Assembly: GCF_000497125.1 (NCBI RefSeq)
Contig: NC_090596.1
Coordinates: forward strand, 1,798,001-1,862,000
DNA length: 64,000 nucleotides
Reading direction: 5' to 3'
DNA from: Spironucleus salmonicida
Lineage: Eukaryota
Position numbers and translations under genes: made by a program. Numbering within the stretch: position 1 is the stretch's first letter; each line of letters opens with the position of its first letter. The notes beneath the pieces are model-generated. The model did not search any database. It saw only the letters and a program-made list of their open reading frames with translations, and was not told the origin of the DNA. Below, piece after piece: positions 1 through 64,000 of the stretch.

Positions 1-2
1 TT

Positions 3-2453
3 GTTGAAGACAAGGTTATCAAGAATAACTATGCTTCTGAATACATCTTTAATAGATATAAAAATGAGAAGACTGTTGGTTTGATTTCTGAAGATAAAAT
101 CAACGGTAAGGCCACTTATGCTGAACCATTAGGTATCTTGGCTGGTATTATCCCCACCACCAATCCTACTTCTACTGTTATCTTCAAGTGCTTGATCGCT
201 CTTAAGACACGTAATTGTATAGTTATTTCACCTCATCCTCGTGCTGCTAAATGTTCTATTGAGGCTGCTCGTATTGTACGTGATGCTGCTATAGCTAATG
301 GTGCTCCTAAAAACTGTATTAGCTGGATTACTGATCCATCTGTCGCTCTTTCTGGAGAACTTATGAAGCATAAACTTACCTCATGTATTCTTGCTACTGG
401 TGGTCCAGCTATGGTAACTGCTGCTTACTCTTCTGGAAATCCTGCCTTAGGTGTTGGCCCAGGTAACAACTGCGCTATCATTGATGAGCTATGCAATATT
501 AAGGATGCAGTTTCTTCTATAATTTTATCAAAGACTTTTGATAATGGTATGATCTGTGCTTCTGAGTAATCTTGCGTGGTTGTTGATTCTGTCTATGAAT
601 AAATCAAGGAGGAATTCAAGTATCGTGGTTGCTTCTTCCTTAATAAGGAGGAAACTGCAAAAATAGGTGACTTCTGTCTTCCTATTAACCCTAAGACTGG
701 CATCAGAGGTTTGAATCCAGCAGCTGTTGGCTAACCTGCTCGTAAGATTGCTGAAATGGCTGGTGTTTCCGTTCCCGCCGAACATCCTTGTAAAGTTCTC
801 ATTGGTGAGGATACGAATGATCACATTGGTCATACACATGCCATGAGTCTTGAAAAGCTTGCTCCAGTTTTAGGTATGTTCAAGGCCAAAAATTTCGACG
901 AAGCATTAGAGGTAGCTTCCAAGTGTATCCATATGGCAGGTAAAGGTCATACTGGTTCCATCCATACTGCTTTTGAGGCTTAAGACCGTATCAATAAATT
1001 TGCCCAGGTTGTTTAAGCCGGTCGTTTAATTGTCAATTAACCTTCTGCCCATGGTGGTATTGGCGATTTATATAACTTCACCCTTGATCCTACCTTGACT
1101 ATTGGTTGCGGTTCCCACGGTGGTAACTCCGTATCTCAGAACGTTGGCTGCCAGCATTTACTCAATTATAAAAATGTAGTTGTTAAACGTGAAAATTGCC
1201 TCTGGTTCAAATCCCCACCTAAGATCTACTTCAAATATGGTTGCCTTACCGAAGCCATCAAAGATCTTTATCACTTCAAGAGATGTTTTATTATAACTGA
1301 TAAAATCTTATTCGATCTTGGATATACTGACAACATTATCAAACCTCTCGAAGCCAAAGGTATTAAAACAACAATATTCTCTGAAGTAGCCCCTGACCCA
1401 GATCTTGCCTGTTGTAGCTCTTGTTTGAAGTTGGTTAAGGCTTTCAAACCTGACTGCTTTATCGCCCTTGGTGGTGGTTCTGCTATGGATCTCATGAAGA
1501 TGGTACGTTTGCAATACGAACATGGTGATGCTGATTTCATCGGACTCGCCTAACGTTTCGCAGATATCAGGAAGCGTATTTATGAGTTCCCTGAATTACT
1601 TGACCTTAAGAAGGTTAAGACTTATTCCGTATGTATCCCTACTTCTTCTGGTACTGGGGCTGAGGTTACTCCTTTCGCAGTTATTACTGATAACACCATT
1701 GGTGTTAAGTACCCTCTTGCTGATTACATGCTCGTTCCTCAAATGGCAATCGTTGACTCATCTCTTGCTATGACCATGCCAAGATTCCTTGCTGCATGGA
1801 CTGGCGTTGACGCTCTTACTCACGCTATCGAATCCTATGTGTCCCTTTTGGCCACTGAATTCACTTAACCATTGTCATTATAGGCCATGAAGCTTATCTT
1901 CCAGTATCTCCCTGAATCTTGCAACAAGGTTACTAAGGAATCTCGTGAAGCTATTCATCATGCTGCTACAATTGCTGGTATGGCTTTTGGTAATGCTTTC
2001 TTAGGTATCTGTCATTCTATGGCTCACAAGCTAGGTTAAAAATTCCACGTTCCACACGGTCTTGCTAACGCTATATGCCTCTGCCCTACTATCAAGTTTA
2101 ACTCTACTGATGTGCCTACCAAGATGGGTGCTTTCCCTCAGTACAAGTATCCTTAAGCCATATAACGTTATGGCGAAATCGTTGACTATCTCGGTTTCAA
2201 GCCTAAAGTTAACACACCAATGGGTAAAGTTGAATGTCTCATCGAAAATATTTTGGAACTTTATAAGTAATTAGATGTTTCTCCTTATATTAAAGACTTT
2301 AGAAATGCTCCTACCAAGGAATAATATGTTGAAGCTTTAGATTACCTCAGTTATCACGCCTTTGATGATCAGTGCACTGGTGCTAACCCTCGTTACCCCT
2401 TAATTGCTGAATTGAAGGAAGTTCTGGCTACTTTGTATGAACCTTCCAAGTGA
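3..2453 (+). CDS. adhE: Bifunctional aldehyde/alcohol dehydrogenase AdhE (5'-partial)
   Basis: Single frame once TAA/TAG=Gln. ALDH motifs IPTTNPTST, ILATGGPAMV, FDNGMICASE(Q); Fe-ADH motifs ALGGGSAMD, PTSSGTGAEVT, DALTHAIE, HSMAHKLG, PHGLAN; C-terminal FDDQCTGANPRYP; ends AAG-TGA. Confidence 0.97.
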
Positions 2454-2728
2454 TCATTTATATAAAGTTTAAAAATTATTTATTAAATATATTTTCATTT
2501 ACATTATAGAATGTTAAGAGGCTCATATTGATCATGGCAAATAAAATCAAAATTTACCTTATCTTTAATGTCAACTTTCCACACAACATGCTTACTATTC
2601 TCATATTTGTAATGATATTATTTTCTTTAAACAATACTATACATATAAAGTCTATGCTAAAAATAATTAATATGTTCGAGTTTTTAATTATATTAATAAA
2701 AATTATATTTGCTAACAAATATTATTTT

Positions 2729-2907
<179 letters not shown>

Positions 2908-3924
2908 CTTATTAATCGTTAGGTTCATTTGCGATGCTAATTTAACCAAAAATTGCTTAATATACCAATTAACAAATCATGCATTAATTAAATAATATAT
3001 CAATAGTAGATTTAGTTCCTGGTATAATCATAATAAGTTTTAAACATATTATATGGAAATTACCTATAGTTAATTTTTATTCATCAAATGAAGTAATTTA
3101 ATCTTAATACATATTTTAATTAACATTATATTACTTTTTAGTAGATTATAATATATTTAGCATCAATTAAATGATGGTTATTGGATATTACTTACTTAAA
3201 TTAGATCAGTATTTTTATTATCAAATAATTTTTTATGATATTGTATTGGAAAATATTTGATATGAAACTAATTATTTGTTCTAATAGTTGACCTATTTTT
3301 ACTCAGTAATTAAAAGTAGTTAGATAATAGATAACATAAAAATATTAGATCTATATTATCTTAAATTATTTATAAGGTATCAATATAAATAAAATCGTAG
3401 GCAAAGTTTTATATTAAAATAAAATTACTTATATTGGCAATACAAATCTATAAATATAAGAATAATAGGACTGGGTTAGTCCTTGCTTTGGTATTGTTTT
3501 ATTTATTTGGTGAGCAAACTAAATATTTATAATTGGATCAAAGATTAAAACAATTTATTAAAAATTAGTTCTATGAATAAATAAAGGTTTTATTAAATTG
3601 TATTTATTGCTAGTTATATATTAAATGCAATAGAAACAATTGTTATTGTTAGAAAAGTTTTGTAATCCATTTCTAAGAAATGCAATTATTTTAATAAATT
3701 CTTCTGCAAAATATTACTTAGAGTCAGTATTGCGTCTCTTATAGTCAAATATACTCATAAAATTATGTAATGGAAATCAGGTGCTTTAATTCATGAATAT
3801 ATTTAACTTTACACTAAGTTTTTATTATTCGTTCTTTATTTTAGAAACAAGTAAAAATATTCTTACGTTATAAGTTATATTAATAGAATAAATATATCAT
3901 ATAAAATAGCTATAAATAATAATA

Positions 3925-6333
3925 TCATTAGATAATATCTCCTCGTGTACTACAGTATGTATTACCATTTAAAATTGCCAGCTCAAATATAATTGAATTA
4001 CCTGCTTATTACATCAAGGGAGTTGAAACACCACCAATGTTAAACAAATAATTGGAGGATTAAATGTTTGTAGATGTAATACTTGTTTATGCGGTAAATG
4101 TATTAGCCTAAGCATTATTATAATTACATATTAATGATGTCATCGTCATACTCTACAGATTTAAACTATTTAATACTCCTTAAACTGTTGTTCCTATAAT
4201 ATCTTATTATGTTAGTTATTATCCAATAAATTCTAATGATGTTGATTATACACCTAGAGAGCTAGGATATGTAATCTTATTATTTGCAAACATTGCAGCT
4301 CCTATATTTAAAGGCAGTGGAGAAGTAGCAAGGACGTTATTAATAATAGTTTACGAGATACTAAGAGACTACGAAGTTGAGTTTATTGTATTTATATTAT
4401 TGGTAATAAATTGTCCATTAACTGTTCCATTTTAATTAACGGTCAAAGAATCCAGATTTATTGTTCCCGTAATAGACATACCTGTATTTACTTGAATTGT
4501 GCCAAATTATGTTACTCCAGTTGATGTGAAACTTGTTCTAGAAATAATATTAATCGCAGATACAGGAGTTGTAACTGTTATCAAATTTCCGTTCATTTAT
4601 AGATTTGAGTAATCAAAGTTAACTACATTTGGAAACACTTTAGTGACTGAGTCTTAAAAAATCATATTTGAGTTATCAAAAATTAAATTCTACAAAGATA
4701 CGGGTTAGTTTATAGTAAAAGCAGTAGCTGTTACAAAATTAGTAGTTGTTAATTAGTTAATTGTCAAAGCCCCAAGATTAGCATTATTTATAGTGTTACT
4801 TGGACATTGAAAATCTGTTAAACTGGTAGTTCCAGCTTATAAAGTTATTGGAGCAAAATTTTATGCATTTACTGTAGTTGATTCAAAGTTTTATGATTAA
4901 ATATTGCCAACAGTCCCTAATTAAATCAAAATATTTGGCATTGTTTATGCAGAAGTAAATTATACTTAATTTTATAGCAATCCTGTTCTTGTAGTTAGTG
5001 AATTTGTGGTAATAGTTCCTGAATTTAAATTTGTTACAACGATCGGGATAGATTAAGTAGGTTAAAGTAAAGGATTTGGAGGAAAATTCACAGACTAAAA
5101 TTATAATTAATTGAATTTCAAAGAGGTAAATGATGCAATACCTAGAAATAAGGAATATGGTGTATTAAATGATTATAATTGATTTATTTGATGGATATTA
5201 TTAGAATTCAGAGGAGCAGGATTAAAGGTGTTAATAAATGACTATGCTTGAATAGAACTTTATACTTATGGTAAAGCAATAAATGAAGTACCTTTTGTAA
5301 TAACATTATTTACTGTAAGTGTCGTATTTAACCTACCAATGAGTACTGATAGTATAATCATCGCTACAATTAGTAAAAGCAAGATAATAATAAGAATGAA
5401 ATATATTATCCAAGAATGGTCAAAAACTTTCGGATAAGATATTCTCTATTCTTAAACTTCTTCAATTTTTTATTATGGATCGTCAAATGAGCTTTATGAA
5501 TCTGTTAGATTTTATGACTATGCTATTTATAAAGGTTAGGGTTTCTACCCAATCATAGATAAGAAAGCTCTTTGCTAATCTTTAGAGAAATATTTTTCAT
5601 TAATCCAACAGTTAATTTATATAGTCCCTAATTTATCTTACATCTTTTATTAAAAAGACTAGATATAAGGAATAACCTTGTTTGTTTTTAAATAAACTAA
5701 CTAAGAAATTTTCTTTTATAAAGTAACTTATAAATCTGTTTTAGGCATAGATTCTAAAATAAAAATATCAATCGCATTCTGTAGTAATTTTTAAAAATCT
5801 ACCAATATTGAGTATTCATTATTTTGATTTTATGTCATAAAACCATTTAAATAATAGTTTTCGTTAAAAATTTAATGTTATAAAGAGTTCTTATGAGAGG
5901 AAAAACTGATAATTGGAACTTATATCGTTTATAATAAATTTTAACAATGTTGACAATGTCTTTATACTTAAGAAAAGACAATTATCTACTCTTAATATCC
6001 ACATTAGCATTATAATCCCTAAATAAAAAGCTTTGATAAATTCGGTGGTAATGATTAGATCATTAGCTTGATAGAATTCTAAGAAGATTCCGTTGTAATT
6101 TCATTCAGGAAACTAAGATCAACCTATTATTATGATAATGCATTATTTATAGCTAAATACCAGTGTTCATGACTTTAAAGTGAAGAATAGTTTGATTACT
6201 GATATTGAAGATTCTAAAGCTTTATGACATTTACTATTATTCTAAAAAAGAATGACTATATCGATGACCCTATAGTTTTATATGTGTCCACAGATACAAC
6301 ATTGGATTAAAGAATATTATGAGTTCCATACAT
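3925..6333 (-). CDS. Hypothetical type II membrane protein (~802 aa) with Thr/Asn/Ser-rich C-terminal ectodomain
   Basis: TGA-free frame; N-terminal CQCG...HCQHC; one hydrophobic span (WIIYFILIIILLLLIVAMIILSVLIG, ~5335-5415); long T/N/S/I/G-rich tail. Confidence 0.75.
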
Positions 6334-6443
6334 TTTGTAAATTTTACATATTTGTATATATTAAGCTAATTTAGATATATTTTATTCTAAAATTATTTAG
6401 ATAATAATATACAAGTTATATTATATTTTTATTTTTTTAAATC

Positions 6444-7481
6444 ATGGTGGCTTCTATGTCTAAAAAAAGAATTTTATAAGAAGCAAAGGTGAATGCAGAG
6501 TTAAGGCAAGAAAGGGCTAAAATAGGCATTACCTTGGATCCAGTGTCATATGAAAATGTATATAAATGGGATGCTAGAATTCAATTTACGAATAAGGACT
6601 CACCATTTTATGATTAAATATATTATTTAATAGTTGAAATTCCAAATGATTATCCACAATACCCTCCTAAGATAACTTTTAAGGCTTAGATTTTTCATCC
6701 AAATATTGAAAAACGATCTGGATTGATTTGTAAGAATTTTTATTCACTAGCACAGTGGAGCACACAGAATACTATCTTTACATCTTTACTAGCTGTATAG
6801 CAACTAATTGATAATCCAGTGTGGACGGATATTAATAACTAGGAAGCATTTTAGTTATGGAGAACTGACTTTGATGATTTTTAAAAGATAGCTCAATCTG
6901 TTTGGGCATTAAATCCAGTAGATTTTAAATCAAAAATTTATAGGTTTCCTATTCCATATACTGAATAAACCCAACTTGAGGAAAGTCTTTTTCTCAAGCA
7001 TCAGGAATCTCCAACATTTTACTTCTAGGGAAGATAACATGTGAATAAAACAAGGACTAAATCAGCATTCTATAATGAACGTAAATGCCATAACAATTTT
7101 ATCAAAGATAGTATGAATTTTATCCACACAGGAGAGCTTGACGACGAGATTTAATCTATTTTTAGTAGAAAAAAATATGCTAATCATTCTGGCTAGCGCC
7201 TAATAAATTCATATGCAGGATAAACTGAAATTAAGACAAAAATTCCATAAATTACTAAAGTCTAACCTAAGTGTAAAGTCAATTATGACTAACTTAATAA
7301 TTTATTCGTTACTTAGCGAGATAACCAGTATGGTATAACTGCATAGTCTTAAAATTTAAAATTTAGACGCTCAAACTTAAAATCTGCGCCTCTAGCACCA
7401 TTTAATGTATGTAAATATGATGAGACTACGAATGTTTAGGATTTGATAATTTCTTAGGTTGGCTATTAAAAGCCATAGTGA
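6444..7481 (+). CDS. Ubiquitin-conjugating enzyme E2 with ~190-aa C-terminal extension (345 aa)
   Basis: YPQYPPKITF, IFHPNIEKRSGLICKNF (HPN and catalytic Cys); ends TAG-TGA. Confidence 0.9.
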
Positions 7482-7524
7482 TTATTATATATGAAATTTA
7501 ATATGTTAACAATACGAAATTAAT

Positions 7525-8001
7525 ATGCAGAAGCGCATTATGATTGAAGCAAAGGCAGCTATATAAGAACGCCAGAAGCGTTTGGAGTTAGGAATAGATT
7601 TACATCCTCGTTCAAAGGAGGATATTATGAGCTGGGTAGGTTATCTTAAATTTGTCGAAAAAGATTCAATTTATTATGGCTAAACATATGAGGTTTCTGT
7701 CAAATTACCTTCAAGCTATCCTATGGATCCACCATAAGTTTCTTTTGTCACAAAAATATTTCACCCTAATGTTAAGTATGAGACAGGTGAAATTTGTTTA
7801 AACTTACTGAAAAAAGAAGAATGGACGATTGCAACTTCATTATACAGCTTAATGATAGCATTATAATCCATTGTTAATGGCCCTAACTGTGACTCTCCTC
7901 TTAATCTAGATTCAGGCAATTTGTTTAGAAACTAAGATATCGTTGCATATAAGTCTATGGTTGATTATTGCTATTATGAGAATGATTTAAAGCATGAATG
8001 A
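7525..8001 (+). CDS. Ubiquitin-conjugating enzyme E2, PEX4/UBC21-like (158 aa)
   Basis: YPMDPPQVSFVTKIFHPNVKYETGEICLNLLK and PNCDSPLNLDSGNLFRNQDIVAYKSMV. The E2 call is secure; the PEX4 subfamily is by recalled signature. Confidence 0.88.
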
Positions 8002-8035
8002 CTTATTAATTTATAAATGTAAATATAAATTTCAT

Positions 8036-8599
8036 TCATAAAAATCCTACTCCATCACATGCTCTATATTTTCTAGATGCACATGATTTCAACAGTTTCA
8101 GTTCATATTTTTTAATCGTCTATAAATTGTATCCCAAAACTTCTAAAAAAATTTATTTGTCTTGAAAACTTAGCTAAGAGCCAGTGAAAATTACGCCTTT
8201 ACCATTTCTACTTATTCTTCTTATAAAATCTAAAAATTTAAAATTAATATTATTAATTAAAATTTCAACTTACGTACCTTAATCATTGATTGCAGATAAA
8301 AAAGTCATAGACAGTTAGCTTGGATGTAGTTATACTAAATCTACAAACCCAGAACATGCTCTAGCGATTTCAGGACTGTTACAAATAGCACATACAATAT
8401 CAAATGATTACACTTCTTTTGTTTTCAAATATGGTATCTAATTAATAGAAGTAATAATAATGTTAACTCTTTCATATTTTAATTTTAATAGTGGATTATT
8501 AAACGCTTATAATATAGGTTTTTCTTTGATATTAGTGATTACAGTGATATTAGTTTATCTTTTATACAGATGGTGAGTAGGTTATAAACAAACGTCCAT
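8036..8599 (-). CDS. Probable RNase P/MRP subunit Rpp30-like (187 aa)
   Basis: SFDIVCAICNSPEIARACSGFVDLVQL, GTQVEI, RNGKGVIFTGS resemble Rpp30 YDIVAV..ACxxxDII..GIxFEI..GRNIIISS. Confidence 0.55.
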
Positions 8600-8660
8600 T
8601 TATTTAATAGATAATTTTTATATATTTAATACAATAATGATTTGATTTAAAAATAATTTA

Positions 8661-11012
8661 ATGCTGCCATTGAAGACATTAACATATGTTCATTAGTTTG
8701 CACATTAATTTTCAGTGAAGAATATTTTATGCTTCACAGAATTTTAGCAAGATAATGAATTATATTTTGCGTTTATTATTGAAAGGGATACGTAATTTAT
8801 TTTGATAATTGATGGTATTTAAACCCAGTAGTTAGCATTATCTGGAACTTAAGATATTTAAAAATAACCAATTGGAATGTTTTCTGATTAAGGTAAATTG
8901 GTAATTTTTGACTCATCAGGTGTTTAAAGATTTATATAAGTTAAACAAAATTAAATAATTGAATAAAAATAGTAACTAGAATTTAAACCATATTATGTAT
9001 TTAATAATCTAGGTACGCATTATATATTTACTGAAAAGTGTATTATACAAGTTGCACAAAGTGTATAAAAAATTATTCCATATGAATATATAGGTGTTTT
9101 GTTTGCCTTTATTTATGAAAATTAATTACTATTTATCGAGATACATGGACACGTATACCAACTGAAGAGATTCAACTTGTCACAGTTTTAGCCGAAGCCG
9201 AGGAACTAGGTGTTCCAGTCCATTTTCAAGGTTACCCAAGCGCTTCAACTAGCGAGACCTGAATTTCTGTGCGAGCTGGAGATCACCTTAATATCTGTGG
9301 ACCTGCAATCGGCTTGCAGAGTCAAGCGCATGCTCCCTTCATCGTGTTATTTAAGCAATGACACACTCATGGTGGCTTCGGAATAACTTTTACAGTCAAT
9401 TGATCTGAGAACAGCGGCAGTCACGTCTTTTGAGATTTCTGTGAATATCCCCTGTATCTTATCGAACAACCTCATGGCTGACCTAAATGGTGGAACGATA
9501 AATATCTACCACCTAACAAATCAGACCTCGCGGTACATGCAGTCTATCCAACAACCAGAGGATATTCACTAATGCGGCGACGGACTTTACGTGAGCTCCA
9601 ATGGAGTCCTGTGCTTAGAGAGCAATAAGCGCCTGGTTTTTGACCTTAACCAAATCATCATATCCCATGTCACGCAGGGAATATCCCTAGACTATATCCT
9701 ATCCAGTTTCGCTCTAGTAAACGGGGAACTCATTGATAAAGACTACATGGTGCTCTCCGCAGTTAGTAACCAGCTTGTTGAGCTGTCCCTCAAGTAAGTG
9801 TTAGATATTTTGCACAAAAAACTAGCGCAAGAGCTGAGCTAGGCAGCGTACAGCATGATTGTAGTAATTTTGTAGTCCATCGCGGCGAATATTACTACAA
9901 CCGATCTTGAGATCCTGGTGAGTACTGTGCGTGATATCTTTACATTCGATGCATTTTATCGCGTTAGATTACTGTAGGATATCCAACGCAGGCTCTTGGA
10001 TATTATGCTATAGGCATTCCATGCGGATTCCATGTAGAATGCTAAGATAGTGAGAGATATGCTTAGGTACCTGACAGATCTCTGTGTTTCTGAGATTGAA
10101 AAGTAGTACCACAGCATCTCTTCGGTTGTAGATGATAATTCTGGTAAGATAGAACTAATTATGTGCACAGATGAATTGTTATCTGACGACAACATCTTCA
10201 CCCACACTCTGGTTGGATGCTTAGCACTTATTCGCTAACAATGTTCTAGTGTCGACGTACAAGAGTTACCTGTACATCCATGGGCAGCTCTATTGACCAG
10301 TCAATATTTCTCAAACCAAATCACTTTCTAGAAAGGGATGACATGTTTTGAACCAATAGCCGATATAGTAGAACAAGAAACAGCGGAACAGTGGGTAGAG
10401 GTGTACAGTAGGGGATAAACATGTGCCAATATACCAGGCAGATTTTTCAGTGACCTATTGACAATAATGTCAAACTCTGATATGCTATCTCAGACGCGCT
10501 ACCAGTTACTCTTCTTCCTTATATTTTGTCAGGTGGAATCAACAGTGCAGGAGCGCTACTTGCCACAGGCATTGGAAGTCATGGATGCCTGCAAGTTTCA
10601 GCACTAGATCGTGGAGTTGATGGTGAGGTATGGGACTGCCCTCCAGCTGAGCGAATATGCGCTCTCCAAAGGCCTCTTCTTTTCGGCAATTTGCATCACT
10701 ACCACCAGCTGCCAAGACCTCAACGTGCTCTAGAGGGAGCTAGGAGGTGTGCTAGACCGGGCCGGGCTGGACCACCTCTCCTATGCGCAGCTCGAGCAGC
10801 ATCTGGGGAGGGAGTGGGTACAGCAAGTGCTGGGGTTACTGGTCGCCAGGTTTGCAGACGCCATGGAACAATTCAAGGCCGCCTTCCTGTGCCAGAGGGG
10901 TTTTGTGTACCACGCGGTGCGGTACGCAGTGCTGCATGACGTTTCCACCTCAGCGGTGGTGCAGCACATGCACCTCAGCGGCCCGGAGCTCCTCGCGATG
11001 TGGAGCGAGTGA
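8661..11012 (+). CDS. Hypothetical protein (783 aa), probable beta-rich N-terminus plus alpha-solenoid C-terminus
   Basis: Continuous frame joining track ORFs 9591-9797 and 10749-11012; ends GAG-TGA. Confidence 0.75.
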
Positions 11013-11027
11013 TTGCGAACCCAGTCA

Positions 11028-11255
11028 ATGGACGCCCTTTCCAACATTCAGATGCAGCTGACCATCCTACAGAGCGCTCTCACGCAGCAGCAGACCACGA
11101 TACAGGAACAGTCACTGGCCATCCAGGACCGCGACCAGGAAATTGCACGACTCAACGAGACCGTGGCCAACTACGAAGGCACCAGCCTGGCTTACTTCTC
11201 CCCGCCGGAAAAGGACCGTGCGCAAAAGCTCCAGGGCCTGTTCCACGGCGCGTGA
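11028..11255 (+). CDS. Small coiled-coil protein (75 aa)
   Basis: MDALSNIQMQLTILQSALTQQQTTIQEQSLAIQDRDQEIARLNETV heptad pattern; GC-rich third positions. Confidence 0.65.
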   Translation: MDALSNIQMQLTILQSALTQQQTTIQEQSLAIQDRDQEIARLNETVANYEGTSLAYFSPPEKDRAQKLQGLFHGA

Positions 11256-11264
11256 CAACTTATC

Positions 11265-12335
11265 TCACTCGAACGGGTTCAGAGGGCCAGCTGAATTCTT
11301 TCCACGCTGAGTATGTGCGTAATTAGCTGCATGCTCATTGTCTAAAAATTACTATTTGCATCCAGAACCAAGTTCACACACAGGTCTAGTTTCTGCAACT
11401 ACACCCGTCCGCCAGCAACATGCAGAATAAAAAACGCCGGAATAACACCGCCTACAGCACTTACTGTCCCAATCTATGTATTTACTGCCTAAACGTACTT
11501 GTAAAAAGTAATTTTACTTCAACTCTGAGAGAAACCACTCCCAAACTTCAGCAATTGTGTTTTGCTATAAAATAACATCAATTTCTACGGAATTTGGCAT
11601 ACTAAAATTAGATTCAAGGCTTTTTTGCATATTCTCACCAGTAATCGAGTTCAGTAATTTCAGTTAATCACAGTTAGAACAAAAATACCTAGTGCAGCAG
11701 ATACAATTGTTAACAACCCGGACTTCCTCGTCGTCATCTAAATACGATTTTGTCCGTTTATAATCTGGTGATTTTACGCCACAACCACCACAAATTCCTA
11801 CATTATCGGACTCAAATTCTTTAAATAGGAAAGTACAGTTTTATACTACTTTTGCTAACAACTTAGATGATGAAAATGTTGCATCTTAATTGCAAATTGG
11901 GCATGTCACCGAATCTGAGAGCTCTTCGTTTTGGAAAAGACAGTATCTACACAAAGAATGCCCGCAACTAAGTTCTAATGGTTCGGATATTACACATTTA
12001 CATTTTGGACAGTTCAGTTATTTGAAAAGAAAGTCGAGAGAAAATTCTAGCATTTGCTGTGGAAGAATTTCAGGAGAAATTGTAGTATTTTTCAGCTAAT
12101 TTCGTTTACTTTCAATGTTTTTGAATGCTATTTAGTGGTTCTTTGACTGTTTGTCAGTTTTCGAAAGAGAGTAGAGAGGATTGGCTATTATGTCAATTTA
12201 GGGATATGATAAAAATTGAGTTTACAAGTTTAATTGAGATATAATTTCTACTGTTGGGAGTGCTAATATAGGAGGATCAACCGAGGATGAACGTGATGTA
12301 GATGGAGAAGACGACGATTCTGAAGAGGATGACAT
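11265..12335 (-). CDS. CHFR-like RING E3 ubiquitin ligase with Cys-rich region and C-terminal PBZ-like finger, no FHA (356 aa)
   Basis: C3HC4 RING CPKC..LSCGHSLCRYC..TCPIC; CGGC, CICCTRYFC, CCRRC; terminal RPVCELGSGCKQQFLDNEHAANYAH; ends GAG-TGA. Confidence 0.8.
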
Positions 12336-12505
12336 TCTGTAAATATATTTTAAATAATATAATATATTATAAAGCTAAGAAAAATTGGATAAATATGAAA
12401 AATAAGATGATATGTAAATATATAACAATGGTAGCGATATTATTGAATTGGATTAAAAATCACAAAAAGAAATATTACTCATTATTCCCTATCTGTAAAT
12501 ACTAT

Positions 12506-12730
12506 TCAAATACTTAGACTCAGATCGTATTCACTTGAATCCTAGTCTATTCCTAAACTTTCTATCTTGCTAATTTGATTATAGGTTATAATTTAGCTAT
12601 AATGATTTCCAAATACTATACTTGATTGCGGGCTCTAGACCTCATCTAATTCCATATTTGATTGGTCTTCTTGTAATTCAATATGTACTTGCTATCCAAC
12701 AAATGTTTCTGCGGAAATGCAATTTCCCAT
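12506..12730 (-). CDS. Small acidic protein with N-terminal myristoylation/palmitoylation motif (74 aa)
   Basis: Begins MGNCISAE; acidic and Ser-rich remainder. Confidence 0.55.
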
Positions 12731-12783
12731 TTTTAATTTAAGAAAAAAATGGTGAATTAATATTATATAATATAAAATAAATA

Positions 12784-13416
12784 TCATTTTTTTCTAATAA
12801 TCTTGCCTAAACCTTTTCTTCCGCTTGGTTGATTCAGATTCACACTACAACTCGCATTTTAAATTTTCGTAATAACTGGTGTATCAGTAATCATCTCTTT
12901 CACATCAAGAATTTACATCTCCTATTTATAATTCTCCACTTATAGTTTCGCGTTAGGCTATTCTTATTAGTTAGTTATCACTGATTATTATATAGTTGTT
13001 TAATTTGTATTAGTGGAAGCTTAATCTTCAAATTTATATGATATCTCTGGAATATTCATTAACTAAACCAAATCTTTTAATGCAGATTTTTAAAGCAAAT
13101 CTCTATATGGTTGCAAACCATCACTAACAGATGGGTAATTTATTGGTTTTGTAATACTAAGGCTTTTACAATAAGTTTCAAATTTCTTGTTTCCACCAGA
13201 AATAATCAATTTAACATTTTCTTAAGACCATTTATCTAAATCAACTGATTTCATGAATGAAACCGCTACGCCATATGATCTATGCTTTCCAGCACAATTA
13301 ATACATAAAAATATTCCTAAGCGGACTGAACACCATGTAGGATTAGACGAAGAACAGTCATGACAACATTACTATTACTTAGCAAAATCTATAGCAATTT
13401 ATCTAAAATCTTCCAT
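12784..13416 (-). CDS. ADP-ribosylation factor GTPase-activating protein (ArfGAP, 210 aa)
   Basis: CHDCSSSNPTWCSVRLGIFLCINCAGKHRSYGVAVSFMKSVDLDKW..GGN zinc finger with catalytic Arg. Confidence 0.93.
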
Positions 13417-13465
13417 TCTACAATTAAAATACTAAATATTATGATATAAACAATATATAATTAAA

Positions 13466-13645
13466 ATGTCATTTTTTGATAAATCTTATACTAGAGTATT
13501 TTTTTATGGGTTATTTTTAATACCAATTATATAAGGTATTTTATTAGTGGATATTAATATAAAGGTAGCATTAACTTTAGTATCTATTGGAACATGTGGG
13601 GAGATTTTTGTAGTTAAACAGTTTAGAAAGTTTATTAAAAAATGA
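13466..13645 (+). CDS. Small hydrophobic (membrane) protein, 59 aa
   Basis: ATG in AAAATG context; two hydrophobic stretches and a basic tail; fills the gap between genes. Confidence 0.45.
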
Positions 13646-13677
13646 GATAATATATATATTTTATAATATTGTACAAA

Positions 13678-14835
13678 ATGTCAAAGTCTTTCTTAATAGA
13701 GTCCTTCTTTTCGCATAATAATGAAAGTGATAATGTATAATTACTGATGATGAGAAATAATTTACCATTCATAATTAGCATTGTCAAAACAGATTGGACA
13801 TTTGATTTAGGATAATAGTTATATAAGTATTTTTTAGTCAGTGTATACCATTAAAAAAATCAATTATTATAGGAACTTTTAAACACTGTATTATTACCAT
13901 AAATTATAACTGAATATTAGAGGTTATTCATAGACTAAAAAATAGAATATGACTAATAATTACTTACTCATAAGATTTTATTTAAATCATTATTTGATAA
14001 TAATATTTAAAGAATTATTACCACAGCATCTATCTATGAGGTAGATTAAGAGTTTAAAGATTAGCTAGTTGTAGAATTGAGTAATATTGAATAGGGATAA
14101 TTAAAGTTAATATTAAAATTAGTACTAGAATATCCATTACCTAATAATATATTTGTTATATAATTTTATCAATTTTTAATAGATTTCATTGTCTAAAATT
14201 CCAACTATGATATATTAGTTGTTAATGCTATTTTAAAATATGGACCACAGAATTTAGGTTTAATTCTTGATACGAATTATAAAAACATTATTAAATTACT
14301 ATCTTAGTATTATAACCCAAAAGATATTTCGTTATCCTGGAGTTAACGGGTAACGTTTGTTTAGATGGTAAACTAGGAATTTATAGATAAAAAAAAATAT
14401 TTTTCTAAATTATTTCGCTTTGTTTAGATGAAGTATAATATATTTAATATTTCAAATCAAATTAATTAAATTAATTAACTATATTAACTAGAAAGCTTGA
14501 GATCATTACAATTTCTAGTAGACTATTAAACAGCATTAGAAACGAAAGATATAGGTCATCTTAACTTAGTGGTAATATTTGGCCCTGACAAAATTTTATT
14601 AACTCATTGTTTACTATTTATGAAATCTATTATATTTAGGTTATAATAATTTATTCATGGTTTATCACAACAGGTTACACGTAAGTTATTACAAAGTGAC
14701 ATTCTTCTGCTTTAAACTAGAATTCCACTAAGTTTAATTTTCGAGCTTTAGGAGTTTATATATGGTCCATAATATTTGAAATAGTAATTGATATAGCTAG
14801 TTAATGAAATCTCACTTAATATTAAAAATAAATGA
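13678..14835 (+). CDS. Hypothetical protein (385 aa)
   Basis: TGA-free frame with Leu/Ile/Gln-rich helical composition. Confidence 0.65.
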
Positions 14836-17145
14836 ACTTCTATTTGTCCTAAAATATTTTTACAAGTCACAATCTTTAATATCTTCTGTAAGATATTTGA
14901 AAGGCTTTTTAACCTTTCCAGTTTTTTAAATCTCTTTCTACAATTCCATATCTTTTTAATATCTCATTGAATTCAATTTAGCAATTTCATCTAGTTTCTA
15001 TTTCAATATTGATGATTCTATCTTAATTTATTTACAGGATTCAGGTTCTGTATCATTTCGAATTGGCATATATTTACCACTTGGTCTGTCAAATTTTGTA
15101 AATTGAAATTTTTCAAATGACTTAAATTTAGATAAAAGTTATTCTCCTATTTTTTAATCTTGATTATCAACATACCGCTGATTCAATGGAGGTTAGTTTA
15201 ATTCATCTAAATTAAGATTTTCTAAACTTTTTGTAGATATACTGAACTGAAATTTTTTGCTTAGTGATATGTTTGTTGGTTCAATATTTTAGAATAGATC
15301 TGTAAAATCTGGGTCATCGTTTTAATACTATGGCCTTACTTTGTCATTAATATACAGAACTTTTTGATAATCATCAAAATTTGTTAAAAGTAACCGTGAA
15401 TTATTAAGCTTTTCCTTGTATGTCTGTAATAAATCGTCATCATTAAGTTATAATTCTAAATCTCTTGTTCGTTCATATTTAACTGCTTCTTTATTTATTT
15501 TTTAATGGTCAATAATGCACTTTTCTTTTCTAGATTTTGCTATTTCGTTATCTTTTTTACATTTGAGTTCAAATTGGATAATCTATTGCCGTACACCTTA
15601 TTATTACTAAAGCATATTATTTAAGTTTTGAATATTAGATTCTTTAACAGTTGCTAGCACTACTCTATCACAAGCAAAACATATTTGATTTTCATTTGCA
15701 CGGCTAGTTTCACTGTCTTCTTCTACAAATTTAGTTGATACTTTAGATTCATTCTTTTATATATCTTAGAAAAATTGAGTATATTTTGATTTGACATAAT
15801 CATACTTATTTATACAATTTACACTATCTTATTTTAGATTTACTATATTTTTAGATCGAATTGTTTAAGAAGTATTGTTTATCAATCGTGTATCTGTTCT
15901 ACATTTACCATTCCCAAAATTTATTACTGGTTTATTTTTTAACCTTTCAACGCTTTATGATTTCAGAAGATTTGAATTTCTTGAAGACAAAGCTTTTATA
16001 TTTTAGCTGGATTGAAATAATTACTTATTATCTAACTCAAATTTTTAATCAAAAATTTATATTGGTTAAATAAATTCTTGTCGCTTCTTAGCTATATCTT
16101 ATTCATGCCTATTTAATTAAGATCTCATACTAACCTAGCTATCTTTGAAGCTACTACTCTATATTAAACTTCCTTAACTAGGTTAACCTTAAAACTGATC
16201 GAATATATAATTTCTAAAATCTTGCTCTATCAACATTTTTTGATCGCTCTTAATATCTTTTACTTTGCTTAATTTTACCATCCCCATAAATATCCGTGAC
16301 ATTTTAGCTAAAGATTTCCAAATAGTCTTTTAAAATACATTCGGCTATAGATATTATTATATTTATGCAACCTTGAAGTCGCCTAGCTGTGGAATATAGA
16401 ATAAAAATATTTCATACATTGTCATCTATGTTCCAGGTAGGGTGATATCTCCTTATCTAAATTTAAACTAGTTAAATGCCCAAAATTAAATTTTTTAAAA
16501 ATCAAAAATTAAATTTCCTTATAAGCCAGGAATATTTAATTATTAGTTTACTTATAAGGCAACGGGAATTTGATGAAATTATTCACACGCGGCTCTCATA
16601 GATTCTACAATCGCTAGATATTCAATATTTTCTAGGATTGGTTAATTCAGTAACGCAGATAATAAGGAATATGTTCGTTATTAGTTATTAGTTTTTGATG
16701 AGATAAACAGTTTCAAAGCTAATAACACAGAGTTTGAGATTTTCATGTAATTGTCTAGAAAAGATCTATTAATTAGGTTATTTCCCTCTGTAAGAGCTAG
16801 TAATAAGTTTTCCGGTTCATTAAGACCTGCAAAAATTGCAGCCTTAATAAAATATAATTGTTTATCTGGAATTAAGTATAAAGATTTTTATAATTTATTT
16901 TACGCTAAGTCGAATTTCTGCTAAAATAATTCGCACAATGCTTATTGTGCATAGATATCTGATACAATGACAGTAAAATGTGTCTTATATTGATATTATG
17001 CATAGTTTGGTAAGAACTTAAAATAAATCTCTAATATATGATGAGCATTCTGTAATGAATTTATAGTATCTTGATATTTTTGGTCTTTATATGTATACTA
17101 TGACTTATTTATTGCAATATTTGCTTTTTCACAAATATCTAGCAT
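14812..17145 (-). CDS. Hypothetical protein (777 aa) with TPR-like N-terminus
   Basis: TGA-free frame; AQQALCELFQQKFDLAQNKLQKSLYLIP is TPR-like; ends AAG-TGA. Confidence 0.7.
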
Positions 17146-17181
17146 TTTTTAATTTTTATAATATTGTATAATATAGTCAAA

Positions 17182-20100
17182 TCATTTCATTAGTTTCGTT
17201 AGGTCTAGTTCTTACAATTGCTAACTTCCATTTGTCATAAGCACAGATTATTGTTGTGACTATCTTAATTCTGTTGTTAAATTATCCTTCTGAGTAATAA
17301 GGTGCTATACAACTTTTTCAAATTCAACCGAATTTTTTCGAATTTATACTTTAAGGAAGTCATTTGTTTATTCTTATTCTTATACTTATTGTTATAATTC
17401 ATTAATTTTGCTTTATAATTATTAGATATTACTATTATGGTTAATTTTACTACTCATGATAATTGAATTTTCTTACTGTTTGATTTAAACTTAACTATTT
17501 AAATTTTATAATTACACAGATAATTCTTAATTAACTTAATTGGCTTAAGTATACTTTACTTATAACTCATTATATTAAATTTAAATCTATTATAATTATT
17601 ATTCTAATTAGGGTAGTTTTAATATCTAATTATTGTAAGTTTTCATTTCTTATTCTCCTTATTCAAGTTTTATCTTCAGATCATTAAGAGTAACAAATTA
17701 TTAATTTAAAATGTGAGTTTGTTCAGTTTATTTATCAATTAATTATTTGTTCTCGTCCAATGCTGATTTCATTTTACCCTCAGTTGTATTAAGATTTACT
17801 AATTTTTCTTCATAACTAGTTATTTACTATAACTATATATGAAGTTATTATTACAATTTGTTATTATTCTATTATGTAGAGGTAAGTTCTTTCTACAATT
17901 CGAAAATCTATTCTTTTAAACAATCTCTAAGGGATAATGCATCTGCCAAATCAGCTAATTTTTAAGCATAGCTACTATTTTATTCTTATAAAGTTTTATA
18001 ACCTAATGTATTCTACTCTAATTCAATATATAACTATTTAATCTCTTGTAGTTATTCATTTTCTAAGAGTAATTTCTAGTTTTCTACTTAAATAGTTGCA
18101 AATGCTTATGCATCATTTTATAATATACTATTATCATTCTTTAGCTAAAGATTTTATGATGAAGCATGCTAAATAGTAAGTAATTATGATGTCAATTCAA
18201 TTTACTATTCATCTACCTGTTTAGTTAAAGTTTAAAGCTAAATTTAATCTGATTATATAAATTACTACAAGGTTACTAAGCCATTAACAATATCCTATTC
18301 GGAAATTTAATTACTATTTAAAATTTGATTAACTAAAGAATAAACTTATTGGTTATCTTAAGTTAATTAGAAGATTTAAACTGCGACTTAACTTAAATCA
18401 GTTACAATATCTTAGGCGGTTAATATATCAAGACATTAATAATTAGTCGCACTAACTAGTTATGCCTATATTTTCTTATATTCGTCAATGAAGGTGTTAG
18501 ATTCTATTTCTTTTTATTGTAAACACTGATTATATAAATCAAGATTTTCCTCTAGTTCTCTTTAAGTATCTAGTTTTTCCTACAAAATTACTATCTATTA
18601 CTAAAGATCAACAATGATTTTTTATTTACTAGCTTGCTCTTAAGAAATATTGCTTTAGTTTATTTGTGAATTTTATTTATTTAATTCAGTTTGAGTGTTT
18701 AAACTCTAACAGAAGCTTTCTAGTTCTTATTTTTAACTCACTAGAGCGTTAATTTATTCATTAAATATAAATTCTTAATCTAGTTTTTATTGTAATTATT
18801 ATCTAATTTTAATGATATCTTTCTCTTGATTTTATATAACAGAACAGTATTCATCAATAGATTAATAATTAAGTGAAGTTTATGTACATTAAGTAACACA
18901 TTATGTTTTAACAGAATTAATTGGGGTTCTTTTATATGATGTAAAAACTTTTTGCTCTGTCACTAACATATTACCCTATGATGCTTACAAATTCATCTTA
19001 GGAGTATCATTATTTAATGCATTATAATCTAAACTTAGTTTTGTATTGCTTAATTCTTTTTAGTCGCTACAATATTGTAACTAATCTTCTAAATACAGTT
19101 TCTAATTTTATAGTTCTAAAATTTATGCCTTAAGAGAATTATTTTCATTCTAAATAAATTAGAGACTATCTTAAAATTATTATTTTACAGCCATAAATGT
19201 ATCCTCTGCTTATTGTTGCAGTTATTATTATACATGCTAATTTGCTTCATATTATTATTACTTGCTAGTTAATAATTCTATTTCATTTTAAAGTTTTTGA
19301 TTTATATTTTCTAATTATTAAACTTATTGGTGTAAATTATCACTATGTTTAAAGTTTTTATCTCGTTAGTCTAAATATGTTTATTATTAAGTTTTAAATG
19401 AATTAAATTAGACTTCAATAACTTAATATTTAGCTATTTAATCAAGTAAATCATCTATCTATTATTTTTATTTAGAATTTTTATTTTTGCATAATTAATA
19501 TTCTTCGAAATCGATAACTTCCTTATTAGACGTAATATTATTAGCTTATTATCTAAATTATTACAATTATAATTCTAAGTCTTATATTTTGATCATATTA
19601 TCTTAATCTTTCATTTTAACTTAAAATATCTAAGTAGATAAATCTGAATTTTTAGAAAATAGGTCATCTATATGCTATTATGATGATTTATTATCATTTT
19701 CTTTTATATCAAGCTCTTATTTCACCCGTTTAAGCTAATTCTGCAAATTTTTAAATTCCATAAGCTAGTTTTAAATATCTTATGTTTCCTTCTCTAGATT
19801 GATAGACTTAGTTTTAAAATAATCAACTTCTTTTTACAAATTTTCATTATTCTTCTTACACAATGTAATCTGATTATCAAGCTTCATATTAGCATCAATT
19901 TGGTCTTGTACTTTACTTTCCAAGTCTTAAATTTAGAGCTGGAACTAATTTATTACTATTTTACTGTTCTCAATTTTTAGGTCACTATCTACCTTTAACT
20001 ATGTAAAACTAATGATTTATGCTTCAAGTTTAATTTTCTAACTTGAGAAACTAGTTACTTGTTCTGTAAGAGAGCAAATTTAAGACAATTAATCTCTAAG

Positions 20101-21378
20101 TTTAGTATCATTAGATTGATACAATTCATCTAATTTAGTGTTAAATGATTAACTTTTAACTTAAAATTATTGCTATAGCTGCATATAGAGAAGTTATTAC
20201 TAGTCTAGTTCCTTTTGGGAATTTTCTTAAGTTCGTTCAGTTTTTTGTTATGCTTATAACAACTCATTTTTGAGTTAGCTATTTTCTTATTAAAGTTATA
20301 TATAGTGCTATTATGTATCCTAAAGTTAGCAGGATAGATCATTAATCTGTAATAATTAGTTTCCATGTTCCATGGTCGTCTATTAATTTGCAATTTATTC
20401 AGTCTTAAAGAGTTAAATTTAAGTCTCTAAGTTATTATTTTAATCTTTCTGCTAAATAAGTTAGTTGTTTAAATGTAGAACTTAATTTTATAATTATTGG
20501 GCTTAATCAATAGTATTTTACATATTTTCTATTTTTATTTTAGAAGAATGATATTATTAGCTCATAATGTTGTTATCAACATTTAACTGCTCAATTTATT
20601 CTTAGAGATTATTTATAATATTATTATATTTAGTGTTTGCTTCTTCAAATTTCGTTATTTTTAAATTAGATTGTTATTCGAATTATTTCATATTAGCCAC
20701 ATTATCTGCTTATTCAATCTATATTTAATCAATATAAATATCTCGTTCCTTAATTGCTTCCTTCATTTCTTGTAGTTTTTATACTAGCTATGAATTTTTC
20801 TACTAAAAATTAATTAATTATTGAGACTGAGCTTCTAGCTTAAGTAAATTTTCTTAATTAAGCATTTAATAATTTTAGTCTTTTGAAGAAAAGGTTTTAA
20901 TAATATTCTATTATTCATTAAATTTTGTCTAAATTTCTTAAACAGTTTATGCCAATTATTTGACTTGCTACTATAATAATTGATTTTACTATTATGAATT
21001 TTAATGTTATTCTTATAATTCTGTAATTGTTTACTTCGATAATTATAAAGTTCCTTATAGTTCTTGAGACATTTATTGACTCTTTTCTAAATTTTAACAA
21101 GTACGTCTCAGACCAATGATGTCTGCACTCAAAGATGAATTTTTACGTAAAATTTCATCCTTTTCATTATCTAATTCATATATTCCTTTTAGTATTTGTT
21201 CAAAAGCGGTTATAGCTGCATTAGGATCAATAGTTGGAATTTATTAAGCCTATTATAAAAAATCTGAGACATTTAGACCACCCTATTGCTTAACTTCTTA
21301 ATAAAAAGATTTCTGAGAGTTAGGAAAGTTCTAATTCTGTAGGTATTGCAGGATGATTCCATATTCTAAATTTTTCAT
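17182..21378 (-). CDS. Giant Gln-rich coiled-coil protein with N-terminal LisH-like motif (~1398 aa)
   Basis: LEYGIILQYLQNQNFPNSQKSFYQE fits LisH; long Q/E/L/K heptad region; both ends in the same frame (interior spot-checked). Confidence 0.75.
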
Positions 21379-21438
21379 TAAAAAATTAATTTAAAAATTA
21401 AATAATTATATTCAATATTAGTAAATAATTTTTCAATT

Positions 21439-22011
21439 ATGAAGACTAAAAGCGATTTACACCCATTCGTATTATTTCATTAAGAGTTAGCAATTGATTG
21501 CTCTAAAATTTAAATACAATCATAAGAATCAGCTATTACCCTATAAGAATATATTAGCAAAAGATAAGTATTAATTTCTAAAGTAGTAATGCAAATAAAT
21601 AATATCAGCGAAATGAAATAGTTTTCTAACTAAAATATTGAAACTTTAACAAATGTCTACGACAATTAACCCATTTTTAAATCAGAGTTACTAATAAAGT
21701 TTGAATAATTAGAAATATAAAAAATTGATTCATAAACTAACTAAATTAAAGATAAAAATACTAAAATCAACGAACTTATGGATAATTATGAATTATTGGA
21801 GTAAAAATTATAAGAATTATTATAAAATAAGCATGAGCAAAACTGGAATGCATTAAATACCCAAGAGGATTTACAAAGCATTGCCAAAGTAGAGAAAGAG
21901 CCAGAGAACGTATAGACTTAGGATGAACATATTAACGACTATATCAAAGATAAGGATCAAGAATTACAATAAATTATCCAAGAGGTATAAGAAAATGTTA
22001 TTGAGATATGA
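21439..22011 (+). CDS. Hypothetical coiled-coil protein (190 aa)
   Basis: TGA-free frame, E/Q/K-rich. Confidence 0.65.
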
Positions 22012-22216
22012 TTTCTTTCGGATTTTATTTTACAGAATTTGAAAATCGTAACATTAAATAAATTTTCACAATACCATTATGTATTTTCATCACTCAAGTA
22101 ATTCAGAAGTGTTAATAATTAAATTTTATTAAGTTCTAATTAATTCACTTTAAAAATCTATTAATTAAACAATATCAAATATATATTTATTTTACATTCA
22201 AATTTTAAAATTTATA

Positions 22217-23236
22217 ATGTCCCTCAAACAAGGCTCTACGGTTAAAAAGCAATCAGACCCTCTATAAAGAATTATTCCAAAAAATCCAAAATATGATAAT
22301 GCAAAGTCTTCAATAAATACTGGATAAGATGCTAAGAAGTTCTAAGATAAAATTGCATCAAATAATAATTATGGGGCACATCAAGTGGGTAAAGGTTTCA
22401 AGCGTATTCGGATGAATACCCTAGCAAAGTGGGTGGAAACTGCAATCTTGGTGTTGTCGTAGCCGGATTATTTTGAATCTAAAGAGTCTATTTTTGACTA
22501 TTAGGAGTGTGAATCATACCAGGCTCCCATGTCTGCATCTAACTTATCACTTTCTATGGCTGAAAGCGAAGCTTCTGTGTGTGGAGAAGAAAAGGGCGTC
22601 CCACCTATGTTCATGAAAGGATAGGATATTTAAGAAATTTTAGATAATAGAAAAGATCAGTCCGAATACATGCCTAGTAATAATTCTAGACCTGTTTCCT
22701 AAAATTAATCTGCTTAATTTTTCAAAGATAAAAACTAAGCTTCTACTGTTCTTGTTGAAACGCCTACTGATTTAAGTAGTGTCTAGTCATTAACAACAAG
22801 AGAACGCCATCAAAAAGTTATTTCAAGAATTCATTTACTCCCTGAATTGAAGTTAGAAATCTTCAAATCAATTGAAGACAGCAAGGCTCCTAGACGCATT
22901 TAGTATTTGCCATTATTGACTAATTCTAAACAATTCGTAGTAGTTGATATGCGCCCTGATGTTCAGGATTTCTCAAGATAGCATATATTTGGTGCTGTTC
23001 ATTTGCCAATGTCATAGCTTAGAAGGGCTACTCATAGAATGCCCTAAGATTTACATTATTTTGTAAAATTTGACGAATCTATAGTTGTTGTGGTTGGGTT
23101 ATAAGGTTCTTCATTAGAAGAGGGTGGCTAAATGTTAGCAGAGTATGGATTAGCAGAAAGAAACATTGTTTTACTGCTCTAAAGTTTGGAAGAGATAGAA
23201 AAAGAGTTTCCTAATATTATGGTAAGAGACAATTGA
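22217..23236 (+). CDS. CEP41: CEP41-like centrosomal/ciliary rhodanese-domain protein (339 aa)
   Basis: N-terminal RIIPKNPKYDNAKSSINTG and FKRIRMNTLAKW match the CEP41 pattern; rhodanese VVVDMRPDVQDFSRQHIFGAVHLP. Confidence 0.8.
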
Positions 23237-23244
23237 GGAATTTT

Positions 23245-24651
23245 TCACTCTATTTATTATATATCTATAGCTGACTAGAAATTTTCATCATTTTCTGTCC
23301 ACTAAATTATAAGTCTGTTCCTGTTACTTATTGTATATTAATCTATTTACGCTCTAGTATTAAATAAAACATAGTTAACGTGTTCTTCCTATGCTATTTC
23401 ATATGTTTCTAGTGTTTATAAATTTTCTTAAATTCTTCCCATAAACCATTCTTGCTTTTCCTCCTCGTTAATAATTGATATTTAAATAATTTATATAACA
23501 TCTTTGTATATAAATAGGGCACTTTTTCTTGTCTTATGGAAGCAAAATCTCTGCATTTCTAACTCTTTTTGTTATACTACTTCAGCAATCATACCATAAT
23601 TAACCAAATAATTTTATGTTTATACTACAAGAGTTGAATCAGGAAGAATTAGAATATCATCTATTTTAAGCGTCTTATTGAATATGGATTTCAATACTTA
23701 ATTGGATTTTATCGACATAGATTTCACTAATTCAAATTATCTAACAAAATGTAATGTTTACTAGTCCGGTGATGCATATACGACAATATTACCTTATTGA
23801 CTATAATCATAGATTAGTTTCTCATAATACTTATTAAGCTTACATGAACAATGCATTATGCAACTTAGAGGGTTTTTCTTATTCTCCATAATAATATAAC
23901 TATCGAATCTGCCTGCAATAACAATATTCTAGTCAGGAAAACACGTTCTAAACTAGTAACTTAGTGTGCGAGCAACTCCAGTCAAATAAATAACATCATC
24001 CCCGTGAACCTCCGGACTTTCAATTTCCTCGTGTTCATCATCGCTATCCTCACGTAAATCATCAAATTTGAGCTCTTCCTGAACTGTTTCAGTGTCTTTA
24101 TTTTCAAAGAACTGAAAACGTTAAAACGTATACTTATTTGTGTTAGACTTAGTAATTAGTATTATTTCTTAGTTAAAATCAAATTGTAGTGTTTTACAGC
24201 GCTCACGAAAGTTAAATACCTATCTTTTGTCGTTAACATAATCAACAATTTAAAGCTAGTACTGATTTTTACGCACTTTAAAATATAGGGCTAAAAGATT
24301 ATTAAAAATAGCTAAATGGGTAGGAAAACTTGTTTAATGTGTGTGAACTAGCTATATTTCATTTATCGTGGAATATACATCAATTTTTTCATTTTGGTAA
24401 ATTGCAAAATAGTCATTTTTAAATGTTAATTTTGAGTGCTTTAATTTATTTTAAATGGTGGATAAAACTTTGAAACTAGAATCTAGAAGTTTAATCTCAT
24501 TAGCACAAATTGCTAAAATTTTATTACTAGTTTTAAAAATATTTACTGGAACAAAGTCCAACTTTTCTATATGAATCGGTTTAAAGTCTTCTTGTGTCCT
24601 GAATGTGGTGACTTGGAGTGATTCCTATTATTTAGATACTTGTATAAACAT
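23245..24651 (-). CDS. Hypothetical protein (468 aa), WD40/beta-propeller-like with helical C-terminus
   Basis: TGA-free frame; short beta-strand patterns, acidic loop DDLREDSDDEHEE; ends GAG-TGA. Confidence 0.65.
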
Positions 24652-25137
24652 TATTTAACTTCGTTGGTTAGTAAGGTTATTTTAATATATATATTATTTA
24701 TTAAATTGATTATAGTTTTATGTAAAGGTATTTTTAAGTCACAATACTTATTACCGTTTTTAATAAGTATATCTATATTAGCAAATAATCTAAAATGAGT
24801 TTATCAGATCTGTGTAGCATTATTAATTTAAATATTTTATTAATTTTATGATTATACGTTAAATTTCATATAATTTTCTCTATTCATACTTAAAACAATA
24901 GTGATAATACTAAAATAATTATTTCCTATATAAATGCAGATTTTTACTTATATAATTTCATAACTAACCTAATTGCTACCTGATTGTTTAACTTAAAACT
25001 ATTGAATAGAATTAAAATAAACTGCCTTGATACAGATTTCATGAAAATACATGGTAGAGTCTTGTTAAGATATTTAATAAATATTTATGTTATATATATT
25101 AAATTGTAGTTATAAACTAAATTTATAATTAAAAAAA

Positions 25138-25815
25138 ATGAATATCAAAAAAATCAAGCTAAATTTATTAAATGCATATGTTACTAATAGAGAACTTTTT
25201 AACTTTATCCATACTATTGATTATAAATTGATTATGTAAATAACAACATATTTTATAAAACATGATTTTCATTCTAGTTATATTTCAACACCTATAGAGT
25301 CTTTTTCCAGTTGTAAGTAGTTATTATTAAGAGATAAAATTTCACAGTTATGTATAAAATACAAATCAATTTAGTTCAGTTTAAACCCAACATTATTATT
25401 ATTCTCAATGAATAAGCCTAGAGTTTAATTTTGCAACATTGTTGAAGGTATTACATTTTTGCTAACATTATTTCATACATCGAATCTCAATTTATATTTA
25501 GAATAAAAATTTCCCAGTGATCTTATATTATAATATCAAGTTAAGGTTCAGTATGTACGATGGGATTCCCAATTATTAAATTTAATAAAAAGCCCATTTC
25601 ATGAAAAATTATAATAAATTCGTAAAGATTATTTTTTACTTGAATTATAATTTGAAAATCCAATTTAAGAATGTAGTAGTTTATAAAGTCCTGTTAAAAC
25701 TTTTAATTTCCGTTAAAATACACCTCTATCACAAAATTTATTTAAATATCCATAAGCACCAAACCATGATATTAAGTTGCGATAAAGGGCAAAATCAGCA
25801 TATTAAATTAAATGA
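25138..25815 (+). CDS. Hypothetical protein (225 aa)
   Basis: ATG after an A-run, TGA-free frame. Confidence 0.5.
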
Positions 25816-26589
25816 TCATTACATTTCACTAATTTTTTTCTTTGTATTTTCATCTCCAATTGATAAAATTTAACTATAGTCTATTTATTCAATGGAAACG
25901 CCTTTGTTTAAATCATATACATCAGATTCAATTAATATAGCACTAGCTCTTTATTTTGCATTATTTTAATTTTCTTTCAGTTCAGCTAATAGTATCGCCC
26001 TTGATATAAAGAAAAGCTGATTTATTGATCCAAAGATATGCTTTTGCGAGTTAATTAAGTTTTCAATACTGATATAGTCACCTTATTAAATATATTAAAA
26101 TATTTATTCATTAAATTTATTTAGATATTATGTGCAGCTTTCAATCAAGTCTAGTCTTCCACAAAAAATAAGTACTGGAAACACCACATTAATAGAAGTT
26201 TCTTTATCGAAAATAAGTGCTATCTACGCATTTTACAATCTTTATATCACAAGACCATCTTAGGAGTAGAAGGATGCAAGTTATGCAATCTGTTGAGGTG
26301 AAAATTCATTAATCTTTATATCTTTAAACCCTTTATTAACATTAGAAAGATTAAATTAGGATAATATAGACTATTAAATAATAAAGCAGTCTTATTTTTA
26401 CCTTTAATCCATAATATGGTGCTGTAATTTCATTCTATAAAATCCAGTAGCTTAAATTGCAGCTTCTCTACCGATTGAAGTGAATGATGAAAATGTAATA
26501 AAAAGTTGAATATATTTGTCTACATTTTCTTTAACATCTTAGTCTGATATTTAAGCAAACACTGTTTATGCATTTTGGGGCGTAATCAT
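25816..26589 (-). CDS. Hypothetical helical protein (257 aa)
   Basis: TGA-free frame with protein-like composition (MITPQNAQTVFAQISDQDVKENV...). Confidence 0.65.
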
Positions 26590-26630
26590 TATGTGATAGA
26601 AATATTTATTAATATATAATATAATATTTA

Positions 26631-27716
26631 TCATTTCAACTAGCTTAAATCAAAACCAATACTACTAAATTCGTCAATAATTTATAGTTTGCGTGACATA
26701 TCTTATGCTATTAGTATATCAGTTTAATTCAACAAATTTTATCTTCGATATTATACTATATACCATTGTCTAAAAAATAACTTGAAATCACAGGTAAAAT
26801 AAAGCTGTAATGATTATAAAACAATTATATTCTCAATAGTAAAATTAACAGCTAAATCTTTTTAAATGAAATTTTATAATATAAAGCTTACTATCTATTT
26901 AAAAAATGTAGTATCTTAAGTTTAAATTTTTATTTATAAAAGGTTATTTCCAATTTATTATAAAGAAAGTTCTTTGAAATAGTTTCGATTTATAGTAGAT
27001 GCGATTTCAGTAATAATGTCTTTATTGAACAATTCTGAATCCCATTTGATAATTTAAAATATAAACTACTAAAATGAGCTTTCATCTATATTCAAATAAT
27101 ATTATTTTATCAGTTATGAGTACAAATCCTTATCCTCTTGTAGAAAAAGTGTAAAACATAACCTAAAGTTTTATTCAAAAAATTAAGGATATTCCTATAA
27201 AGTTGTTAAGAATAGCAGTTTAATTTAAGGTAATTTACTATGAATATTCTAAACAAAATAATATTTGATCAAGATATTATTTATTATAGGTGAAACTAAG
27301 CTCTTAATCGATTTATCTAGTAGTTATATTTAATATAATAAAGATTCTTCTTACTATATTTTTGCTTAAAAATCCTAATAAGAAAGCAAGTTCAACTGCT
27401 ATAATATCTTACTGTCAGTAATATTTTTTAGTAAAACAAGTTAATTTTTCTCAATAATTACCTATTCTAATAATTTTTAAGACAATACTAGCTATTTCTA
27501 AATATCACTAATTGGTGTGTACGCCTCTTATGCTTTACTAATTTATGATTACTTTTCTTCAAATATTTTTTTCAATGAGTAATAGTCATCAAACAATTCT
27601 TAACAATCATCGCATTTATTTTATTGAATTAAATCTGATACACTACATGTTTATGAATACTATCTGTAAATATTTTAAATCGATTATTGCTTAAATGCCG
27701 TGAATAAATCATTCAT
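26631..27716 (-). CDS. Hypothetical helical protein (361 aa), weakly COG8/Dor1-like
   Basis: TGA-free frame; N-terminal coiled coil; C-terminal EFSSIGFDLS recalls the Dor1-family S.VG.DF motif (weak). Confidence 0.55.
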
Positions 27717-27774
27717 TTATCCTTTATTATTTACTATATATTATTTATATTTATATTTTTGCTTTTCAAAATTT

Positions 27775-28584
27775 ATGAATTAAGAACAAGTATAGAGCTT
27801 GTAAAAGGAACTCGACTTCTATGTTTAGCAATTTTAAGAACTACTATCTCAACTAGAACTCCTTACAACACCAAGTACGGCTAAGAGAATCCAGCAAATA
27901 TTAACCACGGCACCATTACTCCAGCAAATTCATGCTAAGCTTGTAGATTTAGGCGTATGTGAAGCTTTCTGGCAAAATGCTGACCAATTAGCTTCAAAAT
28001 CAAGATAATTCAGACTTGATATTTATTCGCTGGTCCCCTTCATTATCCGAGTAGAAGGCGAAGAAAAGAACGCCAGGCTGCTGTAAACAATGGCTGAAAA
28101 TCTGTACAAGTGCTGCGCGAACGTCATCCAGTTCAAGCAACATTATGGACTCGATTTAGCAATGTAGAAATCGCAAATTCGGGAAATCGCTAAATCGCCT
28201 GGTGTCAGCGCATCGCGTTCGGGCGTATTTTAACATTCGATTAGCAATTCTGGAATTTCGTAATTTTCAGCTAAAAGGGCTGATAGGGCAGATGAAGTGA
28301 TCCAAAAGCAACTCCAAACGATGAAAATGAGCGGCCTTTTCGAGCAGAAGGAAGAGAAAAGGGATGATTCAATACTGCAGGCAAAATTTAATATACTTGA
28401 AAACGAGCTCAAACTAATTTAAAATAGGCTTTCTAAGGTAGAAAATGCGTAATGGCAAACAGGAAACACCGAAAATGAACTGGTTAATTTGATGCAGAAA
28501 ACAGGAGTCAAAGAACTAGTTTCGATTCTTTCAAGGAGTTAAAAATAGGAGCTACTAGTAGCTTTATTGGAAGAATAATAATGA
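27775..28584 (+). CDS. Hypothetical protein with coiled-coil segments (269 aa)
   Basis: TGA-free frame, MNQEQVQSLQKELDFYV... Confidence 0.7.
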
Positions 28585-28595
28585 ATTAAAAAATT

Positions 28596-29489
28596 TCACT
28601 TTTCCAAAAAACTTGAGCAGTTGTTGGGGGTAAGTTTTCTTGAAACCTTATTCAAATTATACTAGTAACAGTCAGGGCAGTTTTATGTTGCTTTAATACC
28701 GTTAAAATTTCGCTACATACATTTTGTGTTACTTTCTGGAGTTATTGTTGATGAAACATTGTGTTGTCTATCGAAATCGAAATTTGGATTATAGGTGCCT
28801 ACACCTGGTTTGAATTTCGTTTCTTTTAAATCAGCAAAGTTTCCAAAAGATGTTTATCTTCCATCATTTAAGTGGAGATTATGCACAATTTTACCAGTAC
28901 TCAGAGAGTCCGTTTTTGTTAAATATTTACCAGGCCCAGGGCCAAAATAGTTTTTATTCTCATCAAACGCTTTAATTTTTATTTATTTTGTTTATTTAGA
29001 TGAACTTAGCATATTATATTTATCTCTTGTGACATCATATTAACCAGGTCCAACCAATAAACCGTTTGTCTTAGAAAAATCTCTATTTTTATCATATCTT
29101 GAGGAGAGTGAAAATCCTGGGCAAGAATTAATCATCCCTAAGTTGTATTAGGCTACTGGTGTGTATGCTTATGGTCCAGGTGTTAATGATGTCGTAGCTG
29201 GAAGTCTAGTGTTAATAGGTTTAAGACTTTATGTAGTCTAAATATTAATCTTTTTCGTTTTAAATGATGGGACATGTTATGCTTATCTTTTACTTATTGA
29301 TTGTAAATCTGTTATTTAAAAACATGAATCCTATTTAATATTAAGTACTGAATTTTATAGCAGCATTAATTCACTATTAAGATTTATAGTAGGTGTACTA
29401 GATCTTAAAATAACTGAATTAATAGTACTCATTATTACTTCTTTATCATTCTATTCGTTAATTAGTAATTAAGAATGCGGTAAATTCAT
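28596..29489 (-). CDS. Sperm-tail PG-rich (SHIPPO/STPG) repeat axonemal protein (297 aa)
   Basis: Repeats TPGPQAY, VGPGQYD, GPGPGKY, PGVGTYNP; ends AAG-TGA. Confidence 0.8.
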
Positions 29490-29512
29490 TTTATATCTAT
29501 TATAATTATATA

Positions 29513-30712
29513 TCACTCATTAATATTAATAATTTATAAAACTTTTTTCGAAACTACTTCTCCTGCTTCGGTTAATTACGCATAAATTTCATCACCGAAG
29601 TTATACTTCCATACTATTTTGCCTAAAACTTAGACTGACATTTCTTCTAAATCTTTTTGCAATCTTCTTTAAGCCATACCCCCGTCCCAACCATATGCAC
29701 CTAAGACAAATCCTATTTTACCTTTCATTATTCCTAATTGCTTTAAAAAACTAACCCCTTCTACTACACCTGGCATTGCATCTCCATTAAGCGTTGGTGT
29801 AGCCAAAATAATACCAACACAATCTTATGCGTTTAATGCAAGCTTATCGAGTAGGTTATATTTCATATTTAACATTACTACTTCAATTCCATGTGATTTC
29901 AGCACTTTAGCTACTAAATCAACCGCTTTTTCTGTAGTTCCGTACATAGTTTCATATAATGCAATAAATTTAGGCTATTTTTAAATTGACCCAGTAAATT
30001 TGTAATATAATTAAGCAGATGAGTGCACATTTTCCTCTCCTACAGTTTAGGATCCATAATCTGGTAGTATTTATTAGAATTTCATCGATTCAAACCATGT
30101 TAAATATTATTTTAATTAATTTGGAACATGAGTAAATAAGTTTGAAACAAAATAAAGTTATTATTCATATAAAACTTCATAATTATCTATTTAATCTGCA
30201 GTATATTATGAAAATAAATCACCAGTAAAAACTATTTTATCATATTAGAGATAAATAGCCATTGAATCAGGCCATCTAAGTAAAGGTGTTTATTTAAATA
30301 GCAATATATTGTTACCGGTGTTTAGGGAGTAATTACTATCCACAATATCGTAGTATAAATTTTTATAAGAAGGTTTAAACGTAGTGATAGTCTCAAATGA
30401 TTTCCTATTTACCAATAATTATATTTATGGAAAGTTTATAAGAAAAATACTTAATGCACTCATAATAATAGGGTCGATTCTGTTTAAGATCAATGATTAA
30501 ATGAATTAGCCATTAGCTAGTTCTTTTACTTTTTTGATAAACAAATTCATAAACAAAGGGGGAGGAAGATTAATAAGACATATTGATTTATCTAAAAAAA
30601 TATATGAATTATAAGAGATTGCTTTACCACCATATAAATTGTAGATATTCTTCTGGTGGTAGTCTACTGACTAAATGCGATAAATCGTATCAGTAAATTT
30701 ATGTATATTCAT
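29513..30712 (-). CDS. Flavodiiron (A-type flavoprotein) homologue with degenerate diiron site (399 aa)
   Basis: SYNSY, TPLLRWPDSM, VFTGDLFS in the metallo-beta-lactamase domain; flavodoxin motifs YETMYGTTE, ATPTLNG, GAYGWDGG; ends GAG-TGA. Confidence 0.9.
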
Positions 30713-30754
30713 TTAGTAGTAATAAGTATAATATTATAATAAATATATATCATA

Positions 30755-31375
30755 ATGAAATATCATTACAAAATAACAGGCGTAACAGAGTTAATGTTTT
30801 ACTTAAATTATTAATACCTGAGTTTTATACCTAAAATTAATTCATTTTATCCTTCAGGTAACAAAACTAAACCTGTGATGATAAAAATGGAAAATGTATT
30901 AGATGCTTAATACCAATTTTTAGACATAAAATTAGGATGTCCTACATCTTCTCCATATTATAAATCATAATAATAGATTGAAAAAAATCGGTTTAAATGT
31001 TTATAAACTATTTAGGCTTAATAGTTTTTTCGTATTGTAAATTACAGTTATTAACATATTATTATTGGTAAATATGACTCTAGATATTTAAGTTATGAAT
31101 AAACATTATCTCTTATTAACTTATTTATTTCAAATAAACATATCCTAGGTACGATTATAAATTTATAAAATATGTTGTTAAAAATTAATAAAATTAATGG
31201 ATACTTTTTTGGTTCTAGTATACTTTTTTATACAATTTAAGATCATATATATGTAAAATTAATTGACTTCTAATAGTTTACTCCAATGAAACAAATAATC
31301 AATCCAAATGTATAAATTGGTATATATAATATAATTTAAATTTTAAAATAATTTTCTCATTGTTGCTTGGATTGA
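30755..31375 (+). CDS. Divergent inositol polyphosphate kinase (IPK family, 206 aa)
   Basis: MENVL, FLDIKLG (DxKxG), FFGSSILF (SSLL), VKLIDF in the canonical order. Confidence 0.75.
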
Positions 31376-34300
31376 TTTAATATTGATTATTATATTTACT
31401 GCTTCATTTCGCTTATTCTTTTGCTAACCAGATTATAAACATCTGTCAATTATGGATAGTTGTCCAAATTATCTTTTATAACTTGGAGACAATCTAATCC
31501 TTCTTAAAATAAAAATTATACTGAATGATAAAATATAGACATTTCTTGATCAATACCAATTACCAATTGTTTTAAATTAGGATACTTATAACGTAAAGTT
31601 TCGTCTTCCATTACCTAAATGTATTCATCAAAATTATTATTCATAAATATTTTTTCAGTTGTGAATATAGGTGTTTAGTCATTAAATTTTTAAAATAATA
31701 TTCCAGGGCCCATCTATACAGTAGGTACAAATATGCCAAAAAGTAATGATTACATTTAGTTAATTTATTATTCCTAAACTGGTGTAGATAAAGATGATCT
31801 TAAATTGTATAAATTGTTTGCTTATTCATATAAATTAATTGCTTATGTTATTCGTGGAGTAAAATATAATGTGAATTATTTAAATATTTATTCACGAATA
31901 ATATGTGAAGGTAGCGGCTAAAAAATCATGTAATATGTTACCAATTTTCCTGTAAAATTAGGTTCTTTCTACTAATTTTCAAAATAAGGTAGTTATGAGA
32001 TGAATACATGATTGTTTAATTATATTTTAAGGTTAAACACATGATTATATGCTGAAAAATTATTAACATAAGTATTTGATACTTGTTTCTGTGATTTTTG
32101 CTATATATGCGCTTGAGATTTAAAATAGTCTGAGAATTCTTTTATAACGTAATCAGATACGATAGCTGTTTATACTTAATTTTCTGTCTAGCTATAATAT
32201 TTAAATGGTTAAACTTCTTGTATAGAAATATAAAGAACGTCACCATATGTTTTTTTTCTTTCGATATAATTATCTGCCAAATTTAGACTTGTTTCAATGG
32301 TATTAGAATCTTCAATTTTTTCTTTTTTCTTTTGCTATTATAATATTATTTTTTTAACAAGGAATCTATTTTTATAATCAACTTCAGAAATAATTTAAAC
32401 AATTTTTTAAGGTAAAATTTTAATTCTTTATTATGTAAGGATATTTTTATAGTATTCTTAATAATAAATAGAAAGAAAATTTGAAATATCCGAGATTCGT
32501 TAATTTTATTGATAATGGTAAATATATTATTTATCATTAAATGAATCTGGTAAATATTAACCGTGTAATGAAATTAGATAAAAAAGGCCAATTAGACGTT
32601 GAGAATTATTAATAAAGGTTTTGTTAAGTGTATAGATTGCTAGTAATTATTTTGTTTCCTTTTTCTAAATAATTTCCGGTAAAGATTGATAATAATATAA
32701 TATCAAATCTTTAATTCCTTAATCTAACAAGAATACCAATTCATCTAATCCATAAATTTTAAATATTTTTTAAGATTGTTAAAGATAGTAAAGTACTTTT
32801 TCAAAAGCTTTTGGATCAGTATATTAAATATACACATCATTCTCTGTAATCTGTACTATGTTTTATGGAGTAATAGTCTAAATAATTTAATTAACAATAG
32901 GGTAAAAGCAGAATTAATTTTCTGTTATTAAATTTGTAATTTATCCAATTTATCCATAAGAGTATAAATATTAATTTAGTGGAATAGCATAATGATAAGA
33001 TATAAAGCTAGCCATCTAAAGGTAGCAATATGCTAGCTCGATTTGATAGTCATTTTCCTTCAATAATTTAAAAATACGTTCAAACATATCTTTCTTAAGT
33101 CCCACTTATTGCTCATATACTGTAATGCTTTTGAAATAACTTTCTAATAGCTTAGGGACATCGGTGTAATCCTTTTAATTAACTCGTACCGTAGCTTCAA
33201 GGGCTTATTTGAGACCTTCTTCAAAGCTAGATTTTAGTCTAATTACTATAGATGTTAACACATTATTGAAAGTTAGCTACAAATTATCTTCTCTGAGATC
33301 TATAGGTATAATAAGTCTTTCAAATTATTAAAATAAAATTTGTTGCTATTCTTTATCTGCAAATAACATTATTTTGTCTTACAATCTACTATTTGCATTA
33401 AAGAATGAGAGGTCTAATTTTGGAGAAGCTTATTTCATAACAACAAATTCAAATTCAATTGAACATTATATTAACTACAGAATACACGAAAAATCTTGTT
33501 AATGATGTTATACAAATAAATCCCATATTTATTTTTAAATACATGAAAATATATCTTAAAAACTAAGTCTAGTATTACCTCGAAAGTAATCAGCTGTTCT
33601 TTTATATATATCAGAGTATTATAATGATGAAGAGTTAAAAGATTTAGAAAGTTGGTCCCAACCACTAACCACCAAGATATTATTTTATTTTAATTATTTA
33701 CAGTCAATAAATTATCTGAAATTGTAATATAAAAGATTTGATATTTATAATTGAATGTCCAAATTAATTTATCTTAGTTTTAGCAATTAGGAAAAGCTTT
33801 GAAAATTAAGCCAAAGATCTCTAAATTCAATATTTTGTATTTATTAAAGATAATTTCTAAAGTAAAATATAAAATCTTATATTAAAATATTTGTCTCTGA
33901 TGTATCAATCATGAAATATAAGGAATTAATTTCTGGATGATATTAATTGTCCAAGTCTAACTAACACGGAAGAGTTTAAGATGATTTATTAGTTTCATTA
34001 TCAAAATTTGATTTTTAGTTAACAATTTTTTCGAGTTCTTATTCCTTAAAATAATTATATTTTTTTGTTGTTTAAACGCTTTAATTAGTACTTTCACAGT
34101 TTTATATATAATTATACTGCTTTAATTCAATTTTTGATAGATATAATTTTAAAGATGTAATTAATGGTAAATCTTAATGTACTTTTTTCTCTGTAACATA
34201 ATACTATAAAAAATTAATAATTTTACAATTGTCTTCTGACAATTAAATACAATCTGAGTCAATATCTATAACATTGGTTTAAAATAAGTCTATAATAATA

Positions 34301-37300
34301 TAAAAATCTTAAATTTAGAAATATTATATATTTTCTTTTTCAGTGTAGAAGTTATTAGTGAGAGAGAAATCTATAAAGAACACGATAAGCTTTTGGAAGA
34401 ACTTCTGGTCTGCGATAACGTTTTAGCTTATAGTCTCGCTGCTTTTTATGATGAAAACTAAGAACAGGTAAATATTTAGGTAAGCGTCCTTTGACAGGTA
34501 CGCAATCCCTATGTACTTGATTGTCGACTCAAGGAAGCTGAAGAAAGCGTTCATGAAATTGGTGAACTCGAGATTGAGCAGAAGACGGGGTGACACGTTA
34601 GTATCGTAATAAGTTTTCTACACCAGGTCGTTAAAAAATAGCGAGGTCAGAAACTGCTCCACCATCTGCGACTGATACAGCACAGCAGATTCCCGAGGCG
34701 ATGCAGGATCACGCAGCTAGTACTATACCAGCGCTTCCAGGATGGGGAAAAATATATAGGTGAAATGATTGTATGATTTGAGGATAATCTATGAATTAAT
34801 ATTTTCAAAACTCACAATAGGAGCATTGAATATTTTAATATATTTAGCGAGACTAAGGGAAAAGTAAGGTAATTAGTCCAATGAATCTCCTTCTGGGGTA
34901 TACACAAATTAACTAAAAAAGATAAACGAGAACTGATATAAATTAGAAAAAGACTATTATAAATCTATATCATTTTTGTGAGTGTCATCCAGTGAGAAAA
35001 TTAACTATGATTAATAAAGTAATGTCTAAATCATCTATTCTTGATATTACTAGATAGTAATACAGTATTATATAAGCTGAACTGTGAAATTAATCTATGA
35101 AATAATTGAATCTCTATTAAATTTTATAGTCTAGATAAATGATGCAAGACATCCTGGTTTAAATAAAAGTTACTATTAAACCTTCGTCGCAGATTCTTTT
35201 ACTTGGTTTAATATGCCTTAAATAGGATCTGTCTCTTTATCTACGGAAAAGATTCTATGAACATGCGAACTCTTCGTTGATCCATAATAAAGTTATAAAA
35301 AGCGATATGCTTAATTTTATTAAACTGACAATATCACATTTTCAGTACGTATTAGTTTCCCGATGCCTAGACATAGCTTCATATGCAGCAGATAAACATC
35401 TTTTTTCTGATTTGTATCTATAAACACTATCTTATCCAACAGACTAATATTATTAATAAGTAATATCATAAGACTAACTACAGACTAACTGAGTTGTGTT
35501 GTTAATTTTTTCTTCCCGTTAAGATATTGTTAAATTTACATAAGTATAGAATGGGTTGAATTAGAATATTCAAAAATAAACTTCTTTACAAGTTGCTAAC
35601 TATTTTAGGAACTTATGTATAATTACGAAAATAACATTGCATTGTTTAATAACTACTAGACTGATATGTATAGATCTGCCCGTTTACTAGATATGGAATA
35701 ATCACCTAGGTTACTAATATTGCTTGCTAGGTCAACACGAACTTTAATAACTGGAATAAATTTCTATGTAAGAGATGATTTTTGAATCCCAGGACTATTT
35801 TCCCAGTAACTAAGACCCAAACTTTGTACAATAATTACATCTTCTTCTCGTTTGAGATCTATAGTGAAGGGAAAATCCTTTTTATTTTTAAGACGAAGAT
35901 ATCCTATTCCAACTTTTCGAACTACTTTACTATCTTTTAAGTAGAGTAAATTTGGATCATTGACAAGAAAATTATCCGTATATGATTAATCAATCGATTG
36001 AGTATATTTAGCTACGCTGTCTGGTTCTGCAGATGAAAAAGATAAATGATATACTGTAAAAAGGATATGGTATTCATTTGATAAGATTACTGGTAAGTCA
36101 ATTTTGAAAGTATCACACAGACGTGATGACTTTTCATGATAGGTTGCGGATGACAGTTACGAAAAAAGTTTACCATCTGATGCTCGTGCACATATACTCT
36201 TAAGGTGCTCGTTTCCACGTTTAAACTCTACCTTTACAAGTATATTACGACATGAACTAGAAGATAGATTAGTAACATTAAGGGACAGGATCGAAAGGTA
36301 AAGATTATTAATAATATTTCTTATCTAGTGTGTAGATTAGTGTTCCAACTTACTATATACGTGAAGATATCGCGGGAAGTCCTACACTGAACCTTAGAAA
36401 TATAAATTAAGGGACTAGTATCTAGATTAAATTAAAAGCTTTTAAAGATTCTCTGATGATCTAAGCGAATTAAAAGGCGATATACTTGATGTAGGAAGAT
36501 ACTGTTCTTAAAACTAGGAATATAATTAAAATTACTGGATGCCATTCTTTAGAGATATGCTACCATCACTAAGAAAACACATATCAAACTAAAAATCTAA
36601 TGGTGCTGTTTTGATACTTTACCCTTTTTCTGCTTGTTCCTAGAACGTTGCAGTGATAAGATCATTTGCAACATTCTTCATTTTTGGCTTAAAAAATTAG
36701 AATGGTGCAGGTTGTTGCAGCTGTAATGGGAGGATAGTAATGAGTTCAGAAAGATTTGGAAAAAGGTGACTATATCCAATATACACTAACTGCCGTAGTA
36801 CCCCCACTTAATCGGTATTATCATACGATTCTAATATTAGATGATTCTATTCTGGCTCAAGATGATGTGTTTAATGGTCTATCAGGTCAAATGGAGACTA
36901 AAAACTAAATTTTTTGCAGATTTCAGGGAAATCCATGTTATCGAAAACCTCATAGAATGATTCTAAGTTACGCCCATAATCACGCTCTACAAAAGATACC
37001 ATATAAAGCTATTTAAGGTTTAACGCCTAGTCAATATCAATGACAAATGTTTGCTATTACTCAGTATGGTAGAACCACTCTGAAATTTATTTAAATTATC
37101 CCTATTCTTTGAAGAATATTGCAAATTTAATATAAAAATTTAAAAATGTATCTAGAGCAATTTACACTTTTCGTACTCGAAAACATATACTGAGGGGAGC
37201 ATTGAAACTTAACTAGTAGTCTTGATACTTATCGAATATAGATGTCTTGTTATTTATAATTATTTAACTAAGACACTTTCCTGAATGCATGATAGGAATA

Positions 37301-37491
37301 TCACTTATTTACTTTTATAGAAATGGTAAGATCTCACACGATGAAGGAGTTTTTCGTAAAGGAAGCTATTCTTATTTATACAAATAATCAGGATCATTAT
37401 ATTAATTATGTTAAAATGCTGAATACATTAACTCAGTTAGTAACTTACTAGAATTTAACATAACTTCATCTAATATTAGTGAATCTGACAT
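31357..37491 (-). CDS. DOCK-family Rho/Rac GEF (DOCK-C/D, zizimin-like; ~2044 aa)
   Basis: DHR-1/C2: SSATYHEKSSRLCDTFKIDLPVILSNEYHILFTVYHLS; DHR-2: RLIGLFYLISLHG, YISIQEVQPF, FGIFVPTVQMGP; single frame. Confidence 0.88.
34379..34755 (-). repeat. 377-bp inverted repeat, copy 1 (inside the DOCK CDS)
   Basis: Exact reverse complement of 47987-48363, checked line by line. Confidence 0.97.
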
Positions 37492-37683
37492 TTTATTCGA
37501 TATATAAGGGATTAATATATATTAAGAATTAATAAAAACTTCAAGTTATTTAATTAAAATTAAATATATATACCAAAATAAGATCTATAATAATTGTAAT
37601 ATGTATGATAATTATGAAATATGGAAATTTATTCTTATCTGGTCTTCATACATCTTTATAATAAATTAAATATAAATAAGATA

Positions 37684-40600
37684 TCACTTATTTGAATTCG
37701 TTAATAAATATTATTAATATACTTAGCTATGTTATAAAACAAATGGCTACATGAATGTAATTACATCTAAATTATCTTTTACTAGTTATTAGATTTCATT
37801 AGCATAATATGTGTGAATTAATAAGCAAATTATATTGTCATCAGATGGTTAATAGATTAACACAATAAAATACAGAACTTAAAATAACAATTTATCAGGT
37901 TTACATACTTAAGCTAAGGTCTTTGCTATTTATCCAGATAAATGATTAATTTAAGAGGTATACGTGACTAATAACACCAATGCTCCTAAATTTTGAGATT
38001 AATACTATGTGTACTTCTATAATAATTAATCAAATTCATCGCTTTATATTACTAATTACTTTTACAAAATTAACTACGTATAAAAAATATAAATATATTC
38101 ATTAGGAATCTATGAATTTACTTAAATTTAAACATTAATTAGATAATTTTATACATTACAATTCAGTTGCAATAATATATAGCAAAAAACACCCAAAAAT
38201 GATTAGTTCTATAGATCTCCATCTTATTACATAAAATTAGATATATATGTACTTACCTCAATTGTATGGGATATGTCAATAAATAATGTTTAAAGTCTTA
38301 TTTATCCTTAATATAACATGGATAATTATTCTTAACAAATTTCAGATTCAATGCCATAAGAAGAATATGACATGTACTTGTTAAATGACTTATTAACCAT
38401 TTAAATTAAATTAAATGTCCATTATAAAATACTTTATAAGTAAATTTCCTTAGATTCAAGCTAAGAAGTACCAGTAATGATAATTTAAAATGATGATAAA
38501 ATAGGTTCTAATTCGTTTACAGTTCTTCTAGTTTTAATATCCAAAGCTTAATTAAAAATATTAATAACACCATCTACTATCTAATTGTCATTAGTAGCAA
38601 TTAACATGCTGGCATAACATGAAGCTACATTTATAAATTAATATTACTTAATATAGTTAAATTTGTTAATCAGTTTCAGTGTTTATGTAACATGCTAACT
38701 AGACATTAATGGATTCTCAACGAACATATATTAAATAGCAGTAAACACAAGTTTCTATTACTTTAATATATACGAGTTGCATTTTTAATTTTCATCGAAA
38801 GTATTCTTTTCTTATTCAAATAATGGTGTATTGAGGGTATTAAAAAATTAAATAAATGATATGTCGACCTATGTTTAAGAAAACTAAGAAGCAAATTTAG
38901 TTAGCAATTATGTTATAGATATAATCAACGAATCAATAATTGAATGTAATTCATCAATACGTTCTTAAGCCAGTAAAGTAAATATACTATTTATAAATAT
39001 TTCAGTTTATGTTGAGTTAAACTAACATAAAAATAGCGATAATGATTCTATAACTTAGCCAAAATATTAGATAAAATCTTAATTTTAAGCTAAGGAGAAA
39101 ATCTGAGAATTGAAAGTAAAATATTCCTTAATATAATAGTCTAAATATATGTGAATCTAATCCTTATCTAACAATGATTAATCAATTAAAAGAGTTATGA
39201 TTTTAAGAATAGAATACTTAATCTGCAAGTTTTAATTTTAAGAAAAATGCTAAATTATTGTTTTGATAAACACTAATTTATCTTCAGTAATAGTACTATT
39301 GCTTTAAAGAATGTTATTCAAAAGAGTTAGAAAAGTAATTTAAACATATTAATCACATTAGATTATGTTCTCTATAACTAAAGTTAAAACATTGAATATA
39401 ATCTTGTTAATTTGTTAATTGTTTTCGGTCGAAACAATAATCGAATTAAAACTATAAAGAATCCAATATGCTTCTATTTACGTATTCATAGAAGATAGAA
39501 ATTCGACTAGTATATTTGCATATAATTCTTAATCAGAATCCAATTATTCTGTATAGAATAGTTATTTAATGATTTCTATTATTGAAATTCTAAATTTTAC
39601 GTCATTTTTATGTAACTAAATATAGTTATTTATAGTAGGTAGTGCTATTTCTTATATTTAACCTAAATACATTGAGAAAATACTATCAGATATTGTCTAA
39701 TAAGATGAATTTACGTCTATCTTTTAATATTTTTCAATATTATCCATATCATCTTCAGAAATATTATTAAGGCTGGGATAAATAATAGTTATAAGAAGCT
39801 TTTAAGAATATTCAAAATATTTTTCCTCCTAAAATAACGTATCAGACTAACTTATAACTGAGGAGCAGAGATTGATTCCAATAAGAAAAAGTTATTAGTC
39901 ATCATTGCTTTATGTTAGTATAAGTGTAATAAATTCAAATATTTGGTCAATATAATCTGAAAATAATTCTGGTATACATTCGATCATTTCAACAAAACAT
40001 TCAATAGTCTGCTTGAATGCATTACGATTTGAAAATGCAAAATTAGAAATTTTTTAAAGAATTTAAAATAATCCTGCTATAAATTATTATTATAAATCAT
40101 AATCAACACAGTCCTCGTCATCATTAGCATATTATGCACTCATAAGAATATTACTAATACCTAAGAATGCATAGGAATTTATTGTAGGATCTAAAGATTC
40201 ACATAGTACGGTAAGGTATTATAATATAAATGATTTAGTGTATCTCCATTTCGAATTTGTTAAGCTCCATATGATAATAGAAACGTCAGAAATCTTTGAA
40301 GTTGTCAAAGCTTAATCTATATATTGCAATAACAAATTTATATTTTAGTTGCATCTAATAAAATTAACAGCAATTTCGCCACAAAGATCAGCTAAAATTT
40401 TTGAGAACGAACGATTATTTGATAAAAGTTGCAAAATGATTATTAAAAATTATTAAGTGATATCTTTGTTTTAGCATCTATCAAAAAGAGAATCACCAGA
40501 CTTAATTAGCAGATTCTTCCTAATAATGGTGCAACAGAAGGCGATAACATCATCATCCCCAAGTTCAAAGAGTTTAATCATATTGACTAAATACTCATCA

Positions 40601-40710
40601 GGAAATTGGTCTAAATATTAAAAGTAAGTTGTAGTAGCTTATATTCTAAGTTCATTATCTTAAGATTTAATTATATTATTCATCATGTATTAAAAACTCC
40701 CGAAGTCCAT
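37684..40710 (-). CDS. Importin-beta/karyopherin family HEAT protein, paralogue A (~1008 aa)
   Basis: IBN-like N-terminus DNELRIQATTTYFQYLDQFPDEYLVNMI..FCCTIIRK..LADLCGEIA; ends AAG-TGA. Confidence 0.75.
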
Positions 40711-40779
40711 TAAAATGAAAACCTTATTGTTAAATTATTATATATTTAAATTTAAATCTCACTTTATTTTTCTTTTCTT

Positions 40780-42606
40780 ATGGAGTTAAACTTTATAAAA
40801 GATAAAACCGAGCCATCTAAAATAAATTTTATTAAGAATGAACCTCTACAACGTCAATAAAATGGTATATTTAAGAAAGAGGATTTCTTAGACCTTCAAA
40901 AAATCGGCGAAGATCTATCTTAGGAACTAGCAAAAATAACGACTGATACACCTCAAAAATAAGATAGTCTGTTCTCTGAAGATCTATTGGAAACTATGGT
41001 TGGAAGCGAAAAAATACAGCGCAACCTATCCAAAATTGGATATAAAAATGCTACAAATATACAAAAAATGTCATTTGGAAAAATATAGAATAAGTGCGAT
41101 GTTTTACTTAAATCTTCAACAGGATCAGGCAAGACACTTGCTGCACTGCTACCACTTGCTGACCGATATGTAAATGTCACAAGATAATTGAAAGTTCTAG
41201 TTTTATCACCTACAAGAGAACTATCAACTCAATCTGCTGACTTAACATAAAAGCTTTTAAATGGGTCAGAATGCGTAGTCTCATAAGTAGCTGGAGGCTA
41301 AACACGGGATAAAGAAAAGGCTTGTTTGCGGAAAGGTTAGTGCTTTTTATTTTGTACAGCTGGTCGATTATTAGATCATATTGATAAAACTTAGTGTATA
41401 ATGAGTGCAATGAGAGCAGTAGAAGTAATTATTCTGGATGAATGTGATTAGTTATTATAACAAGGAGCGAAAGTAACAATTTAGCGTATTTTTGATATTG
41501 TACCTAGAAATGTTTAAAAAATATTTTTATCTGCCACTATTTCAGATGCAGTTTAGTAATTATCAAGATAATACTTAATTAATCCTTAGGTGATTTAGCT
41601 TTAATCATCAATTTTTTAGAATTTCTCTTTGCCTAATAGTTTACACTAAACTTTCACTATTGTACCAACAAAAGCTAGATTAGCTTGTTTGTTTGGATAT
41701 TTATCTACACTTTTTTAAGATTAATCTTAGTAAACAAAGTAATTTAAATTAAATGAAGAAGAATTATCATCGTACTCTGAGGTATCATCTTCTATATCCG
41801 ATAGTTTACCTTCCTAGACATGTGTTTTAGTATTTGTTGAATCCAGAGCTGTATGTGATTTCCTTCTTGATTTATCTGGTAGGTTAAGAAATAGCGTTGC
41901 TACACTTTTACCCCCTAATTTATTTAAATTACATGGCGGGATGAATCAAGAAGATAGAGATTAAGTTTGGAAAAAATTTATCTCTCATAGTGGTATTTTA
42001 TTTGCTACTGATGTGGCAGCTAGAGGCCTTAATTTAAATGTTGAAAAAAGTGGAGTTGATGTTGTTATACATTATGAAGCTCCAGTTAGTGTTGAGTAAT
42101 ATATACATAGAAGTGGTAGAGCTGGTAGAATTGGTAACAATGGATAGACTATGTTATTTTTATAAAACAATGAGGTAAAATTTTTAGACATATTGATCTC
42201 TTAAACTAAATAAAAAGTCTAATTCATTCCTGCAGATTTATTAGGTAAAGGATCATTAGGATTTAGGCTAGGGTATCGGGCCTATGAGAAAATCTAAAAT
42301 GAGATTGAAAAATTTGAAAAAGATCCAGCATTCTTCGAACTAGCGGCTAAAGCATTTTTGTAATATATGAATGGTTATTCTGCCAGGGATTAAGAGTGTC
42401 GTTCCGTATTTAGACCTAGTGCACTTCATTCTGGTCATGTTGTTAAAAGTTTTGGTTTGAAGGAGGCTCCAAGAAACGTATCTAAGGCGGTTATTGAGCG
42501 AAGTAAGGCTGCTAGTAATAATAAGAAAAATAACCTAGTAGCAATAAATGGAAGAAGGGGTACAAAGGTAGAAAAAGGTACGTATGACGAAAGATAAGTA
42601 ATGTGA
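40780..42606 (+). CDS. DBP7: DEAD-box RNA helicase DBP7/DDX31 (608 aa)
   Basis: STGSGKT, SPTREL, TAGRLLDH, DECD, SAT, LHGGMNQEDR, TDVAARGL, YIHRSGRAGR; DBP7-type EKACLRKG and C-terminal LHSGHVVKSFGLKEAP. Confidence 0.9.
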
Positions 42607-42618
42607 TATTAATACTAT

Positions 42619-43143
42619 TCACTAATTGACACTATTTGTTAAAAAAATATTAACATCATCTGCATTTTCGCTGAAATTAATATGATTATCTTATACACTA
42701 TGACACTATCGCGATTATTTAATATCTGCGAGAGTTTTAACAGTCATTCCACCAAACTCTAAAATTGGTAACTCAAATGTATGAATCTATCTATTTCTTA
42801 AATTTAAATAAAGTTGGTTAGAGTTAATATTTCTAATAGGAACAATTTTTTCTTCAATATTAGACTATCGTGTTTTCTTTGGAGATGATACTTTTACTTA
42901 GCTATTAGTATAAATTCTTCTTTTATATAAGTTGAAAGAATAGTTTGCAGAGATAAAAAGCTCAGGTGTTTATTGATTACGATATCTTTTAAGTGCTGTT
43001 AAGTTTCTTTCAATTTTAAGAATATCGTTAATTTTTAAATGTTCTTCACACTTTTGTCCATATTCAGGCTTAAAATCTACTACAAAACCTGTTTTCTCCC
43101 CTTCAAATAGATCGTCTAAGTTATCTTTAGAATTAATGTCCAT
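42619..43143 (-). CDS. Hypothetical protein (174 aa)
   Basis: TGA-free frame; ends TAG-TGA. Confidence 0.6.
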
Positions 43144-43252
43144 TTTGCGGAAAGTTATATAATATAATTAGTAGCTTAATAAATTTTACTAAAATACAAA
43201 TACAGTTATTATATATAATTTTAACATAATATAATATTTCAATCTAATCTAA

Positions 43253-43810
43253 ATGATTTTCATATTTACCCAAGTGTTTATCAAAGATGATAAAGCGTTA
43301 TTTAAGATAGACGCAGGGTTTAATTTCTCAAAATTAGCAATAACTTCATTAATAGACTAGTCTTTAGGTTTAGTTGATTAAGGATTTTTTAATTTTAACC
43401 GAACTAAACTAACTGGATATGACTGTGTTAATGTAACATATACAAAAGGTAAGGCACCCAAAGATGTTTTACCTGCAACTGGTTTTGTTTCTTATAAATC
43501 ATCATCTCTTTCTGGTCTAAAAGGTGAATTATTCTAAAATCCAACATCTATGGCATGTACTAATACACTATTAATTAATTTACCAAAATGGAACTCTAAC
43601 TAGTAGCAAAAATCAATTGGTATAGCTGTGTTTTTGATTATAGCAATAATTATAATTGTCTTAGGTACAATGACGGCTATGGTGTCTATAAACGACGAAG
43701 CAATTGAAGAAGTCGATGATACATTACTATATAATTGTCCTGAGATGGCTGTATGTCCAGAAGCATTTTTAAACGACGAACCTTGGGAAGCAGGCGCAGA
43801 TGATTTCTGA
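43253..43810 (+). CDS. Single-pass membrane protein with acidic C-terminal tail (185 aa)
   Basis: Short hydrophobic N-terminus, TM span IGIAVFLIIAIIIIVLGTMTAMV, tail ...EPWEAGADDF. Confidence 0.7.
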
Positions 43811-43842
43811 AAAATATATTTACTTTTATTTATAAAATCACT

Positions 43843-44556
43843 TCAACACATTATATCCAATATTTAAATTTAATCGTTCTTTTTTGCCAAATCTCTGGCC
43901 GATGATCCAAACTCGTTCTTTTATTTTATTTCAGCCTTAAGAATACTATAACAGTCACGGTGTTTACCATCTATAGCATACATTAATGCATTCCATCCAT
44001 AATTGTCCTATAACTTTATTTCATATTTTAATAATAGACAAATATCAGCAAACCCTCGTTCTGCTGCCATCATGAGGGCAGTTTTACCTCCTATATATCT
44101 TTACTTTTATTCTTTTAATAAATACTATACACATTTAGTTTAGTGATTTTCTACAGCTATCATTAATGCTGTCTTATTATAAAATTACTTATTTAAATTA
44201 TATGACTTTTACTAAAGATATTAAAGATTTTCTTAAATAAATTACAGATCTCCCTATTTAGCTGCTTCAAAAAATAACTAAGAATGTATAAAATTAAATT
44301 CAGAGGTACCAGTGGTAAGACACTATTATAAATATTATTTAATTTAATTAAGTTTAAGTATTTATGCTAAATTTAGGCACTGTGATATATTTTATGGCTC
44401 ATGATATGCAATAAGTTATACTACTTCTATTCTACCAGATTCAACAGCAGCAAACAGTAATTCCTTATCTTCAGCTAAAAATATAGGCAATGATTCTCTA
44501 ATAAGTGTCATAGGTGCTTTGCTCAATTTAGATTTGAATGACTTTACACTATTCAT
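43843..44556 (-). CDS. Ankyrin-repeat protein (Protein 21.1-like, 237 aa)
   Basis: KTALMIAVEN, GKTALMMAAERG, GWNALMYAIDG repeats. Confidence 0.9.
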
Positions 44557-44612
44557 CTGAAAGCTTTATGAATATAGTAATATATTAATTATAAGATAAA
44601 TAAAATAGTTTT

Positions 44613-47600
44613 TCACTGTTAAATAAAATTTTTTCCAGCAAAAGAAAGCTCCTCAAAATTAGTCTATATAATATTCTAATTTTCAATAATAATTAATTTG
44701 ATCTAAGCTAATAACTATTAATCAATATTTTACATTCCGCTAACTGCATTAATTAAAGAAATAACGCTCTTATTAACTAAAAATCCGCGCTAAATCATGA
44801 TAATTAATGCTTATATAAACATCAAACCCTCAAATTAACTTAAATTAATTTGAGTTAATATTTTTTCACTTTCATCCACTAATTGTACACTAATGAAATA
44901 AGCTAATAGGAACACTGCAGAATCCCCATTGAAGATTAAATTATTAATAATAAATACCTAACTCGCAGCTTATTCAAATTAACGCGAAAGCTCAGTATTT
45001 TCTAAAATAATCAAAGTTGCTAGTTGCGCATCTAATGGAGCTGCATACTCGCAAACGGCTAATCTTTATGCAGTTAGTGTTATATTATTTTATATAATAG
45101 ATTATTTGCACTCTGTAATTTCGTATAAAGGAAGCATGAATATGTTCGAGAACGAAACTTATTCAGATAGTTCTTCGGACACTTATATAAGATGAGCTTT
45201 GACTTAATCAAAATTAGAGAATGTTGAAAATATGCGAACAATTATATTAATCCGTTCTGAAATTAATTTCACGTTTTAGATTTCTTCATTAATACACTAG
45301 ATACGCTCTGATCTTTCCAAATCCTCATATTCTAATTCATCTATCCAGTGAGCTATCGAGGATATTGCTAGCTTAATTAACTGTTGAACAGCAGTTAAAA
45401 TTATATCTGTAAATAATGGTCCAATTGATTAATTTTCACCATTCCACTACAGTAGTTCCTCAACAAAATATGATAAAGATAACATTATTTTAGCTACTTC
45501 TTCACTACACCTAGAGATTTCAGGCTTTAAAATAGAAATTTAAATAAGGTTAGTAATATAAGCTAAAATGTTATCGACTGTAGAATTATTTATCTTCATG
45601 ATTCTGGGAACTAAAAAACATACATTTGATATATCTGTAAATGAATATGTAGAGAAAACATTTTTCTATGCAAATGCAGATAAAATGGCCTATAAATGTT
45701 CTGCCATTCTTGTGGGTATAGATTTAATCAATTGTGCAATTGCCTAATAAACATTAGATTATTAAGATCTAATATGAGAATTGAAAGATGGCGAAGATTC
45801 AGCGCTTAATAATGAATTTTTATCTTCATTAAATAAAGGAGTTTATATAATATGGATGAAAATGAATATTATTTAGTTTAAATCTGAAGATTCAATATAA
45901 TTTGAATAATCCTTAACGATAAGGCCTAATGCATTAATTAAAACATCCATAAACATGTGTATTTCATCAGATATTGGAGATTTTATTAGATTAACAAATG
46001 ATACAACAACTTATTCTGATACTTCTTCAAACTCTAGATGATAGAAAGAAATAATTTTACTAGTTGCAGTTGTTAACGCTGAGAAATACTTAATTTATTA
46101 TTAGCTCATTGACAAAGTGAGTTACATTTATAATTCTAAAAATTTAAAGACTATAGATTTTAATTAGTCTAAAATCTATTCTTTAAGTACTCGTGGATTA
46201 GATTTTTCCAGTAAATGACATATAATTTATATACACTAAGTTTACAGAATAATATTATTCGATAAATATAAAGTCTATATTACTTAAATTGATAAAGGTT
46301 AGAGCTTGAAAAATTATTGGGGTTTGACAATTTCTAGCAAAGTCGTTAATATTTAAACCGCACCAATGTGCGTAAGAGGTTACTAATTAACAAAAATACT
46401 TGGTAGTACCAATAAACATTCTGTAACCACCTACTCAATAACTTATACTTCATGTCTATAATAATTGATTAGATGTTTTATTGCTAATTCTGCTCTATAA
46501 ACTATAATAGGCTGTGGAGTTTGAAGCTGTTTAAATAATTATGGAATTAAAGTAGGAATAACTTGATTGGCATTATATGATTAACAGCAAATAATAATAT
46601 CAAGAATCATAATAATAGCATATGAATACTACCATTTCTCTTATTTTGATTTAGAAAATAACTAAAGACTTGGTAAAGCAATAGAAGCAAATTAACTACC
46701 AAATATTCTTAAAAGAGCGTCATAAACTACAGATCGAACCGAATTAGGGTCTTCCAAAGATTCAGGATCTTCTATAGATAAGTAATCGCTAACTTCTTCA
46801 TCAGTAATAAGTAAAAATACAGGCAATAAGCTTTCAACGACCATTGTAACAATTTCTTAAAATTATTCAGGTGAAAATTCTATAAAAGACATATCACCAG
46901 AATCGGTAATACTAGCTAAATAATTTGCACCGATTTTGTACAAATCCTCATTTTAAGGACCAGATTACAGAAGAGCTTAAATTAGTTAAATTATAACAGG
47001 TAAGAACTAGCTTATGACCTCTGCGCATAAATCTAATAAATCAGAGAATATTTCTAATGCCTTCAGGAACTAGCGTCTGCATTCATCGATTTAGGAACTC
47101 ATAAAATATAACTTTTATATCACCACGTCTAGTAGCTTTATCTAGAGGTCACCCGCAAGCATGTCATCAACTGAATTAACAAATTAGTTACTAATTAGCA
47201 AAGTCTGTATTGAACTGATTCCGTGAACAATTGAATCAAACTGATTGTCAGCCAGCGACCTCTCAATGAATTCGAGAATTTTTGGCATACCAAATTGGTT
47301 AAGCTTCTTGATATTAGCATTAGAAATAACAGATACAATATGGGCTGCCTCGACGCGCATAACGTCGTTTTATTAGAATGCAGCATCGACAAATTCTAAT
47401 ACAACTGGACAATTTGGAAGCATCAATGCAGCTATCTCACCAGCCACATCTCCCAAAGAGCGGGCAAGCGGTTATTGCGAAACTGCGAGCTTCTACAGCA
47501 CAGCGACTATAAGCTGTTACTTTGCGTTTTCATCTACACGGTAAAATGCTGACTTTGGGCCTTGCATAGTGATTTCTTTGCGCAAGATAATAGAACAGAA

Positions 47601-47780
47601 GAATACAAGTTCGTCTAAAGAAGGATCCTGCTATTAGAATATTTAGATCATGTTTAAAATAAATGATTCAGGCTAGTCCTTAAGTAAATTAAAATATGCT
47701 TCAGATGCTTATGTCCTCAGTTATTAGTCGAAAGGCTATTAGATGGACTAAATAAGCTACGTAAACTGGGGTAAGTTCAT
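44613..47780 (-). CDS. Importin-beta/karyopherin family HEAT protein (importin-5-like), paralogue B (~1055 aa)
   Basis: DQQLRTQASEAYFNLLKDQPESFILNMI..FCSIILRK..LGDVAGEIA; acidic loop DEEVSDYLSIEDPESLED; ends CAG-TGA. Confidence 0.8.
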
Positions 47781-47986
47781 AAATGAGCAAGAAGTGGAAC
47801 ATTAAAAGTTACTATTATATCAAACATAATATATAACTAGAAAACATTAAACGGAGAATATAAATTTTATTGAATATAAAATAATATGATTTTTGGTTAA
47901 CAATATATTTTTAATTTAACATATTTTATTTTATAAATTAATTATTCACAAATTAGATATTATCTTGGTCTATAAGATATTTACGA

Positions 47987-48363
47987 ATATTTTTCCCCAT
48001 CCTGGAAGCGCTGGTATAGTACTAGCTGCGTGATCCTGCATCGCCTCGGGAATCTGCTGTGCTGTATCAGTCGCAGATGGTGGAGCAGTTTCTGACCTCG
48101 CTATTTTTTAACGACCTGGTGTAGAAAACTTATTACGATACTAACGTGTCACCCCGTCTTCTGCTCAATCTCGAGTTCACCAATTTCATGAACGCTTTCT
48201 TCAGCTTCCTTGAGTCGACAATCAAGTACATAGGGATTGCGTACCTGTCAAAGGACGCTTACCTAAATATTTACCTGTTCTTAGTTTTCATCATAAAAAG
48301 CAGCGAGACTATAAGCTAAAACGTTATCGCAGACCAGAAGTTCTTCCAAAAGCTTATCGTGTT
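47987..48363 (+). repeat. 377-bp inverted repeat, copy 2 (DOCK gene fragment between the importin and PPP2R3C genes)
   Basis: Identical to the DOCK sense sequence of 34755-34379; flanks retain only decayed similarity. Confidence 0.97.
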
Positions 48364-48433
48364 TTTATAACCTTTCTCACACAAATAATATCTAAGTCTA
48401 TAAAATATACACATAGTAAAAATAATATAAAAA

Positions 48434-49771
48434 TCATTTAATCTCAAAGCCTGGATTATTCAATTCCATACAGCCTCCTTAACATGCATTTTCGCGTTCA
48501 TTCAAACTCTAACTTGTCATCAGATATCTTACCATAAATTCACTTGAATTACTTTTTAAAATATCTGATAAATATATCTTAGATTTATTTTATGGTTTGA
48601 TATTTTCATATATTTCATCGATAAATGCATCTTACGGAATCGGGATTTAGTCATAGATATCTAGTAATTACTAGAATACACCTTTAAATGCTAGGTTGAT
48701 ATCTTATTAGCTTAAGTATCCTTTTTAACTTTCAGCATCTAACACAGAGAAAACAAAATAACCAGCTCCAGTATTGCAAGGAAAAGTATGTGTTAAAGCA
48801 TAATCCATATACCCACGGAAATCAAGTTAATCGTCATATGTTTATTCAATAAAATACCATGATTTAGCAAATACTTGGCTAGGGGGAAATGGTAAATTAT
48901 TTATATTCTTAATTGGTAAGAGTCCTGTCGTAGGATCTGTTGCCATAGAAAATGCATTATACACGTTTTCAAAACACTAACGAGAAAACCATGGTGATTA
49001 AGAGTACGTACCGAACTACCTAGGCATAGGAAGTGTAGTGTTTTATGAGAGTGCAGCATGCAAATATGGTGAAATTAAAAGATTTTTAACAGATATTTTA
49101 TTAGTTTTCTTAGGATCTAAGAAAAATTAAATTGACTTTACAGCATAACACATATACATAGCCTCCATAATATCATTGAATATATTACCAATAAATGATT
49201 TATAATTATCTTAAAGAAAATCTTACAAAGCTTATGAAGTAATATAACCAGGTTGTTCACAATATGGATCTATATTAAATCTTAATACTGCCGCATCTAT
49301 AATATGTCTAATAGCCTGAACAAAATCATTTTTGAATATAGCCTTCTACTTTTTAGATAAAGTGGGATCAACTGTCGGCAATAAAGCAAAAAGTTCTACT
49401 GTTAGTAAATCTTCGAAAACTGGATTTAAGCTCATTAGCTTTTCCTTCAATATTAAATAAGTATCATAACCAAAAATTGCTCCTTGTGTATTTTTATGAA
49501 TCAGCAGTTCAACTTCATCCGCATTGAGTGAGGTCAAATCTTTAACAAAAGAATCCATTGTATTAATTCTACAAATATTTATAAACTCTATTAGTTCATT
49601 AGATGGTTACTTGACATGCAGAGGCTAATAGAATTTTGGAATTTCAATTAAGTCTTACTTCTCAGTATCAACTAATGACAAATATTAAGTAATATGTTTA
49701 CTATAATCTTCATCTGAGTTTATGGTAGCTTCCTTATTTTGTTTAATAAATTATAATAAGCAACTTTCCAT
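48434..49771 (-). CDS. PPP2R3C: PP2A regulatory subunit B'' gamma (PPP2R3C/FASS/TON2-like, 445 aa)
   Basis: YMCYAVKSIQFFLDPKKTNKISVKNLL, PWFS, LDFRGYMDYAL, YFVFSVLDAESQKGYLS, DEIYENIKP. Confidence 0.85.
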
Positions 49772-49785
49772 TAATTTAGGCAAAG

Positions 49786-49825
49786 ATATGAATTATATGA
49801 ATTATATGAATTATATGAATTATAT
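49786..49825. repeat. Tandem 9-mer (ATATGAATT)x4 in a divergent intergenic region
   Basis: Four exact copies plus a partial copy between the PPP2R3C and TFB2 start codons. Confidence 0.85.
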
Positions 49826-49899
49826 TATTTATATATTTTATTATAAATAAGTTATATAATAATTATTATATGCTAAATATATGATAAATAATTTTAATA

Positions 49900-51369
49900 A
49901 TGCAAGGATTTTTATCTAATTTAGATCATGACTATATATAAACATTGTTATAGGATCCTACATTTTGCCTACTATTATATAAATTATGTTCTGATTAATG
50001 TCAAGAATTTTTAATTTCAATATTATTAACTTATTCATTTGATGAAACGAAATTATTAACCGAACTTGATAAAACATGTAATCATTTTTCCTAAAACTAG
50101 CTTCTAACATAATTTGGTATTATTAAAAATTTCCCAGACAAAGTTATAATAAACGTATTATTTCTTAAAAATTTAGATATTGCGTTATCTAATCCAACTC
50201 CTCCCAATATTCTTAATATTAACGATTAATGGTATGATAAATATGATGAATTTGCATAAATATAATTGTCCTAAGTATTTTTAAACGACAAAGACCCTTA
50301 TAATATAAAAGAATTATTATAAATTGAACCACGAATATTTGCACTATCAGGATTAAGAGACTAATTAACAACCCTGTTTAGTAGAATGTTTTGCGCAATT
50401 TAACTAAGAAAGAAAGAATTTCTATTATTTATTCAAAAGTCTACTCCTGAAAATATATCAAGACATATTTAGGATTACAAATTTGATATTAGTTAGCTTT
50501 AGTTTTTACTATTTCTTGTATATATTGTTTAGTAACCTATGTAAACGTCAATTAGATTAAAATTAGTTGACTTTAAAATTATTTTCCCTTATGTGCATTT
50601 TTTATCAGTAATTTCATTATTATCATATAGAATTACACCACTTAAATTAGTTATTATTAATTTATCTGATGATATAACACTGTTATAATACTAATATGAA
50701 AAAATTTAATCAATCTATGATGAATTTTAATACAAAATACCTAAACATATTACAAAAAGGTGTCTTACTGTTGAATCAACAGGTAGAATTTATTGCTAAC
50801 GTAATATAGATGATTCAATACCTAAATTATTAGATTTTTTCTGCGAACTTATTTATAGTTTACCACACATGTACGTATATGAATTAAGAAGAGATATTTT
50901 AAGAAAAAGTGGAATTAAAAGTCAACTTATATGTAAATTTATTTAAGAAAATTTAGTTCATGGGAGATAATTCCCTGTTGATTTAGTAAATCTAATTAAT
51001 GTATGGGAAGAAAAGGATGTAGAAGAAGGAGATTAATTAACATGTAAATTAGAGTTTAAATTTAGAGATGATTATAAGTAGACTGATAGACTTAGTTACG
51101 TTCATATATTGAAATATTGTATAGATAAGAATTGTGCATTAATGTATAATGAACTTTATTATACTAAAATTATTAAATAAGCAGACGAGCTTATGGATTT
51201 ATATAAAAGACCATAGACGAAGAAAATTATGGATAGGCGTGAAAAATTAGAAAATGTGCTCAATGAATAAAAATTGAATGATTCATTAAGATGGATTATC
51301 ATTAAAAGTTAGTTTTTACAAGTAGTTTAAAATGAATTTGACTAATTTTGCAAAACATAAATAAAATGA
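49900..51369 (+). CDS. TFB2: TFIIH subunit p52/Tfb2 (489 aa)
   Basis: LTVESTGRIYC, LLDFFCELIYSLPHMYVYELRRDILRKSGIKSQLICKFI, FPVDLVNLINVWE match the Tfb2 C-terminal signature. Confidence 0.8.
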
Positions 51370-52087
51370 GCTATTTTTGTTTAATTTTATAAGTTTATAT
51401 ACTAGAAATACCTATATATTATTATAAGTAAATTATAGATATTCTTTCTATTTGTAAAGATTTTTAAATTATAATCAAATAGAGATTCATAGTATAATTA
51501 TTAGCATTTAATAGCTTAATGAGAAAAATAATATTTCATGTAAGAATACTAAATTATTATTTAAAATACATTTTATATGAAATAGTTATTTGAACTATAA
51601 GTTTCAATTGTATAAATTTTCATTAATTATTTTTATTATAAGTATTAATGCAAAATCATCAATGTTAACAACATAGATAAAGTTTATAAATATAAATAAA
51701 ATTAAGTATTAAGTTTATAGTAAACATTACTTTATACTACCTTAATTGTGTTACACCATATTAAAGTTTCATAAATTAGCCCATTCCCAATTAAATTTGA
51801 TTGTAACTGCTTATTATTTATTAGTTTATGTTTAATATATTTAATTAAGAAAATATTGTTAACTAAAATATTAAATTATAATTATATTAAAATTATAATT
51901 ATTAATCACTCAAATTAAGAATAATTAATTTTATTCATAATTAATCAAAATTTTATTACCATTCAGCTGATAATAATCAATTTAATCTTAAAATATCTAT
52001 TTTAATTATAAGTACAACCATCAATAAATCTATATTTCTATGGTAAACTAATCACATAATACTCATTATAAATACAAATTTAATACA

Positions 52088-52453
52088 TCACTTCTCGTCA
52101 ATTTTCTACTCTCTAGTTAAATCTACTTTCGAGTTCTCTTCTACATTGCGTAAAATAAACTTCTGCATTTAAAAAACGGATCCAGAAATATGAGTTATGT
52201 TACAACTAATTCCTAAAATTCGCTGTATATCACATAAAACTTGCATTTTAAGAGTTTCAAAATTGCGTTAAGCAAAACGCACGACAGAGAACTTCGGGTC
52301 TAGGAAAATAACGTAGGGCTTTTGCTACATTTCAAGAAAAATACCACCATTTGTGATAATAGAGTTTTAAAGCTTTAATAATAAATTTTGTGATGTGAGT
52401 GTATGATTGCAATCTAATTCAATATAAATGTAGCGATATTTATATCTGACCAT
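52088..52453 (-). CDS. POP5: RNase P/MRP subunit Pop5 (121 aa)
   Basis: MVRYKYRYI start and THISGSVFQMQKFI (cf. MVRFKxRYL, HVSGTI..QKF); ends AAG-TGA. Confidence 0.8.
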
Positions 52454-52503
52454 TTTCAATACACATTATATTAAATTAGATATTATAATTTACTTAACAA
52501 AAT

Positions 52504-53163
52504 ATGAGGGCGGTGAATTAATAAAAGTATCCTATACCGCCAAAAGATATATCCAGTTATAGGTATTAATTATTGGAAGATAAATTTTAATTTGAGTAAC
52601 TGAGAGAACCTAATGTGGTAGTGGAAGAACATGTTATTTAAATCTAGATTAAAGAATTGAAGCAACATAATTAAGAATTATAGAGTTAAATGTGTTAATT
52701 AGAGAAAATTAATGATATTTAAGAATAGTTTAATTCATAGTAAAGTATTGATATACTAAAGTATAAAAAATAAATTGCTGATTTATCACGGTAACTTTTA
52801 GAGTAAGAAATTACATCATAAAAAGTGGAAGCGGGGTTTTAAGCTTAAATTGAAATGTATAATGCCAAGTTAATTCATTAATAACATAAACTCATCGAAG
52901 AGGGGTAAAATCAAATTAAAATATATTAATTATTAGAATAAAATTAGAATCAAAAAATTGAGATATAAAGATTAAACATTCATATAAAAAATGATAGCCT
53001 CTATATAAATGATTTAACAGATACAAATTAAGTATTAACAGAATAATACTCCTAATAATAGATAAAATTTTAATGCTTTTAATAAAGTCATGATTAAAAA
53101 TTAAGTACTATTAAAACAGAACTAGCTTAATTTTATGATGCAATGAGTAAAAATTCGTAGTGA
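52504..53163 (+). CDS. Hypothetical coiled-coil protein (219 aa)
   Basis: Q/E/K heptads; ends TAG-TGA. Confidence 0.7.
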
Positions 53164-53179
53164 TTATACCTAGTTCACC

Positions 53180-54643
53180 TCATTCTTAGTGTAGTAATAT
53201 ATTTAGCTTTGCTTTAAAGACATCATACCCACAAGATATATACTCATTTATATTTAATAATTTAGTTTCTAGTAAAGAAATTAATTTTTACTCCTAGAAT
53301 TAAATTGACGATACTTAATCAATAAAAGAATGTCGTAATTTTTATTCTGACATAAGATATTAAACAATTGAAACAGACCTAGGAACAAATAATTTTAGAT
53401 CAACATCATAAAATAAATACAACTCCATTTATGTCTTCATAAAAAATTAAAGAAGATTATTTCGATCAATAATCTACTAATAAAGTGTGTACATTGGTTG
53501 ATCAATTAATTGACTAAGCTGTTTTAATTTTCTGTACTCATTGTTTATAGAATCAAACTAAACTATTTAAAGCAGTTTCTATAGCTAAAGATCAATTTTA
53601 TTAAAAGTATCTATAGCAGGTAATACATTAGGAAATTTATAATAGACATGATTCTTAACTATAAGTTATTAATCTTTAAACCAATTTGAATAATAATCTA
53701 TATAAAATTTCAATGGTTGCTCTCCTAAAACTGTTGTAAAGTCCTTTACTTTATCTTAAATAGAAATACCTTCAACTACAAGAACAATTAGTTAGTCTTA
53801 AGATATAATGGGTATTGAGATAAATTATGTCATATTCGGACTTTATTCTTTTAATCTAAATATATTGCATTTTGATATGTTACTTCCATTTAAGATAAAC
53901 TATTAAATTATTGCCCCATTACCTAATGATGGTAAAATTTAATGTAAAAGATAATCTGAATTTTTTATAATAAAATTTTATTTAAATTTCATATCATTAT
54001 AAAAATCTAGGTAATCCTTACTGAATTTATTCGCAACGACTGCGTTTTAGGTCATAAAATAATAGTATAATATTTATATTGTATGTTACACATTATAGTG
54101 TGGACAAAGAAAATATTTTATTGTTTCATAGTTCTAATCTTTTCTAGATATACTGCTAGTTTCTATAATTTTATCAATATGCTCTTTTTTATATAAATGA
54201 AACCTGATGACTGGTATTTTAATTAGTTAGAACTATTACTATACAATATCAATAAAAAACTGTATATCTTATTGATTTTATATTTTTTTCTTAAGTTTAT
54301 TATGTAATAATAATTCGTTTTAAAGGATATTATCATTTACTACTATAGCATTTATAAATAAATTCGGATTTTTGATAATACTACTAATCTCTTAATCAAT
54401 ACTAATCTTTAGAAGCTAAGAAATTCCAAGTTAAAAAGCAATAGTAAGCTGAATCATTTCAAAATAAGATTTTTCTAATAATAATAGGTTTATATTTTTA
54501 AACTAAAGCTGCATATTATAAAAAAATATTTATTAATGCGTATATTTTTATGAAAAATTATTTCGTATATCAGTTTTAAAGGAAACCTGTTTAAATTTTA
54601 TTAAGAATGAATTTACTAAACGCGTATTTAAAATATAATCCAT
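53180..54643 (-). CDS. Hypothetical protein (487 aa)
   Basis: TGA-free 1.46-kb frame. Confidence 0.6.
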
Positions 54644-54954
54644 TTTTATTTTATTTAATATATAGTAAAGTATAATAAAAGTATTAGTATTAAATTTACA
54701 CTTTATTTTTCACTTCTTTATCATTTATTGGGAAAAATTAACGAAAGATGTTATTAATGCCGTTTTGGGATTTTAATTGAATTCATTAGTTGTTTCTCAC
54801 TCATATCTATATATATAGAACTGAGAATATTTATAACTGTACCTCTGTTAATCACTTCGATTTTTGATAAAATTGTAGTTTCAATTGTAGGTAATATTTT
54901 TCAATTATTTATTTATATATTTATAGATATATCACGTCCATTTTCATTTGAAAA

Positions 54955-55371
54955 ATGAACACACCTTATACTTTTAGTCTTCTAAATAATTCGCGAGAAT
55001 ATTCCCCTTTTCCAGAAAATTCCTTCTCGGTTACATTATCATTAAATATTGATGAATGTTCTGATGACTATAATAGCAGTGAAATTTCTCAAGTTTCCTA
55101 TATTTAAGATGATGTTAATAAAGTTTTGATTTCTAATAATGAGTAGTCGTAAACTGATGATTTATTGGTCATTACTGAAACAATTAAAGAATAGTCTGAA
55201 AATTCTTCATCAACATCTATTTCTACAACGTCATATACAGTTAAATCCTTTTCTGTCGCGTAATCTGCGATAGACACTCAGTTAGTTTTGAAGAAGGCTA
55301 AAACAGCTACACTAGAAAGCTTTTTAGATAATGGATTCTTAAAAGGTATTGCTAATATGTATAAAAAGTGA
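54955..55371 (+). CDS. Hypothetical Ser/acidic-rich protein (138 aa)
   Basis: AAAAATG start; ends AAG-TGA. Confidence 0.6.
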
Positions 55372-55718
55372 TGATAATGTATATTATATTTATTATTATT
55401 AATATTATTATTAAGTAAATGACAGAGAGATTTATTAAGCAAGAATAAGTTTATTCCTCTGAGTAATACGATATGCATTATGCATATGATACAGATACAG
55501 GACGAATAGTATATTGGTATGATATTAAATAAAAACTTGAATCAATATTAACCTTATTCGAATAAAATTCTCATATTTATTCTAAAATATTACAATCTAC
55601 ATATATATCACCATCATATCCTGGAAATTATTTAAACATAATATTAAATAAGTAAAAATAGTACAAACTTTAATAAAATGTATTGATTAAATGGATTTTT
55701 AGTTTACATTAAGAGCTA

Positions 55719-56624
55719 ATGTCAAAACCGATTTTAAATCCATCATTAGAGAATATATTTGTTAATACAAGAGATTCTAAAGCTTTCTTTTCATTAAATT
55801 CTTATATAAAGTCTCCTTTAATAGATTTTTAATAACCTTAAAGTGAATTTATATCACATACAGAATTTATAACCTTTTTGAATTAAATTTAGTAAGAGTA
55901 AATGAAGCCTTATGTATTAAAATGCGATCATAAAGTGAAAAGTTGCCTATACTGCAAATAGATATTAGTAGCTTATAAAATTATACTAGATAATTAATAA
56001 ACTACACATGATTCATTTTAATAAATTTACGAGGCTGCTATTCAAGATATTCGTTTAAAAAGTTTATTTGCTATTATAAAAACACCTCACTGCTAGAATT
56101 GTTGTTTATTTAGTTATTATCTTAGTTCACCTAAATTTAATGAGTTAGTAGTTTAAAACACTTCAAGATTTTTATTTGGATGCACATTAGTGTAAATTTT
56201 TAACCACAACCAAATTATAAACTATGCACTTTTAAATGCCTTAATGTTACTTAAAATAAGGATTCCAATTACTGTTTTGTTTCCATTGTTCTTTGAAATG
56301 CCTAAATTAATTTCTACTTTTATATTAGAATTTTTTGATGGTTAACTTTGTTTCGAAAGTTTATAGATCAATCCATTATTCAGCTAAGAATTTATAGTTA
56401 ATGATAGCATATGTATTCCAGTTTTAAGTTGTGAATATAAAAATAAGCGTTAAAATACTATGACTATAATATGGAATAATAACGGGAAAAAAGTTAATCA
56501 ATATATTATGGTGGATGATTCTTTAGATACTGTTGCAGATGCATGCTTTATAGATTCACTTTTACCTGGTGTCTCTAAGATCGATATTTATCGTTGCTTG
56601 AAAGATAAAGGTAGTTGGCAGTGA
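55719..56624 (+). CDS. Hypothetical protein (301 aa) with Cys/His clusters
   Basis: CDHKVKSCLYC and HCQNCC; ends CAG-TGA. Confidence 0.65.
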
Positions 56625-56661
56625 TATTGATTTATATATATTTATATATACTAATTTTTAA

Positions 56662-57540
56662 ATGGATTAGTTGAGTGATTTGCAGATCACTAAAATTATC
56701 ACTATTTTGTTGGATATATCTGGATCTTAAAATTAATTGCATATTGTGAAAACATTATCTGATGTATTATAATAAGTTTATTTACTGTCACCGTCCTAAC
56801 TATAATAACTATCAGGAGCAGTATATGGTAAACCATAAATTTTTAAAATTTTAATAAAGCAGTCTCCAGAAATGTAGATTATATCTTTTAAAATAGTTTA
56901 TGCGTTAATATAGACTTAGATTACTTGTGCAGATTTTGTATTAGGCAATTCTTAATTTATTGATGATCTTGTAACAATATTATTGGTAGATTTTTAAGCA
57001 GACAAGATTTAGTAATTTACAGGTGCTTAAGGCCCAGAATTTGGAACTTATATTGATGAAAATTATCATTTAAATCTTTCTGATTTAGGTTCTAAAATAA
57101 ATGAAAGGCTTGATGCAGCTGGAGCAATTTTGGAAAGTGTTGCACGCCATAGTTCATAAGGGAGAAAAGTATTAGAAAAACGTATTGATGAAATCTTAAA
57201 TGTATTAGTATGCTTTAAAACTATTGAAATATTTTTACCATTAAGAATTATGCATATTTTAAATATCTTGAATTATTTAGTTGTTTTTCTTAAATTAGGA
57301 ATAACTTTTATTAATGATCATAATATGCTTATTATAATAAACTAGTTTTGTGAGAAACTTTTTTATAATAATCCTAGATCTTTAGACTTTTTAACAAATA
57401 AAGCGAAGGAAGTATTCCCAGAAAAGAGTACCTGCTATATTTTCGCAAAAGATGGAAAGCTTGTTCACAAAAATGATGATCTTTATACTGCAAAAATTAG
57501 CTTACTAAGTTTGGCAGAAAAATTGTACACCATGTAGTGA
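56662..57540 (+). CDS. Hypothetical ARM-like helical protein (292 aa)
   Basis: TGA-free frame; ends TAG-TGA. Confidence 0.7.
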
Positions 57541-59984
57541 TTTTCCGATTTAAATATATTATACATTAATTTTGAGTTATTACTAAGAATTTTAAGTTAT
57601 TTTGTTATACTTATTAATTTTGCCATTTTCAAAAGATTTTAATTTACTCTTACATTAAGTATATTTATTTATTATAAAATACAAATCTACACTTACTTTG
57701 TAAATTTATCGTTCTAAAAAGAATTTAATTTGGTTAATTTATTCTATTTACAATATGCTATATTATGACTAAGAGTTACTTTTTGCAAATAAGTATCAAA
57801 ATTCTCCAATATACATAAAAATCTATTTAAAAATTTTATTGTCTATTTATGAAAATTAAAGATGTATTCTGCCAATCTCAGCTTATGCAATATAATTGTA
57901 CTAAATTTTCATCTCATTAAGATAATACAAGTACTTCTATGCACATACCGCACTTGTAAGAGATAGGATAAATGAAAACAAAGATAAAGATAACTTGGAT
58001 CTCATTTATTCAACTCAAGCAAGTGGATACACACACACATAAATGGGAATTTACATCCTTTAGATGTAAAAATTTGCATGACACTTTAATAAAACTCAGT
58101 ACCCCACTTTAACTTAGTATGTCATTACCGATAATATTTTTCTAAATTCCCCACCTAAAAATATTATTTTACCACAATATACTAGAATTCTGAGTAGTAA
58201 TTAAGAACAGAATCATATTAGATAAAGCTGTTTAGCGCTACCGAACGGAATGCTATTTTGCTATAATTACATTTATACAGAAATTTCAACTGATACAACA
58301 TAATTCCAGCTTTTAAACCTAAAAATTGGTATATTTATTCCAAATAGTTAACTCTGTAACGATATCTTTACTACACAAAGTATAATCTAATAGTTTGTTT
58401 CCTAGCTAGCAACTCCTTATCAGCATCTGTTAACGCACCAGAAGCGAAGATTTTTGAGATAAATTTAAATACGTTCCTAATTATTATCTAACAAATTGAT
58501 AGTTTCTAGTCGATAACCGTAATCAAGTTTATCAGTTGCTGGGGGAAATTGCGAAATTGCGATTCGAGCGTTGCAATAGTGGAAAAGGACGTTTCTTTAA
58601 GTTGGAATTTAGGGGATATGCTGCTACGGAGTTTGATGGCAGAATTTGTAACGTGATAACACATTATTAGCATATATTCTACATAATAGCTTTTAATTGA
58701 ATTAGATAAATGCAGATTTAAGCAAGGTGGGCCCTGCTGCAGTTATGGCGCATTAAAGCTTAGAGATGGTCTTTAGAGCAGCTTGGGTTTAGTCATAAAC
58801 CTGAGATTTAAAGGCTTTGGTGCTTTTCTAAATTTGATAATAAAATTGCACTAGTCTCAATTGTTAAAGGGGAATCAAATTTTAGTTGATTTCTAAGGTA
58901 GTGAAAATTATAAGGAATTGGAAAACACTGATTTTGCAAAAATAAGGTGACAGGAAAAAATATATATCAAAATAATATCAATAATTTTTATTTGTTGTTG
59001 ATCTAGTTTAAATTTTAAACTTATAAAATTTATAATAGTTTTAAGTATATACATCACAAATAATAGAGAAATCCTACATATTATTATTAACTAATAGATT
59101 TATTATTATATTAAGATAAATTAATAGAATTTATGCATATTATTATAGACAATAGGTGATGTAGTTTGTAGATATAATAAAGCTTTATTAAAATTTAACC
59201 AAAATTAGAATTAGATTAGTGAGTCACCATTAAGTCCACCACCCAAATTTGGATTTAGAGGTTTCTAAAAGGATTAGCTATTTTATAATTGTTCTTGCGA
59301 ACTATAAAACACCTGAACTTTTCATAAATCAACAAATGTAAATGGGGGGGCTGAATCGTGATTTACTACTATGTATACAGAATGTTATTATCCTATATGC
59401 ATCATTAAGAGCTTTGATAAATATACTATTTACTACTTTAAGTAAAATTTTGCAATGATACAGGCAAGCAACTAGTTTACTTATAAATTAATTATATTCT
59501 AACTGACAAAGTATCATGCTTAATCATAGAATTATTTTCATCAAAGAAATTGAAATATGATAACATAAAATAAATACAGTATAGCAAATAGTAATTATAA
59601 CAGATTGCGTATAAAGACTTATAAAAAGTATTATTATATAATTATGTAAGATTTTTACGATTTGTTTAAATTAAAATAATTAATATATTACTTAATAATA
59701 CAATCTTATATTTTTACTCGACTTTTATTTAATATTATATTAGTATAAAATATTTATATTTATTGAGTTTCAACGCCTCGAAGTATGAAATTAAAGTTTT
59801 GTATTTTAAATTCAAATAGCGAGTTGCTGTTTGAGATTTATGCTACTTTCACAGATAAATTTTTATAAATTAGTAGAGTTTCAGACTAATACAAAATTTC
59901 ATATAGGATTCAAATAATTTAGTGCAAATAAATATTAATACTATTTAAGATTTTCATGTATTTTTAGTAATGTATTCATATAAA

Positions 59985-62387
59985 ATGATATTTAACGATA
60001 TTGAATTGAATAAATTTATTATTAATTACTAAGTTTATGAATGTGAAATTAAAAAATTTAATATTTCTGAACTATGGGCAAACATAGGAATTCTTATATT
60101 ACATTTAGGTTATAATGTATGTTAGAGTTTATAAGAAGTTAAATTTACTCCATAAGCTACTAATTATTTCCATGTTAAAACAAATCTATTTCCTTCTTTT
60201 TAATTTTATGAACTGTAAACAGCTTCTGTACCTCTGTTAAGTTTATCTCCTTTAAATATTACTGTAATTTTATTAAAATATGCTTTGAAACTTACGGATG
60301 AATATAATTCAAGTTTTTTGGCATTTATTTATGGTCTATCTGCTAATTTTTTAACTTTAGCTGATAATAATTAATAATTAAGCAGCACTTAAATTAAAGA
60401 TTTCATGTAATAAGCTGAAAATCTTTATTATAGATCTGATAAAAACGAAAATATAGTAATGCAAAAAGCGGATACTATATTTCACATTCCAATTCATTTT
60501 TTATTGGGTGTATCTATAGATTTCTTTAAATTTTTATGTATTCCCTCTTTTATTTTTAAAACGGAGTATTTTATTGTTCAAACGGTTTCTGAAGGAGATC
60601 AGCAATACATTAGTGACATTAAAAATGGAGTTTTAAGTAACAGTTCCAGATCTGGAAAATCTGTATCTTTGTTATCAACGTATTATTACTATTATTTTTC
60701 GCTAAGAAATACAACAATTTATATTTAGTGTGCAGATAAAAATTCATAACCAATTTATAATAATTCTAGTTTAAATTATTCAAAAGCTTTATCATTACTT
60801 TTTAATTCAGAAAATTATGTCCATGAAGATCTCAAATATTAATAAATCTAAGCGAATATTCGTGAAGAAATAGTTTAATTATATTAATTGAGCTAACAAT
60901 TTATTTCATAAAAGATCTATTTATATAGTTATAATTAGCTATTTGTTAATAGTTCTTCTATAAATTTTTATTAGTTTTATTATAGATTTTAGAAAAATTT
61001 AGATAATTTTTTTAATTTTACTTTATTCAAAATTATAAATTATATAAACAAAACCAAAGATTCTTAAACTTATTTCGATAACATTAGTATTGATGAACAT
61101 GAATAGATATTGAAATACACACTTGATCATTATATTTTTAACGCCCATATTATTTATCCAATAGAATCTACTTATAAATAATTGAAGTTAGATTTTTAGA
61201 ATAATTAAAATATTTAACTTATTAATGTTAAGCAAATAGTATTTATCTTCAATGTATATTAAAACACTATTTTTTGCAATTATTTTGAATAGAAGTAGCT
61301 GATACTATTTGACAAAATTATTAATAAGTATATTCTAAAATTGGAAGGCTATGTCAACTGGTAGGATGAGTAGTATTTATATAGTTAGAATACCTTTAAG
61401 TTATAACTGAGAACTAAATAAAAATAGTCTTTATGTAATATAGTAATAAAATGTAACTAATTTATATTAACTACAAAGGAGGTTATATTAAAAGCAAGTC
61501 AAGATACCATAGTAAGCGCTAAAGATAATTAAGTTTTGGCTAAGACCCATGACGAATCTTGGAGCACTTAGGAAATATCAACGCTTTTAAATTTATTCCA
61601 GTAACTACTAAATATTTGTCCAGATTTTGCCGATAGCAATTTACTGTATGATATCCAAAATATTTTAGATTCTTTTAAGGTGGAACCAAATAACTTACAG
61701 TTCGCTATATACTTAGATAACATTATAAAAGTTTCCAAACAAAATAATACTACGTTATATAGCAAAAACACAATCGCGCTGATAGATTACATTGTGGGGT
61801 ACATTCGTGAATTTATAGCTGACAACCAGTAGTCTTTATCAACGAAAACCAAAGCCGTGGTTGAAAGCTAGGCTTCCAAGGACATTCTCGATCGAGATGA
61901 GTCAGAAGCGTGGGAAAATAACAAAATGTCTTTTATATTTGCTCTTTTTGTGCAACTAGTTGTTTCCTATCCATATTTATAGAAATTTATACAATTATAT
62001 ATTCAAGCAGTATTGAATAAGTCTGAGTAAAATGATGTAAATAAATTTGTTTTATAGGGTAATAGCCATCTTTTATTACTAGTAGACGAAGTTTTGCATT
62101 AATAAAATATAATACGAGAAAAAAATCAAACTAATATTTTAAATAAGTATGAACAATATTTTAGATTAGATAATCTTTTAGATTATTTGTAGTTATTAGT
62201 TTAAAATTCACCATCAATAACACACTAAAGAAATTTAAAACGTAGCACTGATCACTATACTAATTTGATTACTGAGAATGGTAAGTTTCATGGTTTATTC
62301 TTATTCATATAGGAACTATATAATTTAAGATCGATAGTGTCTATATTTTGGAGAAATATCAGTCATTATTTATAGAATAAGAGATGA
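59985..62387 (+). CDS. Hypothetical protein (~800 aa), possibly divergent BRO1/ALIX-like
   Basis: Long TGA-free frame (alternative ATG at 59970); ELWANIGILILHLG and C-terminal NLITENGKFHG weakly recall BRO1 and V-domain motifs. Confidence 0.55.
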
Positions 62388-62439
62388 CCAAACAGATTAA
62401 ATTCTGATTACAAATCAATGTATATATTCTGGAACTGAT

Positions 62440-63984
62440 ATGTCCTTATTCAATTTTCTAAACATTAATAAGATTTAGTAACATTTTTATTCTAGTGGAA
62501 CCTCTTTAGAGTATTAACATGGCAGAATTATTGGATTACCATATCCTCATGTTACATTATGCAAACAGTTAAATAGTAACTAGGAAATAATTATTGCACT
62601 AGCTACGGATGAGTTTTTATAAAGCTATTGTAGATCATTAGCATAAATTAATTATACTGATTACTATAATATTTAATGTCCTGAAAATTCGTTACCAAAA
62701 TAACTTTATTTACCACTTATATCGCCATAATTATGGTTATGTCCAAATAAAAGAGAATAATCTGTGCAGTTATCTTTCAATTCTTTGACTAAACTAAAAA
62801 TCAACAATCAATATTCATATTTTATAAATAAATAAAGTTGCTTTAATAAATATTTTGAAATTAAAAAAGTTAAAACAGCAATCTAATATCATATCAATCT
62901 TGAGGAATAGGTGAAATCGACTTTATTAACTACTTCTTCTGGGTATATTAATTTAAAATATATTGCAGTGTTTTATTATTTAGTATAACAGCAGTTCGAT
63001 GAGTTAATTATTAATATCGATATTTTGAGTATAAAATAATTATTAGTTTAATAGAAGCTTCAATATTTGACAGAAATTAATGCTTTATTATTATTCTTGT
63101 ATACAATTGTTAAAAATGAAAATGTTTTGTCTAAATTTAAATTGATCTTATAAGAATAAAAATTGTGTTCAATGTATTTTAGTATTGTCGGTAGCTTTAT
63201 TTCATAGAGAGAATCAATGGATTTACTAAAAGAGGTATGCTAAGGCTCTAACTTTATATTATTACAATAACCTTTTGACGATTTTATTTATGAAAATACT
63301 AGTTTCAGTTAATTTTAATAAAATATTCGAGCTTATGGTGTTAATTATTCGAAACTAGTTTTTGAATCACTAAAGCAAACAAAATAGATAAAAACCTTAA
63401 TTTGCGCTATCTCTATTGATAAATAGAAGTTTTTTTCTAAATTTTTAAAGATTGACTAAAAACACCCTGACTTTTTAGTTACTTTTCATGGGTTTGAGGG
63501 ACTATAATAAATAAGCAATGTTTAAAATGGAGTTTATTATATTTCATATGCTTCTGGTAATCCAAGCGATGTTGGGTTACACGAAAAAACTAAAAATATT
63601 TCTAGGTCTATTATTTAAGTAGGACCAAATTAATCAGATATTTTGTTTTATTTTTCAGAAATTAATTTGAATTAGTAATTATTGCTTAAATAAGTAGAGG
63701 AACTAAATTAATTTTTGAATAGTCTTAATCAAAAGTAACAATAAATATTTCATTTATATAGTATATTTTATAATATATAATAATTGTTATTATATTCACT
63801 GTTGTGTAAAATAATTATTTACAATCTATATATATCCAAATTATACTTGTACTACTCTAGATTACTTAATATGTTTTTTAAATAATAATATTTATAAGTA
63901 ATGAACATTAAAGTAATTTATATACTGTTTATTTTAAATAATTAGGATATAAAATATTTATCTACCTTTCTAACTAGAGTCTGA
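62440..63984 (+). CDS. Hypothetical protein (up to 514 aa; 3' end uncertain)
   Basis: TGA-free frame; the last ~80 codons have low complexity. Confidence 0.45.
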
Positions 63985-64000
63985 CTTAGTGAATCAAAAA

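What the first reader, a model, noticed from the sequence alone, without database searches (positions are those of the whole stretch)
34379..48363. Perfect 377-bp GC-enriched inverted copy of an internal DOCK segment, bracketing a 13.2-kb block: possible invertible switch or gene-conversion pair
Seen: 34379-34755 (mid-DOCK, between DHR-1 and DHR-2) equals the reverse complement of 47987-48363 with no mismatch. The flanks keep only decayed similarity (e.g. a 1-bp indel right at the edge), suggesting an older, larger duplication whose core is still being homogenised. The core is GC-enriched (34/60 at 34681-34740 versus 12/60 at 34021-34080). Copy 2 sits in a TGA-free frame in DOCK phase from ATG 47783 to TGA 48547. 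Inference: recombination between the copies would invert 34756-47986 and split DOCK into a DHR-1-only protein and a DHR-2 protein starting at ATG 47783, i.e. a shufflon-like switch for a Rho-family GEF. Alternatively, minus-strand read-through from PPP2R3C across copy 2 would give RNA antisense to DOCK mRNA. Caveat: with a single stop codon, open flanks this long can arise by chance.
Basis: partly seen in the sequence, partly recalled or inferred. Interest (0 to 1): 0.8.

Follow-up and report, generated by a model that had tools for sequence, protein, structure and literature searches.

The report
GC-rich gene-converted fragment of DOCK gene
A 377-base piece from the middle of a protist's DOCK signalling gene has an exact mirror-image copy 13 kb away, and both are far richer in G and C than their surroundings; this looks like two copies that keep correcting each other with a G/C bias, as many other repeats in this genome do, not a gene switch.

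Summary
The repeat is real: 377/377 identical, inverted, a double-depth unit in DNA contigs. In this intron-poor, code-6 diplomonad genome, DOCK third-position GC is 78/126 inside the repeat and 423/1972 outside, and the step sits at the repeat edges. One flank keeps decayed homology, so the pair is old yet identical. Best reading: ongoing GC-biased gene conversion between DOCK and a non-coding orphan copy (inferred, 0.72). It is not DOCK-specific: 30 such inverted pairs lie in 864 kb sampled, with GC higher inside at 88 of 100 edges. The scan noted this class before on other DNA of this genome. The switch idea has little support. No invertase was seen, the flanks are non-DOCK, and the open frame is chance-level. 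Putative RNA contigs of one study show un-inverted DOCK. Antisense silencing lacks its machinery (no Dicer or Argonaute, PMC3916229). Against my reading: 4 of 4 other GC islands tested had no second copy. A rare flipped allele is not excluded.

The parts
31357..37491 (-). DOCK-family gene, 2044 aa, intact and intron-less under code 6; apparently single copy
   Evidence: (library protein P0001, 2044 aa, identical)
36025..36315 (-). DOCK-C2 (DHR-1) match
   Evidence: Pfam PF14429 E 2.7e-18
31360..33300 (-). C-terminal region expected to hold DHR-2; weak match to DOCK10 at about 32401-32619
   Evidence: E 0.027, only hit; no Pfam hit
34379..34755 (-). copy 1: DOCK codons 913-1038, GC3 78/126
34314..34378 (-). 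eroded 3' edge of the tract; decayed homology to 48364-48431; first 12 codons GC3 5/12, next 12 codons 1/12
34756..34791 (-). 5' GC3 shoulder of 12 codons (6/12, next 12 codons 1/12); no significant homology to the copy-2 flank
34756..47986 (.). 13,231-bp spacer: DOCK 5' half, two importin-beta-like paralogues, a DEAD-box helicase, an ankyrin protein and small genes
37684..40710 (-). HEAT/importin-beta-like paralogue 1
   Evidence: 22% identical to paralogue 2, E 1e-34; weak TPR_IPO5 hit E 0.012
40780..42606 (+). DEAD-box helicase, SPB4-like C-terminal extension
43843..44556 (-). ankyrin-repeat protein
44613..47780 (-). HEAT/importin-beta-like paralogue 2
   Evidence: weak HEAT hit; putative RNA contigs end at 47775
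47781..47986 (.).
47987..48363 (+). copy 2: orphan DOCK fragment between two genes, identical to copy 1
47783..48547 (+). TGA-free frame through copy 2 (254 aa); judged a chance frame
   Evidence: no Pfam hit
48434..49771 (-).
   Evidence: putative RNA contig 48434-49744 in X6

Best explanation
A piece of DOCK was once copied, inverted, into the gap between two genes 13 kb away. The copy is non-coding and has eroded from its ends. The remaining 377 bp keeps serving as a template for homologous repair with the working gene, in both directions and mostly without crossover. Each new difference is erased, and G/C wins more often than A/T. Selection on DOCK removes harmful changes, so GC piles up mainly at silent sites and both copies stay identical. 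Shown: identity, two copies, the GC3 step at the edges, the eroded edge, and that such pairs are common. Inferred: ongoing conversion, its GC bias, the scarcity of crossovers, and that the copy has no function. It is one short member of a genome-wide class.
For: GC3 78/126 inside vs 423/1972 outside, Fisher p 5e-21; GC2 unchanged (0.254 vs 0.237); GC1 slightly up (0.437 vs 0.324, p 0.011); best change-points 34791 and 34345 against homology limits 34755 and about 34346. About 51 excess G/C third positions built up while arm-to-arm divergence is 0/377 (95% bound 0.8%). Decayed, gapped homology on one flank (0 of 400 nulls) and GC3 shoulders of 6/12 and 5/12 codons falling to 1/12 each beyond suggest a once wider tract. 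In 864 kb of G000, 30 inverted pairs of at least 150 bp and 95% identity were found, 23 of 30 at 99% or more and 28 of 30 above 36% GC. GC is higher inside at 88 of 100 usable edges (of 120) and steps from 0.28 to 0.44 within 50 bp. A second pair starts at window 9118, and its host gene has GC3 0.56 inside vs 0.16 outside. Literature: duplicated regions of S. salmonicida average 44.7% GC vs 30.7% (PMC9509377); metamonads lack NHEJ and rely on homologous recombination (PMC8516963, passages); palindrome arms gain GC by biased conversion in primates (PMC8981503, abstract and section 17). Codons preferred by highly expressed genes give GC3s near 0.4, not 0.6, and would not stop mid-gene (PMC1805757).
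Against: No outgroup DNA, so the direction of change is not polarised. No close relative of this DOCK segment was found (22 other hits, all on DHR-1 only). 117 of 194 GC islands in the sample are not mostly inside a local repeat, and 4 of 4 tested genome-wide had no second copy, so duplication is not the only present correlate of GC islands. The 5' flank shows no significant homology (86 of 400), and the shoulder p-values are modest (0.027 and 0.094). A simple two-arm model needs G/C to win about 0.86 of conversions (0.80-0.90), above the primate 0.7, which predicts only GC3 0.39. So either the bias is unusually strong or something else adds to it.
Confidence: 0.72

Rival explanations
1. The DOCK segment was already a GC island (for example a break or allelic-recombination hotspot), and a recent templated insertion copied it. 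Identity then reflects youth, not conversion.
For: GC islands without a copy exist: 4 of 4 tested. A breakpoint-duplication origin was proposed for another locus (e1-7142109, not checked by me). The 5' flank has no homology.
Against: A fresh copy would not leave a gapped, decayed 65-bp flank (0 of 400 nulls). Its ends would not be expected to fall on the GC step, as they do here and at 88 of 100 edges.
Confidence: 0.1
2. The copies do recombine, but the GC gain comes from GC-biased mutation or repair synthesis at often-repaired DNA, not from biased resolution of mismatches.
For: The bias needed in the simple conversion model (about 0.86) is high. Orphan islands exist.
Against: GC stops within about 50 bp of the homology limit, which fits a process bound to heteroduplex. 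Biased conversion is the established process in palindromes (PMC8981503).
Confidence: 0.08
3. Invertible switch: recombination between the copies flips 34756-47986 at a useful rate. This gives a DHR-1-only protein (about 1038 codons plus a 60-codon tail) and a C-terminal protein (68-codon leader plus 1132 codons).
For: Geometry allows it, and both flanks are open in DOCK phase. Another locus of this genome was noted with a flipped spacer (e1-7274280, not checked by me). A cell with two diploid nuclei could tolerate a flipped allele (PMC9509377 for ploidy; tolerance inferred).
Against: Open flanks are chance-level (P 0.31 and 0.35). Leader and tail are the upstream DNA and antisense strand of neighbouring genes, not DOCK-like. 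No invertase among 30 frames. 29 other pairs share the anatomy. In X5 and X6 the contig over the core runs from the DOCK 5' flank into the DOCK 3' flank. Short homology disfavours crossover in yeast (recalled; only the title of Inbar et al. 2000 was seen, in a reference list).
Confidence: 0.05
4. Copy 2 is kept because read-through from the gene at 48434-49771 makes RNA antisense to DOCK mRNA, and GC is selected for duplex strength.
For: Copy 2 lies 70 bp past that gene's stop, in the antisense sense.
Against: No Dicer, Argonaute or RdRP found in S. salmonicida, and transcripts have clear boundaries (PMC3916229, passages). The same GC step occurs at pairs of every layout.
Confidence: 0.04
5. 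Assembly artefact.
For: The DNA runs laid come from one sample, which may be the assembly's source.
Against: The core has about double depth and both copy-2 junctions occur in contigs of X3 and X4. An artefact would not shift DOCK codon use exactly at the repeat.
Confidence: 0.01

Closest known systems
GC-rich duplicated regions and high-GC3s genes of Spironucleus salmonicida (PMC9509377, parts 1-2 of 3 read; PMC1805757, passages and section 15; PMC2874811, passages and section 7)
   Same: Duplicated DNA at about 44% GC in an AT-rich genome, with GC gain at synonymous sites and sharp shifts along the chromosome.
   Different: The 2022 count used matches of 2 kb or more; this arm is 377 bp, lies wholly inside one gene, and its partner is non-coding. 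In the parts read, the GC pattern is called hard to explain, and gene conversion is mentioned only for expansion of surface-protein families.
Primate X-chromosome palindromes with GC-biased arm-to-arm conversion (PMC8981503, abstract and section 17)
   Same: Inverted arms more than 99% identical, unique spacer, arms richer in GC than flanks, arm limits that move over time.
   Different: Primate arms are large and only about 5 points richer (46 vs 41%). Here a 377-bp arm is about 17-20 points richer, GC3 is 62 vs 21%, and the simple model needs a bias near 0.86 rather than 0.7.
Shufflons and invertase switches (R64 Rci/sfx, Hin/hix, FimB/E; recalled, no call)
   Same: Inverted repeats bracket a segment, and one repeat lies inside a gene.
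   Different: Those use short specific sites and a dedicated recombinase and swap functional cassettes. None of these was found here.
Inversions with breakpoint duplication (staggered-break model; lead from e1-7142109, paper not read)
   Same: A short inverted copy 13 kb away; inversion followed by flip-back could create copy 2.
   Different: DOCK is intact today. The model speaks to origin only, not to the GC step or lasting identity.

Membership tests
Inverted duplicates under GC-biased interlocus gene conversion | Arms near-identical (over 99%) | tested here: met
   377/377
Inverted duplicates under GC-biased interlocus gene conversion | GC raised in the arm, mainly at silent sites, ending at the homology limit | tested here: met
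Inverted duplicates under GC-biased interlocus gene conversion | Duplication older than arm identity implies | tested here: met
   decayed 3' flank, 0 of 400 nulls; 5' flank not significant
Inverted duplicates under GC-biased interlocus gene conversion | Shared derived AT-to-GC changes in both arms against an outgroup | not testable with these tools
   no relatives of G000 held; no orthologue covering the core
Inverted duplicates under GC-biased interlocus gene conversion | Biased resolution of mismatches measured directly | not testable with these tools
   needs marked alleles or population data
Shufflon / invertase switch | Dedicated site-specific recombinase next to the segment | tested here: not met
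   none among 30 frames scanned with Pfam; the rest of the genome was not searched for one
Shufflon / invertase switch | Short specific crossover sites | tested here: not met
   arms are 377 bp of ordinary coding sequence
Shufflon / invertase switch | Alternative functional cassette in frame | tested here: not met
   flanks non-DOCK, chance-level openness, no Pfam hit
Shufflon / invertase switch | Both orientations in the population | tested here: inconclusive
   only contigs were available; putative RNA contigs show the un-inverted order; contigs drop rare forms
RNAi-type antisense regulator | Dicer/Argonaute pathway present | not tested
   reported absent in S. salmonicida (PMC3916229); I did not search G000 for it
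DOCK family GEF | DHR-1 (DOCK-C2) | tested here: met
DOCK family GEF | DHR-2 catalytic domain | tested here: inconclusive
   DOCK10 as sole PDB hit, E 0.027; no Pfam hit; no alignment to P0019's DHR-2

The most novel reading that the evidence does not exclude
The orphan copy is kept by selection as a recombination switch. At low frequency it flips the 13-kb block on some of the cell's chromosome copies, so a subpopulation makes a DHR-1-only DOCK and a separate C-terminal piece. That would be a recombinase-free, flip-flop control of a Rho-family GEF in a eukaryote. Contigs cannot exclude a rare flipped allele.
Probability: 0.05. Interest if true: 0.75.

Novelty: new member of a known kind. Interest (0 to 1): 0.3.

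Why it matters
As a single locus it is ordinary for this genome. Its value is as a small, clean test case. A 377-bp non-coding copy appears to have rewritten about 51 of 126 third codon positions in the middle of a single-copy gene. The GC mosaic of S. salmonicida has been called unexplained in print (PMC1805757, PMC2874811). None of the 15 listed diplomonad papers (of 690 matching) contains the phrase 'GC-biased gene conversion', and searches showed none proposing it; that is not proof of absence. If the reading holds, conversion bias here is unusually strong, and this pair offers a short target for measuring it. The scan has already noted the class several times elsewhere in this genome.

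Tried and rejected
Standard code: longest frame 188 aa, rejected for code 6. Global alignment of 300-bp flanks found nothing above shuffles; only the edge-anchored test did, on one side. tblastn of DOCK against 44000-52000 found no DOCK remnant beyond the core. Genome searches with 19001-34300 and 34800-47900 were not scored, so distant copies of those stretches remain unchecked. One search used a wrong frame and was redone. Putative RNA runs X5 and X6 list no piece over 47776-47986 or 48364-48433, and their contigs stop at 47775 and (X6) 48434. This is one study, the RNA label is a guess and 69 pieces were not shown, so it is not counted as evidence of silence. No listed holder is on record as RNA. 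The core's RNA contig depth (11-12 vs 2-7 in other DOCK bins) was not used, since contig depth cannot rank parts of a gene. Stop-codon context (T before TGA 48547) was dropped: 14 of 94 long ORFs also have T there. The Atlas search of the DOCK C-terminus gave low recognition and unrelated TPR clusters and was not used. The identity of the 445-aa neighbour stays open. Trans-splicing by complementary halves, as in Giardia, was rejected because DOCK is one continuous frame through the core. Arm GC did not correlate with arm length or spacer in 30 pairs. PMC6334234 and PMC2869328 (passages) gave no usable statement on crossover versus homology length. No supplements were read; they may hold annotation for this locus.
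Full report
Setting. The window reads as dense, intron-less genes only under code 6. It is G000:C1:1798001-1862000 of a 14.5-Mb, 42-contig genome. This fits a diplomonad. Earlier scan notes call it Spironucleus salmonicida, and I use that species' literature as the nearest description.

Observation. 34379-34755 and 47987-48363 are exact reverse complements over 377 bp, and no third copy was found. In DNA contigs of runs X3 and X4 the core is a single 377-bp record at about double depth, and both junctions of copy 2 are present. Those runs are one sample that may be the assembly's source. Copy 1 is codons 913-1038 of a 2044-aa DOCK gene. DHR-1 is clear; DHR-2 is only weakly supported. The DHR-1 region had one match in the genome. 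Copy 2 sits between the start of an importin-beta-like gene (ATG 47780, minus) and the stop of a 445-aa gene (48434, minus).

Composition. The core is 43.5% GC in a 27% window. The gain is at silent sites: GC3 78/126 vs 423/1972 in the rest of the frame (p 5e-21), four-fold sites 28/52 vs 105/574, GC2 unchanged, GC1 mildly raised (p 0.011). The best change-points, 34791 and 34345, fall within about 36 bp of the perfect core, and the lower one matches the BLAST limit of 34346. Twelve codons on each side keep raised GC3 (6/12, 5/12), and the next twelve fall to 1/12 each. On the 3' side the flanks still align over about 65 bp with gaps (0 of 400 matched nulls reach the score); on the 5' side they do not (86 of 400). 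About 51 third positions have moved to G/C while the copies differ at none of 377 sites. I infer that the pair is old, was somewhat wider, and is still being homogenised.

How common. I compared the window with 80 further 10-kb stretches from four contigs, 864 kb in all. Of 59 matches of at least 150 bp and 95% identity, 30 were inverted pairs, 15 spaced direct rows (several from one array), 14 tandem and none between contigs. Median arm is 1.8 kb and median spacer 5.1 kb; the DOCK arm is the second shortest. Repeat DNA is 51% GC vs 30% outside. At 100 of 120 edges with unique DNA outside, GC is higher inside in 88, and the mean profile steps from 0.28 to 0.44 within 50 bp. A second pair begins in this same window at 9118. 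Among 36 ORF rows crossing repeat edges (of 414 ORFs of 300 aa or more, shadow frames included, ORFs across piece borders missed), DOCK is the only clear case of an inverted arm wholly inside a gene; one other candidate is cut by the sample's edge. Earlier scan notes report the same class on other pieces of this genome; they are unchecked notes and not counted as support.

Results against. Of 194 GC islands in the sample, 77 lie mostly in local repeats and 117 do not. I searched the genome with 4 of these and none had a second copy. They may be relics of lost partners or have another cause; I could not tell. A one-round, two-arm model needs G/C to win 0.86 of conversions (0.80-0.90), whereas the primate 0.7 gives only GC3 0.39. 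Repeated conversion among the cell's several chromosome copies could raise the effect (inference). No outgroup DNA was available.

The switch. A flip would give about 1038 DOCK codons plus a 60-codon tail, and a 68-codon leader plus 1132 codons (lengths only). With one stop codon the open flanks have chance probabilities of 0.31 and 0.35. The leader is the 17%-GC upstream region of the importin-like gene, and its ATG is 2 bases from that gene's opposite ATG. The tail runs antisense into the next gene. The homologous remnant is shifted out of DOCK phase by the 1-bp gap. No recombinase appeared in 30 frames. In two putative RNA runs of a second study, the contig over the core joins the DOCK 5' flank (136 and 46 bases) and continues into the DOCK 3' flank (121 and 36 bases), which is the un-inverted gene (the loose-end letters match the DOCK flank printed). 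Contigs drop rare forms, so a rare flip is not excluded. Antisense control lacks Dicer, Argonaute and RdRP in this species (PMC3916229, passage).

Mechanism. Shown: two identical copies, a silent-site GC step at the homology limit, an eroded edge, and a genome-wide class. Inferred: breaks in either copy are repaired from the other by homologous recombination, the main route in metamonads lacking NHEJ (PMC8516963, passages). Mismatches resolve towards G/C, selection filters changes in DOCK, and crossovers are rare on so short a homology (recalled from yeast). The origin of copy 2 is unresolved: templated insertion, erosion of a larger duplicate, or inversion with breakpoint duplication and flip-back (lead).

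Known context. S. salmonicida duplicated regions average 44.7% GC vs 30.7% (PMC9509377). Its GC mosaic was left unexplained (PMC1805757 section 15; PMC2874811 section 7). GC-biased arm-to-arm conversion is established in primate palindromes (PMC8981503). This pair works like those and meets the three sequence tests I could run; the outgroup and direct-bias tests were not possible. It fails three shufflon tests.

Verdict. Real, not an artefact, probably not a switch. It is a new member of a known kind and one of many in this genome, notable for being short, mid-gene and paired with a non-coding orphan. Interest 0.3.

Noticed in passing
window 9118-11288 and G000:C1:1794597-1796764: Second inverted pair, about 2.16 kb, 99.9% identical, 10.4 kb apart. 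It cuts the gene at 8646-11012 (GC3 0.16 outside, 0.56 inside); the outer copy holds an open but 5'-truncated version.
   Followed up: partly
L006:8200-9400, L011:3700-4700, L019:3700-4400, L020:1200-1900: GC islands of 0.6-1 kb with no second copy found in the genome; cause unexplained.
   Followed up: partly
window 46900-47780: The first 300 or so codons of importin-like paralogue 2, next to copy 2, have GC3 near 0.4 against about 0.2 further on; no partner seen within the window.
   Followed up: no
window 37684-40710 and 44613-47780: Two old importin-beta-like paralogues (22% identical) in the same orientation inside the spacer.
   Followed up: partly
window 2681-2907: Long perfect short-period tandem repeat just past the AdhE gene.
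   Followed up: no
window 3-2453: Bifunctional aldehyde/alcohol dehydrogenase (AdhE type), cut by the window's start.
   Followed up: no
window 43136-43810: Small plus-strand frame with a hydrophobic C-terminal stretch and no clear family, covered by putative RNA contigs.
   Followed up: no
G000:C3:1030002-1056568 and C5:692341-710852: A 10.8-kb-arm palindrome at 62% GC and a roughly 1.2-kb-unit tandem array at 68% GC; some arm-overlapping ORFs reach GC3 0.96.
   Followed up: no
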